Source: Bacilli bacterium (lineage in GTDB: Bacteria; Bacillota_I; Bacilli_A; RF39; UBA660). From it: a DNA stretch of 64,000 nt. The stretch is from assembly GCA_030602345.1 (NCBI GenBank), contig JAUVZX010000001.1, forward strand, positions 131,251-195,250. The letters are read 5' to 3'. How positions within the stretch are numbered: position 1 is the stretch's first letter; every line of letters starts with the position of its first letter. Below, piece by piece: positions 1-64,000 of this stretch. The notes beneath the pieces were generated by a model. That model saw nothing but the letters and a program-made list of their open reading frames with translations. It ran no database searches and was not told the origin of the DNA. The position numbers and the translations under genes were made by a program.

Positions 1-495
1 CATCGATTTAGCACCTTGATTTTTGTTGATAACAATAATCAATGCTCCATCTTTTTTTAAATGATCTTTGGCACCTACTAATAAACTAATTAGTTTTTCT
101 TTACCTACTCTTATTGGAGGATTACTAATAATAAAATCATATTTTTGATTTATCTTTTCATAACCATCACTCATAAAAGCATTAATATCTACTTTATTTA
201 ATTTAGCATTTTTAATAGCTAACTTTAAACTTCTTTCATTAATATCAATCATATCCATTTCAACATTAAAGACTTTTTTTAAATATATACCAATTGGTCC
301 ATATCCACACCCTAAATCTAGTACACTTCCTTCAACAAAATCAATTGCTTCTAATAAAGTTCTTGTCCCAAAATCTAGTCCTTGCTTTGAAAAAACACCT
401 TTGTCTGTATAAAATTTTAAGTGAGTTTCTTTGATATTAACATTAACTAATTCTTCTTTAGAATCTAATTTTTCATTAGTAAAATAATGTCCCAT
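1..495 (-). CDS. Class I SAM-dependent methyltransferase, partial (YbxB/RsmC-like; 3' end beyond window start)
   Basis: Minus-strand reading from ATG at 495 (RBS AGGTGA upstream) gives MGHYFTNEKLDSKEELVNV...LDLGCGYGPIGIYL...ISNPPIRVGKE, with a GxGxG SAM motif and an NPPI-like motif. Its position downstream of rplL matches B. subtilis rplJ-rplL-ybxB synteny. It is absent from the ORF track because it is truncated. Confidence 0.6.
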   Translation of the reverse strand, partial: MGHYFTNEKLDSKEELVNVNIKETHLKFYTDKGVFSKQGLDFGTRTLLEAIDFVEGSVLDLGCGYGPIGIYLKKVFNVEMDMIDINERSLKLAIKNAKLNKVDINAFMSDGYEKINQKYDFIISNPPIRVGKEKLISLLVGAKDHLKKDGALIIVINKNQGAKSM

Positions 496-563
496 TTTTA
501 TCACCTATATAAACATTGAAAGCCCATACTACAAGTAGTATAGGCTAATTAAAAGTTTTTTTA

Positions 564-932
564 TTATTTAACTTCTACAGTTGCGCCAGCTTCATCGAAT
601 TTAGCTTTTAATTCTTCTGCTTCTTCTTTAGAGATGTTTTCTTTAACAGCTCCACCTGCATCTGCGATATCTTTAGCTTCTTTTAATCCTAAACCTGTGA
701 TTTCACGGATAACTTTGATAACTGCTATTTTATTAGCACCAGCTGCTGTTAATACTAAACTAACTTTTACTGGTCCTGTTTCTTCTTCTGCCGCTGCAGG
801 AGCTGCTGCTACTGCTACTGAACTTGGATCAACACCAAATTCCTCTTTCATTGCGTCTACTAAAGCTAATACTTCTAACATAGACATTTCTTTTAATCCA
901 CTAATGAATTCTTCTTTTGTAAATTTTGCCAT
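564..932 (-). CDS. rplL: 50S ribosomal protein L7/L12
   Basis: Translation [21 protein letters not shown]...AGATVEVK has the typical L7/L12 N-terminal dimerisation and C-terminal domain sequence. Confidence 0.95.
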
Positions 933-934
933 TT

Positions 935-1429
935 TTATTTTCCTCCTATTTCTTTACTATATAAATCTAATGCGATAGCTAAGTTTTTAAATGGTGCTAT
1001 CATACCATAAGCTAACATTGTATATAAACCATCTCTTCCCGGGATAGTTGCTAAATGTTGTAATCCGTTTGCATCTACTACTGAACCGTCTACATATCCA
1101 ACTTTCATAACTAGTGCTTTATTCTTCTTAGCGAAGTCACTAAGTACTTTAATTGGGGCGATTGCATCTTTACCAAATGCAAATGCTTTAGGTCCATTTA
1201 AGTGCTCGTCAACATTTATGTCTAAACTTTCAAAAGCTAGTTTTGCTAAAGTATTTTTATATACTTTTAGTTCAGCATCATTGTCTCTTAATTTTTTTCT
1301 TAAATCTGTTAATTGAGCAACTGATAATCCATGATATTCAAATAACACTACTGTTGCTGAATCTTTTGTTTTATTAGCTATTTCATTAACTGTTTCTTTT
1401 TTTAAATTAAGAATCTTTTCGTTTGCCAT
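935..1429 (-). CDS. rplJ: 50S ribosomal protein L10
   Basis: 164 aa with L10-like sequence, lying immediately upstream of rplL in the conserved operon. Confidence 0.92.
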
Positions 1430-1580
1430 TCTCTCACCTCTCTAGCCGTATAAAAAAACCTGCACGTAGCAGGCGAAAAAACTTAGTTATAACTTAAGTT
1501 CCTCGGCAGGAAATATTAAGCTTTCGCTCCTGCTGTCTACGGTCTTTTTTAATTTTTAACAAATTTATTATATCAAATCA
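1430..1580 (-). promoter_or_regulatory. Putative L10(L12) leader / rplJ 5' UTR regulatory structure
   Basis: A structured, GC-enriched 150 nt intergenic region upstream of rplJ (gcctgcacgtagcaggc hairpin etc.). This is the expected position of the Firmicute L10 leader autoregulatory element. Confidence 0.4.
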
Positions 1581-1581
1581 A

Positions 1582-2280
1582 TTATTGATTGTCAAAGCTT
1601 TTATGATCTAATTTGATACCAGGTCCCATTGTTGAAGATAGTGTTACATTTTTAACATAATCTCCTTTTACAGTACTTGGTTTTGCTTTTAAAAGCACAT
1701 TATATATTGCATTAAAGTTAGCCATTAAATCATTAACATCGAATGAAACTTTTCCTAAGATAACAGCAACGTTACCATAGTCATCAGCACGATATTCGAC
1801 TTTTCCTTTTTTAACTTCTTCAACTGCTTTTTTAGTATCAGTAGTTACTGTTCCTGTTTTAGGATTTGGCATAAGACCTTTAGGTCCTAAAATTTTACCA
1901 ATTTTTCCTAAAGCTGGCATCATGTCTGGAGTAGCAATCATAACGTCGAAATCAAACCATTGTTCTTTTTCGATTTTTTCGATCATGTCCATGTCTCCAA
2001 CATAATCAGCTCCTGCTTCTTTAGCTGCAGCTTGTGCATCTCCTTTAGCAATAACTAATACTTTTTGAACTTTACCAGTTCCTTTTGGTAAAACAACTGC
2101 TCCTCTTACTTGTTGATCTGCTTTTTTAGTATCAACATTTAAGTGAACAACTAATTCAACTGTTTCATCGAATTTAGCTCTTGCAGTTTCTTTTACTAAA
2201 GCTAAACCTTCTTCTTTTGAATAAAGTTTACCTTTTTCTACTTTTGTCAAAGTAGCAATATAATTCTTTCCTCTTTTCAT
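1582..2280 (-). CDS. rplA: 50S ribosomal protein L1
   Basis: 232 aa with an L1 family sequence (…[17 protein letters not shown]…). Confidence 0.95.
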
Positions 2281-2352
2281 TTTTCCTCCTTATGTGGTAT
2301 ATGCGGATATTCCTCCCACATAGGTATTACCTATGTTAAGTTTTGGTTATTA
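2281..2352 (-). promoter_or_regulatory. Putative L1-binding regulatory hairpin in the rplK-rplA intergenic region
   Basis: Inverted repeat ccttatgtgg...ccacatagg lies just upstream of the rplA RBS. L1 autoregulatory 23S-mimic sites occur in this position in some bacteria. Confidence 0.3.
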
Positions 2353-2817
2353 TTATTCTTCGATTTTTACGCCCATGTTTTTAGCTGTTCCTGCAACAAT
2401 TTTCATTGCATTGTCTAAATCATTAGCGTTTAAATCTGGCATTTTTGTTTCAGCGATTTCTTTTAATTGATCTTTTGTTAAAGTAGCAACAGTTTCTTTA
2501 TTTCCTTTTGCTCCACCTTTTTGTAAACCTGAAACTTTTTTAATCAAGTATGATGTTGGCGAAGTTTTAACAACAAAGTCAAAACTACGGTCTTCATAGA
2601 TTGATATTTCAATAGGTACTATATCACCCATTTTATCTTTAGTAGCATCGTTTACTCTAGTACAGAATTCATTTAAGTTAATCCCTGTAGGTCCTAAAAC
2701 TGTTCCTACTGGTGGAGCAGCTGTTGCTCTACCGGCATTGATGTTTAATTTAATTTTTTTAGTAACTTGTTTTGCCACGAAAAACACCTCCTTATATTTT
2801 TTTCGCGTGTGGTCCAA
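2353..2817 (-). CDS. rplK: 50S ribosomal protein L11
   Basis: 154 aa L11 sequence with a conserved PPVGTVLGP motif. Confidence 0.95.
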   Translation of the reverse strand: MDHTRKKYKEVFFVAKQVTKKIKLNINAGRATAAPPVGTVLGPTGINLNEFCTRVNDATKDKMGDIVPIEISIYEDRSFDFVVKTSPTSYLIKKVSGLQKGGAKGNKETVATLTKDQLKEIAETKMPDLNANDLDNAMKIVAGTAKNMGVKIEE

Positions 2818-2898
2818 ATAGCATCCGCGCCTCCCACTTGTTTCCTATATATAAATATATAGCTACATCATATTATCATAGTTTTTTTAAAAAAACAA

Positions 2899-3432
2899 CT
2901 ATATACGATCTATTTCATTAAAATCTAAATCAACACGTGTTTCTTGACCAAATAGATCAATATCTACGCCTAATTTTTGATTATCCATATCAATTTCCTT
3001 AACTTTTGCAAACATGCCTGCAAACGGTCCAGAAACGATTTTAATAGTCTCATCAACTTTGAAGTTACTATCAACTTCAACTCTTCTAAGACCCATGTTA
3101 GATAAAATATTATCTACTTCTTCTTTTGTCAAAGGGAAAGGCTTTTCACCCTTACCTGAAGAACCGATAAATCCTGTAACACCCGGTGTATTTCTAACAA
3201 CAAACCATGCCTCATCAGTCATCATCATTTCAACTAAAATGTAACCAGGAAACATTTTTTTAACTTTTTCCTTTTGAACACCATCTTTGAACTCAACTTC
3301 TGTTTGTTCTGGAACTATTATACGAAAGATATAATCTTCCATTCCCATTGTATTCACACGCATCTGAAGCTTTTCTTTAACTTTAGATTCATGCCCTGAA
3401 TACGTATTTGCTACATACCATTCTTTTTGCAT
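2899..3432 (-). CDS. nusG: Transcription termination/antitermination factor NusG
   Basis: 177 aa with an NGN domain and a C-terminal KOW motif (…IVSGPFAGMFAKVKEID…), in secE-nusG-rplK synteny. Confidence 0.9.
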   Translation of the reverse strand: MQKEWYVANTYSGHESKVKEKLQMRVNTMGMEDYIFRIIVPEQTEVEFKDGVQKEKVKKMFPGYILVEMMMTDEAWFVVRNTPGVTGFIGSSGKGEKPFPLTKEEVDNILSNMGLRRVEVDSNFKVDETIKIVSGPFAGMFAKVKEIDMDNQKLGVDIDLFGQETRVDLDFNEIDRI

Positions 3433-3614
3433 TATGATCTCACCAATAGTTTAAAGAATGCAATGATTAAATCTGATAAGAAAAAGAATGCTGATAAAAC
3501 AAAAATAAATCCGATTGTTGCAACAGAATACATAACCATCTCTTTTCTTGATGGAAAATGCACTTTACTAACTTCTTTTCTAACAGAGTATACAAAATCT
3601 TGTACTTTCTTCAT
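3432..3614 (-). CDS. secE: Preprotein translocase subunit SecE
   Basis: 60 aa single-TM protein immediately upstream of nusG. Confidence 0.8.
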   Translation of the reverse strand: MKKVQDFVYSVRKEVSKVHFPSRKEMVMYSVATIGFIFVLSAFFFLSDLIIAFFKLLVRS

Positions 3615-3712
3615 ATTTCTCCTCTTTTTTCCAATTAAAAAACACTTACTCGTGTCTATATATAATATAGCACTTATTAATTTTTATGTCAATAAAAAAG
3701 AGCTATTGCTCT

Positions 3713-4144
3713 TTATCTTATATAATGATTGTTTAATTCCTCATTCATCTTAGAATGATATATGTCATTCATTTCTTTCAAAAGGTTCTCTAGAACTTGT
3801 TCTTTATTTTTTATTTCAAAACCTTTTTTCATTTTAAATTGCAAACTCTCAAATCTCATAACCATTAAATCATATCGTTCTTTTTCTGCAAGCTCTGTTG
3901 GTGACAAATCTTTTCTTAAATATTCTTGTCCCAAAATAGAAACTAAAGCTGAAAACTCTAAACTTAGTAATTCAAACAAAACTTTTTCTTTTTTTTCTTG
4001 TTCTAAATAATCTATTTCAATTGTATTATCTACTATATGATTCAAAAACTCATGATTTTTTAAATTGCCTCCAAAAGTAAGATTTGATAAAGAGTTGCTC
4101 AAATCTATGTATTCATTTTTATATCTTAAACTTAATCTTTCCAT
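3713..4144 (-). CDS. Hypothetical cytoplasmic protein
   Basis: 143 aa ORF with no recognisable motif. Confidence 0.4.
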   Translation of the reverse strand: MERLSLRYKNEYIDLSNSLSNLTFGGNLKNHEFLNHIVDNTIEIDYLEQEKKEKVLFELLSLEFSALVSILGQEYLRKDLSPTELAEKERYDLMVMRFESLQFKMKKGFEIKNKEQVLENLLKEMNDIYHSKMNEELNNHYIR

Positions 4145-4217
4145 ACTATCTCCTAGTTTGATTATATCAAAAAAAAGAAAACAATAACTATTTTCTTTTT
4201 AAATATGTAAACAATAT

Positions 4218-5009
4218 TTACTTATCTTTTTTATAGTAATATGCGTTTATAGCAATTCCTAAAACAAATAAGTATGACAATAAATATATCCAAAACATTA
4301 AAATAACAATATTAGATAAATTACCATAAAATAAACTATAGTTTGCAAAGTTATTTACATAAAATGAATATACATAAGTTACAATGGTAAAACCAACTGT
4401 AACAAATAAAGCACCCTTATTCATATATTTACTCGGAATTGGACTATCCGGTGCAATAGTATATAAAGTTTTAACAAAGAAATATATTAGAGCCATTGAT
4501 AAAGGCCACTTAAATATTTCAATTAATAAATATACTTCTGTTTTAAACCACTCTAAACTTAATACAAAGTTAAGTAATGTCGTACCAAATGCAAGACCAA
4601 ATCCAATTATAATAAACATCGTAATTAGCATAAATAACATAATTACTGCTTTAACTCTTCTTTTTATAAAAGATCCTGCAGGTAAATCAAATAACCAATT
4701 AGATGCTAATATTACTGAATTAGATCCATTAGACGCTACAATAAAACCAAATATCATAAATGAGATAGTATTTACTGAAGCCGGTTGTGATACTAAACTA
4801 CTCAATATTCTAATCATATCTTCTGGAATAGAATCTTTAATCACTAGATTAAAAATATCAATCATAAATTGAAAATTAACTAAAATATATGTTGTCAAAG
4901 TTAATAAGGGAACTAAAGATAATACTAAGAAAAAAGCTAGTTGTCCCGGTAAAACTCTCATTTGCTGATTAATAATCAGAGGTTTTACTTTTTCAATAAT
5001 TTTTAACAT
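4218..5009 (-). CDS. YihY/BrkB family membrane protein
   Basis: Polytopic membrane protein whose N-terminus (LAFFLVLSLVPLL) matches the YihY/virulence factor BrkB signature. Confidence 0.65.
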   Translation of the reverse strand: MLKIIEKVKPLIINQQMRVLPGQLAFFLVLSLVPLLTLTTYILVNFQFMIDIFNLVIKDSIPEDMIRILSSLVSQPASVNTISFMIFGFIVASNGSNSVILASNWLFDLPAGSFIKRRVKAVIMLFMLITMFIIIGFGLAFGTTLLNFVLSLEWFKTEVYLLIEIFKWPLSMALIYFFVKTLYTIAPDSPIPSKYMNKGALFVTVGFTIVTYVYSFYVNNFANYSLFYGNLSNIVILMFWIYLLSYLFVLGIAINAYYYKKDK

Positions 5010-7030
5010 TATTCTTCCTCTTTGTTCTCTCTCATTTCTGTAGCAGCTTCATTTATCGCATCATCAATCGTTTTAATTTCATCTAAGATCATACTATATC
5101 CTAATGCTGCTCCAAACCCATGATCTAAATCTTTTAATTCTTTATTTAGTTTTCTCATATATAAGATCACTGCTCTTTCGTCATGTCCAACCATATAAAT
5201 TAAAAATTCGTTACCATCAGTTCTCATGATTTCACTGTTTTCAATTTGATTGTTAATTAAAACATTAGCAGCTTCTGCAATAATACGGTCACCCTCTTGA
5301 TAACCATAATTATCATTAATATAAGCTATATTATTTAAATCTATTATAATTACTGACTGAGGGTAAATGCTTGAATTATCCCATTTTTCAATATGATCAT
5401 TTAAATAATTTCTATTTTTCAAAGACGTTAACATATCAACATATTTTAATTTATCACTCTTAGTTAAAGAAACATCTTTTCTTTTTTTGTTTTTAAAGTA
5501 TTTTTTATATCCTAAGAAACCAAATGTTGCAAAGAATAAAACATATCCAAATAAGTTAAAGATGATCAATGATAGTGATAATTGATCTTTTTCAACCATC
5601 TCTAATGAAGCTTCTTTTATTACTTCTTGACGATTCACATATGAAGCAAAAAATTTAAAATAATCATTAAATATTTCATTATTACTTACATCTCTTAATA
5701 CGAAATTATAATTATCCATATCAACTAACTTTACCATTCCGTAATTATTAAATAATGATTTATTGTAAATGTATGTATGATAGTCTAATAAAATAACTTC
5801 TGAATTAGTATTACTCAATTCTTTAACATTCCTTGATAAGATAGGAGTTTCATTATAATTAGCAACAATACTATGAAGATGACTATCTTTTAATACTCCC
5901 ACTTTTAAATTAGCTAAACTATTTAAATTATTATATAAAGCTTTGGTCTTTCCATTTAGTAAAACAACATAATGATTATCAAAAATATCAACTGTTTCTA
6001 AATAATCTCCTTTGTGTTCAAAAGGATAAATATTATCATAATATAAGTCTAAATCATTAGCATCAAAAGCTTTAAATAATGATTCTTTATTACTATATGA
6101 TTTATATGTTATTTCAACATCTGCTAATCTCGAAAATCTTTTTAATAAAGTACTGTTAAACCCAACTAAATCATTATTAACTACACCATCATATGGTAAT
6201 TGTTCTACTAATCCATAAACATATCTTTTACTTCTAAATTTAGCTCTTGTTTTAGAATCGATATTATTATATTTAAAATAATTAGAAGTAAAATAGCGAT
6301 TATAAATTGTTTCGAATTTATCGTTATACCATTTATTAAAGTATTTAGTAATAATAGAATTCAACCTATCATCATTAGCAAGACCAATTACATAATACTC
6401 ATTCATTCCATAAATATTATAGTTAATATATAATTGTCTAGTCATTAATTGTTCCAAAAAGACTACTTTAGGTAAAACAATATGAGTAACATCAACATCT
6501 AAATCCGCAATCATAACATCATATGAAACATATGGTTTGTAAGTTGCACCTTCAATATCTGATAAGTTTAGTGAAGCTGTTGTCATAAAGTCCTCTAAAA
6601 CACCAATTTTAAGTTCTTTAACGCCAGTTAAAGATGGATAATATTCCTCTTTCAAAGAAACTAAGACATAATTGTCTTCTAATAATAGTAAGTCATTTTT
6701 TCTTAATTTAGATACTTTTTCTAAAGAATATATTTTAGATAAGTCTGCTCCTACTCCATAAGTAGTTTTATTGAAAGATAGTTTTGTATCTCTTTCAAAA
6801 TCTGCTATAAAGTCAAAAATAAGACCTGAACCATCCACATTAAAAATAGGTACATTATTAGGTATCGAAAAATCAAATACCTTATTTTTATTACTCTCAA
6901 TCCACTGTCTATCTAACAAACTAAGAGTCGTATTTTCATCTTCTTTATTTAAGAAATAATAAACTATTGAAGACAAAAAGAAAATTATAGCTAATACAAT
7001 AATTAATTTTTTTATTTGTTCCCTACTCAT
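5009..7030 (-). CDS. Membrane protein with large extracytoplasmic domain and C-terminal degenerate GGDEF domain
   Basis: 673 aa. There is an N-terminal TM helix, a ~450 aa external domain and a second TM helix. The C-terminal ~170 aa looks like a diguanylate-cyclase fold with DGNEF in place of GG(D/E)EF. Confidence 0.55.
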   Translation of the reverse strand: MSREQIKKLIIVLAIIFFLSSIVYYFLNKEDENTTLSLLDRQWIESNKNKVFDFSIPNNVPIFNVDGSGLIFDFIADFERDTKLSFNKTTYGVGADLSKIYSLEKVSKLRKNDLLLLEDNYVLVSLKEEYYPSLTGVKELKIGVLEDFMTTASLNLSDIEGATYKPYVSYDVMIADLDVDVTHIVLPKVVFLEQLMTRQLYINYNIYGMNEYYVIGLANDDRLNSIITKYFNKWYNDKFETIYNRYFTSNYFKYNNIDSKTRAKFRSKRYVYGLVEQLPYDGVVNNDLVGFNSTLLKRFSRLADVEITYKSYSNKESLFKAFDANDLDLYYDNIYPFEHKGDYLETVDIFDNHYVVLLNGKTKALYNNLNSLANLKVGVLKDSHLHSIVANYNETPILSRNVKELSNTNSEVILLDYHTYIYNKSLFNNYGMVKLVDMDNYNFVLRDVSNNEIFNDYFKFFASYVNRQEVIKEASLEMVEKDQLSLSLIIFNLFGYVLFFATFGFLGYKKYFKNKKRKDVSLTKSDKLKYVDMLTSLKNRNYLNDHIEKWDNSSIYPQSVIIIDLNNIAYINDNYGYQEGDRIIAEAANVLINNQIENSEIMRTDGNEFLIYMVGHDERAVILYMRKLNKELKDLDHGFGAALGYSMILDEIKTIDDAINEAATEMRENKEEE

Positions 7031-7038
7031 AATTCCTC

Positions 7039-7569
7039 CTAGTTATTACTCCAAATAAATACATTTGAAGTGCGATGTTTGTATCCTATTTTAACTGTTT
7101 CTCCTTGTGAAACAAACAATTGCAAATCATAATACTCTAAATTGTCTTCTTTAACTCCCGCTAAAAAGGCATCCTCAACAAATTTAAAGTTAGTTAATTT
7201 CAAGTCTTCCTTCAAAACAACTGTTACATATACTATTCTTCCTTGTTCTCTGACACTAAAAGACTCTATCTTATCATCTAATGCGTCAAACCTTGTTTCT
7301 AAGTGTTTCATATCTAAAACATACTCGCTTTTATTAGCTAATCTATTCCCATATAAATCTTCTTTGCTATTTGCTAAAGTAACTAAATATACAGCATACA
7401 AAAAGAATATTATAAATATAACTAAAATAGTTACTAGAGTTAATTTAAACCAATTCTTTTTAACAAATTCATTACCTTTTTTAACAGCTTTTTTACTTTT
7501 TACCATAACATCTCCTAAAAGAATTTTTATTTTTTTATAATGAGTTTTAAAATCCATCTTCTCACCCAT
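7039..7569 (-). CDS. Hypothetical membrane-anchored protein
   Basis: 176 aa with a single N-proximal TM helix. Confidence 0.4.
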   Translation of the reverse strand: MGEKMDFKTHYKKIKILLGDVMVKSKKAVKKGNEFVKKNWFKLTLVTILVIFIIFFLYAVYLVTLANSKEDLYGNRLANKSEYVLDMKHLETRFDALDDKIESFSVREQGRIVYVTVVLKEDLKLTNFKFVEDAFLAGVKEDNLEYYDLQLFVSQGETVKIGYKHRTSNVFIWSNN

Positions 7570-7600
7570 TTAATATTATATCATAAAAAAAGACATGTGT

Positions 7601-7960
7601 TTAGTTAACTGTAACTTTATAAACATGTCGATTATTTTCTAAAGTAATCGTAATAAAAGTATCATTAGAAAACCTTTGTTTAGTCTTAGGATTAATTAAT
7701 TCTCGTTTAATATATCCTCCATTTTTTAGTTCTTCTAATGAAACAATATAACTTTGACCATTTATTCTAGGTAAGTTTTCAGGATAATCAACTTCCCAAT
7801 TTTTAACTGCACTTACCATTAATTTAATTTGAACTTCATATGCACTGTCTGCAGAACCTTTAATATAACGATCAATCGATGGAATAACAATCGCCGACAC
7901 TAGTGCTAAAACGACAATAACTGCCAATATTTCCATTAAAGTAAATCCTTTATTTTTCAT
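7601..7960 (-). CDS. Type IV pilin / competence pseudopilin ComGC-like
   Basis: MKNKGFTLMEILAVIVVLALV has a class III signal (G|FTLxE, Glu+5). At 119 aa it is ComGC/major-pilin sized. Confidence 0.75.
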   Translation of the reverse strand: MKNKGFTLMEILAVIVVLALVSAIVIPSIDRYIKGSADSAYEVQIKLMVSAVKNWEVDYPENLPRINGQSYIVSLEELKNGGYIKRELINPKTKQRFSNDTFITITLENNRHVYKVTVN

Positions 7961-8002
7961 ATAATCACCTACTTTAATTATAACATAAAAAAAGAAATAA
8001 TT

Positions 8003-8407
8003 TTATTTCTTTTTACTGTTTTCTAATTTAGAAACTACATCTTTAGCTACTATTAAAGCTTCTTCTTTTAAATTTTCTACTGCCTCTTCTACTAAAGGTT
8101 GTCCTTTTTCCTTAGCCATCTTTAACATTTCATCTAATTTCTTTTCGATTGCTTTAGATGCTTTTTTAGCATTTGCTAAAACTTTTTCTTTATTTAAAGA
8201 TTCTATTTCTTTTTTAATTTCTTCCATTTTTAGAAGAGCGTTTTCTTTAACTTCTTCCAAGTCAATTTCTTCAATTCTTTTTAGAACTAAGTCCATTTCC
8301 TTTTTTAAAATTTCTCTCGTTTCTTTACCACTTCTAGGTGCAAATAAAACTCCTAATGAAGCTCCAATAGCAGCTCCTGCTAAAAACTTCGATAATCCTT
8401 TTTTCAT
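8003..8407 (-). CDS. YtxH-like general stress protein
   Basis: N-terminus MKKGLSKFLAGAAIGASLGVLFAP followed by a coiled-coil region, typical of the YtxH family. Confidence 0.6.
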   Translation of the reverse strand: MKKGLSKFLAGAAIGASLGVLFAPRSGKETREILKKEMDLVLKRIEEIDLEEVKENALLKMEEIKKEIESLNKEKVLANAKKASKAIEKKLDEMLKMAKEKGQPLVEEAVENLKEEALIVAKDVVSKLENSKKK

Positions 8408-8408
8408 T

Positions 8409-8681
8409 TTACTCTCCTTTTTTTCCTTTAAAAATATAACTTAATACATTTACAATGCCATTTACAAATAGATCACTTACTGTTGACAAACCATCTGCAG
8501 TAGAATCAATAATATCAAAGACGCCATTTAGCTTTTTTGATTTACTATTCACATCATCTAAAGTACGATCAATCTTGTCTAGTGTTGCCATTAATTTGAT
8601 AATTAATCTAATTGAATAAATCAATAATATGATTAATACAAAGTATATGACAATTGGCAAAAATTCATTTAAGTCAACCAT
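8409..8681 (-). CDS. DUF948 (YtxG-like) membrane protein
   Basis: 90 aa with an N-terminal TM helix and a coiled segment. It is adjacent to the ytxH-like gene, as in the B. subtilis ytxGH locus. Confidence 0.5.
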   Translation of the reverse strand: MVDLNEFLPIVIYFVLIILLIYSIRLIIKLMATLDKIDRTLDDVNSKSKKLNGVFDIIDSTADGLSTVSDLFVNGIVNVLSYIFKGKKGE

Positions 8682-8682
8682 C

Positions 8683-9342
8683 TTATTCTCCTTCCTTACT
8701 CAATTCATCTAACCAAGAAAATAAATCTTCTTGAATTGCAATCTCCTCTTTCGGTTCTTGAGTTGTTTTAGAAACATTAGCTACATAGTCTAATTTAACT
8801 TCTTCCTCTTCTTTTTTAGGAACATGTGCTACATAGTCTAATTTAACATCTTCTTTCATATCTTCGAATAAGTCTTGAGTAAAGCTTAACACTTCTGTTT
8901 TAGTAAAGTCTTTTTCATTAACCGTTTGTTCGATGACATCTTCCAAAGTGCCAAATGCTTTCTGTCTTACATCATCAATGCTAGCTTTTCTCGGTGGTCT
9001 TTGAATACCAATATTTTCTTTTGTTTTTATGTCTTCTTTTTTATAATTAGTATCCAGTACTCCATAGACAGGTGAAATGATTGGAGTTGGTTTAAAAGCT
9101 TTTGGAGCTTCTTTAACTCTTTCGCTTATCAACAAATCATTTTTTACCATTGGTTTTTTAATTTCTATGTCTTCGAAGTCTTTTTCATCAAAAAACAAAT
9201 TTCTTTTGACTTCTTTTATGTCTTCTTCCTCTTCCTCAACTGAAGGTATCTCCACTTTTGTCATTTTAGTAACAACTGGTTCAATTACCTCATCTTCTTC
9301 TTTAAAAAAATCTTTTATTTTATCAAACAATTCCATGTTCAC
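8683..9342 (-). CDS. Hypothetical acidic protein
   Basis: 219 aa, Glu/Asp/Lys-rich, with internal repeats (KKEEEEVKLDYVA x2). Confidence 0.4.
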   Translation of the reverse strand: MNMELFDKIKDFFKEEDEVIEPVVTKMTKVEIPSVEEEEEDIKEVKRNLFFDEKDFEDIEIKKPMVKNDLLISERVKEAPKAFKPTPIISPVYGVLDTNYKKEDIKTKENIGIQRPPRKASIDDVRQKAFGTLEDVIEQTVNEKDFTKTEVLSFTQDLFEDMKEDVKLDYVAHVPKKEEEEVKLDYVANVSKTTQEPKEEIAIQEDLFSWLDELSKEGE

Positions 9343-9344
9343 CT

Positions 9345-9974
9345 CTAATACCCATCTTCTTCTTCAGTATAAACTTCGATCCATTTCCTACTCAAACTCT
9401 CTGTGTTTTGGTTTGGAGAAAATATATTATATTGTCTTTCTCTACTTATAAAATAGTCTTGATTAAACATAAGTTTTATAACATTATCATTAAATTTAAT
9501 CGTCGACAAAATATAACTAGCATTTAAAATTGTGTTGTTTAAATTTCGTTCATTTACTAAGGCTTCTATTTTAGAATAATTATACATGAACTCTACGAAA
9601 TAAAGATTGTCTATTTTAGTTATTTCTAAATATCCTTTTCGATCATTATTATCGATTGCTTTAGAAAAATAAGCATCTTCATTTATTTCATATTCTACTT
9701 CCGTTTGATGAAAGTATCCAACTGCATCTATGTATAAATAATAGTAATTACCTGATGAATACAATTTTTCGTTTAATTCGAAAGTATCCACATAGTTAAC
9801 TCCCCTTGGTACATAGTATTTATATCCTTTTCCAACACGGTTGTATAAATCATTATCTTTAGATAATACAACATTTACAATATTGTCGATACTTTTAGTA
9901 TCTATTCTAACAACAGTACATGCAGATAAAAATAGTCCCAATGAAAGTATTAAAAATATTTTAATCTTTTTCAT
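9345..9974 (-). CDS. Lipoprotein
   Basis: Signal peptide with lipobox LSAC (MKKIKIFLILSLGLFLSAC). Confidence 0.6.
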   Translation of the reverse strand: MKKIKIFLILSLGLFLSACTVVRIDTKSIDNIVNVVLSKDNDLYNRVGKGYKYYVPRGVNYVDTFELNEKLYSSGNYYYLYIDAVGYFHQTEVEYEINEDAYFSKAIDNNDRKGYLEITKIDNLYFVEFMYNYSKIEALVNERNLNNTILNASYILSTIKFNDNVIKLMFNQDYFISRERQYNIFSPNQNTESLSRKWIEVYTEEEDGY

Positions 9975-9976
9975 TT

Positions 9977-10603
9977 TTATCTTATCACTTCCACCATATA
10001 AATTATATCACCTTTTGAAGAAAATTTCATCTCATACTCGGTCATAATATTATCTTTTGGATTATCTTGATGAAGGTTTAAGGATAAATCTTCTATTTTT
10101 AATCCATATTCAACATATGATTTTAGAGAATATTCAAATAAACTACGATTATCAGTTTTTTGAATAATCTTATAATTAATTAAAATATTGTCATATTTTT
10201 CTAAAAAAGAATGATGAGTTAATCTTCTTTTAGCATGTCTTTTTTTAGGCCAAGGATCAGAAAAATTCAAATATATACAACTTACTTCTTTTCCAAATAC
10301 TTCATCTAATTCTTCAGCATCCATACTAATTAATTTTAAATTAGGTAAATTTATATCTTCCAACTTATTTAAAACAAACATTTGGGCTGAAGGATATTTT
10401 TCTATTCCTATAAAATTGATATGTGGGTGCTTTTTAGCCATTTCTACGATGAAATTACCTTTCCCCATACCTATTTCTATCCTTAACTCATTTTGTTCTT
10501 TAAATAGAGAATTAAAGTTATTTTTATACTCTTTATAATTTTCGATTAAATAACCTGAAGCTAATAATTTTTCATATGCTCCTTTTATATTTTTTAAACG
10601 CAT
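9977..10603 (-). CDS. trmB: tRNA (guanine46-N7)-methyltransferase
   Basis: TrmB-like SAM methyltransferase (…EIGMGKGNFIVEMAKKHPHINFIGIE…). The start was moved to MRLKN (10603, alternative MVFPY at 10648). The ORF-track N-terminal extension (MEVFLQEAEAEA…) is the antisense of the upstream Gly-rich tail. Confidence 0.7.
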   Translation of the reverse strand: MRLKNIKGAYEKLLASGYLIENYKEYKNNFNSLFKEQNELRIEIGMGKGNFIVEMAKKHPHINFIGIEKYPSAQMFVLNKLEDINLPNLKLISMDAEELDEVFGKEVSCIYLNFSDPWPKKRHAKRRLTHHSFLEKYDNILINYKIIQKTDNRSLFEYSLKSYVEYGLKIEDLSLNLHQDNPKDNIMTEYEMKFSSKGDIIYMVEVIR

Positions 10604-10652
10604 TTTATCACCAATAAAATTATACCAAAAAAAATATGGAAAAACCATATTT

Positions 10653-12488
10653 TTAAAAACCTCCACCAGAACCACCGAAGCCTCCGCCTCCGCCTCCTGA
10701 AGAAAAACCTCCACCAGAACCCGAAGCAGATGCTCTTACAGCATGCTGAGCACTACTAATCGAATTAGTTAAACTAGTTGAAATAGCATGATTAACCATC
10801 ATTGTCGTTCTAAAACGATTAAACTCTGGTCCCATCGAACTATTATTAGGCATTTCTTGAATTCTTACTTTCATTACTTTTTCTAACTTAGTAGCAAGAC
10901 CAAATGCCATAGCATAAACCATATATTTACCCCAAAGTTCGATATGGGGCAATTCTTTCGTTTCAAAAGTACCAAAATCATCAATATAATTTTTTACAGC
11001 ACTCCACTTCAAGAACATCTCATCTCCTAAAGGAGTCACAGGCTTACTATATTTAGACATATATGCATAAAATAATATAGTTACAACAATATTACTTACC
11101 ATCACAATAAGTCCTAGTAATCCCATGAAAGCCCATAAGAATACAACTGCAAATATAGTCAATATTAAAAGGGTATCTGCTGCTCTAATTCTTACAAACT
11201 GTAAAGATGTATATCCTTTTTTAATTGTTTCTTGTTTAGATAATTTCTCCCACTCCGCATATTCTTTCATGAATTTTGAAGGAGATTTCTTTGAATAATC
11301 CACAATTTGTTTCATGGTAACAGTATAATTTGATCCTATTTTAGAAAATAATATTTCAATTAATTTCCTCTCTGGAGCAGTTACACTTTCATATGGAAAA
11401 GCATTTAATCTAAACTCAACATCATTTTTAGTTATCGTACTATAATCAATAAATTTTCTTTCAATCAAATACATTAAAGATGCTGAGAAATAATTAGCAT
11501 TAAATACTCCTGGCATAATATTTCCAATTACTTCTGGACCATCTAAACTTGGAAAATCTCTTAGATATTTATGAGGAAAAACTTTATTTTTTTCTTTTCT
11601 TTCTTTAACATACTTATCAAAAAAATAAATATTAAAAGACGTAAGAATAATCATTCCTATTGTTGCTACTACTCCCAAGCCTTTAGAAAAAGCAATCTCT
11701 TGGTTTCTTCTATTAGCATAAATTTCTTCCACTTCTTTAATCTTAGTATAAGCATCATCTATATTAGTTTTAGTAGTCGCCAAACTAACATCAGAAGGAT
11801 CAATAACTACTCTTGCAGATATACCTCTGTTAGAAGGAACACTACTCATTGTAAAAGTAGCAACATTACCACTTTTACCATATTCTCCTCCAATAGGTCC
11901 TCTTGCAAAAACACCAATTATATCACTTTTAGTATATACTCTAGCTTCAAAATCTCTAACCATTGTATTAAATCCATTTTCATGCAATCTAATATATACT
12001 TCTGCTACATCATTATGGACTCTAACAGCACCAATAACTTTATACTCAAAATAATATGCTCTTAAAGAACCCCCAGAAGGTGAAAACACTCTCATTTCAA
12101 AGTTTTTTCCATCATCAGTAACAGTATATATACCACTATCTCCTGGTATGGCACCATATTCTACATATTGAAAAAAGGAATTAAAACGATCTATTAAATC
12201 ATATCCTAACTCTAAATTTTGATTAGTACTACCTGCTCTTAAAGGAACTATTTTAGTTGGAACATAAGATAAATCATCATCAAATGAGTTATTGTTGAAG
12301 AAAAAAGCTCTATCTAAGTAAGCATCATTCATAAAATAACCATTTTCAGGATTAGCAATTACTACTTTTTTAACAATAATATCGCCATTTTCTAATATTT
12401 CATATTTTTGATATATACCATCTACTCTCATCCCAAAAACAAAAACTGGAAACAAGAATAAAATAACCATAAATATAAGTTTTTTCAT
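10653..12488 (-). CDS. DUF2207 family membrane protein with Gly-rich C-tail
   Basis: Signal peptide MKKLIFMVILFLFPVFVFG starts at 12488 (the ORF-track start at 12590 would overlap LemA). It has a large extracellular domain, TM helices and a C-terminal GSGGGFSSGGGGGGFGGSGGGF tail. Pairing with LemA is typical of this family. Confidence 0.7.
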   Translation of the reverse strand: MKKLIFMVILFLFPVFVFGMRVDGIYQKYEILENGDIIVKKVVIANPENGYFMNDAYLDRAFFFNNNSFDDDLSYVPTKIVPLRAGSTNQNLELGYDLIDRFNSFFQYVEYGAIPGDSGIYTVTDDGKNFEMRVFSPSGGSLRAYYFEYKVIGAVRVHNDVAEVYIRLHENGFNTMVRDFEARVYTKSDIIGVFARGPIGGEYGKSGNVATFTMSSVPSNRGISARVVIDPSDVSLATTKTNIDDAYTKIKEVEEIYANRRNQEIAFSKGLGVVATIGMIILTSFNIYFFDKYVKERKEKNKVFPHKYLRDFPSLDGPEVIGNIMPGVFNANYFSASLMYLIERKFIDYSTITKNDVEFRLNAFPYESVTAPERKLIEILFSKIGSNYTVTMKQIVDYSKKSPSKFMKEYAEWEKLSKQETIKKGYTSLQFVRIRAADTLLILTIFAVVFLWAFMGLLGLIVMVSNIVVTILFYAYMSKYSKPVTPLGDEMFLKWSAVKNYIDDFGTFETKELPHIELWGKYMVYAMAFGLATKLEKVMKVRIQEMPNNSSMGPEFNRFRTTMMVNHAISTSLTNSISSAQHAVRASASGSGGGFSSGGGGGGFGGSGGGF

Positions 12489-12525
12489 AGTTTCTCCTTT
12501 TAAAAAAGACTTATTAAAAATAAGT

Positions 12526-13077
12526 CTAAAATTTAACTTGTGGTGCAACTTTTTCGTTTTCTGTTGCTTCAAAGAAAGGCATATTTTCAAACTTAAACAT
12601 TGAAGCTACAATGTTACTCGGGAAAACTTGCATTAAATTTCTATATTGTAAAACAGCATCATTATAAAATTGTCTTGCATAAGATATTTTATCTTCTGTT
12701 TCTTTTAAATTAGCTTGTAAATCTAAAAAGTTAGTATTTGCTTTTAAATCTGGATAAGCTTCTGCTAAAGCAAATAATCTTCCTAAAGTCGCTGTTAATT
12801 CACCATTTGCTTGCATTTCTGCTTCTGCAGATGGTGCACTTACCACACGATTACGCGCTGTAATAACTGCATCAAATGTTTCTTTTTCATGAGATGCATA
12901 ACCTTTTACTGTTTCTACTAAATTAGGGATTAAGTCAGCACGTCTTTTTAAAAATACGTCTACCTGAGCCCATTGATCTTGTGTCATATTTCTTCTTTGA
13001 ATTAATTTGTTATATGTTGAAGCAACATACATAGCAATTAATCCTACTATTACTAATAAAATTATTAAAAATTCCAT
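12526..13077 (-). CDS. lemA: LemA family protein
   Basis: 183 aa with an N-terminal TM helix and conserved LemA core (…ARQFYNDAVLQYRN…). Confidence 0.85.
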   Translation of the reverse strand: MEFLIILLVIVGLIAMYVASTYNKLIQRRNMTQDQWAQVDVFLKRRADLIPNLVETVKGYASHEKETFDAVITARNRVVSAPSAEAEMQANGELTATLGRLFALAEAYPDLKANTNFLDLQANLKETEDKISYARQFYNDAVLQYRNLMQVFPSNIVASMFKFENMPFFEATENEKVAPQVKF

Positions 13078-13135
13078 ATATCCTCCTAATTAAATACTAT
13101 ATTATTTATTATAAATTGTCAATAAAAACCAAATA

Positions 13136-14971
13136 CTAGAAACCTCCACCTGAGCCTCCAAAGCCACCTTTTCCGCCCCCAGAAGATAACCCACCTCCAG
13201 AACCAGAAGATGAAGCTTTTCTTCCCATGCGTGATGTTCTAATTGAACGACTAACGCTATTAGATAAAGTTTGATTTATTATCATTGTTACTCTTAAATG
13301 ATTTAAGTTGGCCGTTAATAAACTTCTATTTGGTATTTCTTCTATTTTTATGTTCATTGCTCTTTCTAATTTTGTAGCAAGACCAAATGCCGTGGCATAA
13401 ACTATATATTTACCCCAAAGCTCTATTTGAGGCAATTCTTTAGTTTCAAAATTACCAAAATCATCAATATAATTTTTTAAAGCACTCCATTTAAGAGCCG
13501 TCTCATGGCCTAAATCAGTAGTTGGCCTACTATGAATTGTAATATAATAACTTATCATGGCATAGGCTAAAATATTACCCAAAACTAAACCATAACTAAT
13601 AAAATTATAGTAATTAAAACCTAAAGCAGCAATAAACATAATAATAATCACTAAACCATTAAAACTTGATAAAGATGGTTTTCTTTTAGCTAAATACTTC
13701 TTCTGATATGCTTCTTTTCTACTTAATTCTTCCCATAGTTTATATTCCTTAGCAAATTCCTCTTTATTGTTTTTAGAGTATTTTTCAACTTGTTTCATTG
13801 AAACAGTTAAATTGGTCCCTATTTTATAGAAAAATATTTCGATTAATTTTCTTTCTGCTTCAGTTATTTTTTCATAAGGAACTTTATTTAATATAAGCAC
13901 AACATCATTTTTATCTATTTCACTATAACTTGCATATTTTTTTTCAACTAAATTCATTAATGCTGCCGAAAAATAATTACCATTAAATTGACCAGGCATA
14001 ATATGACCTACTACCTCTGGACCATCTAAACTTGGAAAATCCCTTAAATACTTATGAGGAAAAACTTTATTTTTTTCTTTTAATTTTTCTTCAAATTTAA
14101 AATAATAATATATTTGAGACACAATAGATAAAACCAAAGTAAAGTTCACTAACATATTAAAATAATTAAATGCTCTTAACTCTGCATTTCTTTGATCAGC
14201 ATATCCCTTTTCCACCAATACAATTTGTGGATAAGCTTCATCAAAATTTGTTTTTATATTAGCTAAACTAACATCAGAAGGATCAATTACAACTCTTGCA
14301 GAAATACCTGATAAAGCAGGAATATTTCTCATTTTAAAAGTAGCAACATTACCATTTTTATTATAGTCTCCACCAATCGGTCCTCTTCCAAAAACTCCTA
14401 TAATATCACTCTTTGTATAAATTCTTGCTTCAAATTTTCTAACATTATAATTAAATTCACTATCATGCAATCTAATAAATACTTCTGCTACATCATTGTG
14501 GACTCTAACGGCATCATAAACAATATATTCAAAATAATATGCTCTTAAAAATCCATTTGAAGGAGCAAATACATTTATTTCAAAAGTATTTTCCATCATT
14601 AGTACATTAAATTTACCAGTTTCACCTTTTTGAATTAATTCTACAACTCTTTCATAAAATTCATCAAATGAATCAATCAAGTCATAACCAGACATTAAAT
14701 TTTTACTAGTACTACCTGCTCTTATGACTTCGAATCCCGTTGGAGCATAAGCTAGATCATTATCAAAAGAACTCAAAGTAAACACTAGTGGGCTTTTTGA
14801 AATACTATCGTCCATATAATACCCATTTTCAGGATTAGCGATAACTACTTTCTTAACTAAAACATTACCATTTTCAAGTATTTCATATTTTTGATATATG
14901 CTATCTACTCTCATCCCCAAAACAAAAGAAGGTAATAAAAATAATATAATTGTAAACAAAACTTTTTTCAT
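13136..14971 (-). CDS. DUF2207 family membrane protein, paralog 2
   Basis: 611 aa. It has the same architecture as 10653..12488 (signal peptide MKKVLFTIILFLLPSFVLG, conserved blocks RAYYFEY…VRVHNDVAEV…, and a C-terminal SGGGKGGFGGSGGGF tail). Confidence 0.7.
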   Translation of the reverse strand: MKKVLFTIILFLLPSFVLGMRVDSIYQKYEILENGNVLVKKVVIANPENGYYMDDSISKSPLVFTLSSFDNDLAYAPTGFEVIRAGSTSKNLMSGYDLIDSFDEFYERVVELIQKGETGKFNVLMMENTFEINVFAPSNGFLRAYYFEYIVYDAVRVHNDVAEVFIRLHDSEFNYNVRKFEARIYTKSDIIGVFGRGPIGGDYNKNGNVATFKMRNIPALSGISARVVIDPSDVSLANIKTNFDEAYPQIVLVEKGYADQRNAELRAFNYFNMLVNFTLVLSIVSQIYYYFKFEEKLKEKNKVFPHKYLRDFPSLDGPEVVGHIMPGQFNGNYFSAALMNLVEKKYASYSEIDKNDVVLILNKVPYEKITEAERKLIEIFFYKIGTNLTVSMKQVEKYSKNNKEEFAKEYKLWEELSRKEAYQKKYLAKRKPSLSSFNGLVIIIMFIAALGFNYYNFISYGLVLGNILAYAMISYYITIHSRPTTDLGHETALKWSALKNYIDDFGNFETKELPQIELWGKYIVYATAFGLATKLERAMNIKIEEIPNRSLLTANLNHLRVTMIINQTLSNSVSRSIRTSRMGRKASSSGSGGGLSSGGGKGGFGGSGGGF

Positions 14972-15017
14972 AAAACTCCTTTTAAAAAAACTTATTAAAA
15001 ATAAGTTCTTTTAATTA

Positions 15018-16517
15018 TTATCTATTAGAAATGGTTAATCTAAATCCCATAGTAGAAGAATCAATACCTGAAGACGAAGTATAACTAAAAATACTTGCTG
15101 TTGACGAAGTAGCAGAACCTCCTCTTTCTAACCAAGGGTTAGATAAATCAACAAAATTAGAAGTTCCACTATACCAACCAGCTGTCTCTGCTAAAGCATG
15201 ACCTGTACAAGGTAAATTAAAACATGCCGTTAAAGGAGATAAAGTTGTGTAATGATTATAATATTTTTCATCAGGGAATGATGAAAAACCTGAGTTACCA
15301 TTAGTTCTTCTATAATTACCCATTACAAACTCACTTACACCACCAGCCATATCATATACTCCATATACATTACCAGTCGTACTTGCTCTTTGACCATTTG
15401 TCGTAGTATATGCGTTAGCACATCCCGCTACTGCAGCAGCTGTAACACTATTTCCTGCACACCCCGTTATATACGTATTACTATTATTTTTCCAAATTTG
15501 AACACCACTACCATATTGACTAGCAGCTAAGTAAGATACTGCACCCCATTCACTATTTTTAGCCATTCTTGCTTCAAAAATTGATTTAGAAATACCAAAC
15601 TCATTATTATCACCTGAAACGACATCTAAGTTAGCAAACAATAATAAAGGTTGAACGCTTCTTAAAGCTGAAATACTAGGCTTAATTCTAAGATTAGTTA
15701 AAGTTCCTCCAGTTTCAAACTTACCAAACCAAAAACCAGTTAACTCACGATTGCCATAAGTAAAGGCAGGATGCGTAATATAAGAAGCTCCCACTCCTGT
15801 CCCAGTCGCTCTTTCATAAAGACCTTCTTCAAAGTTAACGACTATATTATTAACACCTGAAACACCATAATTAAATCTTGGAATCCACACTAAATACATT
15901 AAAATATCAACTTCCCTAACTTCAATACCTAAAGCAGCATCTGACTCATAATATTCTCTTGTTCTAGTACCCACTTCTTTAACTAAAGCAACATTAGCCC
16001 ACATTCTATTAGTATAATCATACCATTTAGCAGAACTAGGATTACGATAATCTGCCTTAACCCATTTAGTACCATCCCATCTAATAGGAATCAATCCCTT
16101 AGATAAAACAGGTTCAGAAGCTAACGAAGTGTCACTATTAAAAACACAAGCCTCTTCCTTAACAATTATTCTTTTCTCATCATATATTTTAGTTGCACAC
16201 CAATCTTTATATTGAATAATAGCAGAAATTCTTCCATCCTCATCCAACTTAACAATTCCTGTACCATTAATCGGAGTCTCTAAATCAATATTAGGCTCTA
16301 TTACACCATTAACAATATTATAAACACGATTTATATTAAAACCACTACTAGCCTTATCCATATCAACTGCCTTAATCAAAGCTGCTACACTATCTTCAAA
16401 AGCTCCCTTTTCAGAACTCTTTAAAACATTACCTATTGTAGGAGCAGTAATCAAACTAACAATTGCAATAATAGCAATAACTGCCAATAACTCAATTAAT
16501 GTAAAACCTTTTTTCAT
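15018..16517 (-). CDS. Modular type IV pilin-like protein with C-terminal FGE-sulfatase (SUMF1-like) domain
   Basis: N-terminus MKKGFTLIELLAVIAIIAIV is a class III signal. The C-terminal 250 aa carry FGE-family motifs (…KNSEWGAVSYLAASQYG…, GVYDMAGGVSEFVMGNY, ERGGSATSS resembling RGGSW). Confidence 0.6.
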   Translation of the reverse strand: MKKGFTLIELLAVIAIIAIVSLITAPTIGNVLKSSEKGAFEDSVAALIKAVDMDKASSGFNINRVYNIVNGVIEPNIDLETPINGTGIVKLDEDGRISAIIQYKDWCATKIYDEKRIIVKEEACVFNSDTSLASEPVLSKGLIPIRWDGTKWVKADYRNPSSAKWYDYTNRMWANVALVKEVGTRTREYYESDAALGIEVREVDILMYLVWIPRFNYGVSGVNNIVVNFEEGLYERATGTGVGASYITHPAFTYGNRELTGFWFGKFETGGTLTNLRIKPSISALRSVQPLLLFANLDVVSGDNNEFGISKSIFEARMAKNSEWGAVSYLAASQYGSGVQIWKNNSNTYITGCAGNSVTAAAVAGCANAYTTTNGQRASTTGNVYGVYDMAGGVSEFVMGNYRRTNGNSGFSSFPDEKYYNHYTTLSPLTACFNLPCTGHALAETAGWYSGTSNFVDLSNPWLERGGSATSSTASIFSYTSSSGIDSSTMGFRLTISNR

Positions 16518-16564
16518 ATAATCACCTACTTTAATTATAACACAAAAAAAGGATTAAAATAATC

Positions 16565-17590
16565 CTAAAATGTTTGCCAACCTCCTGCAGTAAAGTAACT
16601 TGGTGCCCCAGAGTTATTTATCCACACTCTATTTATAATTTCATCCATTTGTTCTTTTGTTGGTTCATTTCCTGTACCAAATGCTTCTGTTAAATTCATG
16701 AACATAACCGCCTTAACTGTTGCATAAGCATTTCCGTTCAAATAAGCACCGGCATGCGAAAAATTAAGTTGAATCCTGAATGAAGTTGCTGTAGAAGCTC
16801 TAGAGTCACTCGCATTTACTACATAAGAGTTCTTACCAATTAAAATGTTGTCGCCACCATACGAAACGTATGTTGGATGAACAGAAGACAATTGAAAAGT
16901 AGGAGTGTAAATATTATGACCTTCTAAAAAATCAATATTAACATAGTATCTATTATTAAGTATGGGCAAAACACTAAAATTATATATCAATCTAAACGTA
17001 CTGTGTACGTCACCACTATATAATCTTTGATATCGATTACTAGTTATTACTTCGGATAGCAAAGTATTTTCACGTCCCCAACCGGTAGCCAATATATCAT
17101 TACCTGCACTAAAATCACCATTGATTACTAAATTATTAAATGGTGCGTTTACTTGTGAATAATATATATTACTTACACATTCACTCTCGCTCATCTTACT
17201 TACTACTATCTCTTCGCTACTTCTATCCTTAACTGAACAATGGACTCCATCATATAAAGCTAACTTTATACTTCCGTCTTCAAATATATGAATTCCTCCT
17301 GATTTAGGATTATTTCCATTAAAGACTATGTCTTTATCATTAGGATATACTGTTTTATCACCTTCATTAAATAATACAAATATTGGTACATTTCCATTTC
17401 CTGTCTTATCTAATACATATAAGTTTTCACTAGCCTTAATTAATCCTTGTGTTGATGATCTAAAACTTCTTTCTTGTGCTGTTTCTATCATATTAAGTGC
17501 ATTTGGCACTGTAATTAATGCAATGATTGCTAGTACTACCATTACTACTAATAATTCTATTAATGTAAATCCTTTTTTCTTCTTTTTCAT
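16565..17590 (-). CDS. Pilin-like surface protein, variable paralog A
   Basis: MKKKKKGFTLIELLVVMVVLAIIALITVPNAL is a class III signal. The first ~150 aa and the last ~35 aa are conserved with the two neighbouring paralogs, and the centre is divergent. Confidence 0.65.
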   Translation of the reverse strand: MKKKKKGFTLIELLVVMVVLAIIALITVPNALNMIETAQERSFRSSTQGLIKASENLYVLDKTGNGNVPIFVLFNEGDKTVYPNDKDIVFNGNNPKSGGIHIFEDGSIKLALYDGVHCSVKDRSSEEIVVSKMSESECVSNIYYSQVNAPFNNLVINGDFSAGNDILATGWGRENTLLSEVITSNRYQRLYSGDVHSTFRLIYNFSVLPILNNRYYVNIDFLEGHNIYTPTFQLSSVHPTYVSYGGDNILIGKNSYVVNASDSRASTATSFRIQLNFSHAGAYLNGNAYATVKAVMFMNLTEAFGTGNEPTKEQMDEIINRVWINNSGAPSYFTAGGWQTF

Positions 17591-17641
17591 ATACCCCTAC
17601 CTTATTAAAAGTATAACAAAAAAAGAATTGTTATTCAATTC

Positions 17642-18562
17642 TTAAAATGTTTTCCATCCTCCTGCGGTAAAGTAATTTGGTATACCTAAATTATTTATCC
17701 ACACTCTGTCTAATTGCCCTTCACTAGGATTGATCCACCCCTCTAAAATGATTACATTTGCTAACATATTACCCTGAACCGAAATGTTTGTTTGCAACCA
17801 TATACTACCTAAAGAATCCGAAGGTAATGGATTTTGAGCTACCGCTTGTGCATAATATAGTCCTGTTGCCCCCGTATTTATTGTAACTTGAGGTATTAAT
17901 AAATCAAACCTAGAATCAGTTCTTAATATCGCCGGCATATTAAAATTGTTTTCTAGAATATCTAAAATAACTGTGTACTCCCCTCCTGCAATTGGTCTCC
18001 ACTGAAATCTATTTAATATCCTATCCCAAACTCCACCATTAAAGCGAATGTTTTCACCAACTTTTGAAGAATTAGAAAAAACCATTGTACTATGATTATA
18101 TAAATTATTAAAAGGTGCACTTACTTGTGAATAGTATATATTACTTATACATTCACTATCACTCATCTTACTTAGTATTATATCTTCACTACTTCTATTT
18201 TTAACTGAACAATATACTCCATCATATAATGCCAACTTTATACTTCCATCTTCAAATATGTGGATTCCTCCTGATTTGGGATTACTTCCACTAAATATGA
18301 TATCTCTATCATTTGGATATACTGTTTTTTCTCCTTCATTAAATAATACAAATACTGGTACGTTTCCATTTCCTGTCTTATCTAATACATATAAGTTTTC
18401 ACTAGCTTTAATCAATCCCTTTGTTGATGATCTAAAACTTCTTTCTTGAGCTGTTTCTATCATATTAAGTGCATTGGGCACTGTGATTAATGCTATTATT
18501 GCTAGTACTACCATTACTACTAATAACTCTATTAATGTAAATCCTTTTTTCTTCTTTTTCAT
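17642..18562 (-). CDS. Pilin-like surface protein, variable paralog B
   Basis: Same N-terminus as paralog A, nearly identical at the nucleotide level, with the conserved C-terminal …RVWINNLGIPNYFTAGGWKTF. Confidence 0.65.
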   Translation of the reverse strand: MKKKKKGFTLIELLVVMVVLAIIALITVPNALNMIETAQERSFRSSTKGLIKASENLYVLDKTGNGNVPVFVLFNEGEKTVYPNDRDIIFSGSNPKSGGIHIFEDGSIKLALYDGVYCSVKNRSSEDIILSKMSDSECISNIYYSQVSAPFNNLYNHSTMVFSNSSKVGENIRFNGGVWDRILNRFQWRPIAGGEYTVILDILENNFNMPAILRTDSRFDLLIPQVTINTGATGLYYAQAVAQNPLPSDSLGSIWLQTNISVQGNMLANVIILEGWINPSEGQLDRVWINNLGIPNYFTAGGWKTF

Positions 18563-18613
18563 ATACCCCTACCTTATTAAAAGTATAACAAAAAAAGGAT
18601 TGCTATTCAATCC

Positions 18614-19594
18614 TTAGAATGTTTTCCAACCTCCTGCAGTAAAGTAATGTACTACTCCAGAACCATTGATCCATACTCTATTTATGATTTCATCCATCTC
18701 TTCTTTTGTTGGTTCATTACCTGCTCCATATAAAGATGTTAAATCAAGCGTTATAGCTTTTTTTATTTCCATTATTTTCCCGTTCGCTTCAGATGCACTT
18801 GAATAAGATTGAACAATTATATTATAAGATGATACAGTTGCAGTCGCCGTTCTATTGGTAGAAAATACATACCATTTGCCAATTATAGAATTATATACGT
18901 TTACATCACTATTTGTAACATTAAATGATCTTTGTCTTAAAAAATCCGGGTTTCCATTAATTATTCTTGCTTCCCAATTATAATAATATACATTATTTAA
19001 TACGATATTTATAGATCTTCCAACGTATGATTGATTCCCAACTCCATTACCAGTAAGTCTTAAGACTCTCCCAACTACTTCTTGAGTAGAGTTACTTGCA
19101 ATCCACCCAGATGTTCCATTACTAAAGTCTCCATTGGTTATCAAATTATTAAATGGTGCACTTGTTTGTTCATAATATATATTTGATAAACAAATATTCT
19201 CACTTATCTTACTTATTGTTATTTCTTCGCTTGTTCTATTCTTTATTGAACAATATGTTCCATCATATAAAGCTAGTTTTATACTTCCGTCTTCAAATAT
19301 ATGGATTCCTCCTGATTCAGGATTACTTCCATTAAACATGATGTCTTTAGTATTTGGATATACTGTTTTTATTCCATTTTCAAACAAGATAAAGACTGGT
19401 ACATTTCCATTTCCTGTCTTATCTAATACATATAGGTTTTCACTAGCCTTAATTAATCCTTGTGTTGATGATCTAAAACTTCTTTCTTGAGCTGTTTCTA
19501 TCATATTAAGTGCATTTGGCACTGTAATTAATGCTATTATCGCTAGCACTACCATTACTACTAATAACTCTATTAATGTAAATCCCTTTTTCAT
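18614..19594 (-). CDS. Pilin-like surface protein, variable paralog C
   Basis: Same N-terminal 150 aa block and C-terminal …RVWINGSGVVHYFTAGGWKTF, with a divergent centre. Confidence 0.65.
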   Translation of the reverse strand: MKKGFTLIELLVVMVVLAIIALITVPNALNMIETAQERSFRSSTQGLIKASENLYVLDKTGNGNVPVFILFENGIKTVYPNTKDIMFNGSNPESGGIHIFEDGSIKLALYDGTYCSIKNRTSEEITISKISENICLSNIYYEQTSAPFNNLITNGDFSNGTSGWIASNSTQEVVGRVLRLTGNGVGNQSYVGRSINIVLNNVYYYNWEARIINGNPDFLRQRSFNVTNSDVNVYNSIIGKWYVFSTNRTATATVSSYNIIVQSYSSASEANGKIMEIKKAITLDLTSLYGAGNEPTKEEMDEIINRVWINGSGVVHYFTAGGWKTF

Positions 19595-19647
19595 ATACCC
19601 CTACCTTATTAAAAGTATAACAAAAAAAGAATTGTTATTCAATTCTT

Positions 19648-20619
19648 TTAAATTAGGTGTTTTCTAGTAAAGACTCCAACATGATCTATAGTATAAACAC
19701 ATATTTTAGCTATTCCTGTTACTTTAATAAATCCTAAGCCTGATATGACTATGTCTTCATTATTTACTTCTAAGCATAGTTCTTTCATGTGATAAGTATC
19801 TGGTTTTTTGTATAATCTTTTTATTTTTAAGTTATTACTTATAAATAAATTAATATCTACTTTTTCACACTCAATCATTACTAAGTTTTCAATTACAAAA
19901 TATTGTTTTTCTTTTACCTGATATGTAATTGGTCTTACTGTATTACTAGGTATTATTTTTTTTAATGTTTTAATGTCGATATAGTTTTCTATATCATCAT
20001 AGTCTAGTAATCCTGGAGTATCATTTAAAATTAATTCTTCATTTAATTTTACTTGAATTAAATCTAGAGTAGTTGCTGCAATCATGCTAGTAGTTACTTC
20101 ATAATTTTCATCACTATAATTATAAACTAGTTTATTTATTAGAGTACTTTTACCAGCATTTGTATATCCAACTATATAAACATTTTTACTCTTTTTATGA
20201 TTGTTGATTGCTTCATATAGTTGATCAAAGTTAGTATTTTTTTTACTACTTACTAATACTATTTCTTTAAAATAATTATCAAAGTATTCAATAAATTTTT
20301 GATCATATATATCTTTAGCAAATAAATCTCTTTTGTTTAAAACTAATATTTTATCATTTTTAATTGATGATACTAATTTTTCTAAGTCTCTTGGAATATT
20401 AAATAAGTCAACTACTATTAAGACTAAGTCATTACTAATATCTATTTTTTTTAGAATCGATAATAATTCTTCATCACTTTTTATTCCTGGTGTATATTCA
20501 CTATAATGTTTTATTCTAAAGCATCTTTCACAAAGGTTACTGTTTTCTTTGAAAAAACCAAAGTTTTCTTTTGATTCTTGTTGTAACAATGCTCCACATC
20601 CTGGACATTTATTATTCAT
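19648..20619 (-). CDS. yqeH: Ribosome biogenesis GTPase YqeH
   Basis: N-terminal Zn-ribbon CPGCG…CERCF and a circularly permuted GTPase (…GYTNAGKSTLINKL…DTPG). Confidence 0.85.
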   Translation of the reverse strand: MNNKCPGCGALLQQESKENFGFFKENSNLCERCFRIKHYSEYTPGIKSDEELLSILKKIDISNDLVLIVVDLFNIPRDLEKLVSSIKNDKILVLNKRDLFAKDIYDQKFIEYFDNYFKEIVLVSSKKNTNFDQLYEAINNHKKSKNVYIVGYTNAGKSTLINKLVYNYSDENYEVTTSMIAATTLDLIQVKLNEELILNDTPGLLDYDDIENYIDIKTLKKIIPSNTVRPITYQVKEKQYFVIENLVMIECEKVDINLFISNNLKIKRLYKKPDTYHMKELCLEVNNEDIVISGLGFIKVTGIAKICVYTIDHVGVFTRKHLI

Positions 20620-21133
20620 AGTATCTACCTTTTTTGAATAGATCTTTTTTAGATAGTTTATTAATAATTCTTCTTTCTAAGAATCGATAAAATCTAGTAT
20701 AAACTCCGTCTGTAACACTGACAGGATTAACTAAAATAGTGGTTATTCCTACTTTGTTTCCTCCAAGAATGTCAGTCATTAATTGATCTCCAATTATTGC
20801 TACTTCGGATAATTCATATTCAAACATATCGATTACTTTTAAAAATTTCTTTTTAAATGGTTTCATCGATAAATAAGAACTATCTACATTTAGTATTTCT
20901 TTAAATGGTTTAATTCTTTCTTTTCGAGCATTAGAAAAGATAATTACTTTAAAACCCATTTCTTGTAATTCTTGAAATAATTCTTTATTTTTAATAGTTG
21001 GTTCTTTAATAGAATGAGGTACTAAAGTATTGTCTAAATCAAATAATAAACATTTAATTCCTCTTAACCAAAGATTAGAATAATCAATTGTATATATACT
21101 TTTTTGATACATATCAGGTATAAATTTTTCCAT
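20612..21133 (-). CDS. yqeG: YqeG family HAD phosphatase
   Basis: HAD motif (LLFDLDNTL) in the position upstream of yqeH, as in B. subtilis. Confidence 0.75.
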   Translation of the reverse strand: MEKFIPDMYQKSIYTIDYSNLWLRGIKCLLFDLDNTLVPHSIKEPTIKNKELFQELQEMGFKVIIFSNARKERIKPFKEILNVDSSYLSMKPFKKKFLKVIDMFEYELSEVAIIGDQLMTDILGGNKVGITTILVNPVSVTDGVYTRFYRFLERRIINKLSKKDLFKKGRYYE

Positions 21134-21165
21134 AATTTCTCCTCTTTAATATTTTAGCATATTTA

Positions 21166-21190
21166 ACTAAAATAAAAAAGAACCGAAGTT
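21166..21190 (-). terminator. Rho-independent terminator downstream of the fic-like gene
   Basis: aagaac-ttcg-gttctt hairpin followed by a T-run on the minus strand. Confidence 0.5.
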
Positions 21191-21191
21191 C

Positions 21192-21830
21192 TTATTTAAC
21201 CTTGTTTTTGTTTAAATTAGTACTATTTTCTAATTCTTTGATATAAAATTCATTTATTGAAGAATAATCTTTAAAATTAATAGCACTTCTCAAAGCTTCT
21301 ATATATTCTTCTCTTTTTTCATTTAGATTAATATTTAACATAGGTAATTTAGCTTTACTAAAATATATATTCATAAAAGCTTGGGTAATTCTTTTATTAC
21401 CATCCATGAAAGGGTGGCATCTAAATATATCGACTGATAATTTGATTACTTCTTCAATATAAAGTTCTATATCATTTATTTCTTTTTTAAATAGTTCCAT
21501 TGCTCTTTTATTTAAATCATTGTTTAAATAAGAAGTTATTTCTCTATAATCTAATAAATCAATATCTAAGTCTTGTAAGTATGATGGTGCTGTTCGATAG
21601 CTATAGTCCACATTACTATTATAGAATTTATATAATCTTTTATGTAATAGTCCTAAAGTAAAAATACTTAAATTATTATAATTATGTTTTTGTAAAACAA
21701 AATCATACATATTTAGTTGGCCTTGATATTCTTCATGATTTGCATATGTTAAATCATTTAAAGATAATAAATAATCTTCTTTATAGCTCTCATAATTAAC
21801 TGTTTCTTGAAAGTTTTTTATTAATTCCAT
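21192..21830 (-). CDS. Fic/DOC family protein with degenerate active-site motif
   Basis: HPFMDGNKRITQAF matches the Fic motif HPFx(D/E)GNGRxxR, but with G to K and the final R to Q. Confidence 0.65.
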   Translation of the reverse strand: MELIKNFQETVNYESYKEDYLLSLNDLTYANHEEYQGQLNMYDFVLQKHNYNNLSIFTLGLLHKRLYKFYNSNVDYSYRTAPSYLQDLDIDLLDYREITSYLNNDLNKRAMELFKKEINDIELYIEEVIKLSVDIFRCHPFMDGNKRITQAFMNIYFSKAKLPMLNINLNEKREEYIEALRSAINFKDYSSINEFYIKELENSTNLNKNKVK

Positions 21831-22338
21831 TTTCTACCTCGAATGTATATTCTAATATTTGATCTAGTCTATCAATAACTAAGAAGCCTTTGTCTTCTAA
21901 TTCAGTATTAAATCTTATGCCTAATCCACCTTTTTCTTCCCACTGTTCAGTGTTTTGAGAAAAATCATCGATTAAAATAGCATCTTTAGGATTAACCATT
22001 TCGGCTTTAGAAATGCCTTTAGGTACTGCTATTATTTTAATATCATGTCCTAAGTTTTTTCTAATTGCATATACTTTGTGTTCTATTTCATGTAATGAAT
22101 GGACGTGAGTTAAGATATGAACATTAAATCTTTTACTGCGAATGATTTTTCTAATACAACTATATGATTCATTAATTTCTTTAGTTACTTCAATAATATG
22201 TTTCCAATCTAAGTTCTTATAAAAGAGCTTAGTATTATTGTCATCAGTAGTATCAATATTAGCCTGTTTCATTATATCATATGTGGTAGTGATTGTGTCT
22301 AGGATGACACCGTCAAAATCTATATATAAATCAATCAT
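21796..22338 (-). CDS. HAD-superfamily 5'(3')-deoxyribonucleotidase-like protein
   Basis: N-terminal DFDGVILDT (DxDxV/T) HAD motif of NT5C-like size. It overlaps the fic-like gene by 35 nt. Confidence 0.55.
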   Translation of the reverse strand: MIDLYIDFDGVILDTITTTYDIMKQANIDTTDDNNTKLFYKNLDWKHIIEVTKEINESYSCIRKIIRSKRFNVHILTHVHSLHEIEHKVYAIRKNLGHDIKIIAVPKGISKAEMVNPKDAILIDDFSQNTEQWEEKGGLGIRFNTELEDKGFLVIDRLDQILEYTFEVENGINKKLSRNS

Positions 22339-22407
22339 ATTTCACCTATATTTTTCTGTGAGAAATATTATAGCATCAAAACAAAAAAATAACAATTTCT
22401 TGTTATT

Positions 22408-22965
22408 TTATGCTCTAGAATCATATTTTCCGTCTTTTGTTGAGACTAAAATCATTTCACCTTCATCGATAAACATTGGTACTTTTACAACCATTCCCGT
22501 TTCTAAAGTAACTTCTTTAGTAACATTACTTGTTGTATTACCTTTAACGGCAGGTTCACTTACGATTACTTTATACGCTATTTTATCAGGTAATATTACA
22601 TCTAGTAATTCCCCTTCATAAAAAGCAAGTTCTACATCTAAACCTTCTTTTAAAAATTCAGCACTGTCTTTTAAATCTTTTTCTGAAACTTCTATTTGTT
22701 CATATGTTTCCATATTCATAAAATTATAAGATTCTCCAGTTTTATATAAAAATTGCATAGCATCTTTTTCTATATTAGCTTTTTCAAATTTAATATTAGT
22801 ATTGAATGTTTCTTCAATAGTTGATTTAGTTCTTAAGTTTTTTAATTTAATTCTAACAAAAGCAGGACCTTTTCCCGGTTTAACGTGTTGGAACTCTACT
22901 ATTAAGAAAATATTATTATCTATTTTAATAGTCATTCCATTTTTAATATCGTTTATATTAACCAT
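22408..22965 (-). CDS. efp: Elongation factor P
   Basis: 185 aa EF-P (…IKIDNNIFLIVEFQHVKPGKGPAFVRIKLKNL…). Confidence 0.92.
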   Translation of the reverse strand: MVNINDIKNGMTIKIDNNIFLIVEFQHVKPGKGPAFVRIKLKNLRTKSTIEETFNTNIKFEKANIEKDAMQFLYKTGESYNFMNMETYEQIEVSEKDLKDSAEFLKEGLDVELAFYEGELLDVILPDKIAYKVIVSEPAVKGNTTSNVTKEVTLETGMVVKVPMFIDEGEMILVSTKDGKYDSRA

Positions 22966-22982
22966 AAGTCACTCTCTCTTTA

Positions 22983-23150
22983 TTATTTTTTCTCTTTATG
23001 AGCAGTTGTTTTTCTACATGTCGAACAAAACTTGTTTAATTCTAAACGATCTGTAGTATTTTTTTTATTTTTTTCAGTACGATAGTTTTCACTTTTGCAT
23101 TCTACACAAGCAAGAGTTATTCTTTCTCTGTTTTCACCTTTTTTAGCCAT
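22983..23150 (-). CDS. rpmG: 50S ribosomal protein L33
   Basis: The minus strand translates to [55 protein letters not shown], 55 aa with an L33 Cys4 zinc ribbon. An RBS GGAGG lies upstream. It is below the ORF-track size cutoff. Confidence 0.8.
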
Positions 23151-23191
23151 AATATCCTCCGTTTCTTTAAGACACTTAACATTATATCAAA

Positions 23192-25237
23192 TTATGGGTA
23201 AATAGCAAAGAATTTTTCAGAAATTTGTCTAGCAATTCTTCGATCTACATTTGAAATATAATTTCCTCCTGGGATAGACACATCAGGAACGACAACTACT
23301 AAAGACATTCTTGGATTATCAAAAGGGGCATATGCTCCTAAAGTACGAGAAATAGTCTCAGTATCTATCTTACCATCACCATTTGTATCTTTAAACGATT
23401 GACTAGTTCCTGTTTTACCCGCGGGTTCATAAATTGGATAAACTGCATTATAACCAGTTCCCCCAACTTCAAAGACAGCTCTAAAACTATCTCTTAAACG
23501 ATCCATATATTGTTCTTCAGTATTAACCTTATTAAGTATACTAGGTTCTTTACTATAAACTAAATTACCATCTTTAAAACCACTCATAACTAAATAAGGA
23601 GCATACCTGTTTCCAGAAGCTGCAATAGTATTTATATATTGCGATAATTGAATTGGTGTATATGTGTCATACTGACCAATTGAAAAATCTAATAATAACC
23701 CAGCAACTCTACTAGTACCAAAATAACCTAACCTCTCATTTGGTAAATCTATCCCCGTATGGACACCTAAACCAAATTCCTTAAAAGTATCTCTATATAT
23801 GTCAAACGCCTTTGTATCGACCTTTAAAGGTCCATTATAGACGTATTTAGCACCTCCCACTAACATAGCAGTATGAAACTGATATGTATTAGAAGAAACG
23901 GCCATTGCTTTTTTATCATCGACATCACCATAATATCTAAAAGAACACTTTAAAGGAGTAGCAGCTATCTTAATACAAGCATCATTTCTAACATCTCCTA
24001 TTTTTAAAACGCCAGTATTATAACCCACTATTTGACTAGCACCCTTTACAATTGAACCAGGTACTACTGAATTACTATAAACTCCAGGAGTAGCATCGAA
24101 AACAACATATTTACCATCTACTAAACGAACTTCTTTACCAGCCATAGCAAGTATCTCTCCTGTCATAGGATCAGATACAATTGCATAAGCCCTTTCTAGT
24201 TCCTTAGTATTTCTTTCACCCTTAGCAGCCAATAAATCTTTTTCTAAAACTGACTCTACATAAGCTTGAAGCTCTATATCAATCGTTAAATATAAATCCG
24301 TTCCACGCGAACCAGAACTATATAAAGAAATATTACTACCTCTTCTTAAATATTCATTCTTCTTACCCATCAATAAACTTTCATACTGAAACTCTATCCC
24401 TGATAACCCAACTCTATCATTAAGACGATAACCCAAAGACAAAAAATAATCTTTATGCTCAAGAGGAATACCCTGAGTACTAGTTGAAACACTGCCTAAA
24501 ATACTTCTTCCAACACTACCATAAGGATAAAAACGATTCCAATCAACTGATACATTAAACCCCGTTAATAAATGAAGATTCTCTGCTACTAAAGCATACT
24601 CATAATCACTAACATTACCCCTTTTAATTACCTTATCAGAATAACTATAACCAACATTCATCAAATAATAAATATAAGCAGCCTCTTTATCAACTAAAGT
24701 ATACTCAGCCAAATCCAAATCAGTAATTCTACTTCTCCTTAAACGATCAATATCAGTCATCGTTAACTTACGATGAGACAAAGCCTCCCATTCTGAAGCA
24801 GTAATCCTAGAATTAGCCTCACTTAAATTTTGCTTTAACCAAAAATCACGAATACTATAATCATTTAATTTACTAAAATCAACATCAATATAAGACCCCA
24901 GTAAATAAGCTAATCTAATCTCCTCTAAAGCAGATAAACCACTCTTACTATAAGAAATTACCTTATCTGCCTCATTACCAACAATTAACACTCCATTTCG
25001 ATCATAAATAAGACCCCTAGGAGCAGTCGATAAAGAAACAATATTACCCGTCAAAAAATTAAGACGATCATCATAATGATCCTTCTTAATAACTTGCAAG
25101 TAAAAAAGATTAAGAAAGACAACAGCAATCAAAGCAATAATAATTATACTTAATATATTATACCTCTTATCTATTACATCCTTAATATTTATAAACTTAT
25201 TAATATGTCTATGATTAAAATTATCTTTCCTCTTCAT
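23192..25237 (-). CDS. Penicillin-binding protein 2 (class B transpeptidase)
   Basis: N-terminal TM helix, a dimerisation domain and a transpeptidase domain with KTGT and SxxK-type motifs. The start was placed at MKRKD to reduce overlap with sodA. Confidence 0.8.
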   Translation of the reverse strand: MKRKDNFNHRHINKFINIKDVIDKRYNILSIIIIALIAVVFLNLFYLQVIKKDHYDDRLNFLTGNIVSLSTAPRGLIYDRNGVLIVGNEADKVISYSKSGLSALEEIRLAYLLGSYIDVDFSKLNDYSIRDFWLKQNLSEANSRITASEWEALSHRKLTMTDIDRLRRSRITDLDLAEYTLVDKEAAYIYYLMNVGYSYSDKVIKRGNVSDYEYALVAENLHLLTGFNVSVDWNRFYPYGSVGRSILGSVSTSTQGIPLEHKDYFLSLGYRLNDRVGLSGIEFQYESLLMGKKNEYLRRGSNISLYSSGSRGTDLYLTIDIELQAYVESVLEKDLLAAKGERNTKELERAYAIVSDPMTGEILAMAGKEVRLVDGKYVVFDATPGVYSNSVVPGSIVKGASQIVGYNTGVLKIGDVRNDACIKIAATPLKCSFRYYGDVDDKKAMAVSSNTYQFHTAMLVGGAKYVYNGPLKVDTKAFDIYRDTFKEFGLGVHTGIDLPNERLGYFGTSRVAGLLLDFSIGQYDTYTPIQLSQYINTIAASGNRYAPYLVMSGFKDGNLVYSKEPSILNKVNTEEQYMDRLRDSFRAVFEVGGTGYNAVYPIYEPAGKTGTSQSFKDTNGDGKIDTETISRTLGAYAPFDNPRMSLVVVVPDVSIPGGNYISNVDRRIARQISEKFFAIYP

Positions 25238-25823
25238 ACAAAGCATTAACCATTGCAAAATCCACTACATCAAAGAAAGCATTAATATAATCAGGCCTTA
25301 CATTACGATACTTAAGATAATAAGCATGCTCCCACAAATCAATCGCAATCAAAGGCTTATAACCCAAAATATATGGATTATCTTGATTCTTCAACTTAAT
25401 CAAATCTAATTCATTATTCTTCATAACTAACATAACCCAACCAGAACCCATCATTGTATTAGCCAAACCAATAAAAGCCTCCTTAAAAGCAGTAAAACTA
25501 CCATACTTAGCATTTATAGCATCTAAAACTAACCCAAAAGGCTCATGATTAGAAGGACCCATAATCTTAAAAAATAAATTATGATTAACTACTCCTCCAT
25601 AATTAAACAAAAATGCCTCACGATCCACTACATCAATAAAATCAATATGATTCACTAACTCAATCAAATCATAATCCTTTGAATAATTATACTTTTCTAA
25701 CAAAGCATTCATCTTATTCAAATAAGCCATATGATGCTTATCATGATGAAGAACCATCGTATCTCTATCAATTACAGGCTCCAAAGCACCATAATCATAC
25801 CTTAAATCATCTATTTTATACAT
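25221..25823 (-). CDS. sodA: Superoxide dismutase (Fe/Mn)
   Basis: Metal ligands and SOD signature (…VLHHDKHHMAYLNKMN…, DLWEHAYYL). Confidence 0.92.
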   Translation of the reverse strand: MYKIDDLRYDYGALEPVIDRDTMVLHHDKHHMAYLNKMNALLEKYNYSKDYDLIELVNHIDFIDVVDREAFLFNYGGVVNHNLFFKIMGPSNHEPFGLVLDAINAKYGSFTAFKEAFIGLANTMMGSGWVMLVMKNNELDLIKLKNQDNPYILGYKPLIAIDLWEHAYYLKYRNVRPDYINAFFDVVDFAMVNALYEEER

Positions 25824-26697
25824 TCTTTACCTCCTCAAGTAAATTAGGATTAAAAACCCTACTCTTAATCATATCTATCTCATGCTTATATGGAGCAAAC
25901 TCCTTATCAACATAAGGACTCTCCAAAATCTTAGGAACATCAACCAACAAAGGATGATATACAATCTTAATCAAACTATCAAAACCAATATAACCAAACC
26001 CAAAATTCTCATGACGATCCTTAGAAGCACCCCTAATATTCTTACTATCATTAATATGAATACACTTCAAATAAGAAAGACCTACTACCCTATCAAACAA
26101 AGCCAATAAACCATCAAAATCACTAACATCATAACCTGCATCATGCATATGACAAGTATCCATACAAACCCCAATATTAGGATATTTAACCAAAGAAATA
26201 ATCTTAGCAATCTCCTCAAAACTACGACCAATCTCCGTACCCTTACCTGCCATTGTCTCCAAAAGAACAACAACAGAAGTTGAACCCAACACCAAATTCA
26301 AAGCATTAGCAATATTAGAAATACCAGTATCTACATCCAAATTAACAAAACTACCAGGATGCAAAACTAAATACTTCATCCCCAATAAAGAACACCTATC
26401 TAACTCAGACTTAAGAAAATCAATCGCAAAACGATAACTCTCCTCCCTCTCATTATTAGCTAAATTAACAATATAAGGAGCATGAACAATAACATTACCA
26501 CGATCTATCCCCACTCTATCCATCAAAGAAAAAGCAGATTCCACTAAAGAAGTAGAAATACTAGACCTCATAGTATTCTGAGGAGCACCAGTATAAAACA
26601 TAAAAGTATTCGCCCCATAACTAATAGCCTCTTCAATACTACCAACCAACTGCTTATCTTTCCCATATCCAACATGAGAACCAATAATCAAACTCAT
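25816..26697 (-). CDS. nfo: Endonuclease IV (deoxyribonuclease IV)
   Basis: 293 aa TIM-barrel AP endonuclease (…VVHAPYIVNLAN…, LVLHPGS, CMDTCHMHDAGYD). Confidence 0.9.
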   Translation of the reverse strand: MSLIIGSHVGYGKDKQLVGSIEEAISYGANTFMFYTGAPQNTMRSSISTSLVESAFSLMDRVGIDRGNVIVHAPYIVNLANNEREESYRFAIDFLKSELDRCSLLGMKYLVLHPGSFVNLDVDTGISNIANALNLVLGSTSVVVLLETMAGKGTEIGRSFEEIAKIISLVKYPNIGVCMDTCHMHDAGYDVSDFDGLLALFDRVVGLSYLKCIHINDSKNIRGASKDRHENFGFGYIGFDSLIKIVYHPLLVDVPKILESPYVDKEFAPYKHEIDMIKSRVFNPNLLEEVKNV

Positions 26698-26738
26698 ATC
26701 TACCTCCTACTACAATTATACTCCATTTAACTCAAAAA

Positions 26739-26762
26739 AAAAAGACAACTAATGTTGTCTTA
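26739..26762 (-). terminator. Intrinsic terminator after pilin gene 26780..27088
   Basis: aagacaac-atta-gttgtctt hairpin followed by a T10 run on the minus strand. Confidence 0.6.
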
Positions 26763-26779
26763 AATTTTGAGTTAATTTA

Positions 26780-27088
26780 CTATCTATTGATGGTTGAAGC
26801 TACACATGTATCAGTATCAAAAACTACTGAAACAAAAGAATAATTTCCTTTGTAATCTAAATCTGCAGCAACTACTGGACTAGTAACTGTTGCGCCTGGA
26901 CTTAAAGTTTTTTGTTCTAAACAATAAACTTCTGCAGCTCTTCTAATTCCATCTTCTGATCTAGCATCTGCTCTTTCTTGTGCAGTTGTAATCATCGCAA
27001 GTGCATTTGGTACTGTAATTAACGCAATGATTGCTAATATAACGATAACTACTAATAATTCTATTAGTGTAAATCCTTTTTTATTCAT
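26780..27088 (-). CDS. Type IV major pilin-like protein (ComGC-sized), paralog 1
   Basis: MNKKGFTLIELLVVIVILAIIALITVPNALAMI is a class III signal. 102 aa. Confidence 0.75.
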   Translation of the reverse strand: MNKKGFTLIELLVVIVILAIIALITVPNALAMITTAQERADARSEDGIRRAAEVYCLEQKTLSPGATVTSPVVAADLDYKGNYSFVSVVFDTDTCVASTINR

Positions 27089-27117
27089 ATTATATTTTCT
27101 CCTTTATTTTTTTGAGT

Positions 27118-27459
27118 TTATGGCATTGTTGTTAATGCTGTCGCTGTACATGAAGCATTAAACGAAAAACCAACTACAGGAAAACCATCAGCAGTTTTCA
27201 ATGTTGTACCGGTTTTAATTAGAGTCCCTAATCCTGCAACAGTAACTGGCCCTGGAGTAGCGAAGGTTGCTGATCCTGTTTTTTCTCTCATACAATAAAC
27301 TTCTGCAGCTCTTAATGCACCTTCTAATGATCTAGCATCTGCTCTTTCTTGAGAAGTTGCAATCATTGCTAATGCATTAGGCACTGTGATTAATGCGATG
27401 ATTGCTAAAATAACGATAACAACCAATAATTCGATTAATGTGAAACCTTTTTTGTTCAT
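27118..27459 (-). CDS. Type IV major pilin-like protein, paralog 2
   Basis: Same conserved N-terminal ~55 aa and a divergent C-terminal half. 113 aa. Confidence 0.75.
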   Translation of the reverse strand: MNKKGFTLIELLVVIVILAIIALITVPNALAMIATSQERADARSLEGALRAAEVYCMREKTGSATFATPGPVTVAGLGTLIKTGTTLKTADGFPVVGFSFNASCTATALTTMP

Positions 27460-27595
27460 TTTTTTCCCTATCCTTTCTATGTTTTAAATATATCATTTTA
27501 GGGGGTGCTAGTCAAGAGTAATTTTGTAAAAGTATGGGCAAAAAACGGATAGGCATTATAATATAAGGTTTATATTTATGTAAACTTTTTTTGTT

Positions 27596-27922
27596 TTATT
27601 CTGGTATTACGAAATTAGGTGCACATGTATCTTGATTGAATTCTATATGGTCTTGTCCATCAAGATGATCTGGTACTGCTTTTATAAAATTAGGAACTAA
27701 ATTGTTCATGCTTACTGCGATAATCGGTGCGGTACCTTTTAGTTTTTCAGTCATGCAATATAATTCCGCGGCTCTTAAGATTCCGTCTTCAGATCTTGCA
27801 TTTGCTCTTTCTTGAGCTGTTGCAATCATTGCTAATGCATTTGGTACTGTGATAAGAGCTATGATTGCCAATATAACGATAACTACTAGTAATTCTATTA
27901 GCGTAAATCCTTTGTTTTTCAT
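27596..27922 (-). CDS. Type IV major pilin-like protein, paralog 3
   Basis: MKNKGFTLIELLVVIVILAIIALITVPNALAMIATAQER. 108 aa with a divergent C-terminus. Confidence 0.75.
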   Translation of the reverse strand: MKNKGFTLIELLVVIVILAIIALITVPNALAMIATAQERANARSEDGILRAAELYCMTEKLKGTAPIIAVSMNNLVPNFIKAVPDHLDGQDHIEFNQDTCAPNFVIPE

Positions 27923-27971
27923 GGCTACTCCTTTCCTATTATATTTTTATATTACTACGTTTTTTATAAAA

Positions 27972-28000
27972 AAATAAGAAAAACATGGTTTTTCTTATTT
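27972..28000 (-). terminator. Intrinsic terminator after LamG-pilin gene
   Basis: aagaaaaac-catg-tttttctt hairpin followed by a T-run on the minus strand. Confidence 0.55.
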
Positions 28001-28015
28001 TGGTTTACACTTTTG

Positions 28016-36216: not shown

Positions 36217-37120
36217 CTAATCCTGATATTCCATTTCTAATAACTTGTGCAGACTTTCTAAATTTTTCTTTTTCCTCTTCTGTTAAATTAAGTTGTAATA
36301 CTTCTTTAACTCCTTCTTTACCAACTATACTTGGCATACCAATATATAGTTGTTCTACTTCATCATATGCTGAAACAGTCAAAATACTATTTTCATCATC
36401 TAAAATAGCGTTTGTAATTCTAACCATAACCATTCCAATTGCATAGTAAGTAGCACTTTTTCTTTTAATAATTTCATAAGCAGCATTCTTGACAATTAAA
36501 GCTATTTCTTCTTTATCCTTATCACTTATATGATCATTTAATTTATTACTGCCCATATAAGCATTAGACCATGCTACAAACTCAGAATCACCATGTTCTC
36601 CCATGACATAAGCATGAACATTTTTAGAATTGATTCCCAATTTATCACCAATTAAATATCTAAGTCTTGCTGTATCTAAAGTTGTTCCTGTTCCTATAAC
36701 TTTATGCTTAGGAAAATTAGAATGTTTTAAAGTTACATAAGTCATAATATCAACCGGATTAGTTGCAATTAAGAATATTCCATCAAAACCCGAATCCACT
36801 ACTTTAGTTACAATATTTTTAAATATACGATCATTTTTTTGAAGTAAATCTAACCTTGTTTCACCTACGGCTTGATTAGCTCCTGCTGAAATAACTACTA
36901 AAGCAGCATCAGCACAATCTTCATAAGAACCTGCTTTTATTTTTATTTTAGATGGTGAAAATGGCATACCATGATTTAAATCCATTGCTTCTCCAACGGT
37001 TTTTTCACTATTTAAATCAATTAAAACGATTTCATTAACTTTGGTCTTTTGATTTAACAAAGCATAAGCATAGCTCATGCCTACATTGCCACATCCTATT
37101 AAAACTACTTTATTATTCAT
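36188..37120 (-). CDS. ldh: L-lactate dehydrogenase
   Basis: Rossmann VVLIGCGNVGMSYAY, substrate loop …GANQAVGETRLDL…, catalytic …GEHGDSEF…. Confidence 0.9.
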   Translation of the reverse strand: MNNKVVLIGCGNVGMSYAYALLNQKTKVNEIVLIDLNSEKTVGEAMDLNHGMPFSPSKIKIKAGSYEDCADAALVVISAGANQAVGETRLDLLQKNDRIFKNIVTKVVDSGFDGIFLIATNPVDIMTYVTLKHSNFPKHKVIGTGTTLDTARLRYLIGDKLGINSKNVHAYVMGEHGDSEFVAWSNAYMGSNKLNDHISDKDKEEIALIVKNAAYEIIKRKSATYYAIGMVMVRITNAILDDENSILTVSAYDEVEQLYIGMPSIVGKEGVKEVLQLNLTEEEKEKFRKSAQVIRNGISGLDVEQFTKKV

Positions 37121-37401
37121 AGTATTTCCTCCACTTCTTTTTCAATATTATGTTTTTTTGCTAATTTTTTTAATTTATCATTTCTAGAACTAATTTTTAA
37201 CTTAGTCTCTAAATCCTCTAATTTATCAGTAGTATCTTTGATTGATTTAAAAACAGCATTTCTACTGACACTATAAATTTCTCCAATCTCTTGAAACGTT
37301 AAATTGTTGAAATAATATTCTTCAAAATAAGTTTTAGCTAAAGGAGTTAATATTTCTCCATATATATCATATAACGCTATTATTTTTAATTTTTCTTCCA
37401 T
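37117..37401 (-). CDS. ylxM: YlxM/UPF0122 putative DNA-binding protein (ffh-associated)
   Basis: 94 aa HTH-like protein (…LTFQEIGEIYSVSRNAVFKSIK…) in the Firmicute ftsY-ylxM-ffh context. Confidence 0.75.
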   Translation of the reverse strand: MEEKLKIIALYDIYGEILTPLAKTYFEEYYFNNLTFQEIGEIYSVSRNAVFKSIKDTTDKLEDLETKLKISSRNDKLKKLAKKHNIEKEVEEIL

Positions 37402-37637
37402 TAAATAACTCCAAATAATTCTAAAATAATTAATATAGCTAACGCTACTGCAAATGATAAGAAAATATACGCTTTTGTATTTTTATTATCTATCTTATAG
37501 TTATAACTACTCACTAATAATGTCGCAATTAAAAATAAATTTGCCACCATATAAAAAGCATTATTAAAAGCTGCTACTATAAGTGCAATCGCACTCACTA
37601 CCGTTAATCCCAATTGTAATAAAAGTGTTTTTTTCAT
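37401..37637 (-). CDS. Small membrane protein, hypothetical
   Basis: 78 aa with two predicted TM helices. Confidence 0.35.
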   Translation of the reverse strand: MKKTLLLQLGLTVVSAIALIVAAFNNAFYMVANLFLIATLLVSSYNYKIDNKNTKAYIFLSFAVALAILIILELFGVI

Positions 37638-37638
37638 A

Positions 37639-38484
37639 TTATTCCTCCATCATATTATCAACATAAGCGTTTAGATCAAATGCCCTTAAATCTTCTTTAT
37701 CTTCACCTAGACCAATCAACTTAGGGAATAAATTTACTTTTTCTTTGATAGAAAAAATAATTCCTCCCTTAGCAGTACCATCTAACTTAGTCATCACTAT
37801 TCCTGTTAATTTAACTACTTCATTAAAGTATTCTGCTTGAAATAAAGCATTTTGACCTTGAGTAGCATCTATTACTAATAGTGTTTCTTCTGGATATTTA
37901 TTTAAAACTTTATAAATAGTACGATTCATCTTATCCATTTCTTGCATAAGCGGTTCTTTATTTTGAAGTCTTCCTGCGGTGTCGATGAAAACTAATTCAA
38001 AGTTATTGCTTTTAGCGTATTCTAATCCTTCATATATAACAGCAGAAGGATCAGACACATCTTTAGCAAAAACTTCTATATTAAGCTCTTCTCCCCATTT
38101 TTTAAGTTGTTCTTTAGCACCTGCCCTAAATGTATCTGCAGCAATTAATAAAGTCTTTTTATGGGAATATTGATTAGCCAATTTAGCAATAGTTGTAGTT
38201 TTACCAACTCCATTTATTCCAACAAAAAGATATACCGTTAAGCCTTCACTAAAGTTCAATCGATTATGATAAGGATCATAATCTTTATATAAATATTTAA
38301 TTGAATCTTTTAAATTTAATTTATTTTTTTTCATAACACTAATTATTTTATTAGTTACTTCATATGAAACATCAAAACTAATTAAAGACTCTTCTAAATT
38401 TTCATAATAATCTTCACTAGAATCTAACTTTACTTTAAAGAAATCTTTAGCTTTAGATAAGCCTTTTTTATAAGCTTCAAACAT
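37639..38484 (-). CDS. ftsY: Signal recognition particle receptor FtsY (short form)
   Basis: NG domain only (GINGVGKTTTIAKLA, DTAGR, TKLDGTAKGG), with no acidic A-domain. Confidence 0.85.
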   Translation of the reverse strand: MFEAYKKGLSKAKDFFKVKLDSSEDYYENLEESLISFDVSYEVTNKIISVMKKNKLNLKDSIKYLYKDYDPYHNRLNFSEGLTVYLFVGINGVGKTTTIAKLANQYSHKKTLLIAADTFRAGAKEQLKKWGEELNIEVFAKDVSDPSAVIYEGLEYAKSNNFELVFIDTAGRLQNKEPLMQEMDKMNRTIYKVLNKYPEETLLVIDATQGQNALFQAEYFNEVVKLTGIVMTKLDGTAKGGIIFSIKEKVNLFPKLIGLGEDKEDLRAFDLNAYVDNMMEE

Positions 38485-40289
38485 TATAATTCTCCTTTTA
38501 TTTTTGAATAAAAATCTTTTTCTAATATTAATTTAGATATATTAAAATCATTTTCGATTCTAATTTTAATATCTTCATCTATTATATCATTATTAAGACT
38601 ATTATACCTAGTATTAGGAGTAATATAACTACGATTGGCAAATATAACTAAAGGATCTTCTACACTTAAAATATCAGTACCAATTAACAATCTCGAATCA
38701 TATTCTACTCCAAATAAATTTAACATAGTAGGTAAAATATCGATTGAAGAAGCTAAGGTTTTATTCTCTTCTTTTATATAAGGATTATATATCATAAAAA
38801 TATTTTTATGCATTTCAAAATATTTATCTTTTTCATAGCTAGATAATTCATTTATCTCATCTAAGGTAAGACCATATGGATAATGATCACTACTTAAAAT
38901 AATAATAGTGTCATCTAATTTATTAGCTTCTTTTAAAGAATCAATTAAATATCCAATCGCCTTATCTAATTCTATATTTGCCGCTAAATAGCCTTTAGCT
39001 CTTTCTGACAAACTCAAATCTTTCACTAAAGGATAGTTTTGCCTCACGATTGAATTACCTGAAGTTGTATAATTTAAATGCCCTGAGACTGTTATATAAT
39101 AAGTCATAAACTTATCATCATTAATATAATCACCAACAGAAGCTTGCATCATCTCTAAATCCGAAGCAGGCCATCTATTACAATTGATATCAAGTAAATT
39201 ATAATAGCGACAAGCCTTATAAGAATCATAGCCTAAAGCATCAATAAATAGATGTCGATCATAATATTTACCTGAATGATTATGGTAAGCAAATGTATTA
39301 TAATCTTTATCTTTAAATATATTTGCATAACTAAAGGGTAAATAATTTTTGTTTATATCTTTGATACTGAAAGTTCCTTCTTTTGGATATAATGATAATT
39401 TAGACATATATTCTCCATCCGCAGTACTAACAGGATACAAAGGAGTATAAAAGTTAGTAAAAACTAAACTATTATCATAAAAATGCTTTAAATTTGGAGT
39501 TACTTCGCTAATTGCATATTCCGTAAATGACTCTGCTATAATAACTATTAAATTTTTACCTTCAAAAAGACCAGTATATTCATTTTTTAAAGAAGGGGTC
39601 TTATTTTTAAAGTAGTTATACATCATAATTAAATCAGCATCTGTTTCTTCTTCGATTAATTTATCAAAATCAATTTCCAAAACATTATAATCTTTCTCTA
39701 AATCTATTTCATTATCATCGATAACTAACTCTATTTTCAAAGGAAATAATTGATTTCTAAAGCTAATGATATAGTGATGCAATAATCCATAGTTTTTAAC
39801 CATTTCAATTGAAGAAATATTTTTAAAATAATTAGTAGACATAAAAGAAGTAATAACTAATATAACTAAAAATATTAAAGAATATTTAAGTTTAAAACTG
39901 TTCTTAAAATAATTGTATTTATTTAAAATAATATATACAACAAAAGGAATAATCATTAATAATATTATCAATAAATTATTCTTAATAACTAATACTATTT
40001 GATCAAAAAATTCTAAGACTTGAGCACCTTCTTTAGCATTATTAAAACTAAAAAATGAAGCATATACTTTATAATAAATAAAATTACTTAAATATAGTAA
40101 TAAAGTAAATAATGATAACCCATAAAATAATAGTTTCTTTTTATAAAGCAACATTAAAAATGCAGCATATACTAATGAAAAAAAGACAGCAAAAAGAAAG
40201 TTAAAACTCTTTACAGTAAATAAAGAAAAAATAACTTCTAAGAAAGTTAAACTAAATACTAAATATATATATAATTCTATCTTCTTCAT
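38484..40289 (-). CDS. LTA synthase family protein (LtaS-like sulfatase-fold membrane protein)
   Basis: Five N-terminal TM helices and an extracellular sulfatase/alkaline-phosphatase-like domain. 601 aa. Confidence 0.7.
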   Translation of the reverse strand: MKKIELYIYLVFSLTFLEVIFSLFTVKSFNFLFAVFFSLVYAAFLMLLYKKKLLFYGLSLFTLLLYLSNFIYYKVYASFFSFNNAKEGAQVLEFFDQIVLVIKNNLLIILLMIIPFVVYIILNKYNYFKNSFKLKYSLIFLVILVITSFMSTNYFKNISSIEMVKNYGLLHHYIISFRNQLFPLKIELVIDDNEIDLEKDYNVLEIDFDKLIEEETDADLIMMYNYFKNKTPSLKNEYTGLFEGKNLIVIIAESFTEYAISEVTPNLKHFYDNSLVFTNFYTPLYPVSTADGEYMSKLSLYPKEGTFSIKDINKNYLPFSYANIFKDKDYNTFAYHNHSGKYYDRHLFIDALGYDSYKACRYYNLLDINCNRWPASDLEMMQASVGDYINDDKFMTYYITVSGHLNYTTSGNSIVRQNYPLVKDLSLSERAKGYLAANIELDKAIGYLIDSLKEANKLDDTIIILSSDHYPYGLTLDEINELSSYEKDKYFEMHKNIFMIYNPYIKEENKTLASSIDILPTMLNLFGVEYDSRLLIGTDILSVEDPLVIFANRSYITPNTRYNSLNNDIIDEDIKIRIENDFNISKLILEKDFYSKIKGEL

Positions 40290-40392
40290 ACTTCTATTTT
40301 ATAATAAAGGAACCTTGATTACTAGACAAAGTCATAAAAAAAGTATATAATTAGTTAGTTGATTTTATATATTAAAAAAAGAAAGGAGAAAT

Positions 40393-42060
40393 ATGAAATT
40401 TTTACAAAACGAAGATACTAGAGTTTTTGCTCTAGGAGGACTCGGAGAAGTTGGCAAGAACATGTATTGTGTAATGCACGGGGAAGAATTAATTATTACA
40501 GATGCAGGTGTCAGCTTTCCAGAGAGTGACTTATTAGGAGTAGACTATGTACTACCTGATTTTTCATTCTTAAAAAAACACGAAAGCAAAATAAAAGCTT
40601 TAATTATAACTCATGGTCATGAAGACCACATTGGAGGAATACCATTTTTATTACAAATGGTTAATATCCCTGTTATTTATACTCCAAATCAAGCATTAGG
40701 TTTAATAAAGAAAAAAATAACGGAAAGACAAATCCCTTATAAAAACTTTATTGTCTATAATGAAGACACTAAAATTAAATTTAAGAACATGGAAGTTGAA
40801 TTTTTCATGACAACCCACTCGATTCCTGATGCCCATGGTGTAGCAATCACTACGCCTAATGGACTTATTGTTTCATCTGGAGACTTCAAATTTGATTTAA
40901 CCCCAATTGGACAAATGGCTAATTTACATAAAATGGCTGAATTAGGACAAAGAGGAGTTACCCTATTAATGAGTGACTCAACTAATGCCTTAAATGAAGG
41001 AATGAGTACTAGTGAATCAAAAGTAGACAGTGCTTTACAAGAAATATTTGCTAAAGAAAAAGGTCGAATTATTATTGCAACATTCGCTTCTAATATTTAT
41101 CGTCTTAAACATATTATTGATACTGCTAAGAAAAACAATCGTAAAATAGCAGTATTCGGAAGAAGTATGGTTAATAACTTAGAAATATCTTTCCAAGGAG
41201 GATATATAAGTCATAAAGACATTATTATAACTGCTGAAGAAGCTAATAAATTACCAGATCATGAAGTATGTTTACTATGTACTGGTAGCCAAGGAGAACC
41301 ATTAGCAGCCTTATCAAGAATTGCTGAAGGAGTACACCGTCAAATCAAATTACAAAAAAATGATACGGTTATATTCTCATCTTCACCAATTCCAGGAAAC
41401 GCTTTAAGCATTTCAAAAACAATTAACAAACTATACATAAAAGGGGTAAAAGTATATACTAACACTTTATTAAGTGATATTCATACCTCAGGACATGCAA
41501 GCCAAGAAGAATTAAAATTGATGTTAAGATTAATGAAACCAAAATTCTTTATGCCTTTCCATGGAACATATAGAATGTTACAACAACATGCTAAATTAGC
41601 TCAAGAATGTGGACTTCCAAAAGAAAACACCTTTGCTCTAAGCAATGGTGACATGCTTTCTGTATACAAAGGCGAAGTTAAACAAGTTCCAGGATTTATA
41701 GCACAAGCTATATATGTCGATGGAAGTAAGATTGGTGATGTTGGAGCAAGCGTTATTAAAGATCGTCAAACGATGGCTAATGATGGAATTGTTATAACTA
41801 TCTTAAATATTGATGCTAAAAATAAAAAATTATTACTAAAACCAACGATCATTTCAAGAGGATTTGTTTTAGTTAATGAAAACGAAGCGTTAATGAGAGA
41901 ATTAGAAACAATCGCTTTTAATGCAACTAATAAAAAATTAAATGATGTAATTAGTTTTCATGATATAAAACATGAAGTTTCAAATCAACTAGCTAATTAT
42001 ATATATGAAAAAACTGGAAGAAAACCAATTGTTCTACCAGTTATAATGGATATTAAATAA
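40393..42060 (+). CDS. rnj: Ribonuclease J
   Basis: Metallo-beta-lactamase HxHxDH (ITHGHEDHIGG), a beta-CASP domain and a C-terminal domain. 555 aa. Confidence 0.9.
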   Translation: MKFLQNEDTRVFALGGLGEVGKNMYCVMHGEELIITDAGVSFPESDLLGVDYVLPDFSFLKKHESKIKALIITHGHEDHIGGIPFLLQMVNIPVIYTPNQALGLIKKKITERQIPYKNFIVYNEDTKIKFKNMEVEFFMTTHSIPDAHGVAITTPNGLIVSSGDFKFDLTPIGQMANLHKMAELGQRGVTLLMSDSTNALNEGMSTSESKVDSALQEIFAKEKGRIIIATFASNIYRLKHIIDTAKKNNRKIAVFGRSMVNNLEISFQGGYISHKDIIITAEEANKLPDHEVCLLCTGSQGEPLAALSRIAEGVHRQIKLQKNDTVIFSSSPIPGNALSISKTINKLYIKGVKVYTNTLLSDIHTSGHASQEELKLMLRLMKPKFFMPFHGTYRMLQQHAKLAQECGLPKENTFALSNGDMLSVYKGEVKQVPGFIAQAIYVDGSKIGDVGASVIKDRQTMANDGIVITILNIDAKNKKLLLKPTIISRGFVLVNENEALMRELETIAFNATNKKLNDVISFHDIKHEVSNQLANYIYEKTGRKPIVLPVIMDIK

Positions 42061-42069
42061 TATCCTTTT

Positions 42070-42378
42070 TTATTGCAAATCTTTAATTTGTCTCTTAATT
42101 TTAGAAGAATGTCTACCTAGAATAATCTTAGCTTGATTATCAATCATAACAATTCCTAAAGCTCCCAATTTTAATATTGAATCTTTAGCAACTAAGTTAG
42201 TATCTTTCAAAGTAACTATAAACCTTTCATCAGAAAATTCATAACTAACAATATTTTCTTTACCACCAAGACAAGTAATTAATTTATTAGCCTCTAATTT
42301 AAAATCTTTTTCCTTACTTCTTAAAATCATATATGCTACAAAAAGTAATACTACAAATATTATTATATATTGTCCCAT
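42070..42378 (-). CDS. Membrane-anchored PTS EIIB-like domain protein (no catalytic Cys apparent)
   Basis: N-terminal TM helix plus …LITCLGGKENIVSYEF… resembling an EIIB(Glc) fold, but lacking the CxTRLR motif. Confidence 0.35.
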   Translation of the reverse strand: MGQYIIIFVVLLFVAYMILRSKEKDFKLEANKLITCLGGKENIVSYEFSDERFIVTLKDTNLVAKDSILKLGALGIVMIDNQAKIILGRHSSKIKRQIKDLQ

Positions 42379-42437
42379 TTTCTCATCTCCTATACCATTA
42401 TACTATATTTTATTATATAATTAAAGAAGGTGATATT

Positions 42438-43562
42438 ATGAAAAACATTTCTAAATATAAAGTTCATACATCATTATTAGTAACTATTATATTATTTGCA
42501 ATAATATCTGTTATAACCATATACTCTGCATCATTACTAATCAATGATCAAACTCTATATATAAAACAAATAATCTGGTATATAATTGGATTTGTTTTAG
42601 CATATATTATTATGACAATTGGAAATAAATATATATATAATCATGCATTTATCCTATACTTTATGGGAATACTAGCACTCATCTTTATCCTTTTATTCGC
42701 ACCACCAATAAACAATATTAGAAGCTGGTTTGTACTCCCAGGAATAGGAACTATTCAACCAAGTGAATTCATGAAAATAGTATTAATTATTGTTTTAGCA
42801 AGAGTCATCAATGAATTTCACGAAAATAATAGTAACCCGGATACTAAAGATGAATTCAAACTAATCTTAAAAGTAGTAGGACTAACATTCATACCAAGCA
42901 TATTAACCTTCTTACAACCAGATACAGGAGTAGTGTTAATTTATTTAATTATTATGACAACCATGCTATTTATAAGTGGTATAAAATACCAATGGTTCTT
43001 AGTTTTTGGAGGAGCCTTCTTATTAATAGTAGGACTCGTTTTAGGAGTTTATTTTACAAGTGATGATTTATTCATAAAAATGTTTGGAACAGACTTCTTC
43101 TTAAGAGTAGATCGACTATTAGACTGGTCAAATCAAAGTGGATTCCAATTAGAAAATGGAATGACTGCAATTGCTTCTGGAGGATTATTTGGACATGGAT
43201 GGACTAAAACTCCTATATATTTTCCAGAACCTCAAACAGACTTTATATTCGCTGTATTTGGCAGCAACTTTGGATTAATTGGATCATTAGGACTATTATC
43301 TTTAATTGCTTTCTTTGACTTAAAATTAATATCATTAGTTGAAAAAACAAATTATAATATTGATAAATTTGTAATAAGCGGTATTATTGGAATGTTAATC
43401 TATCAACAAGTCCAAAACATTGGAATGACTATTGGATTACTACCAATCACTGGAATTACCCTTCCGTTTATTAGTTATGGTGGAAGTTCCCTACTAAGTT
43501 ATATGATCATGCTAGGAATACTATTTAATATTTCTAATGCTCATTTACGCTACACTAACTAA
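42438..43562 (+). CDS. FtsW/RodA/SpoVE family peptidoglycan glycosyltransferase
   Basis: The start was placed at MKNISKYKV (RBS AAGGTGA). 10-TM SEDS protein with …GIGTIQPSEFMKI…, …FIFAVFG…, …LPFISYGGSSLL…. Confidence 0.8.
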   Translation: MKNISKYKVHTSLLVTIILFAIISVITIYSASLLINDQTLYIKQIIWYIIGFVLAYIIMTIGNKYIYNHAFILYFMGILALIFILLFAPPINNIRSWFVLPGIGTIQPSEFMKIVLIIVLARVINEFHENNSNPDTKDEFKLILKVVGLTFIPSILTFLQPDTGVVLIYLIIMTTMLFISGIKYQWFLVFGGAFLLIVGLVLGVYFTSDDLFIKMFGTDFFLRVDRLLDWSNQSGFQLENGMTAIASGGLFGHGWTKTPIYFPEPQTDFIFAVFGSNFGLIGSLGLLSLIAFFDLKLISLVEKTNYNIDKFVISGIIGMLIYQQVQNIGMTIGLLPITGITLPFISYGGSSLLSYMIMLGILFNISNAHLRYTN

Positions 43563-43563
43563 G

Positions 43564-43592
43564 TTGATATATAAATTATTTAATGCTATAAT
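43564..43592 (+). promoter_or_regulatory. SigA-type promoter of ssrA
   Basis: TTGATA, 17 nt spacer, TATAAT, ending 9 nt before the tmRNA 5' GGGG. Confidence 0.55.
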
Positions 43593-43601
43593 ATCGACTA
43601 T

Positions 43602-43942
43602 GGGGATGTCACGGTTTCGACGAATCTCTCGAATATTAGATGGCAAGTCGTGAGGATTGCGTTAAGTCCAAAATAAAATTAAGTGGAAACACATATAATT
43701 TAGCATTCGCTTAAAAAAATAACGATGCTGCTTTCCTCTTTCCATCCTACGGGAAAGAAAGAAGGCTCGAATTAGTAGGATATACTTATATAGGTGCTTA
43801 ACTATATAAAAGAACAAATAAAGCTCACTAATTGTTAGATTTTCAATTATCTTTAGATTAGGACATTAATTAATTGAATAAGCTTGTAGATATCTAAGGT
43901 TTGAATTTTCGGACAGGAGTTCAATTCTCCTCATCTCCACCA
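43602..43942 (+). ncRNA. ssrA: tmRNA (SsrA)
   Basis: The 5' end GGGGATGTCACGGTTTCGACG pairs with the 3' end …GGACAGGAGTTCAATTCTCCTCATCTCCACCA (tRNA-Ala-like acceptor/T-arm with CCA). The internal tag reading frame ends …GNTYNLAFA followed by TAA. Confidence 0.9.
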
Positions 43943-43952
43943 TAAGAAACTT

Positions 43953-43977
43953 AACTCGAGTAATCGAGTTTTTTTAT
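43953..43977 (+). terminator. Intrinsic terminator of ssrA
   Basis: aactcg-agtaat-cgagtt hairpin followed by a T8 run. Confidence 0.6.
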
Positions 43978-44025
43978 TTATTGACAAAAATAGTATATTT
44001 AATTAAAATTATACTAGGTGATAAT

Positions 44026-44442
44026 ATGAAAAATTCAATTCCAAGACCTTTAGTAAGAGCTAATCAAATAACGATTGTTATATCTGTATTAGCATATTTT
44101 TTAACAGAAATTAATTTATTTTTATTAATTCCCCTTTCGTTTGGATTGTTTTCTTTAATATTTGGTTTTAATCCAATTATGGAATTAGTAAAATTATTTT
44201 TACCAAAACCTTATAGTAAATATGTTCCTGAAGATAAGGAAGAACAAAAATTCAATCAAACCTTAGCAGTTATAATGCTATCTATATCGTTTATAGCTAG
44301 TTTGTTTGAGTTAGTATTTATTAGTTACTTATTTGCTATATTTGTCTTTTTAGCAGCTTTTATAGCAATCCTAGGATTTTGTATAGGATGTTATATTCAT
44401 TTCCAAATTAGTCAATTTAAGTATAAAAAAAATAGAAAGTAA
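44026..44442 (+). CDS. Hypothetical polytopic membrane protein
   Basis: The start was placed at MKNSIPRPL. ~4 TM helices. Confidence 0.4.
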   Translation: MKNSIPRPLVRANQITIVISVLAYFLTEINLFLLIPLSFGLFSLIFGFNPIMELVKLFLPKPYSKYVPEDKEEQKFNQTLAVIMLSISFIASLFELVFISYLFAIFVFLAAFIAILGFCIGCYIHFQISQFKYKKNRK

Positions 44443-44453
44443 TTTCTATTTTT

Positions 44454-45683
44454 TTATTCTATAATAAAACTGACACCATCTTTTTCATTTTTAACTTTAA
44501 TATCATAATTTAACAAATTAACTGTCTTTTTAACAATTGCAAGACCTAATCCAAAATTACCCAAATTACCTTTTTCAAATGGTAAAAACATCACTTCTAT
44601 AAATGATTCATCTATTTGAGGACCATCATTTTTAAAAGTTATTTTATTATCTTTAATAATTATTTCTATTTTTCTTTCAGCATATCTTAGAAAATTATCT
44701 AAAATATTAGATACAACAGCATCCCACAGTTCTTCATTACCATTAAATAATGAATCATCCATTTTTAAAATAAATTCTAATTCATCATCCATGATTTCAA
44801 ATTTAGGAATAGCTTTTAAAATTAAATCTTTTAATTTAATCTTATCTTCTTTAAATTCTAAATTACTCAATTTATTTAAATACAATAAAGAGGTTACTTT
44901 AGTATTCAATTTTTCTATTTGCTCATCAATTACTTCTAGAGCCTTATTAGTATCTATTATTTCATCTTTTAAAGCTTCTGAATGAGACTTAATAATAGCA
45001 ATTGGAGTTTTTAAGTCATGAGATATATTTTGAAACATCTCATTTTTTTCTTTATCATTATTAATAATTCTTCTTCTTAAAACTTCAATTGAATCTTCTA
45101 AAATACTTATTTCATCGGTAATTAAAACTTTATTATCCGTAATTGGTTCTTTTTCCAAATTATCAATCCTATTTTTAAGACGATATACCTTTTTAATAAG
45201 GTCATCTGACCAGACATATATAATTGCTGTCATCCCTATAAAAGACGCAACAGTTAGTATTAAAATAGTGTTTATTGAGCTTAATATTACTTGAGTAAAT
45301 GGCTCTCCTCCGGTTAATAAAATTTTTGTATATTCATCATTAATATAAATGGAATAATAATATACTCGATTACCAATCTCTAATTTACCTGTGCTGTCAC
45401 GTATTTGTTCTAAAAAAACATATGGATTTAAATCAGTAAATTCATAATAATTAGTAGATATTTGAATTAATCGATCATCTTTTAAAACCAAATAAGAAAT
45501 ATCTTCTAATTCTTCAAACTTATCTTCATCAATAAACTTCTCTGATTGATTTAAATAAAAATAAACATTTCTCTCATAAAGGGGATAAAGTAAATTAGGA
45601 AGTATTATCAATAATACGGTTCCTATAATTAAACCATTTAAAATCATTATTACTAATAGTTTTTGCCTCAAAGTACTTTTCAT
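44454..45683 (-). CDS. Sensor histidine kinase
   Basis: Two TM helices flank an extracellular loop. HisKA H-box (ISHDLKTPIA) and a HATPase_c domain. Confidence 0.8.
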   Translation of the reverse strand: MKSTLRQKLLVIMILNGLIIGTVLLIILPNLLYPLYERNVYFYLNQSEKFIDEDKFEELEDISYLVLKDDRLIQISTNYYEFTDLNPYVFLEQIRDSTGKLEIGNRVYYYSIYINDEYTKILLTGGEPFTQVILSSINTILILTVASFIGMTAIIYVWSDDLIKKVYRLKNRIDNLEKEPITDNKVLITDEISILEDSIEVLRRRIINNDKEKNEMFQNISHDLKTPIAIIKSHSEALKDEIIDTNKALEVIDEQIEKLNTKVTSLLYLNKLSNLEFKEDKIKLKDLILKAIPKFEIMDDELEFILKMDDSLFNGNEELWDAVVSNILDNFLRYAERKIEIIIKDNKITFKNDGPQIDESFIEVMFLPFEKGNLGNFGLGLAIVKKTVNLLNYDIKVKNEKDGVSFIIE

Positions 45684-46336
45684 AAAAGGCGATACCCATA
45701 TCCATAGATAGTTTCTAAATTCAAATCAGGCATTTTCTTTCTTAATCTTCTAACTAAATCATCAACTGCTCGATCAGAACCAAAATAATCTTGACCCCAA
45801 ACTTTTTCTAAAATAGTATCTCTAGAAAGAGTAATATTTTGATTTAATAGTAATAATTCTAATAAATTAAATTCAATCGTTGTTAATTTAATACTCTTAT
45901 CGTCTTTAACAACACTTCTTTGATTTAAATTCACTAAATATTTTTCATAAGATAATTTATTTAAATCTTTAAAGTATGTTCTGTTAATAATACGATTGAC
46001 TCTTAAAACTAATTCTTTCATCGAATAAGGCTTGATTAAATAATCGTCTCCCCCCATCTCTAAACCTAATATTTTATCAATATCTTTATCTCTAGCAGAC
46101 GTGAAAATAACAGGAATCATCCCATTTTTTTCCCTGATTGATTTAATTACATCATAACCACTGACATCATCCTTAAGCATAATATCTAATATCCACAAAT
46201 TAACTTCATCATCTATATGATCAATTGCTTCTTTACCTGTAGTAAATATTTTAGTCTCATATCCTTCTTTTTGTAAATAAGAAGATAATAAATTAGCTAA
46301 ATCTATTTCATCTTCAACGATATATATTTTATACAT
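45680..46336 (-). CDS. OmpR-family response regulator
   Basis: Receiver domain (…LWILDIMLKD…) plus a winged-helix DNA-binding domain (…YGYGYRL). It overlaps the kinase gene by 4 nt. Confidence 0.9.
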   Translation of the reverse strand: MYKIYIVEDEIDLANLLSSYLQKEGYETKIFTTGKEAIDHIDDEVNLWILDIMLKDDVSGYDVIKSIREKNGMIPVIFTSARDKDIDKILGLEMGGDDYLIKPYSMKELVLRVNRIINRTYFKDLNKLSYEKYLVNLNQRSVVKDDKSIKLTTIEFNLLELLLLNQNITLSRDTILEKVWGQDYFGSDRAVDDLVRRLRKKMPDLNLETIYGYGYRLL

Positions 46337-46354
46337 AAATCACTTCCTATTCTT

Positions 46355-46404
46355 ATTATAACATTTCATAAATAAAATAGACAAAATAGTCACCTATTTT
46401 GTCT
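46355..46404 (-). promoter_or_regulatory. Extended -10 promoter (TGTTATAAT) of the two-component operon with upstream 10-bp perfect palindrome
   Basis: Minus strand …agacaaaata ggtgac tattttgtct… (palindrome 46379-46404), then TGTTATAAT (46355-46363), then RBS AGGAAG and ATG. Confidence 0.4.
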
Positions 46405-46817
46405 ATAAAATATATGTATAAAGATAAGCTGCACCAAGTAAGTAAAGTGGGTATTGGTTTATTAAGGTTTTTTAATAGAATGTAAGGGTTTACATTTTAT
46501 AATGGTGCAGTTGGTTTCACATCTTATATGTACTTTATTCATACAACTACATTATAAGAGTTATTTTTAGTTAAATTAAGTTATAATTGTGTAAAATTAT
46601 GGGATTTTTATTATTACCTCCTCTCACTTCAATCATCATTATATTATTTAAGTTAGTTATATTTTTAAATTTCTAGAATATCGATTACCAACTCCTATCT
46701 AGTACTTATCTTGTGTACAATTTCATTTTATTATCTTTTTTTGGAAATAATATGGGAAAAATTTGGGAAATTGCCCATTTAAGTATTTATGGTATAATAA
46801 ATATATATGGAGGATCT

Positions 46818-47471
46818 ATGAAAAACGTTTATTTACTTAATAATATGAGCACTGATAACGAAATAAAAAAAGAATTAAAATATATTAATTCAGTTGACAC
46901 TATATCTGTAATTGCAGGAGACTTTAATAATTATGAGCACAATACTAAAGCTTTAGAAAAACTTATTAATTGGTTAGAACAAGTTGAAATTAAATACAAT
47001 TATATTTATATGATTGATAATAGACACAATCTTGGAAACAAACAAAGATTACTTGATGCAAGTGATATGATAATTGTTATGGATGGATTACCAACTAAAC
47101 AAATCAAACACATTAATGAAGCTAAAATAAATGCTAATCTACTAAACAAAGGAATTTATATTGGCTTAGGATATGGTGCTACTAACTTAGGAGACAATAT
47201 CAACTTGGCTAAAAACGAACAAAGAAACATTTTAGAGCATACATCATATAGAGGAATTGGAATTATTGACTTTAACATAGAACCTCACTTTGATGAAATG
47301 GATTTATTTCATAATGCTAATGAATTAATGCCAAATAATATCTTTAATGAAACACTATTTTTAAGTAAAGATTCTGGAATTGTCACGGGAGATAATATAA
47401 CTTATATAAACAATGTATATAAAGCTAATTTTGGACAATTAGAAAAATTAAACCAAAGCAAAAGGAAGTAA
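46818..47471 (+). CDS. Hypothetical protein, peptidase S51/PepE-like fold suspected (no catalytic Ser motif seen)
   Basis: The start was placed at MKNVYLL (RBS GGAGG). Weak resemblance to the type-1 glutamine amidotransferase-like PepE fold (…IYIGLGYGATNLG…). Confidence 0.3.
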   Translation: MKNVYLLNNMSTDNEIKKELKYINSVDTISVIAGDFNNYEHNTKALEKLINWLEQVEIKYNYIYMIDNRHNLGNKQRLLDASDMIIVMDGLPTKQIKHINEAKINANLLNKGIYIGLGYGATNLGDNINLAKNEQRNILEHTSYRGIGIIDFNIEPHFDEMDLFHNANELMPNNIFNETLFLSKDSGIVTGDNITYINNVYKANFGQLEKLNQSKRK

Positions 47472-47483
47472 AAACTTCCTTTT

Positions 47484-47927
47484 TTATTTGTTTAAATGTT
47501 TTAAGGTAGACGCTATTTCTCTTTCAGTATCTTTTTTCTTAATTGCTTCTCTTTTATCATAAAGTTTTTTACCCTTTGCAATAGCAATTAAAATTTTAGC
47601 TCTATTATTCTTAAAATATAATTTCAAAGGAATAATAGTTTGTCCTTCTATATTTTTAGCATCTTTTAATCTAAGAATTTCTTTTTTATTTAATAGAAGC
47701 TTCCTCGTTCTAGTTTCTTCATGATTAAACACATTACCCTTGTCATAATGACTAATATGCATATTTAAAATATATGCCTCATCATTCTTTATAGTAATGA
47801 AACTCTCTTTTAAGTTAGCATTTCCTTTTCTAACCGACTTTATTTCAGTTCCTAAAAGAACAATGCCCGCCTCATAAGTATCTTTTATTTCATAATCGAA
47901 ACTTGCTTTACGATTTAGTATTTCCAC
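47484..47927 (-). CDS. smpB: SsrA-binding protein SmpB
   Basis: …NRKASFDYEIKDTYEAGIVLLGTEIKSVR…TRKLLLNKKEI… is canonical SmpB. Confidence 0.92.
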   Translation of the reverse strand: MEILNRKASFDYEIKDTYEAGIVLLGTEIKSVRKGNANLKESFITIKNDEAYILNMHISHYDKGNVFNHEETRTRKLLLNKKEILRLKDAKNIEGQTIIPLKLYFKNNRAKILIAIAKGKKLYDKREAIKKKDTEREIASTLKHLNK

Positions 47928-50028
47928 GTTTCTTTTCCATTCCCTTCAAAACAAAATCAATCGTCTTAGCTTCTTTATTAGCCGCTGCTACTACTACTTC
48001 TAATTCTTTACCAATTGAATACTTAACAGTACCACTTGTATTTTTGATTGACATTGTCTTTTGATCATAAGTAAAACGATCTTTACTATTATAATTTAAA
48101 TCTTCTAATCTTATTAAACCTTCAATTAAATTAGGAAGTCTAACAAATACACCAAACGATGTAACTGAAGATACTACACCATTAAATTCTTCCCCTATAT
48201 GTCTTTGCATATATTCAGCTTTTTTCATATCGTTAACTTCTCTTTCACATTCAACTGCTTTAATTTCTTGTGAAGAAGAGTGACTTGCAATAAATGCTGC
48301 CTTATCTGCCCATTTAGCATGATTTTCAGGAGTATCCTGTTTATTAAATAAGAATGTTCTTAATATTTGATGAACGGTAGTATCTGGAAATCTTCTAATT
48401 GGTGATGTAAAATGAGCATAGTTTTGTAAAGATAATCCATAGTGACCAATATTATTTGTACTATAAACCGCTTTTTGCATTGTTCTTAAAGCAAAGTCAG
48501 CAAATATTTCATAATTGGGTGTTTTCTTTAATTCTGCTAATAATAATTGGAATGCCTTTGGCATCTCTAAATCTGATTGTTCTTTTATAATTATTCCATT
48601 TAATTTAACAAAATTTAAAAAGTTTTGAACTTTTTCTTCACTTGGAGCAGCATGTATTCTATTAACAAAAGGATATTCCTTTTCCTCTGCTATAACTGAA
48701 ACAGCAATGTTAGCTTCAACCATGAAGTCTTCAATTAACATCTCAGCATCATCTCTAACACGCTTTACAACATCAATTGGAAATCCCGTTTCATCGACAA
48801 TAATTTTTACTTCATTAGTCTCAAAATCAATCATTCCATTTTTGGTTTTTTTAGCTCTTATTTTCTTAGCAAATTTATCCATCTTTAAAATGGTATCTAC
48901 AAACTCTTCATAACCCTTTGGAATTCTGCCATCCAAAATTTCATTAACTGCAGTATAAGTCATTCTCTTTTTAGAATGAATAACACTTGGATAAACTTTT
49001 CTATCAATAACACTTCCATTTGAATCATATTTTATCTCACAAGTTAATGTCAAACGATCAACACCTTCATTTAAAGAACAAATACCATTTGATAATTTAT
49101 GTGGAAGCATCGGAATAACTCTATCAGTTAAATAAACCGAAGTTCCCCTTTGTAATGCTTCATTGTAAATTGGAGTTCCCTCTTTAACATAATGGGTTAC
49201 ATCTGCAATATGAATTTTTGCAGTAAATGTACCATCTTCATTTTCAAAATATGATATTGCATCGTCTAAGTCTTTAGCATCTTCTCCATCAATCGTGAAA
49301 TTTAATTCATCTCTTAAATCTACTCTTCCAACTAAGTCTTCTTCTGTTACTTCTGTTTTAATTTTAGCAACTTGATCCATTACTTCTTTAGGAAAAACAT
49401 CATTTAATTTATGTTTTCTAACAATCGATAAAATATCTATTCCCGGATCATTTTTATGCCCTAAAACTTCTTCTACTCGACCTTTATACAAACCTTTAAC
49501 AGGCTTATCATCATATAATTTAACAACTACTTTATGACCGTTCATTGCACCTTTAGAAACTGCTGGGTCAATTTGAATTTGCATGTTAACTTTTTTATCA
49601 TCTAGATCAACATATCCCATGCCCGCTTTATAATAGAACTCTCCAACTAAACCATCTAAATTTCTTTTAGTTGTAGCAACAATTCTACCTTCTGATTCTC
49701 CAAATATTTCAATTAAAACTTCGTCATTATGCAAAGCTCCATTTAAATTATCCGAAGATATATAAACATCATTACCTGTTTCTAATTTAACGAATCCATA
49801 ACCTTTTCTATTAGCAATAAATGTTCCTCTTTTAAAATTAGTATATTTAAAATCAATATATTTTTGCTTATTAGTAAAATGAATTACATGATTAGTTACT
49901 AACTCATTTAATATTTGTAACATCTCTTTAAATTCTTGAGTTTTATTCAAACCTAAAAAACGTGCAATTTCTTCCCCCGTGTATGATTTATTATTCTCTT
50001 GTAAAAATTTTAATATTCTCTGCTTCAT
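47908..50028 (-). CDS. rnr: Ribonuclease R
   Basis: 706 aa with cold-shock-like N-terminal, RNB catalytic (…DGEDAKDLDDAIS…) and S1 C-terminal domains. Adjacent to smpB as in B. subtilis. Confidence 0.9.
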   Translation of the reverse strand: MKQRILKFLQENNKSYTGEEIARFLGLNKTQEFKEMLQILNELVTNHVIHFTNKQKYIDFKYTNFKRGTFIANRKGYGFVKLETGNDVYISSDNLNGALHNDEVLIEIFGESEGRIVATTKRNLDGLVGEFYYKAGMGYVDLDDKKVNMQIQIDPAVSKGAMNGHKVVVKLYDDKPVKGLYKGRVEEVLGHKNDPGIDILSIVRKHKLNDVFPKEVMDQVAKIKTEVTEEDLVGRVDLRDELNFTIDGEDAKDLDDAISYFENEDGTFTAKIHIADVTHYVKEGTPIYNEALQRGTSVYLTDRVIPMLPHKLSNGICSLNEGVDRLTLTCEIKYDSNGSVIDRKVYPSVIHSKKRMTYTAVNEILDGRIPKGYEEFVDTILKMDKFAKKIRAKKTKNGMIDFETNEVKIIVDETGFPIDVVKRVRDDAEMLIEDFMVEANIAVSVIAEEKEYPFVNRIHAAPSEEKVQNFLNFVKLNGIIIKEQSDLEMPKAFQLLLAELKKTPNYEIFADFALRTMQKAVYSTNNIGHYGLSLQNYAHFTSPIRRFPDTTVHQILRTFLFNKQDTPENHAKWADKAAFIASHSSSQEIKAVECEREVNDMKKAEYMQRHIGEEFNGVVSSVTSFGVFVRLPNLIEGLIRLEDLNYNSKDRFTYDQKTMSIKNTSGTVKYSIGKELEVVVAAANKEAKTIDFVLKGMEKKRGNTKS

Positions 50029-50086
50029 TTAAATACCTCAATAATATTATAAAGGAAATCAAAAAAAAAAGATATAAAAAAAGAGG

Positions 50087-51154
50087 CTATTCCTCTTCTT
50101 TATACTCAATTTCTTCAACTTCAACTTGATTAATTGAATTAAACCTTTTAGTGATTTTGTCAGTAGTAGTATGAATGTCTTTAACATCTTTACTAACTGA
50201 ATCAATGCTCCTAGATAATTTATCCCATCTTTCCTTATATCTTTTAAACTCACCATCTAAAAGTTGTAATTCTTGATGAATAACACTCGCATATTTATCT
50301 CTCTCTAAGTTTTTAATAATCATTTGAATAGTAGTTAAAGTGCTAATTAAAGTGGTCGGTGATGTAATCCAAACTCTCTTTCGATTAGCATAATCTAGCA
50401 AATCATGATGATAAGCATTTATTTCTGCAAAAACTGCCTCTGCTGGCAAAAACATAATTGCTTGATCAGCTGTTACTGAAGGAATTATATATTTACTGCT
50501 AATCGCATCAATATGCCTCTTAACGTCCATTTTAAACACTTTAGAAGCTTCATCTCTCACCTTTTGGTCTATTTCTCTATCTACCATCAAACGATAGTTC
50601 TCTAAAGGGAATTTAGAGTCTATCGCGATGCTACCCAAAGGACTTGGAGCAAACAAAATACAATCAACAATACTACTATTTGGAAGAGTATACTGCATCT
50701 TATATATTTTATCGTTATTAGCACCAAAAATATTAACCATAATAGTATTTAAGTTAACCTCTCCATATATACCACGACTCTTTTTATCCGTTAAAATACT
50801 TTGTAAATTAACAATGTCTTTAGACAAATCATCAATATGTTTTTGAGCCTCATCTATTTTAGATAATCTTTCTAAAATAGAAGTGAAAGTTTGATTCGTT
50901 TTCTTAAAATTTTCATCTAATCTTTCATTAACATTGTTATATATTAAATTCAAACGATGATCTATCTTATCACCAAGTAAATTAAAGTCATTATTCAATG
51001 TTCTAGAAAAATCACTCTTAAAATCGCCAATTTCTTTAATAAATGAATTTTCTAAACGATGCACCTTATCTGATACATGATCATCTTTCTTAGTTAACAC
51101 TAAAACTAATAAGACAATTACTACTATCAATAATACTAATAAAACATATTCCAT
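50087..51154 (-). CDS. rmuC: DNA recombination protein RmuC
   Basis: N-terminal TM helix, a coiled coil and the RmuC C-terminal domain. Confidence 0.8.
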   Translation of the reverse strand: MEYVLLVLLIVVIVLLVLVLTKKDDHVSDKVHRLENSFIKEIGDFKSDFSRTLNNDFNLLGDKIDHRLNLIYNNVNERLDENFKKTNQTFTSILERLSKIDEAQKHIDDLSKDIVNLQSILTDKKSRGIYGEVNLNTIMVNIFGANNDKIYKMQYTLPNSSIVDCILFAPSPLGSIAIDSKFPLENYRLMVDREIDQKVRDEASKVFKMDVKRHIDAISSKYIIPSVTADQAIMFLPAEAVFAEINAYHHDLLDYANRKRVWITSPTTLISTLTTIQMIIKNLERDKYASVIHQELQLLDGEFKRYKERWDKLSRSIDSVSKDVKDIHTTTDKITKRFNSINQVEVEEIEYKEEE

Positions 51155-51732
51155 TATTCAACCCCCATAATCTTTCTAATATACTCTGATATAAAATATA
51201 CTACTAATAATAGTATACCAATAATCATTAGTGTTTTACCATCACTAATACTGTCAACCAAACTTGTACCAATAAATCCCCAAAAATAAACAACTGATAT
51301 TTTAGCAATAGCTATCGCTACTAAAAACTTTTTAAAAGACATTTTAGATAAACCCGAAGCTATATTAATTGCAAAAGCAGGCGTAAAAGGAAGAGCAGTA
51401 ATCAAAACTAAATTAGATAATTTAATATGATTAAATTTATCTACTAATCGATAAGCTAAATGATCATCTTTAATATTCCTATAAAAATACTTATTTATTT
51501 TACCCCTAAATATATAAAATGAAATAATACATCCAATTATAGTTGAAACCCAAGCAATTATAAAACCGAAAAATTTACCGAAAACTAACATTGAAAAAGA
51601 AATAAATACTGCTAAAGGTAAAATGGGAATAATTGATTCAATAATAATTATTAAAGATGAAAAAAGAACTACAACATAAGGATTGTAATTAGTTGAAATT
51701 GCATGTAATAATTCTTCAATCATCTTTTCCAT
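51154..51732 (-). CDS. DedA/TVP38 family membrane protein
   Basis: 192 aa polytopic protein with DedA-type re-entrant motifs. Confidence 0.7.
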   Translation of the reverse strand: MEKMIEELLHAISTNYNPYVVVLFSSLIIIIESIIPILPLAVFISFSMLVFGKFFGFIIAWVSTIIGCIISFYIFRGKINKYFYRNIKDDHLAYRLVDKFNHIKLSNLVLITALPFTPAFAINIASGLSKMSFKKFLVAIAIAKISVVYFWGFIGTSLVDSISDGKTLMIIGILLLVVYFISEYIRKIMGVE

Positions 51733-51754
51733 GCTTTCATTATAATATAATTAA

Positions 51755-51779
51755 AACAAAAAGAAAAGAAGCAAAGCTT
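51755..51779 (-). terminator. Intrinsic terminator after the T4CP gene / right edge of conjugation module
   Basis: agaagc-ttt-gcttct hairpin followed by a T-rich run on the minus strand. Confidence 0.45.
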
Positions 51780-53975
51780 CTATTCTTCATCATCACTAAA
51801 GAAATCATCAAAGAATTGATCATCCGTTATTTTGAATGGCTTTTTCTCTGGTATAACTTTATCTTCTACCTTAATCGGTGTTTCTATTTTTGGTTCTACT
51901 CTAATATCTCTAGCTAAATCAACCATTTTTGTTTCCTTCAACGGTGTTCCTGATACCTCAAACTCATTTGGAACAATAAATTTAGGTTTAACTTCTTCCA
52001 CAACTGTTTTTTCTTCTATCATTGGCTCTGGAGCAACAAATTTTCTTTCTTCCATTATTGGTCTATCCTCAATGATTGATTGAGTGATAGTTTCAGGTTG
52101 TTGGAAAACAGTTCCACCATTTTCTTCCTCAGCCTCTTCGGCTGCTGCTATTCTAGCATCAATTCTTTTCATAATTGCATCTATATCAATTCCTGAGTCA
52201 AATGATGACATTGAATCAGCCTGACTATCAAAGAAGTTAGGAGCACCAAATGGTTTTTCCTTAGGTTTAGATTGATTTCTATTATCGACAAATTCTTTCA
52301 AATTAAATAATTTAAGAGGTCTAATTTCCCTTGGAGTAAACTCTGCTTTAGGGTATTTTTTACCCCAATTCATTTTATAATTAAATTCTAATTTAGTTTT
52401 AAATGGAGCTTTTCTAGTTCTTAAGATAACTGCCTCTCCCATTTTTAATTGTTGTAAATCACTTACAGTAATTAAAGGCGTTGAAGCTGTTTTATCTTTT
52501 TCTTTAGATTTCTTTTCTCCAGCCATTTTACTTATTTCTTCTAAAGCTGAAAGTTCACTACTAATTAAGTAAACTATGTTACCACAGTTACCCTTAATAG
52601 TTTCTCCATTTTCTTTACCATAAACTTGATAAAGCTGTGAATAGTTTTGAATAATAAATGTCATTCTAATCAATCTAGAACGAGCTGCTGTAACCATTGT
52701 AGTAACATCCTTTAAAGGAGGCATATTTGCAAACTCATCTAAAATGAAGTTAGTACGATATTTTAATTTACCATCTGGATTTTCTTGAGCAACATCGATT
52801 AACGATTCATAACATTGTTTAATAAATGTTGTAACTAAAGGATGGAGTGTTTTCTTCTCATCTTGCACAATCAAGAAAACTGCTGTTTTTTGTCTTCCAA
52901 TTCCCTTCATATTAATGTCATTATATGCTAACATTTCTGAAATATTTTCTCTTGCTGCAAATAATTTGATCTTTTGATAGAAAACAGCAAATATACTATT
53001 TTTAGTTTCCGCTGCTGCAACCAAAACACTCGCTAAGTTAACATAAGCGGGACTAGATGGATCTTTAGTTGAAAAATACTCTTTCAAGTAAGTTCCACTT
53101 CTAAATCTTTCTTCTCCTAAAGCACTCATTAAATTAATACTATTAATATTTATTTGTTCTTCAGTAGCATCTTCGAATAACGCTAATGCTAATCCAACAA
53201 AGTAATTAGCTGCTGTTTTTTCCCAGAAATCATCTGCTTTATTTTTTTCATCATATAAGATATTAATGGCTAAATCATCTAAAAGTTCAATTGCTTTGTC
53301 CTTATCACCACTTTTATATAATTCATAAGGAAGAATCAATGGATTCCATGCGGAACCTTTTTGTGGCTCACGAAAGTTTAGAACAATAACATTATATCCT
53401 CTTTTTCTAAGTTCAACAGCATTATCGCGGTAAATTTCACCTTTAGGATCGGTGATAATCATTGATTCCCCTTTCTTAGCTAAAAGCTTAACTAAAGGCA
53501 AAACGACTAATTGAGTTTTACCACTACCAGTAGAACCGATGACTAAGTTATGATATTCACCATTGTCTACCCATAACTCTTTACCATCATTAATAAGAGG
53601 AATTCCCGCTGCAGTTGTAACTTCTTCAGAGGGCAAAACTCTTGATAATTCTTTCTTCATATCTTTGTTTTTAGAAAAAGTGTTATATCCACCTTTATCT
53701 TTTTTACCAAAAGTGAATCCAAATCCTTCTTCCATTTCGAAAAACATAGACGATCCTTGAGTAAGAATCAATCCTAAAGAAAGTAAATAAAGAGATATAG
53801 TTGGCCATATAAATTCATCTGTAAAAACTTTTAATGGATTAAATCCATGAAGCGTTGTATCGCTAGCAAATTGAAATAAATTCAACACAACTAACGACAC
53901 TAAATAAAACATTACAATCAATAGAATTATAAATGCCCATAAATGTTTAGCCTCTGCCTTAATTCTTAATTTCAT
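51780..53975 (-). CDS. Type IV secretion coupling protein (VirD4/TraG/TraD family T4CP)
   Basis: Two N-terminal TM helices, Walker A VIGSTGSGKTQ and TraG-family blocks (…ITDPKGE…, …FILDEFAN…). Extended acidic C-terminal tail. Confidence 0.85.
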   Translation of the reverse strand: MKLRIKAEAKHLWAFIILLIVMFYLVSLVVLNLFQFASDTTLHGFNPLKVFTDEFIWPTISLYLLSLGLILTQGSSMFFEMEEGFGFTFGKKDKGGYNTFSKNKDMKKELSRVLPSEEVTTAAGIPLINDGKELWVDNGEYHNLVIGSTGSGKTQLVVLPLVKLLAKKGESMIITDPKGEIYRDNAVELRKRGYNVIVLNFREPQKGSAWNPLILPYELYKSGDKDKAIELLDDLAINILYDEKNKADDFWEKTAANYFVGLALALFEDATEEQININSINLMSALGEERFRSGTYLKEYFSTKDPSSPAYVNLASVLVAAAETKNSIFAVFYQKIKLFAARENISEMLAYNDINMKGIGRQKTAVFLIVQDEKKTLHPLVTTFIKQCYESLIDVAQENPDGKLKYRTNFILDEFANMPPLKDVTTMVTAARSRLIRMTFIIQNYSQLYQVYGKENGETIKGNCGNIVYLISSELSALEEISKMAGEKKSKEKDKTASTPLITVSDLQQLKMGEAVILRTRKAPFKTKLEFNYKMNWGKKYPKAEFTPREIRPLKLFNLKEFVDNRNQSKPKEKPFGAPNFFDSQADSMSSFDSGIDIDAIMKRIDARIAAAEEAEEENGGTVFQQPETITQSIIEDRPIMEERKFVAPEPMIEEKTVVEEVKPKFIVPNEFEVSGTPLKETKMVDLARDIRVEPKIETPIKVEDKVIPEKKPFKITDDQFFDDFFSDDEE

Positions 53976-53983
53976 ATGACCTC

Positions 53984-54634
53984 CTATATAAATTTTTTAT
54001 TCTTTTGTTTTATTGTTAAATATATACCAACAATCAATAACATTATTGGTCCGAAAACTAATGCTAATACAACCATAAAGTTATCAAAAATTGAAGTACT
54101 TGCACTAGCACTAGTTAAATCAAGTTCAAAACTAATTGGTTTATTATTACTTAATTTCAATTCCCATATATGAACATTATTATCACTTTTATCAGCATTA
54201 CTATTTTCTATTTCAAATGGTGACTTAATAATTAGTTTTAAATTATCTACTTCACCAAAACACTCGAAGTTACCATTAGTGTTGAATATTACCTTATCAT
54301 CTTTCTTTTCAATAGTTGTTTTACTATAACAACTAGTAACAAATGGAGTCCAAGCTAAATATTCATCATAACTAGATTTATTATTAAATTTTAATCCTGA
54401 TAAAGTATCACCTATAACTTTTTCTTTAGAATATACATACATCGGATTAGTTATCTCATCATTCATCCAAATTATAAATTGGAGTTCTGATTCTAAATCT
54501 TCGCCGATTAATTCATTTTCCTCTAAAACAGTTATATTTTCATCGATAAAATTACCATCAATAGTTACTTCATAAGTAACGCTACATCCAGTCAAAAGAA
54601 ACATAAACATTAAAATTAGTAGTTTCTTTACCAT
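53984..54634 (-). CDS. Conjugation-associated lipoprotein, hypothetical
   Basis: Lipobox LLTGC (MVKKLLILMFMFLLTGCSV) and a C-terminal TM helix, translationally coupled between the hydrolase and the T4CP. Confidence 0.5.
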   Translation of the reverse strand: MVKKLLILMFMFLLTGCSVTYEVTIDGNFIDENITVLEENELIGEDLESELQFIIWMNDEITNPMYVYSKEKVIGDTLSGLKFNNKSSYDEYLAWTPFVTSCYSKTTIEKKDDKVIFNTNGNFECFGEVDNLKLIIKSPFEIENSNADKSDNNVHIWELKLSNNKPISFELDLTSASASTSIFDNFMVVLALVFGPIMLLIVGIYLTIKQKNKKFI

Positions 54635-56202
54635 CTTCCACCACTACACACATTTCTTGCTTGTATACATACATTGGCATCTTCTCTATAAGGAGTGCAA
54701 CCCTTAGCATATAAAAACTCTTCAGGATTATATGTTTGTTTTTTACCACTTAATAATTCAAAATGTAAGTGGGTCGCTGATGAGCAACCAGTATCTCCCA
54801 TGACACCAATAAACTCGCCTGATGCTACTGTAGAACCAATCATTAAATTAGGCGCCACTGAATCTAAATGGACATATTTAGAATAAAATTTTTCTACTTT
54901 TCCATCTATCATAATTTCATGTTCTAATGTTACTATTCCTGCAGGACATTGAGAATAAAAACATATTGGTTTTCTAGTCCATACTGGTCTACAATTAATT
55001 CCACTGCGGTTAATTGCAACTACTTTTCCTGGAGCAACCGCATAAAGAAGAGGCTTACCACCATTGTTTCCTATATCAACACCAGCATGCGAATTACAAT
55101 TATTTGGTCCATAAAAACCAAAACATCCCGTCTGCCTACAAGGTTGAGTCCCTAAAGGACTAACTAATATATCTAACATTTCTTGAGGTATTGCTCCTGC
55201 TTTACCTGAACCAGAAATTGTTTCACCCTGTAAATAAGTTATATCTTGAACAGCAAAAGCATTTCTAATTGAATAAACCTCTTCAATAACACTATCAAAG
55301 AAAGCTCCTTGCCCTTCGTTAGGAATGGCAACATCTATGCTCCTTAATTTATCTTCAATATAATTTTCTTTTATCCATTTATCATATTCAGCCTTTGTTT
55401 TCAACATGTAAACATCTTCTTCTGATACGGTAAAACTCATTGTTTTAGTTAATAAACATCCCTTGTCATCTTTTGCACATACTGTCTTATCTTCAAAAGA
55501 CTGTGGCTTATCTATTTTAAAACAAACATTGTTACATGTAGAATCACTTCCACAAACTTTAGAATCGTTTTCTTTAGTTGTCGTTGTTGAATCACAATCA
55601 CCAAATCCTTGAACTATAACTTGCCCGCTAGGTAATGTTTCAGTAATTAATTGACATTGATTTTTACGTATAACTGTTGTTTCAGTACAAGTATAAATCA
55701 TATTTTTATAAATCATATTATCGATTAATTCTACAGCTTCTTTTTCTAACGCCTTATAATTTAATTTTTTTTCTTCAAAACAATCTTCTAACTCTTCCTG
55801 AGTACATTCAATATTGGCAGCATCAGGATCACCATAGTATATGAATGCTAATACTAGGTTCATGTCTACCGCTACTCCACGGTCTTCCCAATATTCTTTT
55901 CTTTCTTCTAAAACATCAACAAAAGCTTGCAATTCAGGACTTCTGATTTCTTTACCACTTTCGTCTAATCTAGAGTTATTACCTCCAAAGAAAGACATAA
56001 ACGGTGCTAAAACAACTGCTAAAATTATAATTACTGCAAATAAAGGAATTAATATAGGGATTGCTGAAACAAAAGCAGTTGCTAACCACATTTTAAATTT
56101 CGATTTTATTGCACCACCAAGAAAACTGGTGACACCACCAGCTTGATCGACTTGATTCAAAGTATTTTTAAAGTTTTTGAGCCCGTTTAAAAAGTTTTTC
56201 AA
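54628..56202 (-). CDS. Membrane-anchored M23 peptidase (T4SS cell-wall hydrolase, CwlT/TcpG analog)
   Basis: N-terminal TM helix, a Cys-rich middle region and a C-terminal M23 domain with HxxxD (HAGVDIG) and HxH (THLHFE) motifs. Confidence 0.75.
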   Translation of the reverse strand: MKNFLNGLKNFKNTLNQVDQAGGVTSFLGGAIKSKFKMWLATAFVSAIPILIPLFAVIIILAVVLAPFMSFFGGNNSRLDESGKEIRSPELQAFVDVLEERKEYWEDRGVAVDMNLVLAFIYYGDPDAANIECTQEELEDCFEEKKLNYKALEKEAVELIDNMIYKNMIYTCTETTVIRKNQCQLITETLPSGQVIVQGFGDCDSTTTTKENDSKVCGSDSTCNNVCFKIDKPQSFEDKTVCAKDDKGCLLTKTMSFTVSEEDVYMLKTKAEYDKWIKENYIEDKLRSIDVAIPNEGQGAFFDSVIEEVYSIRNAFAVQDITYLQGETISGSGKAGAIPQEMLDILVSPLGTQPCRQTGCFGFYGPNNCNSHAGVDIGNNGGKPLLYAVAPGKVVAINRSGINCRPVWTRKPICFYSQCPAGIVTLEHEIMIDGKVEKFYSKYVHLDSVAPNLMIGSTVASGEFIGVMGDTGCSSATHLHFELLSGKKQTYNPEEFLYAKGCTPYREDANVCIQARNVCSGGRW

Positions 56203-56223
56203 AAAATCACGTCCTTATTTCTT

Positions 56224-58014
56224 TTATAAGCCCCCACCAGAACCGAATGATTCTAGCTCTTTTTCAGTTACGATAATGCGCATTTGCATTCTTCTACTAC
56301 CACATACAAATAATGCATCTCCCTGTTGATAGCGCTTAATACTATCTTTTTCATTTTCATTTAAATCAATTAATTTAGATAAATCATCAACAGCTTGTTT
56401 TTTAAGACCCATAACTAAGTAGTATGAGGCATTATCAAATATAGCTTTACCTTGTGTGATTACTTTAGGATCGCTAAAGTCACTTGGTTGTTGAGTAACA
56501 ATTATTGTTCCCGTGTTATATTTACGAGATCTTCTTTGTACTTGTGCTAAGAACTCAGCTCCTAAAGTGTTATTCCCACTTAATAATACGTGAGCCTCTT
56601 CAACAATTAATGCTGTATTAACTGTTCTATCTAAAGTTAATCCCCATGCATATTTCAATATATTGAAAAATAATGCATTTCTGATATTAATATCAGCATT
56701 CATAATTTCACGGATATTAAATACAATAAAATTACTATCCGGCTTAATCGTTGTATGACCATCAAAATAATACTTTAATTCTTTTGTGATAGGTCTAATT
56801 TTTAATTCTAATCTTTCCATTATGCTCTTCTCGTGAGATGCATCTGGCATAGACATTAATCTTCCTTTTATAGTTGAATATACATCTGAGAAGGTTGGAT
56901 AATCAGCTGATGTATAATTTGAAAAATCTGTATCAAAATCGATACCAAAACGTTTATAAGTATCCATAACTGTTTCACTAAATAAAGTTAAAACATCATC
57001 TTCAATATCGGGTGAATAATACTTAATAAAAGCCTTTAGCGTCTGTAAAGTTCTCGTTAAGACAGCATGTCCTAACCCTTCTTTCATTTCTTCTTCATCA
57101 AAATCTAAAATTACTTCTAAAGGATTGATCATACCGTGAGTTCCACCTAAACCTAAATTGATAAAGTCTCCATCATAAAGTTTAGTCATATCCTCAAGTT
57201 CACCTTCTGGATCAATTGCAACTATTTGGTAATTATTTCTAATATGACTTCTCAAAATCAATTTAGCAGCAGTAGATTTACCACTACCAGAAGTTCCTAA
57301 AACAATCATATTAGCGTTGTTTCTATTATGTTCTTTCTTAATTTGATATAAGAATTGGTTAAATAAAATAACCCCTCCAGAGAAGTCTACTCCTAATAAA
57401 GTAGCCAATCCTTGGTCTTTAATGCTATCAAAGATAAATGGATACATTGCTGCCATCGTTGGCGAAGGCATAGGTGTCCCAATTCTATTTTCAACATCTT
57501 GATTTGGAAAAATAGGAACAATTGACTTAAGAACTTTCTCTTGTTCGAAAAGTAAAGTTACTCCTCTCATCTCCATAGCTTCAATATAATTTTTTACTTG
57601 TAAATATTGGTTTTCTAATTCCTCTTGTGAATTAGCAGTAATCATAATATGCATCTGAAAATCATATATCTTTTGATTAGTTGACGCCATATTAACAATA
57701 AACTCTTCTAAAGATTGATAATCTTGACGAATTCTTTCTTGAATAGTTTTATCATTTTCTTCTTGATATCTTTGTTTTAATTCAGCAATTTCTTTATTTA
57801 ACATCTTTCTAACAGATGAAAAAGGAAGAGGAATATGCTTAATAACAACTTTAATTCCTGTCATACTAGTTAAAGTAGATAAATATCCGGTTGAAATATA
57901 TCTTGGATATGAAATGATTGTTAAAATTCTTGCATACTTATCACTGATAAGAAAATCCTTAGTTCTAAATTGTACACCCTTAGGTGCTATTTGACTTCTA
58001 ATATCCATTTGCAA
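56224..58014 (-). CDS. VirB4/TraE/ConE-family conjugation ATPase (C-terminal 596 aa part)
   Basis: Walker A LGTSGSGKST and Walker B ALIVEEAHVLL with VirB4-like flanks. It starts at a TTG directly after an in-frame TGA. Confidence 0.85.
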   Translation of the reverse strand: MQMDIRSQIAPKGVQFRTKDFLISDKYARILTIISYPRYISTGYLSTLTSMTGIKVVIKHIPLPFSSVRKMLNKEIAELKQRYQEENDKTIQERIRQDYQSLEEFIVNMASTNQKIYDFQMHIMITANSQEELENQYLQVKNYIEAMEMRGVTLLFEQEKVLKSIVPIFPNQDVENRIGTPMPSPTMAAMYPFIFDSIKDQGLATLLGVDFSGGVILFNQFLYQIKKEHNRNNANMIVLGTSGSGKSTAAKLILRSHIRNNYQIVAIDPEGELEDMTKLYDGDFINLGLGGTHGMINPLEVILDFDEEEMKEGLGHAVLTRTLQTLKAFIKYYSPDIEDDVLTLFSETVMDTYKRFGIDFDTDFSNYTSADYPTFSDVYSTIKGRLMSMPDASHEKSIMERLELKIRPITKELKYYFDGHTTIKPDSNFIVFNIREIMNADINIRNALFFNILKYAWGLTLDRTVNTALIVEEAHVLLSGNNTLGAEFLAQVQRRSRKYNTGTIIVTQQPSDFSDPKVITQGKAIFDNASYYLVMGLKKQAVDDLSKLIDLNENEKDSIKRYQQGDALFVCGSRRMQMRIIVTEKELESFGSGGGL

Positions 58015-58543
58015 TCACCGTCCCAAATCTAGTTTCCATTCCTCCATTTAAGAAGTTTTCCAAGACGATTCTCATATCTTCATTAGTTGTTTGATATGCT
58101 GTCATATTAGCCCCAGCAAACGCCCCAATTAAGTCACGAATCTTTTTCTTAGCCTTTTCAGGATCTTTTTCTTTAAATAATAAATAGTATTCGGTATCAA
58201 CTACATTATTATTTGTAAATTGATTAGCTTTTTCAATATCTTGAACAATTAGTTTTCTCCTTGATAATGAACCAGCATTGTTATATAAGGCTTGTAATTC
58301 AGATAAATATACGTTTATATCAACAGGTCTATCTGCTACTACTAACCAAAATTCATAATCAATTTGATTATAAACATTCTTTAGATTATTAATCATCATT
58401 TGTTCTGTAGAAGAATCTAAGATAAAAATGTTTTTAGGCATAATTTTTATACCTGCAACTTTATAATTATTATCTAAAATAATCATTCCCTCTCTAATAT
58501 CTTTAACCGGAACAAACATACTTGTATTATTCTTCGAAGCCAT
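57998..58543 (-). CDS. VirB4-family N-terminal domain encoded as a separate 181 aa ORF (split gene or frameshift)
   Basis: …FVPVKDIREGMIILDNNYKVAGIKIMPKNIFILDSSTEQ… matches the N-terminal domain of Gram-positive VirB4-like proteins (Orf16/PrgJ/TcpF type). It overlaps the 596 aa ORF by 17 nt in another frame. 181+596 aa approximates a full-length VirB4. Confidence 0.55.
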   Translation of the reverse strand: MASKNNTSMFVPVKDIREGMIILDNNYKVAGIKIMPKNIFILDSSTEQMMINNLKNVYNQIDYEFWLVVADRPVDINVYLSELQALYNNAGSLSRRKLIVQDIEKANQFTNNNVVDTEYYLLFKEKDPEKAKKKIRDLIGAFAGANMTAYQTTNEDMRIVLENFLNGGMETRFGTVIANGY

Positions 58544-58844
58544 CTTTATAATCCCAACCTTTCCAATAATAATTTTGATTATCTATAAAGTAAAACTTAA
58601 ATATTGTTTTAATTATATGAAGCACATTATGATAATTAGGAATAGGCATAACTAATAGTCCTGTGATTGCTCCAGGTGCTAATGCTATTACTGTAAACAG
58701 TAGTTTCTCCATCGGAAGAGCTAAAACTCCAACGAATGAAAAGAAAACTCCTACTCCAAATATTATCAAATCTATTTCTCTAAATGCTCCAAAAATCAAT
58801 AATGATCTTTTTGAGTTGGCCGGTATTAAAAATTGTCTATCCAT
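58527..58844 (-). CDS. Small two-TM membrane protein (VirB3/ConD-like position)
   Basis: 105 aa with two hydrophobic helices. It lies immediately upstream of, and overlaps, the VirB4 N-terminal ORF, the typical position of VirB3. Confidence 0.35.
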   Translation of the reverse strand: MDRQFLIPANSKRSLLIFGAFREIDLIIFGVGVFFSFVGVLALPMEKLLFTVIALAPGAITGLLVMPIPNYHNVLHIIKTIFKFYFIDNQNYYWKGWDYKDGFEE

Positions 58845-58875
58845 TTTTTTACCACCTTTTATTCTTTCTTTTTAG

Positions 58876-61101
58876 TTAATCGATGATATCTATATCATCT
58901 TTTTTAGGCATATCGAATCTATCCGCAATATCATACCTAGACATATCTGGTTTTTCAAAATTATTTTCAATGTAAGCTTTATTAGCGGCAATTTCTTTTT
59001 CTGCCTTCTCATCTAAATATGTCTGATTTTCCTTTTTACCAAAAACTGATTCAGATTTTGGTTGTTGTTTAGAACCACCTTCAGATGATGAAGACTCTGT
59101 TATATTAACTTTAACTGGTTCAGATTTTTTAGAGCTTTTATTCATTGCATCAAATAACTTAGCATCCGCTTTTGCTCCTTCGTAAGCTTTCATATCTGAT
59201 GCCACTGAAGGATTGTAATTAAGTTCTATTTCATAATTAGATTTAGCTCTTTCCAAATTAACACTAGCTGATGTCAAGGCTTTTCTAGCTTCCTCTGCTT
59301 CACTAATTAATGTTGATTTATACTCTTGATTTTGTTTAACAGTGGCATCGTAATTCGATTTTGCTGCTTTAACTTGTTCAATTAATTCAGGTGAGCTTTC
59401 ACCACTCTGAATTCTTTTATTAAGCGTTTCATATTTAGTCCTTGCTTCCTCTTGTTTTCCGAGCATTTCAGAAGGTATGGCACCACTTTGAATTCTCTTA
59501 ACAAGAGTTTCATAATTAGATTCTGCACCTCTTTTGATTGTTTTCATAGTTTCTACTTCATCATAAGCTTTCGACAAAGTTTCGTCTCCTTTAAATATAA
59601 CATCTTTAATAAACGCTCTTTCTTGTTCTAGATTAGCTTGAGCTTGAGCTTTAGTTTTGATATTTGCAAGAGTTTTAGCATCTAAAGGTGCATTAGTTTC
59701 TTTCATCATATCTTTTATCATTTGAGTTTCTATTTCACTAGCGCGCCCTTCATTTCCTAAACTTCTTTTATCTCTTTCTCTAACGAATTCTGCACCACGT
59801 TTTCTATCATAATCTAAATCTTTCTTCTTATCTCTAGATTCTAATGCTTTCGTTCTTTCAGTTCTCAATGATTTAAGTGTATTAGTTCCTCCCATTGCAG
59901 GAACAGCATCCCATCCTTTTTTAAATCCAGAATTAAATCTCTTACCGTGCATTTTAGCATCTATACCAGACGTTGTTGCACCTGCAAGTTTTCCTGCAAG
60001 AGGAATTCCCATAAGCTTTTTCCATGGACTAAGCCCTAATCCACCAGAAGGTTCTTTCATACCAACCATAGAATATATTAATTTAGGAGCTATCTTAACA
60101 AACATTAAGATACCAAAGATAATGAAAATTGCTCCTAAAGGAGAAACTGGCCCAGATTCTGCGATCCCTAATTCGTTATAACGATATACAGTAGGAATTA
60201 TTCCTCCACCAAATATTTCGGCAATCAAGAAGACTGCAAAATATATTAAGGATAGTCGCATAAATAAGTCAACAAATGTTGTTGTAACTTCTGAAATCCA
60301 CGCTTTTAAAGCATCACCTTTTTTTGGATCAATCGATAAAATAATAGGTACCGGAGCAATCAATTGTAAGAATGCAAGTTTTACAGATCTTAATGCTATT
60401 TCAAAAGCAAAAGATATCATTAGAAATGCTGCAAATGCTCCCGCAATAGAAGATACTATCGTTGAATATCTAAATACATATTGATTTCCTGAAGTTAAAT
60501 TTATCAATGGGTGAAATTCAAAAATAGATGAATTAGGATTTGTATATGTTCTTTCAGCATTAGGATTTCCATAATTTATGCTTCCATCATTGTTTTTTGG
60601 TAAATTTGGAGTAAAGAAAGCCCTAAAAGTAATGCCCGCTATTACATTACCTGCAGACTCTCCCGTATCCACTATCGCATTTGCATTGTCAGAAGAACCT
60701 AATATTAATGATGGTAATATTCCCTCATTAAGAATTAAATATTGGAATCTAAATAAATTAGAAAATATTGTTGGAATTAATATAAGCAAAGTTAAAGCAA
60801 TAAGTATTTTTTTAACTAATTGCTTACCACCAGCTTTAGAATCATAAAAGTTGTCTGGGTTAAGTAACATATTTAATAGAGCTAATCCCGTTTTAAACAA
60901 AATAAATAAACCAATAATTATATATATTCTTTGAGTAAAGTTGACAAAAACTCTATCTGATAAAACAGCTATCCCGGCTAACTCATTAATCAATCCATAG
61001 GCTCCAGAGATTAATAAATAAATTCCTAAATCTATGAAAAACATAATTGAACGCCAAGCATTTTGAACCCAATCGGCATTAAGAATTAGAAACATATTCA
61101 T
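58876..61101 (-). CDS. VirB6/TrbL/ConG-like polytopic T4SS channel protein with coiled C-terminal extension
   Basis: ~8 TM helices in the first 420 aa. The C-terminal 300 aa are hydrophilic with internal repeats (YETLVKRIQSGAIPSEMLGK / YETLNKRIQSGESSPELIEQ). The start was moved to MNMFLIL to avoid overlap. Confidence 0.5.
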   Translation of the reverse strand: MNMFLILNADWVQNAWRSIMFFIDLGIYLLISGAYGLINELAGIAVLSDRVFVNFTQRIYIIIGLFILFKTGLALLNMLLNPDNFYDSKAGGKQLVKKILIALTLLILIPTIFSNLFRFQYLILNEGILPSLILGSSDNANAIVDTGESAGNVIAGITFRAFFTPNLPKNNDGSINYGNPNAERTYTNPNSSIFEFHPLINLTSGNQYVFRYSTIVSSIAGAFAAFLMISFAFEIALRSVKLAFLQLIAPVPIILSIDPKKGDALKAWISEVTTTFVDLFMRLSLIYFAVFLIAEIFGGGIIPTVYRYNELGIAESGPVSPLGAIFIIFGILMFVKIAPKLIYSMVGMKEPSGGLGLSPWKKLMGIPLAGKLAGATTSGIDAKMHGKRFNSGFKKGWDAVPAMGGTNTLKSLRTERTKALESRDKKKDLDYDRKRGAEFVRERDKRSLGNEGRASEIETQMIKDMMKETNAPLDAKTLANIKTKAQAQANLEQERAFIKDVIFKGDETLSKAYDEVETMKTIKRGAESNYETLVKRIQSGAIPSEMLGKQEEARTKYETLNKRIQSGESSPELIEQVKAAKSNYDATVKQNQEYKSTLISEAEEARKALTSASVNLERAKSNYEIELNYNPSVASDMKAYEGAKADAKLFDAMNKSSKKSEPVKVNITESSSSEGGSKQQPKSESVFGKKENQTYLDEKAEKEIAANKAYIENNFEKPDMSRYDIADRFDMPKKDDIDIID

Positions 61102-62449
61102 AACCTCCCATACTTGGAACACAAGTATTAATTTTAAATATTGAGAAAGTCATATTTAATAGAGATGGCAAAAGAGCAAGTAAGAACATTACTATAATTC
61201 TTGTTGTAAAATTCTTCCAAGCTTTTTTCATAGCCTCTGGTTTTTCTGAAGTGACCGCTCCAAAGAAGTCGAGCATTCCTAATATAATTAATGAAATACC
61301 TGCAAATATTAATATCAAATTATACATATCTTTCAAAAAATTAAATAATCTTCCAAAAGATGAACATGTTAGTGGACCAGGATTATATATTAATTTCAAA
61401 CCGCTAGATAGCTCAAATGATAAATCACCACGACTCACTGAATACAAATCCGCATTAACATCATGCACACTTTCAGTCATAAGGAAACATTTGGCATTTA
61501 GAGATGTTTTAGATAATTTAGCTCCATCGCCATTTTCATTAGGACAGAAGTAAATATTTGGATTTAAATATTGATCTTCTTTATCAAAAAAATCGGAAGC
61601 CTTTAATGAACTAACATCTAAAAGTGAATTTGATAATACTTTTGTGGTTGATTCAACAACTTGTCTAGCACCACCTGTAATCTTTTGCTCTACTTTAGAA
61701 TAATAAGTAACCGCTAAAGTGTTATTTTGCATTCTTAACCCAACGGTCCCATTAAGATCTCTTAAAGTTTTTCCGCTTGAATAGTCCAGTCTTACAGAAT
61801 TATTTTTTATTGTTGGTTGAACAACTCCAGATTTAGAAGTATTTAAAGTTATTCTTCCTGTTCCTATAACTGATTGATTAGCAAAATCAGAATGATTAGA
61901 TTTATAATCATTGTAAAAAGGTTTAACGTCATAATAGATTCTAATCATATCCTGGCTACTATTTTTTTTTATAAAAGCTGCATGATTTATAGCAGGACAA
62001 ACAATAGATTTATCGTTTTTCATAAACGATATATCATTTATGAATGAAGTCTCATTTATATTATCTAATTTAAATACTGCACTAAGCAAATGTGATTGAG
62101 CTTTTTTGATTTTAAGATCACCAATTTTTGCAGTAGAAGGAGGCCACTCGTTTTTAGTAAGAATTTCATAATTACCATAACCACCTGTTGCACCAGTAAA
62201 TTTATGCGATTGTGATTTTAAGCTTCCGTTTTCCATAATAAAAGTTGCTTCTACAAATAAAACTAGTTTATCAGCATCTGATGGAATAATTTCCAAATTA
62301 TATACACAAGTTGCTTGTCCAAATTGAGGACTACCACCATCCCACTGCAATTCATTTATACTATTACCACTAACAAATCCAGGAATAAACAACATTCCTA
62401 GCATTATTAAAAAGAACGATATTTTTGTACTTTTTTTAACTTTTTCCAC
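61079..62449 (-). CDS. Secreted, C-terminally membrane-anchored T4SS-associated protein, hypothetical
   Basis: Signal peptide MEKVKKSTKISFFLIMLGMLFIPGFVSG, a ~380 aa extracellular domain and two C-terminal TM helices. Confidence 0.4.
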   Translation of the reverse strand: MEKVKKSTKISFFLIMLGMLFIPGFVSGNSINELQWDGGSPQFGQATCVYNLEIIPSDADKLVLFVEATFIMENGSLKSQSHKFTGATGGYGNYEILTKNEWPPSTAKIGDLKIKKAQSHLLSAVFKLDNINETSFINDISFMKNDKSIVCPAINHAAFIKKNSSQDMIRIYYDVKPFYNDYKSNHSDFANQSVIGTGRITLNTSKSGVVQPTIKNNSVRLDYSSGKTLRDLNGTVGLRMQNNTLAVTYYSKVEQKITGGARQVVESTTKVLSNSLLDVSSLKASDFFDKEDQYLNPNIYFCPNENGDGAKLSKTSLNAKCFLMTESVHDVNADLYSVSRGDLSFELSSGLKLIYNPGPLTCSSFGRLFNFLKDMYNLILIFAGISLIILGMLDFFGAVTSEKPEAMKKAWKNFTTRIIVMFLLALLPSLLNMTFSIFKINTCVPSMGGYEYVSNS

Positions 62450-62480
62450 TATAATTTCAACCTCTTATTTCTAAATACAA

Positions 62481-62495
62481 TATTAACAATATTAT
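62481..62495 (-). promoter_or_regulatory. Extended -10 promoter (TGTTATAAT) upstream of 456 aa gene
   Basis: Minus strand …ttttttttgTGtTATAATattg…. Confidence 0.3.
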
Positions 62496-62550
62496 AACAC
62501 AAAAAAAAGCGATAATAAACAAGTTTATATCACTTTAGCTTTTATTTATA

Positions 62551-62910
62551 CTACTTTTTATAGCAGCTTGATGAGTTTGTAATTAAACAGTTTGCACAAC
62601 CCATGATTCCTTTGTTAGAAGCATTAGCGTTACCAAGTAATGAGAACACAACTTGAACGATAGATACAACTAGGAATACAAGTATCGCTGCAATTAAACG
62701 TTTCATGAATATAGCTTGTCCTTTTTTAATGTCATCTTCTTTACCTTGAGTAATTGCTTTGAATAAATCCAAAGTACCCATAAAGATTAACACTACTGGA
62801 ACTGCTATTTGAATCAATCTAAATAGAGTTGATAATAGGAATGGAATTTCTCCTGGAATAGACATGTTAAGGAACCCTTCACATCCTACAAAAGTGTTTA
62901 ATAAATACAT
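62551..62910 (-). CDS. Small two-TM protein, possible VirB2/TrbC-like conjugative pilin
   Basis: 119 aa, strong RBS AGGAGGT. Two long hydrophobic helices separated by a short charged loop, and a Cys-containing C-terminus. The topology is typical of VirB2-class pilins. Confidence 0.3.
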   Translation of the reverse strand: MYLLNTFVGCEGFLNMSIPGEIPFLLSTLFRLIQIAVPVVLIFMGTLDLFKAITQGKEDDIKKGQAIFMKRLIAAILVFLVVSIVQVVFSLLGNANASNKGIMGCANCLITNSSSCYKK

Positions 62911-62965
62911 AAAATACCTCCTAACTAAGATTATATTATCTTATTTTTTATAAATTGTCAAATGC

Positions 62966-63967
62966 TTATAAGCCAAATAAACCAAGTAATTTATTCTTAG
63001 AATTAATTGAACCTTCAGCATCTACTTTAAATCCCATTTTTTTGATAAATGGTAATAAAGCAATTATATCTTTTTGTCTTTCATCTAGAGGTGGTAAGTT
63101 ATGAAAAACTTTCAACCCAGATTCATATTCAAAGTCTAAAACATCTTTATTATTCAATAGACTTTGGTTTAAAATTATTTTTTTATCCCTATATTCTTTT
63201 AAAACATTGGGATTTGAGCCAATAAATTTATTCAATTTAATCATTGATGGTTGGAGTAAATAATATACTTCGTGACATAAAGCTTCTGCTCCTGAACCAT
63301 GATTCAAATCAATAAATATGGCCATTTTATCTTGATTTTTTGCTATTTCTACTCCGATGTTATTTGAAGTAACACTTATTGCTTTTTTGTAATTAAAGTA
63401 TGAAAAATCTCTCTTATCTACTTCTAAAGCGATAACAGGAAAATATTTTTCACACTGCTTAGTAAGCATATATACTAAACTAGTTGAACCTGCTCCTGAA
63501 TTTAAATTTTTAAATCCAATTATTTTAGGACCAACAACATTAGTTGGTTTAGCTATATATTGTGTATCACCTGAAACTATTTCTAATTGTTGGATATGAG
63601 CTACATCAACATATGAATTAGGATTTGAAATTAAATAAGGAATGCCATTCAATTGGTCAGTAAAATTATAAAAATTAATTGATATTAATTTTGTTAAATA
63701 TTCTGCTGAACGACTATCTTTAAAGTTTGGATCCAGCAATAAAATAATTTTTTCTGCTGGTAAACTAATCGATAGTTTCTTCAAAGTATTAATATCTTTA
63801 TAATTTTTTATTGCAGTAACATCAATAATATATCTTGCTGCGAATAGATGTTTTAATTGTGAAACAATCTCTTCAGCTGTAAATTCGCCTTCGATTATTT
63901 TCATAATGTCATCTAAATTTAATGATTTAATTTGATCTAATTGGCGATTTGCCACGATTATATTCAT
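62966..63967 (-). CDS. CpaE/ParA-like P-loop ATPase with receiver-like N-terminal domain, hypothetical
   Basis: RBS AAGGTGA. Residues ~150-175 (KIIGFKNLNSGAGSTSLVYMLT) resemble a deviant Walker A of TadZ/CpaE/ParA-type ATPases. The N-terminal 120 aa has a CheY-like alternating pattern. Confidence 0.3.
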   Translation of the reverse strand: MNIIVANRQLDQIKSLNLDDIMKIIEGEFTAEEIVSQLKHLFAARYIIDVTAIKNYKDINTLKKLSISLPAEKIILLLDPNFKDSRSAEYLTKLISINFYNFTDQLNGIPYLISNPNSYVDVAHIQQLEIVSGDTQYIAKPTNVVGPKIIGFKNLNSGAGSTSLVYMLTKQCEKYFPVIALEVDKRDFSYFNYKKAISVTSNNIGVEIAKNQDKMAIFIDLNHGSGAEALCHEVYYLLQPSMIKLNKFIGSNPNVLKEYRDKKIILNQSLLNNKDVLDFEYESGLKVFHNLPPLDERQKDIIALLPFIKKMGFKVDAEGSINSKNKLLGLFGL

Positions 63968-64000
63968 TGTTTCACCTTCTTTTAATTAAAAATTACTTTT

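Follow-up and report, generated by a model that had tools for sequence, protein, structure and literature searches.

A modular type IV pilin with an FGE-type C-type-lectin module, probably displayed as a pilus-tip adhesin, in an uncultured gut Bacilli bacterium

Can a type IV prepilin of a gut bacterium carry a domain of the formylglycine-generating enzyme (FGE) fold, and would such a domain act on a filament as an enzyme or as a binding module? This question is raised by one gene in a 64-kb stretch of a Bacilli genome, with the whole stretch (28.9% GC) referred to here as the window. The gene encodes a well-modelled modular type IV pilin whose effector is an FGE-subtype C-type lectin (CLec) of the lineage of variable proteins of diversity-generating retroelements (DGRs). 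Taken alone, this is a moderate result, a plausible pilus-tip adhesin of a pilin-rich gut bacterium. The link between DGRs and type IV pilins in two relatives, L022 and L061, is a more novel lead than the window gene itself.

A complete gene for a modular prepilin

A single ORF of 499 aa fills positions 15018 to 16517 of the minus strand, complete to its TAA stop at 15018 to 15020 according to the ORF listing and translation, while the plus-strand frame of the same interval has many stops. A sequence-only reading of this DNA had placed a 499-aa protein here, correctly as to the ORF but overlooking that it lies on the minus strand. All of the peptides quoted in that reading (MKKGFTLIELLAVIAIIAIV, DWCATK, EEACVFN, SEWGAVSYLAASQYG, GVYDMAGGVSEFVMGNY, and ERGGSATSS) occur in the translation. 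The gene is real and conserved, with a 100% identical NCBI protein (P0001) and 1,576 matches in a first protein search.

Signals resembling consensus elements were read in the upstream intergenic region (16522 to 16566, minus strand). The preceding pilin gene closes with a hairpin (AGGATT-ATTTT-AATCCT, 16566 to 16550) and a T-run, a candidate extended −10 element, by consensus resemblance only (TGTTATAAT, TGnTATAAT-like), lies at 16542 to 16534, and a candidate ribosome-binding site, again only by resemblance (AGGTGA), lies at 16527 to 16522. An overall promoter scan found no excess over shuffles. Hairpins with T-runs occur on both flanks of the window gene.

The N terminus of the protein, MKKG/FTLIE (the slash marks the cleavage site), is a canonical prepilin signal, as the sequence-only reading had proposed. 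Both Pfam N_methyl (28.3 bits versus a cutoff of 21.2, E=1e-6) and NCBIfam TIGR02532 (32.8 bits versus a cutoff of 16.3) match residues 2 to 24 above their curated cutoffs. The features of a class III signal are present, namely, a short basic leader ending in Gly, Phe at +1, Glu at +5, and about 20 hydrophobic residues. According to the N_methyl and TIGR02532 matches, the predicted leader peptide M1-K2-K3-G4 (16506 to 16517, minus strand) would be cleaved by a prepilin peptidase after Gly4, at the slash in MKKG/FTLIELLAVIAIIAIVSLI (also written MKKG/FTLIELLAVIAIIAIV).

An AlphaFold2 model based on an alignment of 31 sequences (A1) had a pLDDT of 89.3 and a pTM of 0.84. In this model, supported by the profile match, the mature protein begins with α1 (residues 5 to 58; 16344 to 16505, minus strand), a hydrophobic helix for assembly and membrane anchoring that is modelled as 52 helical residues (7 to 58). 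When the A1 profile was compared to the PDB, it matched the α1 helices of Streptococcus sanguinis PilE1 (8pfb, E=9e-10), the best match for the N terminus, and of other pilins. Residues 59 to 127 (16137 to 16343, minus strand) form a small β-sheet head containing Cys107 and Cys124, in agreement with the two-Cys pilin head noticed earlier. The result is the architecture of a pilin, with a long α1 helix packed against an antiparallel β-sheet head.

Beyond the head, a linker and a small β subdomain (residues 128 to 204; 15906 to 16136, minus strand) are conserved at P136, W165-Y166-x-Y168, and W173-A-N175, columns that are invariant both in A1 and in A2, a profile of the module alone. The remainder, residues 205 to 499 (15021 to 15905, minus strand), is modelled as an FGE-subtype CLec domain with the motifs VWIPRF, HPAF...GFWFGKFE, NSEWGAVSYL, STTGNVYGVYDMAGG, and RGG...GFR. 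Because alignment to homologs that have no pilin begins near residue 130, the portable module comprises about 365 residues (about 136 to 499). The FGE-fold module proposed from sequence was therefore borne out as to fold but begins near residue 136 rather than 230, and is about 365 rather than about 250 residues long.

With its genuine class III signal, pilin head with two Cys residues, and FGE-fold domain at the C terminus, this protein is a modular pilin. In the sense of Raynaud et al. (2021), it consists of a pilin module (residues 1 to 127) followed by a CLec module (about 136 to 499), the latter of which is also found in hundreds of proteins that lack a pilin carrier.

Genomic setting and site of display

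At least 10 prepilin genes, several of them modular, are scattered among housekeeping genes in the window. They comprise the gene described here, a prepilin gene at 7601 to 7960, three tandem prepilin paralogs with near-identical carriers and differing C-terminal modules (16565 to 19594), three ComGC-sized pilins that are candidate major pilins (26780 to 27922), a pilin with a Laminin_G_3 domain (28016 to 28966), and a pilin with a CE2_N domain (30311 to 32581). The carrier of the window protein is paralogous to the carriers of its neighbors (34% identity, E=7e-17), so the locus seems to combine a single carrier design with exchanged effector modules. Neighboring pilins with the same carrier type bear other binding-type modules, such as Laminin_G_3 and CE2_N.

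We consider the window protein to be probably a modular minor type IV pilin that displays a noncatalytic FGE-type CLec ligand-binding module at the filament tip. In this scheme, a prepilin peptidase encoded elsewhere would cleave after Gly4, and the α1 helix plus the two-Cys head (residues 5 to 127) would be the carrier, the part built into a type IV filament. Residues 136 to 499 or thereabouts, the 365-residue module, would be the effector, and a position at the tip would follow from its being too bulky for the filament body. Modular pilins form a tip-located adhesive complex in S. sanguinis, where PilB carries a vWA module and PilC a lectin module (PMC8179133, PMC9934059). By analogy, the window protein, once incorporated into a filament, would sit at its tip, and an adhesin at the pilus tip of this uncultured gut bacterium is the most likely identity of the protein.

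A different explanation, which we judge unlikely, is that the protein is a cell-surface receptor whose class III signal does no more than provide a cleavable anchor in the membrane or a short pseudopilus stub, leaving the CLec module at the cell surface in the manner of the sugar-binding proteins of the archaeal "bindosome" or of T2SS pseudopilins. Such a receptor would fit the finding of no assembly machinery in the window or beside any of about 90 family genes. Pfam identified no pilus or Com assembly gene (ATPase, platform, or prepilin peptidase) among about 55 window ORFs, and two crude regex scans for a T2SSE-type ATPase motif were negative for the window and for 1.35 Mb of flanks from 85 homolog loci. 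These negatives are the weakest point of the filament reading. Family genes are also scattered singly among housekeeping genes, and cellular DGR targets are mostly membrane-anchored binding proteins (Roux et al. 2021, PMC8144416). Arguing against a receptor, Glu+5, Phe+1, and the complete pilin head are kept across the family in A1, and the ten prepilin genes of the window, three of them ComGC-sized candidate major pilins, imply a filament system. In addition, a membrane-tethered 50-kDa protein would need to span the cell wall, which is present in this organism because it encodes PBPs and FtsW/RodA.

Fold and function of the C-terminal module

On sequence evidence, assignment of the module to the FGE family is borderline. 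The Pfam FGE-sulfatase profile (PF03781, which we take to be the same as InterPro IPR005532) matches residues 317 to 409 with 23.0 bits, just below the gathering threshold of 23.3 (E=7e-5). This match is partial (profile positions 111 to 195 of 255), and 8 of the 31 aligned homologs match at an E value of ≤0.01. The Pfam comparison suggested in the sequence-only reading thus gave a near miss, yet the AlphaFold2 model nonetheless shows an FGE-type CLec fold.

Structural searches with the model agree on its closest relative. Foldseek against the PDB ranked TaqVP, a DGR variable protein from Thermus aquaticus, first (E=3e-9) and PorK second. In pairwise fold comparison, TaqVP scored 20.6 (229 residues, root mean square deviation of 2.8 Å), followed by PvdO (13.3), TvpA (12.8), CarF (12.4), CalU17 (11.4), PorK (11.4), pFGE (11.2), OvoA (10.8), Mtd (10.6), and EgtB (10.5), with type IV pilins at 5 to 7.3. 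The A2 profile found exactly one match among PDB sequences, also TaqVP (E=2e-4). When compared to viral models, the module matched tail-fiber and receptor-binding proteins of phages, as well as a phage protein labeled "SUMF-like domain." An FGE-subtype CLec fold in the window protein is confirmed at the level of the predicted structure, and the closest relatives of the module are ligand-binding DGR variable proteins (TaqVP and TvpA), not enzymes. Fold and topology are as in TaqVP, and the variable region (VR) of relatives maps to the extreme C terminus.

This position is informative because of what lies there in the human enzyme. The catalytic Ser333, Cys336, and Cys341 of hFGE fall within a segment that corresponds in structure to the C-terminal DGR variable region (PMC6328139). 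The corresponding residues of the window protein, about 455 to 499, read FVDLSNPWLERGGSATSSTASIFSYTSSSGIDSSTMGFRLTISNR and lack cysteine altogether, which makes an enzyme much less likely than a binding module. A PDB search with the window protein found no FGE as a sequence match, returning only CarF (E=0.11); mapping of the catalytic site is therefore based on the TaqVP paper and on the RGG...GFR framing. Within this segment, residues 455 to 492 (15042 to 15155, minus strand), Ser/Thr-rich and Cys-free, form a putative ligand-binding surface, as the equivalent both of the VR of relatives and of the hFGE catalytic segment.

Other routes to catalysis were weighed in the same way. In EgtB and OvoA sulfoxide synthases, the FGE-like domain is preceded by a DinB-like domain at the N terminus that contains a 3-His iron site. 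In the window protein, Pfam finds no DinB-like domain, and the pilin and β subdomain precede the CLec domain. Two Cys pairs, C353/C366 and C431/C436, are conserved in A1 but are missing from many family members, such as P0057 and P0115, and for this reason are probably structural disulfides of an extracellular protein. The only "sulfatase"-family gene of the window (38484 to 40289), which we take to be LtaS-like, has an architecture without need for an FGE.

The sequence-only reading had left it open whether the domain was an enzyme or a binding module. With a Cys-free catalytic-equivalent segment, no DinB-like domain, and nonenzymatic binders (TaqVP and TvpA) as nearest relatives by a wide margin, an FGE-, EgtB-, or PvdO-like metalloenzyme displayed on a type IV filament is very unlikely, and we rejected it in favor of a binder. 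The module would then be a noncatalytic ligand-binding domain of the same lineage as TaqVP and TvpA, presenting its last 45 or so residues as a binding surface. Its ligand could plausibly be a glycan or a protein on gut host, food-particle, or microbial surfaces.

Carriers and hosts of the module

An exhaustive phmmer search of 1.84 billion representative sequences with the module returned 3,368 clusters at an E value of ≤1e-3, 2,345 at ≤1e-10, and 740 at ≤1e-30. Most often it lies at the C terminus, with 2 to 6 copies in some giant proteins, and it sits behind several display carriers. A canonical prepilin motif was found at the N terminus of 74 of the 120 top matches and 42 of 139 further representatives. 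Other recurrent N termini also occur. For example, some carry an "NKGFAISG..." leader without Glu5, and others have hydrophobic signals ending in ...GTSYAW or YAMF that resemble the SipW/TasA type, for which one protein gave a weak match to TIGR04088 (16.3 bits versus a cutoff of 19).

Hosts of the family are uncultured gut Bacilli with 23 to 30% GC (annotated as "Bacilli bacterium," "Tenericutes," "Candidatus Onthousia," and "Candidatus Pelethosoma"), frequently with several copies per genome. Only 3 relatives of the module were found among 2.9 million viral contigs, indicating a cellular family; this scarcity and a syntenic position among housekeeping genes led us to reject a phage origin for the window gene.

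DGR cassettes in related loci

Because the closest relatives of the module are DGR targets, 80 related loci from species-representative genomes were self-compared for VR/TR pairs. Such pairs were present in L022, L053, L059, L061, and L067 and in less clean form in L042, L049, and L051. In these relatives, the last ~110 to 155 nt of the homologous gene is repeated 0.2 to 1.9 kb downstream, the VRs being the last ~45 to 50 codons. Mismatches between the two copies fall almost entirely at adenines of the downstream copy, for example, all 17 in L053 and 20 of 21 in L067. Translated, the TRs read ...RGGNYNN..NAGVFNFNN..NSNNSFR..., their variable sites being AAY codons, and bAvd and RVT_1 genes follow them. 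A DGR-type RT was located within 10 kb at 10 loci, plus one weak match.

Two of the confirmed targets are prepilins. The L022 protein begins ...NKAFTLIELL (N_methyl, E=7e-6), and the L061 protein begins MKKGFTLAELIG (TIGR02532, 16.4 bits versus a cutoff of 16.3). Homologs in metagenome-assembled genomes of related gut Bacilli thus carry genuine DGR cassettes, and two of these homologs are clearly fused to a pilin. A GC-rich 3' end of the kind that marks a VR is seen in six further pilin-fused genes (L006, L014, L032, L050, L065, and L068). Of these, L050 has an adjoining RT and is a probable DGR target, with no TR found within the flank searched. That the family is a DGR scaffold had been overlooked when the locus was read from sequence.

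A fixed copy in the window

The window copy itself is static and vertically inherited. No TR-like repeat of its 3' end occurs in the 64-kb window, tblastn with the RT and Avd of relatives found neither in the window, and no RVT_1 or bAvd match was obtained with Pfam among the scanned window ORFs. Composition points the same way. True VRs in equally AT-rich relatives have 50 to 58% GC compared to 30 to 33% for the rest of the gene, whereas the last 150 nt of the window gene have 32.7% GC and the whole gene has 33.9%, leaving no compositional signature of a VR. Its VR-equivalent codons include TCG, TCA, ACA, and GCA, with no NNY restriction, and its 3' end is AT-rich, with no GC-rich, IMH-like end.

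A strain variant from another sample (P0121, 99% identical) differs at 5 residues, none of them in 455 to 499. Orthologs with ~50% identity (P0008 and P0011) occupy the same chromosomal neighborhood (pilin-CLec, LemA, DUF2207, TrmB, ... YtxH, small pilin, ... GGDEF) and have no DGR. Orthologs diverge most in the VR-equivalent segment (38% identity versus 52 to 67% elsewhere), as would be expected if a binding surface changed through ordinary mutation.

One could still propose that a cassette at another site in the genome acts on the window gene in trans and diversifies it, since the relatives of the gene are bona fide DGR targets, DGRs can have remote targets, and the window shows 64 kb of a contig that is at least 221 kb long, but the lack of a TR-like repeat, RT, and Avd in the window, the 33% GC, absent NNY pattern, and absent IMH-like end of the last 150 nt, the unchanged residues 455 to 499 of P0121, and the syntenic DGR-free orthologs at ~50% identity make this highly improbable. 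With repeat, RT/Avd, GC and codon signature, and strain variation all negative, action of a DGR on this gene was rejected. The window pilin carries a module of fixed, vertically inherited sequence; in related Bacilli, the same scaffold, again on pilin carriers, is targeted by DGRs for hypermutation.

Relation to known systems

Modular pilins are an established and highly varied class, for which Raynaud et al. (2021, PMC8179133) counted 264 architectures and over 1,200 proteins. Dataset S1 of that study lists the combination IPR012902-IPR005532 (N_methyl plus a SUMF domain) with 8 proteins (PMC8179133), the same two-domain architecture as the window protein, as a table line without a described structure, function, or DGR link. 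The sequence-only reading had known of no described pilin with an FGE domain and had spoken of a new class of modular pilin; with 264 architectures known and N_methyl-SUMF already catalogued, that claim was overstated and does not stand.

The best functional parallels are PilB (vWA) and PilC (Ig plus a ConA-like lectin) of S. sanguinis, which share with the window protein a monoderm host, a class III signal, a small pilin moiety, and a bulky C-terminal module, and for which a position at the pilus tip and a role in adhesion have been proposed (PMC8179133, PMC9934059). The window protein differs in that its effector has an FGE-type CLec fold and its gene lies outside any pil machinery locus. 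The closest structural parallels, TaqVP (PDB 5VF4, T. aquaticus) and TvpA (2Y3C, Treponema denticola), are stand-alone proteins, TvpA being a lipoprotein, and each is diversified through its own cognate TR and RT. In contrast, the window protein has no TR, RT, or VR signature and adds a type IV pilin carrier and an extra subdomain of ~70 residues. Noncatalytic FGE folds are also found in PvdO (a periplasmic pyoverdine maturation factor), pFGE/SUMF2 (an endoplasmic reticulum protein), and PorK/GldK (a T9SS ring lipoprotein), but none of these has a pilin carrier, and the window protein is far closer to TaqVP.

For the diversified relatives, the nearest precedent is the type V pilus adhesins of Bacteroides. 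There, a gut bacterium uses a DGR to hypermutate the adhesive component of a pilus tip (bioRxiv 10.1101/2024.11.15.621889), a concept that L022 and L061 would share. These are type V (FimA-like) pili of Bacteroidota, however, not type IV pilins of Bacillota, and they are diversified whereas the window gene is not. Type IV pili, Firmicutes, and Bacilli go unmentioned in the Bacteroides study (bioRxiv 10.1101/2024.11.15.621889), as do pili in Roux et al. (2021, PMC8144416). A 2024 survey names a "GspG-type pilin" domain, at table level, among rare domains that hold VRs (PMC11661182). Literature on DGR-targeted type IV pilins yielded no relevant co-mention within incomplete coverage, so an earlier description is possible.

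Whether the family amounts to a previously undescribed system is, in our estimate, evenly balanced. In such a system, uncultured low-GC gut Bacilli would display TaqVP-like CLec modules at the tips of type IV filaments, with DGRs reprogramming the module in some lineages and the window gene representing a version of fixed specificity. The reprogrammed lineages would be L022 and L061 and probably also L050, L006, L014, L032, L065, and L068, and, if this is true, they would encode "hypervariable type IV pilus adhesins." Retroelement-driven diversification of adhesins, so far seen in phage tail fibers and recently in Bacteroides type V pili, would then also cover type IV filaments in Bacillota. 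For the study of ligand specificity, natural pairs of static and diversified orthologous scaffolds are available in the family.

With the majority of its members scoring under the Pfam/InterPro threshold, the family far exceeds the 8 catalogued proteins, and domain databases greatly undercount the pilin-CLec architecture.

Prepilin genes around the pilin-CLec gene

Immediately upstream of the gene for the prepilin bearing the C-type-lectin (CLec) module lies a tandem trio of prepilin paralogs, all on the minus strand (16565 to 17590, 17642 to 18562, and 18614 to 19594). These proteins are nearly identical over their first ~150 residues and diverge in their C-terminal modules, and the prepilin motif N_methyl was the sole Pfam match in each. 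The modules open with NGDFSxGxxGW, a start that may resemble CBM4/9-type jelly rolls, and the C-terminal tail RVWINNxGxPxYFTAGGWxTF is common to all three paralogs. Each gene in the trio is also preceded by the same hairpin and a TG-extended −10-like motif.

Two additional modular pilins are encoded in the window. The first (28016 to 28966) bears a Laminin_G_3 module, of the ConA-like lectin type, and the second (30311 to 32581) is a 756-aa protein with a CE2_N carbohydrate-esterase-type beta-sandwich module, indicating that this genome possesses an entire set of binding modules mounted on pilins. Candidates for the major pilins are three adjacent ComGC-sized prepilins of 102 to 113 aa with near-identical N termini (26780 to 27088, 27118 to 27459, and 27596 to 27922). 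A fourth short prepilin, of 119 aa (7601 to 7960), retains its synteny in the orthologous contigs L081 and L082.

Several proteins share a leader, M(K)xNNKGFAISGILY..., that looks like a class III signal except that Glu5 is missing. Within the window, this leader begins a Gly_rich_2/Ig-like protein (33371 to 34705), and elsewhere it is found on proteins with the same CLec module (locus L039, 4427 to 5881, and homologs P0133, P0135, P0138, P0140, P0167, P0181, and P0185). Its bearers may be minor pilins of the cap type, which are GspK-like and Glu5-less.

Other neighboring genes

Directly downstream of the pilin-CLec gene are DUF2207, LemA, and DUF2207 genes (10653 to 14971), with both DUF2207 proteins ending in the Gly-rich tail SGGGxGGFGGSGGGF. 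LemA/DUF2207 genes also adjoin the pilin-CLec gene in orthologs at ~50% identity (L081, L082, and L083). Farther away, a 601-aa "Sulfatase" (PF00884) family protein (38484 to 40289) is, by its size and matches, probably a lipoteichoic acid synthase of the LtaS type and not a sulfatase that depends on formylglycine, and therefore lends no support to a nearby FGE substrate.

Positions 51780 to 63967 form a conjugative-element-like block. Large ORFs at 58876 to 62449 had no Pfam match; other genes encode a VirD4/TraG-type coupling protein (51780 to 53975), an M23 peptidase (54628 to 56202), and a VirB4/TraG-like ATPase (56224 to 58014).

Homologs in related genomes

Homologs of the window gene are targets of complete diversity-generating retroelement (DGR) cassettes in MAGs of related gut Bacilli, the cassettes consisting of target variable region (VR), template repeat (TR), bAvd, and reverse transcriptase. 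They occur in L022 (376 to 4469) and L061 (7184 to 11298), where the DGR target is a prepilin, and also in L053, L059, L067, L049, L042, and L051, with several TR-like copies in L049 and L059. The VRs of these relatives' targets are islands of 50 to 58% GC in host genomes of 23 to 29% GC.

The CLec module also occurs in 2 to 6 tandem copies in giant proteins (P0130, 4,516 aa; P0131, 3,713 aa; and P0018/P0020), showing that it serves multivalent surface proteins as well.

Follow-up and report, generated by a model that had tools for sequence, protein, structure and literature searches.

A likely tandem array of modular type IV pilin genes with swappable heads in an uncultured Bacilli bacterium

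Modular pilins are thought to be the means by which simple filaments acquire many functions, which raises the question of how new architectures come about. They are widespread; in S. sanguinis, PilB (with a vWA module) and PilC (with a lectin module) have been characterised as adhesins (Raynaud 2021, PMC8179133; Shahin 2023, PMC9934059). The locus described here lies within a 64-kb window (the whole stretch of DNA that was analysed) and contains three adjacent genes, A, B and C, which we consider likely, at a probability of roughly 0.7, to form an array of paralogous modular type IV pilins whose heads can be swapped in the manner proposed below. As with the S. sanguinis proteins, the host is a monoderm member of the Bacillota and the small, putatively major, pilins are encoded separately; the likeness to PilC extends to the module itself, predicted here also to be a lectin/CBM-type β-sandwich. 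In contrast to S. sanguinis, one type of module is common to phage virion proteins, a conserved ‘tail’ of ~25 aa follows the module, and the genes are tandem paralogs with interchangeable modules, sited away from any pil operon.

The pilE/pilS system of Neisseria likewise joins a conserved 5′ part to a variable 3′ part, with copies sharing homology blocks that permit gene conversion. There, however, a single expressed gene is accompanied by silent copies that lack a promoter and are truncated at the 5′ end, and by an initiation site that depends on G4, whereas every copy here is complete and has its own putative promoter, with no G4 motif in the window; moreover, the variable part in Neisseria lies within the pilin fold itself, and here is an added domain. 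The R64/IncI1 shufflon (PilV) is comparable in linking a constant pilin part to alternative C-terminal segments that set binding specificity (a role we infer for the modules here), but there the Rci recombinase, acting on inverted sfx repeats, exchanges segments downstream of one promoter; in our case the repeats are direct, each variant has a separate gene, and a scan of neighbouring genes revealed no recombinase domain. Finally, the distal β-sandwich of phage receptor-binding and tail-fibre proteins (CBM_4_9-like, ‘NGDF...GW ... FGAGNEPT’) is 25-41% identical to the modules of A and C over their full length, with both ends of the motif conserved, although here the domain sits behind a pilin module and not a fibre shaft, and is extended by the ...YFTAGGWxTF tail.

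As a type of protein, then, A, B and C are expected and hold no surprise; what is instructive is the way in which a known kind of protein is arranged, and the system is not a new one. The locus does, however, offer a plausible route to new architectures: a single pilin scaffold, homology arms that flank the head domain, a portable terminator-promoter unit, and heads that come from two or more mutually unrelated domain families, one of which also occurs in phage virion proteins, with number and allele differing by strain.

Gene array and pilin modules

All three genes are complete and lie on the minus strand, giving the transcriptional order C (18614-19594, 326 aa), B (17642-18562, 306 aa) and A (16565-17590, 341 aa). 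Each open reading frame matches both PF07963 (30.7-38.3 bits, against a cut-off of 21.2) and TIGR02532 (34 bits, cut-off 16.3), which bears out the ‘pilin-like’ label given to them in a preliminary description of this DNA; its picture of three neighbours with conserved termini and variable centres is confirmed by the reading frames, direct repeats and alignments. A prepilin signal of the form MKK(KKK)G/FTLIELLVVMVVLAIIALITVP is present in all three (MKKG/FTLIE in C), with canonical leader length, Gly-1, Phe+1 and Glu+5, followed by a hydrophobic α1N segment, as expected of PF07963/TIGR02532 prepilins. A profile of the family matches solved pilins in the α1 region, including PilE1 of S. sanguinis, and AF2 models the ~150-aa pilin module as a helix (residues 10-64) and then 5-6 strands that reach ~132, at a pLDDT of 85-95; this predicted arrangement of a long α1 helix and antiparallel β-sheet is that of a globular pilin fold. 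Two cysteines, C118 and C138, are invariant across the family. Over the 150 aa of the module, A is 90% identical to B and 84% to C, such that the N-terminal halves are strongly alike, but not ‘near-identical’ as first described.

Beyond this shared module (residues 1-~150 in C), gene C encodes a CBM-like/phage-type β-sandwich (NLITNGDFSNGTSGW ... LYGAGNEPTKEEMD) and the tail RVWINGSGVVHYFTAGGWKTF; gene A has a β-sandwich module and a tail ending ...GNEPTKEQMDEIINRVWINNSGAPSYFTAGGWQTF, and gene B a central all-β domain (residues ~155-278) ahead of a tail like those of A and C. Directly after A in the array comes a fourth prepilin gene (15018-16517, minus strand, 499 aa, PF07963); its pilin module differs from that of the other three, and its C-terminal domain is FGE-sulfatase-like, with a PF03781 score of 23.0 bits that falls just under the cut-off of 23.3.

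A domain scan of the neighbourhood identified yqeH, whose stop codon falls just before the repeated unit upstream of C, together with yqeG, a prepilin, DUF2207 and LemA. At a distance of 8 kb from the array are genes for three small pilins (102-113 aa), which share their α1 sequence with the array genes; no genes for PilB/ComGA, PilC/ComGB or a prepilin peptidase were found within the 64-kb window. The host is a low-GC, uncultured, gut-type bacterium. Related organisms carry 4-8 modular prepilin genes in tandem. Fusions of the N-terminal module to Laminin_G_3, FN3, LRR/BspA, F5/8C and Flg_new domains occur among relatives.

Central modules, mosaic divergence and exchange between strains

The central modules of A and C share 30% identity (E = 6e-7), whereas that of B has no detectable similarity to either; the earlier view that the centres are unrelated thus stands for B and falls for the A/C pair. 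Similarly, the conserved C-terminus of 35 aa holds for A and C, but B shares only its last ~21-28 aa; the ~25-aa tail that ends each protein is specific to this family. None of the three modules (0/3) reaches threshold for any Pfam family, nor was an InterPro signature found. Relatives of the A/C module do, however, occur in non-pilin proteins that match PHROG tail fiber and minor tail families, on phage contigs and in at least 83 IMG/VR contigs, the β-sandwich being of a type common in phage structural-gene regions; one distant relative (P0104) carries PF02018 (CBM_4_9). Homologues of the B module are found in other prepilins and in surface proteins with Flg_new (Listeria-Bacteroides) repeats. 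Since both kinds of extra domain are thereby also found outside type IV filament proteins, the three proteins would fit the description of modular pilins.

The AF2 models of A and B reach an overall pLDDT of 69.4 and 70.6, respectively, with low confidence (50-65) in their β-sandwich parts. For A, the best Foldseek matches are CBM4 and other β-sandwich carbohydrate-binding modules, along with phage tail proteins; the top CBM structures (2c26 and 1gui) score a probability of 1.0 at a TM of only 0.27-0.42, from a model region with pLDDT 50-65, and structural matches of the two models overall have TM values of only 0.2-0.55. We infer that the all-β module, of ~125-155 aa, is probably glycan- or ligand-binding.

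Divergence among the paralogs is mosaic and not uniform, as had been suggested, and this is so both at the nucleotide level and at synonymous sites. Over the first ~460 nt of the coding region the paralogs agree at 85-91% of nucleotides; identity then falls to 20-50% at a breakpoint immediately after the motif APFNNL (about codon 155), and climbs again over the last ~70-130 nt. Synonymous divergence follows the same course, with a dS of 0.34-0.40 in the pilin module, saturation in the centre (pS 0.66-0.74) and a dS of 0.45-0.75 in the tail. As synonymous sites are so much less diverged in the conserved 5′ part (0.34-0.40) than in the saturated centre, the mosaic reflects recombination and not protein-level constraint alone.

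The cross-strain comparison provides both a copy-number and a chimeric variant, in the form of L082, a 1.9-kb short-read (Logan) contig from a sister strain, which is the sole basis for a single-gene configuration that could in principle be a path through the repeat graph. It carries one B-type gene where the window has three: the 5′ context is that of the C position, the module is B-type, and the 3′ flank is that of A. Flanking sequences are 98.1% identical to the window for both yqeH (dS 0.09) and the 3′ flank, whereas the module is just 78.4% identical to that of B (dS 1.36, dN/dS 0.08); modules are thus under strong purifying selection between strains, and this contrast between flanks and module lends support to exchange via the conserved ends, which do serve as recombination substrates over evolutionary time. 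The 5′ module of the sister-strain gene combines A-like with B-like sites in a patchwork, and a derived Asn codon is common to all three window paralogs where L082 and both genes of a second related contig, L083, have Ser; the latter two (g2 and g3) are 93.6% identical to one another and about 81% identical to the window copies.

A model for the array and its alternatives

Synthesising the above, we propose that each gene encodes a class III (prepilin) signal peptide, a pilin module of ~150 aa, an all-β module and a short family-specific tail, and that cleavage by a prepilin peptidase would allow the products to enter a type IV pilus or Com-like filament. The analogy of other modular pilins suggests that A, B and C are low-abundance or tip subunits of a filament probably made up mainly of the small pilins encoded 8 kb away, with assembly genes placed outside the window. 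Each subunit would present one binding head, different in every case, so the cell may carry three adhesin specificities (four with the downstream gene). Every gene would be its own transcription unit, in which an AU-rich hairpin and U-run end the upstream transcript, while the same hairpin holds the -35 element of the promoter, of the extended -10 type, that serves the following gene. We suggest that two repeats act as homology arms, one of ~0.5 kb on the 5′ side (unit plus pilin module) and one of ~0.1 kb on the 3′ side (tail), and that gene conversion keeps them similar among paralogs; crossovers within them could delete, duplicate or replace whole modules, even with a non-homologous domain, and strains of one species would therefore differ in head number and alleles.

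That the prepilin N-terminus is just a membrane anchor or export signal, with the pilin module a stalk and the proteins not filament subunits at all but a means for a reduced-genome bacterium to expose many different binding or enzymatic domains at its surface, seems to us unlikely. At least ten prepilin-type genes are scattered among housekeeping genes in the 64 kb with no assembly genes nearby, and the fusions seen in relatives, where the same N-terminal module precedes such different domains, would sit well with an anchor; against this, the signal is canonical at every position noted above, the module is confidently predicted to have both the α1 helix and the β-sheet, the small pilins with the same α1 sequence are suited as major subunits, and characterised modular pilins of such architecture are incorporated into pili (PMC8179133, PMC9934059). 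A plain recent tandem triplication, in which the centres have since diverged by point mutation under positive selection, without recombination, and the ends are held by protein constraint, would account for the head-to-tail order and identical spacer units, but is hardly tenable: the ends and the centre are at least 4-fold apart in synonymous divergence, the centre of B belongs to another domain family with its own homologues elsewhere, and a B-type module occurs in the sister strain at a dS of 1.36 between flanks that are 98% identical. Triplication with point mutation only is already contradicted by these three observations.

The preliminary description had also raised the possibility of a recombinational cassette system for antigenic or receptor-specificity variation. 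Exchange through homologous flanks on an evolutionary scale is borne out by our data, but a programmed intragenomic mechanism, in which modules are frequently reshuffled among copies or from silent copies as in Neisseria pilE/pilS, we judge to be very unlikely. The raw material is arguably there, in ~0.5-kb direct repeats of 85-91% identity with conserved 3′ tails; conversion does occur, judging by the A/B patchwork of the sister-strain gene and the derived codon common to the three paralogs, and silent copies might lie elsewhere on a contig of at least 221 kb, of which 64 kb were examined. Yet all copies are full length with their own promoter-like unit, RBS and signal peptide, and tblastn and blastn searches of the 64-kb window returned no further copies of any module, truncated and silent partial cassettes included. 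A scan for the G4 motif (G3N1-7)3G3 on both strands of the whole window was negative, the array contains no homopolymer of 8 or more, and the search for inversion-type repeats turned up nothing beyond the hairpins and short AT-rich inverted repeats attributable to chance. Furthermore, a module dN/dS of 0.08 at a dS of 1.36 between strains points to old, stably maintained alleles as opposed to rapid turnover, and shuffling among three expressed genes would leave the expressed repertoire unchanged. The alternative put forward in the same description, of three adhesins with different ligands, is the better supported of its two proposals.

Returning to the modular pilin array that we favour, the locus points to a heavy investment in prepilin-displayed binding domains by uncultured, small-genome Bacilli of the gut or wastewater, and so bears on their attachment to hosts, to food particles or to other microbes. 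We also speculate, as a rather improbable extension, that the pilin module and C-terminal tail together constitute a ‘docking frame’ that receives ligand-binding heads by horizontal exchange among strains, and perhaps also between phages and bacteria, so that phage-type receptor-binding domains tip the pili of reduced-genome Bacilli. If so, they might mediate attachment to glycans on the surface of other bacteria (as an episymbiont or a scavenger of DNA would need) or to glycans of host or dietary origin, and the array would be a locus at which specificity varies between strains, much like those for capsule or O-antigen.

The repeated unit of hairpin and putative promoter

The common hairpin, T-run, extended -10 and RBS reported to precede each gene is indeed present, as a 62-nt unit in three copies that are 95-100% identical (direct repeats D3 and D5, and alignments). 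On the gene strand there are 3 occurrences of the pattern AAGRATTG-N5-CAATYCTTTTTT, where chance would give 0.02, and each copy has a -35 box (TTGAAT), a 17-nt spacer, TG-n-TATACT, and an RBS (AGGTAGGGG) ending 3 nt ahead of the ATG. The hairpin as originally quoted is the plus-strand reading, the genes being on the minus strand. In the unit upstream of C (19595-19647, minus strand; direct repeat D5, fold and pattern scan), the hairpin spans 19647-19627 with the T-run to 19622 and the -35 box at 19642-19637, inside the hairpin as in the other copies; TG-n-TATACT ends at 19614 and the RBS AGGTAGGGG occupies 19606-19598. The unit between B and A (17591-17643, minus strand; repeats, fold and pattern scan) has its hairpin at 17643-17623, -35 at 17638-17633, -10 ending at 17610 and RBS at 17602-17594. 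Between C and B (18563-18615, minus strand; repeats, fold, pattern scan and terminator scan) the corresponding positions are 18615-18595, 18610-18605, 18582 and 18574-18566, and the stem is a AAGGATTG/CAATCCTT variant, in which G:C replaces the A:U pair of the other two copies, a compensatory change.

The hairpins of these three units overlap the stop codon and consist of an 8-bp AU-rich stem and a 5-nt loop, followed by U7, with energies of about -6 to -9 kcal/mol and fold z-scores of -2.1 to -3.8; only the G-containing copy, between C and B, passes a terminator consensus scan. As the hairpins are so short, termination at them may be partial. A variant unit lies between A and the fourth prepilin gene (16518-16566, minus strand; sequence, alignment and fold), comprising a hairpin (AGGATTA-TTT-TAATCCT, 16566-16550) with a weak fold (z = -1.4), T7, TGTTATAAT with its -10 at 16539-16534, and the RBS AGTAGGTGA. 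The unit is conserved in both of the related contigs named above and in four more (L085-88). That said, an almost identical hairpin is also present in an unrelated ftsZ-spoIIGA spacer, so pilin arrays are not the only setting of the unit.

Modular pilins with different heads

The locus is a genuine array of modular type IV pilins, in which three complete ORFs, C (18614-19594, 326 aa), B (17642-18562, 306 aa) and A (16565-17590, 341 aa), follow one another in the direction of transcription; with respect to strand we make a correction here, all three lying on the minus strand. Nucleotide alignment and sliding identities resolve three zones across 16518-19650: a 5' block, 85-98% identical, that takes in ~57 nt upstream and the first ~460 nt of coding sequence; a centre, starting past the motif APFNNL, where identity falls at once to 20-50%; and the final 70-130 nt, over which it climbs again. 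Taken by module, nucleotide identity among the three genes is 85-91% for the pilin module, 79-83% for the C-terminal tail and 48-59% for the centre, this last being the product of a forced global alignment, i.e. essentially unrelated sequence. An independent repeat search gives the same zoning, returning a 300-nt family (82-89% identity), a 62-nt spacer family (95-100%) and a 92-nt family at the 3' ends (72-76%).

With alignment, repeat search and a spacer motif that has three occurrences on the gene strand (chance would give 0.02) all in agreement, the mosaic triplication put forward in the preliminary description is real, albeit with some adjustment of its terms. The first ~150 codons do form a shared block, but at 84-90% amino-acid identity they are not ‘near-identical’; of the ~35-aa conserved C-terminus, just the final 21-28 residues are found in B; and the centres, held to be unrelated, are so in the case of B, whose centre shows no sequence relationship to the other two, but not for A and C, which are distant homologues (30% identity, E = 6e-7).

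All three products score above threshold for the prepilin N-terminal methylation motif (PF07963; TIGR02532), with a canonical G|FTLIE and Glu+5, and the family profile matches the α1 region of solved pilins, Streptococcus sanguinis PilE1 among them. AlphaFold models of A and B place a helix at residues 10-64, followed by a 5-6-stranded sheet (pLDDT 85-95), a low-confidence linker at ~150-165, an all-beta domain that reaches a pLDDT of only 50-65, and a C-terminal beta-hairpin that is predicted better than that domain; two cysteines of the pilin module are invariant in the family alignment. A, B and C are modular type IV pilins as defined by Raynaud et al. 2021 (PMC8179133), with the lectin-bearing PilC of S. 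sanguinis (PMC9934059) as their closest characterised analogue; a paper on TANB77 pilins was set aside as a comparison, as it concerns small pilins from a different clade. The kind of protein is already known, and the organisation of the array a modest novelty; what is new lies in the two-sided conserved frame around the head, the presence of a phage-type head, the second, unannotated head type, and the replacement of heads at the strain level.

The A/C-type head starts with NL(I/V)xNGDFSxGxxGW, ends with (D/N)LTxxFGxGNEPTxxxMD, and is also found without any pilin part, in proteins of 170-320 aa. Relatives of it match PHROG tail fiber and minor tail families. On a 42-kb contig the domain sits upstream of an SLT-domain gene, and on an IMG/VR contig it is flanked by major-head and tail-spike genes; the viral contigs that carry it, at 25-35% identity across its full length, number at least 83. 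One of the relatives has PF02018 (CBM_4_9), and Foldseek places the model nearest to CBM4, other beta-sandwich carbohydrate-binding modules and phage tail proteins, with low TM scores.

The head of B is a distinct domain that lacks annotation. A faint resemblance between N-P-S-E-G-Q-L-D in B and NEPTKEQMD might suggest a degenerate module of the A/C type, an idea that we reject on the grounds that an A/C-module profile detects only the tail of B and not its centre. A word-indexed protein search with the B module gave no matches; an exhaustive HMMER search returned homologues (33-46% identity) in proteins of three types, namely a 4843-aa protein, two other prepilins, and several proteins with Listeria-Bacteroides (Flg_new) repeats. 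These homologues align to residues 5-130 only of the 158-residue query, so that the final ~28 residues (…RVWINNxGxPxYFTAGGWxTF) are to be assigned to the pilin family rather than to the head. All members of the family keep the tail, (R/K)VWI...(Y/R)FTAGGWxx(F/Y), regardless of which head they carry, and homologues of the heads outside the pilins lack it; the last ~21 codons of each gene lie, on the minus strand, at 16568-16630 (A), 17645-17707 (B) and 18617-18679 (C). The tail could serve as a return strand to the pilin module, as an interaction site, or merely as a recombination arm.

The spacer unit

On the gene strand, each of A, B and C is preceded by stop-AAG(A/G)ATTG-AATA(A/G)-CAAT(T/C)CTT-TTTTT-G-T-TATACT-TTTAATA-AGGTAGGGG-TAT-ATG. 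Folding of its 8-bp stem, 5-nt loop and U7 beats that of shuffled sequence (z = -2.1 to -3.8), and a consensus scan picks out, in each of the three units, TTGAAT-17 nt-TATACT together with an upstream TG, the -35 box of each falling inside the hairpin. A terminator and a promoter of its own for each gene can be inferred from these features, such that every member of the array would couple an alternative binding head to a putative terminator-promoter unit. A variant with a perfect TGTTATAAT precedes the 499-aa prepilin gene.

The unit is kept in the contigs L082, L083 and L085-88, even though the proteins of L085 are only ~35% identical to A; between that contig (583-612, 1797-1826, 2831-2860 and 4045-4074) and the window, the hairpin-T7-GTTATA unit outdoes the coding sequence in conservation. 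Such strong conservation across distant relatives raises the idea of an operator bound by protein. The copy before B, however, carries a compensatory A:U to G:C change in the stem, which speaks for an RNA hairpin rather than a palindrome arisen by chance, and the coexistence in one genome of two stem variants with compensatory changes makes an operator the less likely of the two. Searched against metagenome contigs, the hairpin/T7/-10 pattern gave one match, a near-identical terminator in the ftsZ-spoIIGA spacer of an unrelated contig (L090, 1149-1178).

In read-through RNA, the -10 segment UAUACUUUU is predicted to pair over 9 bp with the RBS GUAGGGGUA (minus-strand RNA, 17591-17653 and 18563-18625), whilst transcripts from the unit's own promoter would lack the 5' arm of this pairing; read-through transcripts might therefore be translated poorly.

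Probable head exchange among strains

Synonymous divergence among A, B and C (Nei-Gojobori) amounts to a dS of 0.34-0.40 in the pilin module (0.18-0.28 over its first 62 codons, with dN ~0) and 0.45-0.75 in the tail, and synonymous sites in the centre are saturated (pS 0.66-0.74). As protein constraint cannot keep synonymous sites alike, the ends and the centre have different histories. A derived Asn codon (ALNMIETA) is common to A, B and C, where a sister strain (L082) and both genes of the more distant L083 have Ser, and identity between the two L083 paralogs is 93.6%, against ~81% with the window copies; we read these as putative signs of gene conversion.

The sister strain, known from a single 1.9-kb short-read contig (Logan, SRR34579708), belongs to the same species (yqeH 98.1% identical, dS 0.09) and, as assembled, holds yqeH, then one gene, then the spacer of the 499-aa gene and the beginning of that gene, a 3' flank that matches the region downstream of A at 98.1% identity. 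The head of that one gene is of the B type but matches B at only 78.4% identity (dS 1.36, dN/dS 0.08), and A-like and B-like sites form a patchwork along the gene's 5' module. In L083 (yqeH dS 1.26), a fourth head type comes right after yqeH, followed by another paralog. The number and alleles of heads thus vary among close relatives with nearly identical outer flanks, and the points of exchange are placed by sequence comparison inside the conserved 5' and 3' blocks.

Recombination through homologous flanks, as the preliminary description had it, is supported by the L082 contig and by the dS contrast, as an evolutionary process between strains. Its suggestion of antigenic variation by cassette shuffling finds no such support: truncated or promoterless copies and G4 motifs are absent from the 64-kb window, inversion repeats were not found, and the neighbouring genes scanned hold no recombinase domain, whilst the heads are old alleles under purifying selection. 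The array was tested for the defining features of pilE/pilS-type variation and of shufflons and does not show them; for lack of inversion repeats, shufflon-like inversion is rejected, as is phase variation by homopolymer slippage, since the T7 tract does not vary among the copies or the relatives and the array holds no tract of 8 or more. The best reading is the description's own alternative, three adhesins with different ligands.

Relatives and surrounding loci

The nearest genomes are uncultured ‘Bacilli’ or ‘Tenericutes’ MAGs, many from gut samples, and relatives carry 4-8 modular prepilin genes in tandem; a family-alignment scan of genome contigs was dominated by the generic GFTLIE motif and returned only distant pilins. 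In L085 (1-4528), gene sizes alternate (325/385/325/385/325 aa) with identical 57-nt spacers, reflecting either a true higher-order tandem repeat built from a two-gene unit or cycling of the contig through a repeat.

The array sits among housekeeping genes, with yqeH and yqeG upstream and, two genes upstream of it, a Fic/DOC-domain protein (21192-21830, minus) between a HAD-like gene and yqeG. Directly downstream of A lies a fourth prepilin (15018-16517, minus, 499 aa) with an FGE-sulfatase-like domain just under the Pfam cut-off, and then a DUF2207-LemA-DUF2207 set (10653-14971, minus), in which two paralogous membrane proteins (645 and 611 aa) surround LemA. Both DUF2207 proteins end in a glycine-rich SGGGxGGFGGSGGGF.

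At 28.9% GC, the window holds at least ten prepilin-type genes, some of them dispersed between housekeeping genes; a search of its 64 kb for an assembly ATPase, a platform protein and a prepilin peptidase came up empty. On the minus strand are a plain pilin (7601-7960, 119 aa), a Laminin_G_3 prepilin (28016-28966, 316 aa), a prepilin with CE2_N-like beta-sandwiches (30311-32581, 756 aa), and a tandem triplet of small prepilins (26780-27922; 102, 113 and 108 aa), 76-79% identical over their first ~207 nt with diverged C-terminal halves, which probably provide the major pilins of a filament that would bear the modular ones. The block at 51780-64000 (minus), with genes for conjugative type IV secretion (a VirD4/TraG-like coupling protein, a TraG/VirB4-like P-loop ATPase and an M23 peptidase) and several large ORFs without a Pfam match, is probably an integrated conjugative element.

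Follow-up and report, generated by a model that had tools for sequence, protein, structure and literature searches.

Three tandem genes for predicted short type IV pilins, with a common core helix and unrelated heads, in a strain-variable island of an uncultured Bacilli lineage

Do three adjacent genes whose products begin with nearly the same helix and end in different heads encode alternative subunits of one type IV filament, components of a DNA uptake apparatus, or surface proteins of another kind? The question is raised by a 64,000-nucleotide stretch of DNA from a Bacilli bacterium (here called the window). The window has a G+C content of ~29%, and its housekeeping genes (PBP2, FtsW/RodA, an LtaS-like sulfatase, Ldh, SodA, Nfo, Ffh, and FtsY) look like those of a walled, Firmicute-like organism. 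The nearest database Ffh outside the bacterium's own cluster was just 61% identical, the named matches carried the labels "Mollicutes bacterium" or "Bacilli bacterium," and on sequence grounds we would place the lineage among deep-branching, wall-bearing Bacilli. Three short pilin open reading frames (ORFs) lie in tandem on the minus strand, as first described, with coordinates and lengths that match the ORF list. Slot 1 holds paralog 3 (P3; 108 aa; positions 27596 to 27922), slot 2 holds paralog 2 (P2; 113 aa; positions 27118 to 27459), and slot 3 holds paralog 1 (P1; 102 aa; positions 26780 to 27088), which adjoins nfo. According to the ORF list, P3 is separated from P2 by 136 nt and P2 from P1 by 29 nt. 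A strong, purine-rich ribosome-binding site precedes each of the three genes, and the neighbours of the trio are rplT, a gene for a LamG pilin, nfo, and sodA.

All three products were recognized as prepilins. P1, P2, and P3 scored 37.1 to 37.3 bits against the N_methyl profile PF07963 (cutoff, 21.2; P1 at 37.1 bits) and 35.5 to 36.9 bits against TIGR02532 (cutoff, 16.3). Direct reading of each protein revealed a canonical class III signal (Gly-1, Phe+1, Glu+5, and Pro+22), with the 5-residue leader M[NK][NK]KG running into a mature protein that starts with FTLIELLVVIVILAIIALITVP. Sequence matches in the PDB were all major pilins or pseudopilins, with alpha1 alone covered. On these signatures, P1, P2, and P3 appear to be genuine type IV pilins, and the pilin identity proposed for them in the preliminary description holds.

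The common part of the trio is concentrated at the N terminus. Mature residues 1 to 28, including Glu5 and Pro22, read FTLIELLVVIVILAIIALITVPNALAMI in P1, P2, and P3; pairwise amino acid identity was 91 to 95% over residues 1 to 44 and 86 to 89% over residues 1 to 56, and 51 of the first 60 residues were identical in each pair (z = 22 to 24 versus shuffles). The preliminary description had considered the N termini identical over residues 1 to 40. Near-identity stands (91 to 95% over 44 residues), but strict identity does not, given a leader of MKNKG in P3 and of MNKKG in P1 and P2. At the codon level, the paralogs differed from one another at 13 to 17 synonymous versus 2 to 4 nonsynonymous positions in the first 44 codons, with dS of 0.7 to 1.2 and dN/dS of 0.08 to 0.12 over codons 1 to 56. 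These values show that the common N terminus is old and has been maintained by purifying selection. Recent gene conversion of the pilin 5′ ends is unsupported because of the 13 to 17 synonymous codon differences. A protein search returned 12 proteins, exclusively of metagenomic origin, that form a tight subfamily; residues 1 to 33 were invariant or nearly so across all 12 members. A profile search of genome contigs with the subfamily alignment was swamped by generic GFTLIELL pilins from many phyla and did not recover the close relatives.

Beyond the helix, the similarity is lost. From residue 61 to the end, P1, P2, and P3 had no significant similarity to one another (z = 1.3 to 2.3; 9 to 11 identities in 42 to 48 residues), and the P2 head is rich in Thr, Ala, and Gly. 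The sole head feature common to the trio was a C-terminal F-[ND]-x(2,3)-C motif, so that the earlier statement that the heads diverge completely is borne out after residue 60 except at this C-terminal motif. Each protein contains exactly two cysteines, at residues 56 and 95 in P1, 56 and 104 in P2, and 56 and 100 in P3. Cys56 was invariant in 12/12 subfamily members, each of which also had one further Cys near the C terminus, and the conserved Cys pair noted in the initial reading of the locus thus extends to the whole subfamily. Cys56 was missing from more distant matches outside the 12-member subfamily.

AlphaFold2 models agreed with this division into a common helix and separate heads. The P2 model, built from the 12-sequence alignment (mean pLDDT, 81.5), had a helix from residues 8 to 62, a short helix at residues 74 to 77, and strands at residues 94 to 100 and 106 to 110, the intervening turn containing Cys104. 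The P3 model had the same confident helix at residues 8 to 62 and a low-confidence head, with two C-terminal strands around Cys100. The helix was modelled with pLDDT values of 85 to 97 in both proteins, and head confidence was moderate for P2 and low for P3. As modelled, the fold is that of a "lollipop pilin" with a very small head of ~45 to 55 residues. Since both cysteines are invariant, a disulfide bond from Cys56 in the helix to the C-terminal Cys between the two strands probably staples this head. The best structural match of the P2 model was Clostridioides difficile PilA1, although the match was not significant (E, 0.5; TM, 0.38). Like the trio, PilA1 and other clostridial pilins are type IV pilins of Gram-positive bacteria whose genomes encode several such paralogs, whereas the clostridial proteins are larger and lack the Cys56 staple proposed here.

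Comparison among strains provided the clearest view of the locus. Contigs carrying the subfamily relatives proved to be conspecific and to cover this locus in other strains, and by BLASTN, the flanks were 96 to 97.6% identical in DNA to these contigs. Flank identity stopped sharply at positions 26765 to 26768, at the terminator after P1, and at position ~28896, where the pilin gene that follows rplT begins. Inside these breakpoints, only the 5′ 130 to 230 nt of the pilin genes aligned by BLASTN, at 70 to 87%. Values of dS were 0.03 to 0.14 in the flanks versus >1 for positional orthologues of the heads; head dN/dS was also computed, but saturation at these sites and unreliable alignments kept it out of the evidence. 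Between rplT and nfo, pilin heads from different strains were either unalignable or 40 to 47% identical.

The gene content of the interval also changes from strain to strain. The order is pilin114-pilin124-nfo in contig L001; P3-like, gap, pilin104, pilin117 in L002; pilin-pilin127-nfo-sodA in L084 and L085; infC-rpmI-rplT-pilin123-Gly-rich modular pilin in L083; infC-rpmI-rplT-Gly-rich modular pilin in L089; and rplT-LamG pilin, the same as in the window, in L090. The heads fell into four classes: class A, with P3, L002a, and P0005 (z = 16 to 27; P3 to L002a or P0005, z = 19 to 27); class B, with P2 and L002b (z = 11); class C, with P1, L002c, and L001b (z = 6.6 to 10; P1 to L002c, z = 6.6 to 7.7); and class D, with L084b, P0006, and L083a (z = 7 to 15). 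The slot order A-B-C was common to the window and L002, with heads 40 to 47% identical and adjoining housekeeping genes 98 to 99% identical, and class D heads occupied the same site in other strains (L083 and L084). Near-identical flanks around much more diverged head-coding parts therefore identify the rplT-nfo interval as a strain-variable pilin island. The comparison is direct evidence of hypervariability at the locus, in line with the variable pilus raised as an idea in the preliminary description. Pseudogenization of the paralogs in relatives, an outcome named there as speaking against alternative subunits, was not found: all complete pilin ORFs in L001, L002, and L084 were intact, and L002 retained the three-slot order. 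As a separate observation, the head of relative P0005 combines class B and class A sequence in a mosaic.

The island also contains a larger pilin. The first island gene after rplT (positions 28016 to 28966, minus strand) encodes a 316-aa modular protein with a GFTVFE N terminus, in which a pilin module is joined to a Laminin_G_3/concanavalin-like lectin module (Laminin_G_3 E value, 1.3e-21). L083 and L089 have Gly-rich modular pilins in its place, and L090 retains the LamG version. This LamG pilin is a candidate adhesin subunit of the same filament as the trio.

Pilin alleles that vary among strains at one fixed place in the chromosome are familiar from the pilA groups of Pseudomonas aeruginosa and the fimA serogroups of Dichelobacter nodosus. 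The island resembles these loci in its conserved N-terminal coding part, diverged C-terminal parts, and sharp breakpoints at the edges. It differs in composition, with three short pilins and an exchangeable modular pilin in place of a lone major pilin that may be accompanied by an accessory gene.

Another source of variation would be recombination among the copies themselves, with conversion between paralogs like that of Neisseria pilE/pilS. The common 5′ ends (~170 to 200 nt at 76 to 79% identity) could support recombination, and the B/A mosaic head of P0005 is what such exchange might leave behind. However, P1, P2, and P3 are complete, each with an ATG, a ribosome-binding site, and a signal peptide, rather than silent, promoterless, 5′-truncated cassettes, and the synonymous differences among their 5′ ends exclude recent conversion. 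No inverted repeats hinting at an invertible switch and no recombinase gene were found at the locus, which likewise counts against this mechanism. With complete copies and no recent conversion, a pilE/pilS-type cassette system is unsupported, and we regard antigenic variation of this sort as extremely improbable.

The preliminary description also offered ComGC-like subunits of the competence (Com) pseudopilus, serving in DNA uptake, as an alternative. Several features recall ComGC: pilin_ComGC was the top NCBIfam match for two of the three paralogs, the proteins have a similar length, a short leader, and Pro22, and a Cys pair from alpha1C to the C terminus is reminiscent of Cys36-Cys76 in Bacillus subtilis ComGC, where a stabilizing disulfide connects alpha1C to the C-terminal part (PMC7212644). 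The name match is shallow, however. Scores against the ComGC model NF040999 were 41.9, 35.6, and 38.0 bits, below the equivalog cutoff of 75, and the alignment was confined to the helix (from model position 1 to positions 41 to 59 of 84). The ComGC head is purely helical, with alpha2-alpha3 orthogonal to alpha1 (PMC7212644), whereas the modelled heads of P2 and P3 have beta strands at the C terminus and lack a second long helix. The context differs as well. ComGC is encoded by one conserved gene in the comG operon; the trio consists of three hypervariable paralogs outside such an operon, the comGA-comGG context is missing from the window, and neither comGA nor comGB (T2SSE/T2SSF) was found among the window ORFs that were scanned. 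Three paralogs with hypervariable heads beside a pilin with a lectin module would also suit an adhesive pilus more than a DNA uptake pilus. On balance, the competence alternative fares poorly, and we consider it very unlikely. A GspG-type major pseudopilin of type II secretion (TIGR01710) was considered separately and rejected, with scores of 30.5 to 34.0 bits against a cutoff of 88.85 and matches to the N-terminal helix only.

Transcription signals at the locus suggest how the three genes may be read. The preliminary description placed an internal promoter between P3 and P2, and the sequence TTTACA-18 nt-TATAAT is indeed present at positions 27584 to 27555 on the minus strand, with 11/12 matches. 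It is not conserved in relatives: it was undetected in L002 and missing from the 54-nt gap of L084. Promoter-like matches were also no commoner in the region than in shuffles (11 found versus 14.9 ± 3.7). A second promoter-like sequence upstream of P2, TTGACT-17 nt-TG-n-TATATT with an extended -10 (positions 27487 to 27515, minus strand), sits 70 nt nearer P2 and is kept in position and sequence in L002 (positions 241 to 269) and L084 (positions 91 to 119). This conserved site is the likely start of a P2-P1 transcript. In the 136-nt gap between P3 and P2, we found no Rfam match, no tRNA, and no significant fold. An intrinsic terminator with an 8-bp stem and a U-run follows P1 (positions 26742 to 26761, minus strand; -17.1 kcal/mol; z = -5.5 versus shuffles); the identical hairpin occurs in L084, and the variable island ends here on its downstream side. 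A second hairpin, AT-rich and perfectly paired over 14 bp, is followed by a U-run and separates the LamG gene from P3 (positions 27971 to 28001, minus strand; -12.9 kcal/mol; z = -5.4 versus shuffles); it is a probable terminator between transcription units. From these signals, we infer three units, namely, the LamG pilin, P3, and P2-P1. P3 would be read alone, and P2 and P1 would be read together, from the conserved extended -10 promoter to the strong terminator.

The closest precedent for such an arrangement is PilE1/PilE2 of Streptococcus sanguinis, whose type IV pili are stochastic heteropolymers of these two tandem-encoded subunits (PMC10628169). S. sanguinis strain CGMH010 has three major pilins (PilA1 to PilA3) with identical or near-identical alpha1 (PMC11121087), and the minor pilins of the species include modular proteins with vWA and concanavalin-like lectin domains (PMC8179133). 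The locus described here shares with this monoderm the tandem pilin genes, a near-identical alpha1 with Glu5 and Pro22 (51/60 over residues 1 to 60 in the trio), and modular pilins, including one of the concanavalin-like lectin type, alongside short ones. The differences are considerable. S. sanguinis paralogs are 70 to 94% identical over their full length (PMC11121087), whereas the heads of the trio are unrelated (z < 3); the S. sanguinis genes lie inside the pil machinery locus, whereas the trio occupies the rplT-nfo interval, where neighbouring machinery genes are absent; and the proteins of the trio are smaller (97 to 108 mature residues) and carry the conserved pair of Cys56 and a C-terminal Cys.

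Weighing these points, we lean towards P1, P2, and P3 as prepilins of one type IV filament, in which they would act as alternative or copolymerizing shaft subunits and which would also carry modular pilins. A prepilin peptidase of the PilD/ComC type, encoded elsewhere, would cut after the leader Gly and yield mature pilins of 97 to 108 residues, and the 28-residue core segment would pack in the filament core. Because this segment is the same in all three, P1, P2, and P3 would presumably be interchangeable in assembly. We infer their status as "major" pilins from size and core identity; as shaft subunits, they would give a filament with three different surfaces. The modular pilins would probably be low-abundance functional subunits of the same filament. 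Diversity of the heads may be driven by phage, host, or partner recognition of an exposed surface structure. The alternative or heteropolymeric major subunits proposed in the preliminary description thus agree with the common core helix, the divergent heads, and the streptococcal precedent, with "major" status and heteropolymer formation as the suggested rather than observed parts of that proposal. PilE1 and PilE2 are alike over their full length and the heads of the trio are unrelated, so that these heads may or may not pack together within a single filament.

It is also possible, though unlikely, that a single member of the trio forms the shaft, with the remaining pair as low-abundance minor pilins involved in priming assembly or in decorating the filament. 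In most type IV pili, just one pilin is the major one (PMC8179133), and P3 is set off from P2 and P1 by the 136-nt gap; since it is separated and has its own promoter-like signals, expression levels within the trio may differ. Minor pilins, however, usually differ in alpha1 and in size, whereas the trio has identical alpha1N segments and similar sizes. The strong ribosome-binding sites on all three paralogs and the intact state of all three slots in another strain (L002) likewise argue against one shaft pilin and two minor ones.

The surroundings of these proteins bear on whether they belong to a filament at all. At least 10 genes in the window encode the class III N terminus. Besides the three short pilins, the LamG pilin, and a 756-aa CE2_N pilin, the set includes a second tandem trio of 306 to 341 aa, a 499-aa FGE-sulfatase-like pilin, and a 119-aa pilin. 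The core helix of the modular pilins, FTLIELLVVMVVLAIIALITVPNAL..., almost matches that of the short trio. No T2SSE, T2SSF, or Peptidase_A24 domain (PilB, PilC, and PilD types) was found among the ORFs scanned in the 64-kb window, and no PilB/PilC/PilD set was found in the 10 kb past its right end, where a T4SS is accompanied by a VirB11/TadA-like ATPase of 362 aa and a CpaB-like protein is also encoded. This lack of assembly genes in the DNA scanned is the chief point against the filament reading. A literature search on type IV pili in RF39/Mollicutes-like genomes yielded nothing usable. Given at least 10 proteins in 64 kb with this N terminus on LamG, CE2_N, FGE-sulfatase-like, and Gly-rich modules, scattered among housekeeping genes with machinery absent nearby, the class III signal might be read as a general export signal or membrane anchor and the short proteins as anchored surface antigens rather than filament subunits. 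Glu5, Pro22, and a 28-residue alpha1N that strong purifying selection keeps invariant nevertheless reflect the demands of filament packing and not of anchoring, and there is documented precedent for modular pilins as subunits of filaments (PMC8179133). We find the anchored-antigen explanation quite improbable, and membership in a filament remains the reading that we favour.

For the lineage, these observations leave the current picture of type IV pili unchanged and extend several of its elements (multiple major pilins, modular pilins, and allelic loci) to a new group of bacteria. If the trio coassembles, it would represent a natural type IV filament whose subunits have only the core helix in common, which would bear on how much weight head-to-head packing carries in assembly, a question that comes from the S. 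sanguinis heteropolymer. A bolder suggestion, decidedly doubtful at present, is that one type IV filament is the main programmable surface of the lineage, with a mosaic shaft of three pilins, stapled mini-heads swapped or diversified among strains, and modular pilins displaying lectin, carbohydrate-binding, sulfatase-modifying-like, and Gly-rich modules. If that were true, the heteropolymer would be far more heterogeneous than that of PilE1/PilE2. The very small, Cys-stapled head may also serve as a minimal pilin scaffold. In this uncultured, little-known lineage, the contrast between near-identical flanks and diverged heads marks out the putative filament surface as subject to strong selection of a diversifying or balancing kind, and the strain-variable island, together with the density of pilin-fused surface proteins around it, is the most interesting aspect of the locus.

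Three larger pilins form a further tandem trio, encoded on the minus strand at 16565-17590 (341 aa), 17642-18562 (306 aa) and 18614-19594 (326 aa). These proteins have about 150 N-terminal residues in common, followed by a variable middle module and a conserved C-terminal end (RVWINNxGxPxYFTAGGWxTF), and the 62-nt stretches upstream of their genes are 95 to 100% identical. A Logan assembly of the same strain seems to be interrupted at this repeat. Two other minus-strand pilin genes, one for a pilin of 499 aa that carries an FGE-sulfatase-like domain (15018-16517) and one for a Cys-free pilin of 119 aa (7601-7960), have nearly identical 5' leaders containing TGTTATAAT. Directly downstream of the pilin-rich stretch lies a minus-strand cluster of two DUF2207 membrane-protein paralogs (10653-12590 and 13136-14971) with LemA between them (12526-13077). 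A 673-aa GGDEF protein (5009-7030) is encoded downstream of the 119-aa pilin gene, with one ORF (7039-7569) between the two.

The first slot after rplT (28016-28966) is taken up by a LamG-module pilin both in the window and in L090, a metagenome contig carrying the same locus; in other strains (L083 1798-2781; L089 1909-3123), it contains a pilin to which an extended Gly-rich domain (404 aa) is fused. The modular pilin of 756 aa encoded at 30311-32581 (minus strand), which has CE2_N-type domains, is represented in other strains (L089 216-560; L091 3-251) by P0013, a 114-aa in-frame deletion allele in which the last ~60 residues are fused straight to the pilin helix, with a repeated AAEVY motif at the junction. 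The 444-aa Gly_rich_2/Ig-like protein encoded at 33371-34705 (minus strand) may be an additional pilin-like subunit; its N-terminus, MKLNNKGFAISGILY, is degenerate pilin-like and lacks Glu5.

A conjugation-type T4SS occupies the right end of the window (51780-64000) and continues beyond it into contig L094 (1-10000). Its parts at the right end include a VirD4 coupling protein, a VirB4/TraG-like ATPase, an M23 peptidase and a weak T4SS_pilin match, and past the window it runs into a Tad-like module comprising a CpaB-like protein, a 362-aa VirB11/TadA-like ATPase, two membrane proteins and a Cys-rich small protein of 61 aa. Within the window, Rfam matched just two elements: a tmRNA whose tag is GNTYNLAFA (43602-43942, plus strand), and a ribosomal protein L10 leader (1444-1560, minus strand).

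A related 134-aa pilin, P0019, was found in a distant "Bacilli bacterium" (L086 10001-10405), where its gene has a glycosyltransferase cluster on one side and the gene for an O-antigen-ligase-like Wzy_C protein on the other. Such surroundings are a hint that pilins are O-glycosylated in that lineage; the window ORFs that were scanned included no Wzy_C gene. Another related pilin, P0005, from a 652-bp contig of an ENA metagenome, has a mosaic head. In the head comparison, its front half is class B-like (z of 6 to 10 versus P2, one of the three tandem short pilins, and L002b of contig L002), and its back half is class A-like (z of 16 to 19 versus P3, another of the three, and L002a). Judging from the sequence of this B/A mosaic, recombination is suggested to occur within the head-coding regions.

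Follow-up and report, generated by a model that had tools for sequence, protein, structure and literature searches.

A type IV secretion system joined to a Tad-like pilus module at a fixed chromosomal site in RF39 Bacilli: a probable domesticated conjugation apparatus

The 64,000-nucleotide stretch of DNA analysed here (the window) ends in a group of ten intact open reading frames (ORFs) of at least 100 aa, all on the minus strand and tightly packed between positions 51780 and 64000 (Table 1). They encode a VirD4-type coupling protein (T4CP), a lipoprotein, an M23 cell-wall hydrolase, a VirB4 ATPase split into two ORFs, a VirB3-like and a VirB6-like protein, a secreted protein, a VirB2-like pilin and a TadZ/CpaE-like protein. 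Apart from the last-named, which belongs to a Tad-like module (below), they constitute a genuine monoderm conjugation-type (type IV) secretion system (T4SS). The first-pass annotation had counted thirteen genes here. It had also described overlaps of 4-17 nt between neighbouring ORFs; these are real, but measure 7-17 nt. The identities it proposed for the T4CP, the M23 hydrolase, the two VirB4 ORFs and the VirB3-, VirB6- and VirB2-like proteins agree with HMM matches and gene position, although some scores lie below the model cut-offs. The sharp boundary at the low-coordinate end is likewise confirmed: a hairpin at 51781-51767, followed on the minus strand by TTTCTTTTTG, comes right after the T4CP stop codon, with dedA and rmuC beyond.

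Table 1. Genes and terminator-like element at the end of the window, with the evidence for each assignment
Feature	Length	Position	Strand	Evidence or remarks
Terminator-like hairpin (AGAAGCTTTGCTTCT) and T-run		51757..51781	-	Directly after T4CP stop codon; downstream end of cluster
VirD4-type T4CP	731 aa	51780-53975	-	PF02534 175 bits; NF045973 conju_CD1115 299 bits (cut-off 250)
Lipoprotein	216 aa	53984-54634	-	Lipobox LLTGC and C-terminal TM anchor
Membrane-anchored peptidoglycan hydrolase	524 aa	54628-56202	-	C-terminal M23 domain, PF01551 50 bits (cut-off 28.7)
VirB4 ATPase part		56224-58014	-	P-loop_TraG, NF045975 348 bits (cut-off 590), NF045971 167 bits
VirB4 N-terminal part, separate gene	181 aa	57998-58543	-	NF045975 positions 100-276; PF26593 TraC-like
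VirB3/PrgI-like small membrane protein	105 aa	58527-58844	-	Position, size, hydrophobic hairpin
VirB6/TrbL-like polytopic membrane protein	739 aa	58876..61095 (longest ORF to 61122)	-	NF045848 MMCAP2_0566 33 bits (cut-off 90)
Secreted protein	456 aa	61079-62449	-	PF18895 E 0.0095, residues 375-432
VirB2-like T4SS pilin	119 aa	62551-62910	-	PF18895 (T4SS_pilin) 23.1 bits (cut-off 26.6)
TadZ/CpaE-like two-domain protein	333 aa	62966-63967	-	N-terminal alpha/beta domain and ParA/MinD-fold domain

The T4CP has N-terminal TM helices, a Walker A motif (GSTGSGKT) and an acidic low-complexity C-terminal tail; it also matches T4SS-DNA_transf and is 30% identical to the T4CP of the Bacillus thuringiensis plasmid pBMB68 (5e-66). 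For the larger VirB4 ORF, gene callers choose the ATG at 58008, giving a protein of 594 aa with the Walker A motif GTSGSGKST. It has more than 7000 homologues; among the top 120, all of 593-595 aa, the first four are near-identical (97-100% identity) and the remainder 76-82% identical. The Mycoplasma ICE model NF045975 is a single profile of 894 positions, to which the two VirB4 parts align at positions 100-276 and 295-893. The N-terminal part is a separate ORF of 176-191 aa in 80 loci, and the split also occurs in pBMB68, in the Exiguobacterium acetylicum plasmid pEYLC1.2 and in one further locus (L087), so that it is attributable neither to a frameshift nor to a pseudogene. The VirB3-like protein has no significant HMM match of its own; its counterpart is an ORF of 103-116 aa in 79 loci, and the corresponding slot of pBMB68 is annotated as PrgI family. 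The VirB6-like protein carries a long charged, coiled C-terminal tail. Its orthologue in another locus (L090) weakly matches PF19597 (TrbL_4), and its slot is annotated as TrbL family on both plasmids. The VirB2-like pilin consists of a helix, a charged loop and a helix, and the TM, KEDEIKKGQ loop, TM pattern is conserved in the alignment; 5 of 12 orthologues match PF18895 with E <=0.01. Around this gene there are a promoter-like site and a gap of 55-100 nt. The secreted protein of 456 aa, whose C-terminal two-helix membrane hairpin bears a weak likeness to T4SS pilin, is highly variable between species and was detected patchily in orthologous loci. The lipoprotein, for which HMM searches returned no family match, also evolves fast (orthologues 21-31% identical in 37 loci). 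The M23 hydrolase fills the VirB1-like role, and in other genomes its slot is taken by NlpC/P60, CHAP, M23 plus lysozyme, or GDSL/YkuD enzymes.

The T4SS genes do not stop at the window edge; they run on past it into a Tad-like pilus module. This was seen on contig logan:SRR14872665_1315, which matches the window with 0 mismatches over 11,035 nt and extends 20.2 kb past its end. In all, the chromosomal cluster measures 22.4 kb, of which the distal 12.2 kb lie in the window, and it is composed of two modules, a Tad-like (type IVc-like) pilus module and the monoderm T4SS. From outside inwards, the contig carries gltX-murF-mraY-…-scpA-scpB-lactamase_B-tRNA-Leu-EamA and five small membrane proteins, and then the cluster: a 537-aa DUF4352 membrane protein, proteins of 211 aa and 905 aa, DUF5411, CpaB, CpaF, two polytopic proteins, a 61-aa pilin, proteins of 151 aa and 135 aa, the TadZ-like protein and the further genes of the window. 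The Tad-like module proper, preceded by DUF5411 and the large surface proteins, comprises a CpaB/RcpC-domain protein that exceeds the Pfam cut-off, a T2SSE-family (CpaF-type, CpaF/VirB11-family) ATPase whose top scores are with VirB11/TrbB models but below the cut-offs of those models, two platform-like polytopic proteins, one short major and two minor pilin-like proteins with a common N-terminal motif, MKEAAG-EAN(L/M)TV, and the ParA-fold TadZ-like protein. The last, encoded by the final gene of the module and abutting the T4SS genes, has a degenerate Walker A motif (NSGAGSTS). These components resemble those of Tad/Flp (type IVc) systems. The module differs from them in that the pilins show no Flp family match and no G/XXXXEY motif, the two polytopic proteins, assigned as TadB and TadC by position, show no T2SSF match, and no prepilin peptidase (TadV) was found within the cluster.

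In a profile search, relatives of VirB4 turned up in at least 524 GTDB species representatives, with 'Bacillales bacterium UBA660' and 'Acholeplasma sp. CAG:878' among the names. The family UBA660 belongs to RF39 (PMC13155120), and these names point to the uncultured, genome-reduced gut order RF39 as the lineage. The loci compared were the best 80 of these at least 524, each covering 10 kb either side of VirB4. The same gene order was recovered by tblastn in all 80, at the chromosomal position scpAB … dedA-rmuC-rnr-smpB, and the VirD4 coupling protein was always present. RmuC lies downstream of the T4CP in 47 of these best 80, followed by RNase R and SmpB where the locus extends that far, and two further species also retain the upstream arrangement of scpA-scpB … and an approximately 530-aa gene. 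Across the best 80 species, VirB4 identity is 71-78%. Median identities to the proteins of the window are 75% for the VirB4 ATPase part, 68% for CpaF, 64% for TadB and 57% for the T4CP, as against 68% for RmuC and 47% for RNase R among the housekeeping proteins. Pairwise distances of VirB4 and RmuC are correlated (Mantel r 0.73, a value reached in 0 of 2000 permutations), with a smaller mean for VirB4 (0.19) than for RmuC (0.27); since RmuC is linked to the cluster, this co-divergence is also compatible with homologous recombination of the whole region between relatives. Gene lengths are constant over about 80 species, the split VirB4 included. On these comparisons, the cluster appears to be under purifying selection and vertically inherited at one chromosomal site.

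The closest mobile relatives of the RF39 cluster are pBMB68 (NZ_CP010581.1) and pEYLC1.2 (NZ_CP082335.1), the former having been listed merely with a 'putative conjugative region' (PMC9673590). Their gene order is MobP3-T4CP(CD1115)-pilin-TrbL-PrgI-VirB4N-VirB4C-hydrolase-…-large protein-DUF5411-CpaB/SAF-AAA-CpaF-2 polytopic-small pilin-DUF4320. Common to the plasmids and RF39 are, for the T4SS, a CD1115-family VirD4, a small pilin, TrbL/VirB6-like and PrgI/VirB3-like proteins, the split VirB4 and a hydrolase and, for the rest, a large surface protein, DUF5411, CpaB/SAF, a ParA-like protein with a degenerate Walker A motif, a CpaF-type ATPase, two polytopic proteins and small pilin(s). Seven RF39 proteins match their pBMB68 counterparts with E values from 6e-5 to 7e-86, at identities of only 21-32%. 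Unlike the RF39 cluster, the plasmids have replication/partition genes and, immediately before the T4CP, a gene for a MobP3 relaxase. Gene order also differs: in RF39 the Tad module comes first and the T4CP last, whereas on the plasmids the Tad module follows the T4SS. The TadZ-like protein of RF39 has an N-terminal domain that the plasmid homologues lack. A more distant VirB4 relative (34% identity) occurs in an ICE-like context with a serine recombinase.

The first-pass annotation had regarded the T4SS as part of a probable ICE with its integrase, relaxase and oriT outside the window. Components of conjugative type are indeed present, the T4CP scoring above the CD1115 equivalog cut-off beside VirB4, and distant relatives are carried by plasmids and elements resembling ICEs. 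Two classical integration targets also flank the cluster, a tRNA-Leu gene 4.5 kb upstream and a tmRNA gene 8 kb downstream. Nevertheless, the 20.2 kb beyond the window are occupied by the Tad-like module, surface proteins and housekeeping genes, with no recombinase, integrase or relaxase family among them; inspection of the 51 kb of the window downstream of the cluster revealed no recombinase or relaxase. Between VirB4 and the T4CP, the variable zone contains hydrolases and membrane proteins only, and none of the flanking direct (att-like) repeats rises above chance. Gene order and housekeeping flanks are identical across the 80 species genomes examined, VirB4 co-diverges with rmuC, and the GC content of the cluster (29.9%) is like that of the remainder of the window (28.5%). 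An intact ICE is therefore highly improbable. The fallback offered earlier, a decaying remnant, here taken as what is left of an old ICE or integrated plasmid that lost its mobility genes and no longer functions, fares as poorly. The missing relaxase and integrase, the two VirB4 ORFs and the degenerate Walker A motif of the TadZ-like protein would suit it, but the latter two features are found in plasmid homologues too and are thus ancestral rather than signs of decay. Every gene is intact, lengths are constant in about 80 species, and the ATPases are conserved at least as well as the flanking housekeeping genes, VirB4 more so than RmuC, so that this reading fails as well.

The cluster is most probably a domesticated conjugation apparatus, a locally relaxase-less T4SS with a Tad-like module, which is chromosomally fixed and not an integrative element: its fixed site across species, together with the lack of relaxase and integrase, gives it the look of a domesticated cell-to-cell transfer machine. 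It probably derives from a Bacillota plasmid transfer region like those of pBMB68 and pEYLC1.2, has lost the relaxase at the RF39 locus and has been inherited vertically at scpAB … dedA-rmuC-rnr-smpB across RF39. In the proposed mechanism, the Tad-like pilus and variable surface proteins would contact and hold another cell, the hydrolases would open the peptidoglycan, VirB6, VirB3 and VirB4 would form the membrane channel, and the VirD4 coupling protein would feed a cytoplasmic substrate into it. An analogue is the chromosomal T4SS of Patescibacteria, where relaxase-less systems derived from MPF_FATA are known (Quinonero-Coronel et al. 2025, 10.1101/2025.01.22.634366). Like the RF39 system, those of Patescibacteria/Saccharibacteria (see also Wang et al. 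2023, as cited in PMC12857230) are of monoderm MPF_FATA-type origin, chromosomal and usually without relaxase, include VirB2-like T4SS_pilin proteins, and are widespread in a genome-reduced, auxotrophic lineage with type IV filament systems in the same genomes. RF39 differs in its Bacilli host, in the physical joining of the Tad-like module and in having VirD4 in every locus examined; the likeness is one of described features.

Both the cargo and the direction in which it would travel are proposals here, and the earlier question whether this T4SS is purely conjugative was well aimed. The substrate could quite plausibly be DNA, with a relaxase acting in trans or by relaxase-independent chromosomal exchange like mycoplasma chromosomal transfer. 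Somewhat less probably, it might consist of proteins or another kind of cargo that supports a dependent way of life based on contact, as in Saccharibacteria. T4SS and T4P are essential there (reviewed in PMC12857230), a result that applies to Saccharibacteria only. A role in adhesion only takes the smaller remaining share. As a particular form of the domesticated apparatus, we tentatively entertain that the fixed cluster still conjugates DNA, moving chromosomal DNA between RF39 cells with the help of a relaxase or other nickase from another locus, or by a route that needs no relaxase; if true, it would provide a lineage-wide 'sex' system for a reduced genome. In its favour, the cluster has kept a conserved VirD4-type T4CP, its ancestral plasmid modules are of the conjugative kind, and in mycoplasmas chromosomal transfer is carried out by the machinery of Mycoplasma ICEs (MICE; PMC12857230). 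Among NCBIfam models, that of the Mbov_0397 ICE ATPase matches both VirB4 parts best, and the VirB6-like protein weakly matches MMCAP2_0566, although both scores fall below the family cut-offs (348 vs 590; 33 vs 90). The mollicute-type ICE affinity noted earlier stands on sequence similarity and not on gene order. MICE (CDS5 VirD4, CDS17 VirB4, CDS16 VirB6-like) further resemble the cluster in that no classical relaxase is recognised at the locus and the host lineages are related (reduced-genome Bacilli/Mollicutes), whereas the RF39 cluster lacks a DDE transposase, has a split VirB4, is not mobile, and possesses hydrolases and a Tad-like module that MICE lack (PMC12857230). Against conjugation of DNA, a tblastn search with MobP3 over the window and 1.6 Mb of RF39 loci gave a best E value of only 0.76, and the analogous relaxase-less T4SS of Patescibacteria are thought to be co-opted for non-conjugative roles (10.1101/2025.01.22.634366; PMC12857230).

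It is also conceivable, although unlikely, that two independent systems lie side by side, a Tad-like pilus for adhesion/colonisation (or DNA uptake) and a separate T4SS, without mechanistic coupling. Tad pili act alone in many bacteria. The modules are separable, as their opposite order in RF39 and on the plasmids indicates, and the promoter-like site and gap around the VirB2-like gene would fit such a division. Yet in each RF39 locus examined the modules lie next to each other in the same orientation, and they are neighbours on unrelated Bacillota plasmids too, where DUF5411 and a large surface protein accompany them. It is from this conserved adjacency that we infer functional coupling of the two modules within the domesticated apparatus. 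That mobile elements have repeatedly carried the two together speaks for a joint role, like that of the type IV pili in the T4SS hybrids R64 and PAPI-1 (PMC12857230). In the R64 (IncI) thin pilus and PAPI-1 (Pseudomonas aeruginosa), type IV-filament genes lie beside VirB4/T4CP and help the partner cells make contact during transfer (PMC12857230), and the mechanism proposed here follows their example. Both are diderm systems whose type IVb pili are built from unrelated components; they belong to mobile elements with relaxases and are experimentally demonstrated, whereas the coupling proposed for RF39 is drawn from gene arrangement.

The distal 12.2 kb of a 22.4-kb chromosomal cluster of T4SS and Tad-like genes occupies the window from 51780 to 64000, where ten intact, closely packed ORFs of at least 100 aa lie on the minus strand. 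Family scans uphold the gene identifications of the first-pass annotation, whose observation is largely correct, although it had counted thirteen genes. The gene overlaps in the T4SS run (7-17 nt) and the terminator, a hairpin with a T-run immediately after the stop codon of the coupling protein (T4CP), that it described are both real. The T4CP matches PF02534 and passes NF045973, and is therefore of the VirD4 type rather than the TcpA type; its Walker motifs are intact. VirB4, encoded by two genes for an N-terminal part (VirB4N) and an ATPase part (VirB4C), matches P-loop_TraG, NF045975 and NF045971. Its best-matching family is NF045975 (Mbov_0397) of Mycoplasma ICEs, yet the protein is placed outside this family by the curated cut-off of 590 bits, which neither VirB4C (347.8 bits) nor VirB4N (56.5 bits) reaches. 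The M23 protein corresponds to a VirB1-like hydrolase. The VirB6-like protein is recognized by sub-threshold matches (33 bits to NF045848, and a weak match to TrbL_4 in one orthologue), and the VirB3-like protein by its size, topology and position and by the annotation of its plasmid counterpart. The set of channel and energising parts (VirB6-like, VirB3-like, VirB4 and VirD4) is complete, and one or more wall hydrolases and a VirB2-like pilin accompany it. Judged from these family matches, the apparatus would derive from, and work like, a monoderm VirD4-type conjugative T4SS.

Positions and supporting matches of the features (window coordinates unless a locus is named; L001 and L004 are pieces of contig logan:SRR14872665_1315 that continue past the window end, and L066 and L083 are orthologous RF39 loci)
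Feature	Position	Strand	Support
VirD4-type coupling protein	51780-53975	-	PF02534 175 bits; NF045973 'CD1115 family' 299 bits (cut-off 250, passed)
Lipoprotein, C-terminal anchor	53984-54634	-	sequence features only
M23 peptidoglycan hydrolase, membrane-anchored	54628-56202	-	PF01551
VirB4 (two genes)	56224-58014 and 57998-58543	-	best model for both: Mycoplasma ICE NF045975
VirB3-sized hairpin protein	58527-58844	-	size and topology
VirB6-like polytopic protein	58876-61122	-	weak match to NF045848 MMCAP2_0566
Secreted 456-aa protein, C-terminal hairpin faintly T4SS-pilin-like	61079-62449	-	PF18895, E 0.0095
119-aa helix-loop-helix protein, VirB2-like	62551-62910	-	T4SS_pilin slightly below Pfam threshold; 5/12 orthologues match
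TadZ-like 333-aa protein	62966-63967	-	no family match
Two minor pilin-like genes, 135 and 151 aa	first upstream of TadZ-like gene	co-oriented	
61-aa pilin	L001 8902-9087, next outward	co-oriented	
Two polytopic membrane proteins, 261 and 300 aa	outward of 61-aa pilin	co-oriented	
CpaF/VirB11-family ATPase	next outward	co-oriented	PF00437 T2SSE 97.5 bits (cut-off 24.9); TIGR02788 VirB11 117 bits, below cut-off
CpaB/RcpC protein	next outward	co-oriented	PF16976 RcpC 30.5 bits (cut-off 28.8); TIGR03177 49.8 bits (cut-off 71, missed)
DUF5411 protein, then 905-aa secreted protein, then 211-aa anchored protein	outward of CpaB/RcpC	co-oriented	
537-aa membrane protein	outermost of the run	co-oriented	predicted model, pLDDT 84: five to six TM helices, two extracellular DUF4352-type beta-sandwich domains
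Variable slot, scpB to cluster	L004 6473-9923 (outside window)		
tRNA-Leu(CAA) adjoining the slot	L004 5447-5532		
VirB4-to-T4CP zone	53984-56202		M23
VirB4-to-T4CP zone, L083	11806-16939		NlpC/P60-like
VirB4-to-T4CP zone, L066	11791-18164		GDSL/YkuD, CHAP, M23-plus-lysozyme set
Prepilin-like gene	7601-7960	-	
Prepilin-like gene	15018-16517	-	
Prepilin-like gene	16565-17590	-	
Prepilin-like gene	17642-18562	-	
Prepilin-like gene	18614-19594	-	
Prepilin-like gene	26780-27088	-	
Prepilin-like gene	27118-27459	-	
Prepilin-like gene	27596-27922	-	
Prepilin-like gene	30311-32560	-	
tmRNA gene, tag peptide GNTYNLAFA	43602-43942	+	Rfam
Ribosomal protein L10 leader	1444-1560	-	Rfam

The module had been taken to end at the window edge. 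The public contig logan:SRR14872665_1315, which encodes the TadZ-like protein and is identical to the window over the shared 11,035 nt, adds 20.2 kb past this edge, and the co-oriented genes continue on it. They include a TadA/CpaF-type ATPase, to which the NCBIfam models of VirB11, TrbB and TadA all match below their cut-offs, and a CpaB/RcpC protein that is 32% identical to the SAF/CpaB protein of the B. thuringiensis plasmid pBMB68. The TadZ-like protein resembles the ParA-like TadZ/CpaE at the level of fold. The 300- and 261-aa polytopic proteins stand at the position of TadB and TadC (TadB-like and TadC-like), with no profile match in Pfam, NCBIfam or PDB. The 61-aa pilin has neither a match to Flp nor the EY of the G/XXXXEY motif; an N-terminal motif different from that of Flp is common to all three pilin-like proteins, and the N-terminus of the major pilin, MKEAAGEAN(L/M)TV, is invariant across species. 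No prepilin peptidase (TadV) gene is found within the cluster. Since the ATPase, CpaB and fold-level TadZ are present, the Flp motif and the peptidase are missing from the cluster and the platform proteins are placed by position, 'Tad-like' would be the right label for this type IV-filament module, which encodes an ATPase of its own, three pilin-like proteins, platform-like proteins and a positioning protein of ParA fold. In the short major pilin (54-88 aa among species), the N-terminal 25 residues are invariant; the C-terminal part, rich in cysteine (CC…C…C), is hypervariable.

Upstream of the cluster lie, in order, five small membrane-anchored proteins, an EamA transporter, tRNA-Leu(CAA), a metallo-beta-lactamase-fold protein, and then scpB, scpA, mraY, murF and gltX. 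Two further RF39 species keep the upstream side as RNHCP-scpA-scpB, a few variable genes, a ~530-aa gene, a ~215-aa gene, DUF5411 and CpaB, and this arrangement places the five small proteins in a variable slot outside the cluster. Here the slot contains four paralogous N-terminally anchored proteins of ~220-260 aa, two of which end in …DFR(P/T)LEL(K/N)SEVDIITR, and a 123-aa lipoprotein, none of them with a Pfam or PADLOC match. In other species it is filled by PFL with its activase and an antitoxin, or by MarR with ABC exporters.

The cluster is shared among many species of the order RF39. More than 7000 homologues of VirB4C occur in a metagenomic protein collection. The best-matching 120 measure 593-595 aa, and their source MAGs carry the labels Bacilli, Mollicutes or Tenericutes; four are near-identical (97-100%) and the others 76-82% identical. 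Clustering of a library at 50% identity gathers the VirB4 family into one cluster, the next relatives having 40% and then no more than 34% identity. A VirB4 profile scan over one genome per GTDB species detected relatives in at least 524 species genomes, of which the best 80 (71-78% identical) were fetched, one locus coming from the closed 1.52-Mb chromosome OZ007022.1. Their record titles include 'Acholeplasma sp. CAG:878' and 'Bacillales bacterium UBA660'; of these, UBA660 denotes a family within RF39, an uncultured order with reduced genomes (PMC13155120). Several public MAG records with the cluster (L005, L012, L021, L028, L029, L042, L043, L045, L049 and L058) bear the title 'uncultured Muribaculaceae bacterium' or 'Bacteroidaceae bacterium'. 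With VirB4 identity at 74-78% and identical synteny, the depositors' taxonomic labels are probably wrong. The window's own species is absent among the GTDB representative matches listed (best 78%), either because the locus is missing from the representative's assembly or because the species is not in that release; an identical VirB4 is present on a 220,992-bp NCBI contig.

When all cluster and flank proteins were searched by tblastn against these best 80 of at least 524 genomes, as far as each 21-kb locus extends, a single gene order was found throughout: CpaB-CpaF-two polytopic proteins-pilin-two minor pilins-TadZ-VirB2-(variable secreted protein)-VirB6-VirB3-VirB4N-VirB4C-(hydrolase/lipoprotein zone)-T4CP, followed downstream by (dedA)-rmuC-rnr-smpB. 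A Pfam-marked gene table of a species with 78% VirB4 identity confirms it. Median identity to the window proteins is 75% for VirB4C, 68% for CpaF, 64% for TadB-like, 62% for VirB4N and 57% for T4CP, and that of the housekeeping proteins RmuC and RNase R is 68% and 47%. The pairwise distances of VirB4 and of the adjacent rmuC are correlated (Mantel r 0.73, reached in 0/2000 permutations). Across species, VirB4 stays split, gene lengths stay constant and the TadZ-like protein retains its degenerate Walker A. Purifying selection acts at a single locus on the T4SS and filament parts, including several fast-evolving exposed proteins. Domain turnover has a hot spot in the zone between VirB4 and T4CP, which in other RF39 genomes contains only membrane proteins and hydrolases (NlpC/P60, CHAP, M23 plus lysozyme, GDSL/YkuD), and the change of hydrolase family between loci suggests adaptation to differing target cell walls.

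The first-pass annotation had explained the T4SS genes as a probable ICE with its integrase and relaxase beyond the window, or else as a decaying remnant of one. VirB4 and T4CP, which an ICE should have, are present, and the GC content of the cluster (29.9%) can be set against that of the remaining window (28.5%). The 20.2-kb extension contains neither integrase nor relaxase. No tyrosine, serine or DDE recombinase is encoded among the cluster genes, in the 10 kb upstream or in the downstream flank (dedA, rmuC, rnr, smpB), nor were recombinase families found in the other RF39 loci examined. Pfam and NCBIfam scans of the cluster genes gave no relaxase family, a tblastn search with MobP3 over the window and 1.6 Mb of RF39 loci reached at best an E of 0.76, and no primase is found in the region past the window end. 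The longest direct repeat common to both flanks is 15 nt, within the range of shuffled sequences (11-18 nt), and the insertion site, scpAB … dedA-rmuC, is constant in all loci that reach the flanks. With three of the four defining features absent from the sequences searched, the cluster is not an ICE. The genes are all intact, and their conservation, the co-divergence of VirB4 with rmuC and the constancy of the VirB4 split, gene lengths and degenerate Walker A fit neither a recently acquired ICE nor a decaying one.

The closest mobile relatives of the set are found on plasmids. The best plasmid matches to VirB4 (~30% identity) are on Exiguobacterium pEYLC1.2 (NZ_CP082335.1) and B. thuringiensis pBMB68 (NZ_CP010581.1). 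Their annotated order begins with a CopG/small gene, a MobP3 relaxase, a CD1115-family VirD4, a small pilin, TrbL-family and PrgI-family proteins, a ~200-aa protein, a DUF87 VirB4 and a cell-wall hydrolase, and continues with several surface proteins, a large protein, DUF5411, SAF/CpaB, an 'AAA family ATPase', a T2SS/T4P/T4SS ATPase, two ~300-aa hypotheticals, a small protein and DUF4320. Seven RF39 proteins directly match their pBMB68 counterparts (E values: VirB4C 7e-86, T4CP 5e-66, CpaF 8e-38, CpaB 1e-25, VirB4N 2e-14, TadC-like 5e-6 and TadB-like 6e-5), and the plasmid 'AAA' proteins share with the TadZ-like protein an odd Walker-A substitute, GAG(A/S)(S/T). On both plasmids the MobP3 relaxase adjoins T4CP, whereas the RF39 cluster is devoid of it. 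From the plasmid parts list, the direct matches and the common Walker-A substitute, the RF39 cluster would descend from a Bacillota transfer region pairing a T4SS with a Tad-like pilus, and would have been rearranged and fixed in the chromosome. A more distant VirB4 relative (34% identity), likewise split, has a sortase, SSB, Toprim and a serine recombinase around it, an ICE-like context. Plasmids of Bacillus, Listeria, Lactococcus and Paraclostridium commonly encode CpaF-type ATPases of this kind. The cluster is made up of known families, and pairs of a T4SS with a Tad-like pilus are annotated on plasmids, although they are rarely discussed, being mentioned neither in the CONJScan paper (PMC4027160) nor in a 2025 nomenclature review (PMC12857230). 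PLSDB/MOB-suite labels the pBMB68 system 'MPF_T', and MOB-suite typing in PLSDB calls pEYLC1.2 'non-mobilizable' despite its MobP3 relaxase, T4CP and VirB4, which indicates that this class of plasmid is poorly handled by current typing.

In the proposed working of the cluster, the Tad-like pilus and the surface proteins would find and hold a partner cell, as type IV pili of R64 and PAPI-1 do in T4SS-mediated transfer (PMC12857230). The hydrolases would then breach peptidoglycan, and VirD4 would deliver a cytoplasmic substrate to the VirB4/VirB6 channel. RF39 itself is walled, as murF, mraY and a PBP nearby indicate. DNA is a plausible cargo, given the conjugative ancestry, the retained coupling protein and the movement of chromosomal DNA by the VirB4/VirD4 machinery of mycoplasma ICEs. 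By analogy with Patescibacteria, in which a relaxase-less, chromosomal, MPF_FATA-derived T4SS is widespread (10.1101/2025.01.22.634366), a non-conjugative role would be equally defensible. In Saccharibacteria, the T4SS is essential for epibiotic growth and comEC is not (PMC12857230). RF39 is reportedly unable to make nucleotides (PMC13155120), which makes contact-dependent acquisition an attractive, if speculative, role for the cluster. Going further, it is conceivable, though rather unlikely, that RF39 depends on direct contact with bacterial partners or with each other, and that a plasmid conjugation machine, domesticated and joined to a Tad-like pilus, serves it as a core organelle, convergent with the T4SS and type IV pilus of epibiotic Saccharibacteria. 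If so, the cluster would be a lineage-defining trait explaining the resistance of RF39 to cultivation, and what RF39 needs would be a partner or obligate DNA exchange.

RF39 is an abundant and widespread, never-cultured, auxotrophic, genome-reduced order of Bacilli in the human and animal gut. A parasitic or symbiotic habit has been noted as speculation (PMC13155120), and no paper connecting RF39 with a T4SS was found in the literature searched. The 22-kb secretion and pilus machine takes up ~1.5% of a 1.5-Mb genome, and hundreds of species retain it intact at a single locus. It is therefore a strong candidate for a central role such as cell-cell interaction, DNA exchange or acquisition of resources. 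It would represent the second, independent domestication of a monoderm conjugation system by a reduced-genome lineage, after Patescibacteria. It also brings to attention the under-described Gram-positive plasmid transfer regions that pair a T4SS with a Tad-like pilus, and automated ICE/plasmid callers will mis-flag the RF39 locus as a mobile element.

The remaining window is ordinary chromosome, with ffh, ldh, a PBP2, sodA, an AP endonuclease, yqeH, tmRNA, smpB, rnr and rmuC; the tmRNA and the L10 leader are the sole Rfam matches in the window. Scattered amid ffh, ldh, PBP2, sodA and yqeH are nine genes with a classical type IV prepilin N-terminus (KGFTLIELL…), and none of the ten neighbours scanned encodes an assembly ATPase, platform protein or peptidase. 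Several of the prepilin-like proteins have large C-terminal domains (300-750 aa), and three are tandem paralogues at 16.5-19.6 kb. Near them are encoded a 316-aa protein with a laminin-G/ConA-like domain and a 444-aa protein with a glycine-rich domain.

Follow-up and report, generated by a model that had tools for sequence, protein, structure and literature searches.

Two overlapping genes for one VirB4: a probable natural split in a monoderm type IV secretion locus

VirB4 architecture in described systems

Full-length proteins of the VirB4/TraC/CagE type, such as TrwK of R388 (823 aa), the VirB4 of mycoplasma ICEs (NF045975) and the 780-aa homologue P0128, have the same domain content and order as the pair of genes analysed here, and are encoded beside the same neighbours, i.e., VirB3-like, VirB6-like, hydrolase and VirD4-like genes. 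In contrast to these proteins, the locus described below encodes two polypeptides, cut at a linker after about the first 180 residues. In R388, the N-terminal domain of VirB4 comprises residues 15-400, and VirB3 wraps around that domain (PMC9259494). VirB3, the VirB4 N-terminus and the ATPase have limits that are plastic in evolution, as VirB3-VirB4 fusions in some Gram-negative systems show (PMC12102498), although these are fusions and thus point in the opposite direction to the fission considered here.

The gene order of the locus recurs on plasmids of Gram-positive bacteria. It is found as TraC-TraD-TraE in pSK41 (TraD, 227 aa; TraE, 672 aa) and in the pRE25/pIP501 type (209 aa and 653 aa), but 10-14 nt lie between the genes of pIP501/pRE25 (TraC-TraD-TraE) and pSK41/pGO1 (TrsC-TrsD-TrsE), whereas the genes studied here overlap. 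In these plasmids, too, a small VirB3-like membrane protein comes first, followed by a soluble protein and a VirB4-like ATPase. TrsC is an accepted VirB3 homologue (PMC4027160), and pIP501 is a working conjugative plasmid whose TraE alone has reported ATPase activity in vitro (PMC4981023). The same plasmid provides a precedent for an N-terminal (membrane) module that is separate from its T4SS ATPase, namely the two-part coupling protein TraI + TraJ (PMC4981023); however, this concerns a VirD4-type ATPase and a transmembrane anchor module, without homology to the split analysed in the present work. One review places pIP501 traC "immediately adjacent" to traE. TraD is not described as a part of VirB4 in the searchable papers on pIP501 and pSK41, a two-subunit VirB4 in monoderm T4SSs is not stated in the searchable reviews, and the searchable full-text literature contains no explicit "split VirB4" or role for TraD/TrsD; the subscription literature may differ.

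Plasmid pBMB67 of B. thuringiensis (NC_009841.1) has the same order again, with genes for a "PrgI family mobile element protein", a 227-aa hypothetical protein and a 630-aa ATPase, but with a 3-nt spacer where an 11-nt overlap is found here. Plasmids of this type appear in a published list as lacking experimental evidence of conjugation (PMC9673590) and therefore offer no functional proof. Moreover, metagenome-assembled genomes (MAGs) of uncultured gut Bacilli/Mycoplasmatota carry PF26593 proteins, annotated as "hypothetical protein", beside ~600-aa ATPases. Gene order and junction logic are identical to those of our locus, although most of the MAGs have TAATG or ATGA junctions instead of the 11-nt overlap.

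The secretion locus and its two VirB4 genes

Within the window, i.e., the whole 64,000-nucleotide stretch of DNA analysed, the following features are discussed:

51780..53975, minus strand: VirD4-like coupling protein, 731 aa, CD1115 family (NF045973, E 4.3e-89, 299 bits, cutoff 250)
54628..56202, minus strand: cell-wall hydrolase with M23 peptidase domain, 524 aa (Pfam Peptidase_M23, E 3.6e-13)
56224..58008, minus strand: VirB4 ATPase subunit gene, 594 aa from ATG 58008 (rest of the N-terminal domain and RecA-like ATPase domain)
56596..56610, minus strand: Walker-B-like motif LIVEE, residues 467-471 of the 594-aa form (motif search)
57274..57297, minus strand: Walker A motif GTSGSGKS, residues 238-245 of the 594-aa form (motif search; inside the P-loop domain matches)
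57998..58008, minus strand: stop/start overlap of 11 nt, ATGGATATTAG, with the ATPase start codon within the last four N-module codons
57998..58543, minus strand: stand-alone VirB4 N-terminal module gene, 181 aa (PF26593 "TraC-like")
58014..58024, minus strand: Shine-Dalgarno-like element GGGACGGTGAT, in the last conserved G-T-V codons of the upstream ORF and 5 nt before ATG 58008
58527..58844, minus strand: PrgI-like/VirB3-like small membrane protein, 105 aa, two hydrophobic segments (ORF; 17-nt overlap with the N-module gene)
58876..61122, minus strand: VirB6-like polytopic membrane protein, 748-aa ORF (NCBIfam MMCAP2_0566-family conjugal transfer protein, E 2.8e-8)

The VirB4 pair thus lies in a T4SS context, with VirB3-like, VirB6-like, cell-wall hydrolase and VirD4-like neighbours, and all T4SS genes around it are intact. 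Orthologues of the PrgI-like gene in three related loci (L005-L007) match PF26592 PrgI_like weakly. The VirB6-like gene probably starts at ATG 61095, where the Shine-Dalgarno (SD) energy is -11.4 as opposed to -0.1 at 61122; the gene caller likewise reports 739 aa. The M23 hydrolase is predicted to provide the VirB1-type function of a monoderm T4SS, and a hydrolase occupies this place in every context seen.

The first gene of the pair has an ATG start, preceded by an SD-like sequence (-13.7 kcal/mol), and ends at TAG 58000-57998 with the protein tail NFLNGGMETRFGTVIANGY-TAG. Its product corresponds roughly to the first half of the VirB4 N-terminal domain and belongs to the large stand-alone PF26593 "TraC-like" family. 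Its family assignment rests on precomputed labels together with our own profiles: for the identical 181-aa protein the precomputed PF26593 match is marked "weak", while the label is carried, unmarked, by 119 of the best 120 among 7,673 protein matches to the 181-aa query, every one of these 120 being 176-207 aa long. The N-module is 62-94% identical to its homologues, and an alignment of 30 sequences contains 65 invariant positions; no match to the NCBIfam TrsD/TraD conjugative transfer family was found at E <= 0.01. Searching PDB chain sequences with the N-module profile yielded nothing meaningful (best match, a thymidylate kinase, E 0.32), and the comparison was therefore made at the level of the fold: the top 14 Foldseek matches of the predicted model are all TrwK/VirB4.

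The second gene encodes the second half of the VirB4 N-terminal domain and a P-loop (RecA-like) ATPase domain with Walker A and Walker B. It matches Pfam P-loop_TraG (PF19044, 44.8 bits, cutoff 25.8), as well as AAA_10 and DUF87, and a weak CagE_TrbE_VirB match (PF03135) covers residues 23-146 (17.7 bits, cutoff 21). Alignments to the VirB4 models NF045975 (Mbov_0397 family; positions 295-893, E 1e-103) and NF045971 (CD1110 family; E 5e-49) stay below the curated equivalog cutoffs, with 347.8 bits against 590 and 167.3 against 325, as expected for a truncated, divergent member. The ATPase is thus a relative of both subfamilies and a member of neither; the 596-aa protein P0121 is 68% identical to it from end to end.

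A preliminary description of the window had taken the 181-aa ORF for the N-terminal domain of Gram-positive VirB4 proteins, had reported Walker A and B motifs in a 596-aa ORF, and had proposed that both together equal a normal VirB4 of ~780 aa. These assignments hold. Both Walker motifs are found at the positions listed above, and both ORFs are colinear on the single model NF045975 (894 positions), of which they together cover positions 100-893; the 181-aa ORF aligns at 100-276 (E 1e-15). Likewise, they are colinear with the fused 780-aa homologue P0128, with N-module residues 10-166 corresponding to 15-174 and ATPase residues 5-595 to 193-779. This twofold colinearity establishes real homology rather than a chance pair of ORFs. 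The VirB4-type N-terminal domain is therefore spread over two ORFs in different frames, in place of the single polypeptide of ~780-900 aa that characterizes VirB4/TraC/CagE. In fused homologues, which are ~780-930 aa long, a variable linker of 0-40 residues is aligned with the split point.

Among 119 full-length ATPase representatives at 50% identity, lengths are bimodal, with 74 proteins of 561-673 aa and 45 of at least 771 aa. About 37 of the long forms are matched by the N-module profile at their N-termini (E 1e-24 to 1e-2), whereas it matches none of the short ones. In a neighbor-joining (NJ) tree, which is rough, has long, poorly resolved branches and is of qualitative use only, fused and split forms are interleaved, with a minimum of 19 state changes.

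The junction here and in related loci

On the minus strand, the junction reads AGATTTGGGACGGTGATTGCAAATGGATATTAGAAG. The sequence given in the preliminary description, with the N-module frame (frame A) ending in GTVIANGY-stop and the ATPase frame (frame B) opening with TGA-TTG-CAA-ATG, matches it exactly. Frame B is shifted by +1 with respect to frame A, and its TGA at 58017-58015 lies directly 5' of TTG 58014. Counted from this TTG, the ORFs overlap by 17 nt and the ATPase ORF (58014..56224 in the ORF list) has 596 aa; counted from ATG 58008, the overlap is 11 nt. Both codons had been proposed as starts. Only the ATG withstands comparison, since the N-terminus that follows it, M-D-I-K/R-S-Q-I-A-P, is conserved in 88 loci; ATG 58008 is thus assigned as the true start on the basis of the predicted protein sequences, and the gene caller, run on the identical contig, also begins there and reports 594 aa.

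Three explanations of the split had originally been offered: a real frameshift that inactivates the gene, an indel from sequencing or assembly, and a genuine two-polypeptide VirB4. The first would make the locus a once-fused virB4 broken by a 1-nt indel, and its secretion system dead or decaying. Such a history is conceivable from the local sequence and from the existence of fused ~780-aa homologues such as P0128: as already pointed out in the preliminary description, a single-nucleotide indel would fuse the frames, and we find that the loss of one nucleotide is sufficient, provided that it falls in the ~14 nt that separate the TGA of frame B from the TAG of frame A. However, a comparison with relatives argues otherwise. 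Scanning a single genome for each species yielded 556 confirmed stretches, from which 88 loci with 79 distinct junctions were analysed, and the N-domain and ATPase genes are separate in 88 of 88 loci, which is the outcome that the preliminary description itself had named as the mark of a natural split. Moreover, the junctions have six different geometries, both ORFs of our locus are full length and conserved (N-module 62-94%, ATPase 68% to P0121), the junction retains a conserved start codon and SD element, and the neighbouring T4SS genes are intact. An inactivating frameshift is therefore highly improbable, and we reject the pseudogene interpretation; the split is universal among close relatives, whose N-modules share the invariant positions described above.

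An artificial break in one gene, introduced by sequencing or assembly, has an even more negligible probability. Indels in homopolymers are frequent sequencing errors, and the window is apparently metagenome-assembled, as the identical protein occurs on Logan contigs. Yet the junction is without any homopolymer longer than 3 nt, the identical 181-aa protein is present on two independent contigs, and P0001, a 94% identical protein from another source, is also 181 aa long and also ends in GTVIANGY. In addition, 12 distinct junctions of other genomes share the 11-nt overlap, and junctions of other types are present in complete RefSeq plasmids that have been sequenced many times. Independent assemblies have the same gene order of PrgI-like, N-module (~180-192 aa), ATPase (594-595 aa) and hydrolase genes; a blastn search of the locus against the PLSDB plasmids returned no match.

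The geometry of the 79 distinct junctions is variable. TAATG is found in 37, ATGA in 23, an 11-nt overlap in 12 and a 1-nt spacer in 5, while an in-frame TAA-ATG and an 8-nt overlap occur once each; the overlap is 1-11 nt in 73 of the 79. Relative to the N-module, the ATPase ORF is in frame -1 in 60 cases, +1 in 18 and 0 in one. This variation suggests that indels at the junction are tolerated, which would only be the case if each ORF is translated by itself. A start codon for the ATPase is present in all 79 junctions (ATG in 70, GTG in 9), always 4-10 nt 3' of a GGTG within the almost invariant sequence GGGACGGTG, whereas the sequence from the SD to the stop varies. Divergent systems are split as well: the proteins encoded upstream of the ATPase in L091, L092, L093 and pBMB67 match the N profile with E 1e-10 to 1e-24 (1e-23 for the 227-aa protein of pBMB67).

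Selection at the nucleotide level accounts best for the constancy of GGGACGGTG. In 87 loci, the conserved FGTV motif is written with GGG in 83%, ACG in 98% and GTG in 100%, codons whose share elsewhere in the same genes is 7%, 10% and 7%, respectively. Since the sequence is built of codons that are rare in the rest of the gene, it is predicted to serve as a ribosome-binding site that lies within the upstream ORF. At our locus, the predicted duplex of GGGACGGTGAT with the canonical Bacillota anti-SD has -14.9 kcal/mol, the strongest among the 14 starts compared in the window, against -3.6 +/- 2.7 kcal/mol for random 22-mers as compared to -3.6 +/- 2.7 kcal/mol for random 22-mers, of which 1.4% are at or below -11.

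SD-like elements are also known as stimulators of frameshifting in prfB and dnaX. The layout of our junction, with an SD-like element a few nucleotides 5' of a stop codon within an overlap, superficially resembles that of prfB, and GGGACGGTG could accordingly be read as the stimulator of a programmed +1 frameshift or of transcriptional slippage that yields a fused VirB4. However, prfB and dnaX have a conserved shift site, a fixed frame and a downstream ORF without initiation signals of its own, and neither set of features is seen here. No single shift site or direction could serve all relatives, given the variable frame and the variable sequence between SD and stop, and the presence of all three relative frames rules out an obligatory programmed frameshift. 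Furthermore, the 14-nt window at our junction (TTGCAAATGGATAT) lacks a slippery motif, each of the 79 junctions has a start codon at the homologous position, and the genes do not overlap at all in some divergent systems (3-nt spacer in pBMB67, 6-nt in L092). We therefore regard recoding as the normal route to the protein as very unlikely, while occasional recoding that gives some fused protein is possible as far as the sequences go.

A different genetic code was also considered, as relatives are labelled Mycoplasmatota and a TGA immediately precedes the ATPase start; in Mycoplasma, TGA encodes Trp. This was rejected. With code 11, 85% of the window is covered by ORFs of at least 150 aa, five of which end in TGA; if TGA were Trp, frame B would gain no more than about 10 codons before meeting a TAA, and the frames would stay unjoined.

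Expression, assembly and wider occurrence

The explanation that we favour with considerable confidence is a genuine two-polypeptide VirB4 that arose by natural gene fission, with coupled translation and reassembling subunits. This is the third of the possibilities raised originally, and it is the one borne out by the separate genes in 88 loci and by the conserved SD and ATG. The VirB4 of this monoderm T4SS would be made as a 181-aa N-terminal module and a 594-aa ATPase subunit, with the VirB3-like, N-module and ATPase genes read as a run of overlapping ORFs. Ribosomes would end the N-module at TAG 58000-57998, and the same or fresh ribosomes would initiate at ATG 58008 by means of the strong SD GGGACGGTGAT 5 nt upstream. 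The stop/start overlap of 11 nt and the SD within the upstream ORF are features of coupled gene pairs, and the two genes are, judged from these signals, most likely translationally coupled. Coupling would in turn be expected to result in roughly equal amounts of the subunits. By analogy to the R388 structure, the free N-module could then dock non-covalently onto the ATPase subunit and the VirB3-like membrane protein, and the assembled complex would reconstitute a normal VirB4. We infer the mode of expression, the 1:1 stoichiometry and the physical reassembly alike from the arrangement of the genes and from homology.

Alternatively, the 181-aa protein might be an independent accessory factor of VirB4 descent, and the 594-aa protein a self-sufficient short VirB4. 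The ATP hydrolysis in vitro reported for pIP501 TraE alone (PMC4981023) and the abundance of short forms (about 74 of the 119 representatives) are in keeping with this idea. However, the N-module gene is immediately upstream of the ATPase gene, and mostly overlaps it, in every context examined, its product is strongly conserved, and the interleaving of fused and split forms in the rough NJ tree implies interchangeable architectures. Moreover, VirB3 of R388 binds this very part of VirB4 (PMC9259494). An accessory role is thus unlikely, and a VirB4 of two reassembling subunits remains the preferred explanation.

The finding is real but ordinary, as the pair joins an already catalogued family and a split VirB4 is the normal state in hundreds of gut Bacilli genomes. 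The secretion system of the window should accordingly not be scored as defective; both ORFs should be annotated as real genes, and ATG 58008 should be given as the start of the ATPase. Where a VirB4 of ~800 aa is expected, pipelines and readers will continue to call such loci frameshifted; the combination of a conserved N-module gene, a built-in SD and a variable overlap geometry offers a rule against such false calls. The natural boundary inside the VirB4 N-terminal domain is also usable for expression and structural work.

A split VirB4 probably exists in classic Gram-positive plasmids, too. On balance, we lean towards a broader proposal: a large share of monoderm T4SSs (pIP501, pSK41/pGO1, B. 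thuringiensis plasmids, gut Bacilli/Mycoplasmatota) may use a two-subunit VirB4. In this enzyme, the "orphan" TraD/TrsD would be the first half of the N-terminal domain, detached from the rest and expected to dock VirB3. A single linker would have been the site of repeated fissions and fusions, and conserved codons would hold the ribosome-binding site of the downstream gene. The "hypothetical" proteins of the TraD/TrsD type in model Gram-positive plasmids would thereby gain a likely role, which should be mildly useful to the T4SS field. The relationship of our N-module to pIP501 TraD is weak and remote. Narrow profiles of the window family and the pIP501 TraD family gave an hhalign E of 0.086, which is not significant, and the broad profile gave E 7.8e-4 over 163 colinear columns. 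pSK41 TraD scores 31 bits against the broad N profile, and homologues of pIP501-type TraD with 54-80% identity carry precomputed PF26593 labels, to which the link is partly owed. Strands and helices follow one another in the predicted TraD model just as they do in the N-module, and the best PDB match of the TraD model is TrwK/VirB4.

An overlapping VirB4 gene pair

The genes at issue lie next to each other on the minus strand:

58527..58844, minus: PrgI-like (VirB3-like) small membrane protein gene, directly upstream of ORF A
58543..57998, minus: ORF A, stand-alone VirB4 N-terminal module (N-module), 181 aa
58014..56224, minus: ORF B, VirB4-type ATPase subunit, 596 aa from TTG, or 594 aa from ATG 58008

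The junction reads AGATTTGGGACGGTGATTGCAAATGGATATTAGAAG on the minus strand; frame A ends in ...F-G-T-V-I-A-N-G-Y-TAG, and frame B, at +1 relative to frame A, runs TGA-TTG-CAA-ATG-GAT-ATT-AGA. The ORF listing and the junction reading bear out the coordinates, sequence and frames of the preliminary description. Genetic code 11 suits the window, in which ORFs of at least 150 aa cover 85% and five of them end in TGA. ORF B carries P-loop_TraG, AAA_10 and DUF87 domains, a weak CagE_TrbE_VirB match, and the motifs GTSGSGKS (Walker A) and LIVEE (Walker-B-like). On NF045975, the NCBIfam VirB4 model of mycoplasma ICEs (894 positions), ORF A aligns to positions 100-276 (E 1e-15) and ORF B to positions 295-893 (E 1e-103), and these consecutive alignments make the pair colinear with one VirB4.

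Such an arrangement could reflect an inactivating frameshift, a sequencing or assembly indel, or a natural two-polypeptide VirB4 with translational coupling. An assembly error is ruled out by the identical 181-aa protein on two contigs, and its C-terminus recurs in a homologue of 94% identity from a different source. Used as a query, the 181-aa protein drew 7,673 hits; among the best 120 matches every length is 176-207 aa, and 119 carry Pfam PF26593 ("TraC-like"). Independent assemblies keep a constant order of PrgI-like small membrane protein, N-module of ~180-192 aa, ATPase of 594-595 aa and cell-wall hydrolase. Scanning a single genome for each species confirmed 556 stretches, mainly from uncultured gut Bacilli, Mycoplasmatota and Acholeplasma-like MAGs, and 80 of these were retrieved as loci. 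The comparison of orthologous elements that had been proposed finds two separate genes in all 88 loci analysed, which, together with the large family of stand-alone N-modules, rules out a broken gene and shows the two-polypeptide reading to be right. The window pair joins a very large family already catalogued in databases, and its novelty is low; its contribution is modest, a plain criterion that keeps such loci from being mis-called as frameshifted, together with the likely identification of TraD/TrsD-type proteins given below.

Junctions, start codon and probable coupling

Junction types among 79 distinct junction sequences
TAATG (1-nt overlap): 37/79
ATGA (4-nt overlap): 23/79
11-nt overlap (the window's own type): 12/79
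1-nt spacer: 5/79
8-nt overlap: 1/79
TAA then in-frame ATG: 1/79

The ATPase frame stands at -1 to the N-module frame in 60 of these junctions, at +1 in 18 and at 0 in one. This variability implies that small indels in the short stretch that separates the conserved N-module end from the ATPase start were fixed repeatedly, which is tolerable only if both ORFs are translated independently. An obligatory programmed frameshift is ruled out, since the relatives could not all be served by one shift direction or site. In the single in-frame locus (CALVWH010000147.1), only a TAA directly before the ATG parts the two ORFs (GTGATGTAAATGAAT), a natural case in which stop-codon read-through or one substitution would yield a fused VirB4.

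The position homologous to ATG 58008 holds a start codon in 79/79 junctions (ATG in 70, GTG in 9) and opens a conserved N-terminus, M-D/N-I-K/R-x-Q-I-A-P. The true start in the window is therefore ATG 58008, the codon also picked by the gene caller for the identical contig, and the TTG is rejected. This start always lies 4-10 nt past a near-invariant GGGACGGTG, which codes for G-T-V within the conserved FGTV motif.

Codon use in the FGTV motif and elsewhere in the same genes (87 loci)
GGG (Gly): motif 83%, elsewhere 7%
ACG (Thr): motif 98%, elsewhere 10%
GTG (Val): motif 100%, elsewhere 7%

Such a bias reflects selection acting on the nucleotides themselves, and GGA(C)GGTGAT before the ATPase start is, on its sequence, a Shine-Dalgarno (SD) element. 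Its predicted duplex (-14.9 kcal/mol, with an assumed canonical Bacillota 16S tail rather than this organism's own) is the strongest among the window's 14 tested gene starts; the value for random positions is -3.6 +/- 2.7 kcal/mol. The PrgI-like gene/N-module junction is built alike, with a 17-nt overlap and an SD-like sequence, and translation would most likely be coupled along the three overlapping ORFs.

Two further starts were noted. The M23 hydrolase gene begins with TTG after GGACGTGAT (start region at window 56202-56225, minus), a bulged "GGA-C-G(G)TGAT" like that of the ATPase (-12.2 kcal/mol). For the VirB6-like ORF (58876-61122, minus), ATG 61095 is probably the start rather than the listed GTG 61122 (SD duplex -11.4 vs -0.1 kcal/mol); the gene caller's version on the identical contig is 739 aa long.

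Split and fused VirB4 proteins

In a HMMER search with the ATPase ORF against 50%-identity representatives, homologue lengths are bimodal, with 74 at 561-673 aa, 45 at 771 aa or more and none between. An N-module profile picks up the N-termini of ~37 long forms (E 1e-24 to 1e-2) and has no match among the short ones. A fused 780-aa homologue combines PF26593 with the ATPase domains, colinear with the window's two proteins, and alignment with seven fused homologues places the split in a linker varying from 0 to ~40 residues. A rough NJ tree intermixes split and fused forms (parsimony minimum 19 changes), which is taken only as a sign that fission or fusion has occurred more than once. At three divergent loci the gene directly upstream of a short ATPase encodes an N-module of 225 aa (L091, ATGA overlap), 212 aa (L092, PF26593) or 258 aa (L093), all matching the N profile (E 1e-10 to 1e-20).

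R388 VirB4 has an N-terminal domain of residues 15-400, around which VirB3 wraps (PMC9259494). By this span, the 181-aa protein represents roughly the first half of the domain, and the second half stays with the ATPase ORF, whose Walker A sits at residue 238. By analogy with R388, the free N-module would dock on the ATPase subunit and the VirB3-like protein.

When PLSDB was searched with tblastn, the N-module turned up in 36 conjugative-type plasmids of B. thuringiensis. The RefSeq order in pBMB67 is MobP3 relaxase, VirD4-like, TrbL-family, PrgI-family, a 227-aa hypothetical protein (N profile, E 1e-23) and a 630-aa "DUF87 domain-containing protein"; conjugation of pBMB67-type plasmids lacks experimental demonstration (PMC9673590). 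pSK41 and pRE25 (pIP501-type transfer region) share the window's layout.

Corresponding genes of two plasmids
pSK41: small membrane protein TraC; middle TraD, 227 aa; VirB4-like ATPase TraE, 672 aa
pRE25: small membrane protein TraC; middle TraD, 209 aa; VirB4-like ATPase TraE, 653 aa

TrsC of pGO1 is an accepted VirB3 homologue (PMC4027160). Against a broad N profile built without it, pSK41 TraD aligns over its entire length with a score of 31 bits, and homologues of pIP501-type TraD (54-80% identity) carry PF26593. With hhalign, the broad profile matches the TraD family over 163 colinear columns (E 7.8e-4); with a narrow profile the match falls short of significance (E 0.086). In its AlphaFold model, TraD shows the strand/helix order of the window's 181-aa protein, and the top PDB match of this model is TrwK/VirB4. 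TraD is likely, though not proven to be, the same module, and TraD/TrsD-type proteins are likely detached VirB4 N-terminal modules; our literature search found no paper naming TraD as a VirB4 part. In pIP501, a functional conjugative plasmid, TraE alone reportedly hydrolyses ATP, and the coupling protein is described as two proteins, TraI and TraJ (PMC4981023). A 2025 T4SS nomenclature review places pIP501 traC immediately adjacent to traE and leaves traD undiscussed (PMC12857230); in the pIP501-type region of pRE25 (L096, 21976-24977), a 209-aa traD gene lies between them.

Surroundings of the T4SS cluster

The cluster extends from VirD4 (51780) to past 64000, and housekeeping genes (VTT-domain protein, RmuC, RNase R, tmRNA) lie downstream. 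The upstream 10 kb on the matching contig (L097:1-10000) hold a T2SSE-family ATPase (362 aa), an RcpC-like gene and a 905-aa protein; no relaxase or integrase is recognisable there or in the window. Given this, the housekeeping neighbours and the 556 stretches in a one-genome-per-species collection, the cluster may be chromosomal and largely vertically inherited rather than a classical ICE. The tmRNA gene (43602-43942, plus; tag peptide GNTYNLAFA), RNase R (47908-50028, minus) and an SmpB candidate by size (47484-47927, minus) form a cluster of trans-translation genes. A 119-aa ORF (62551-62910, minus) with a sub-threshold Pfam T4SS_pilin match (PF18895, 23.1 bits vs cutoff 26.6) may encode a VirB2-like pilin of this monoderm system.
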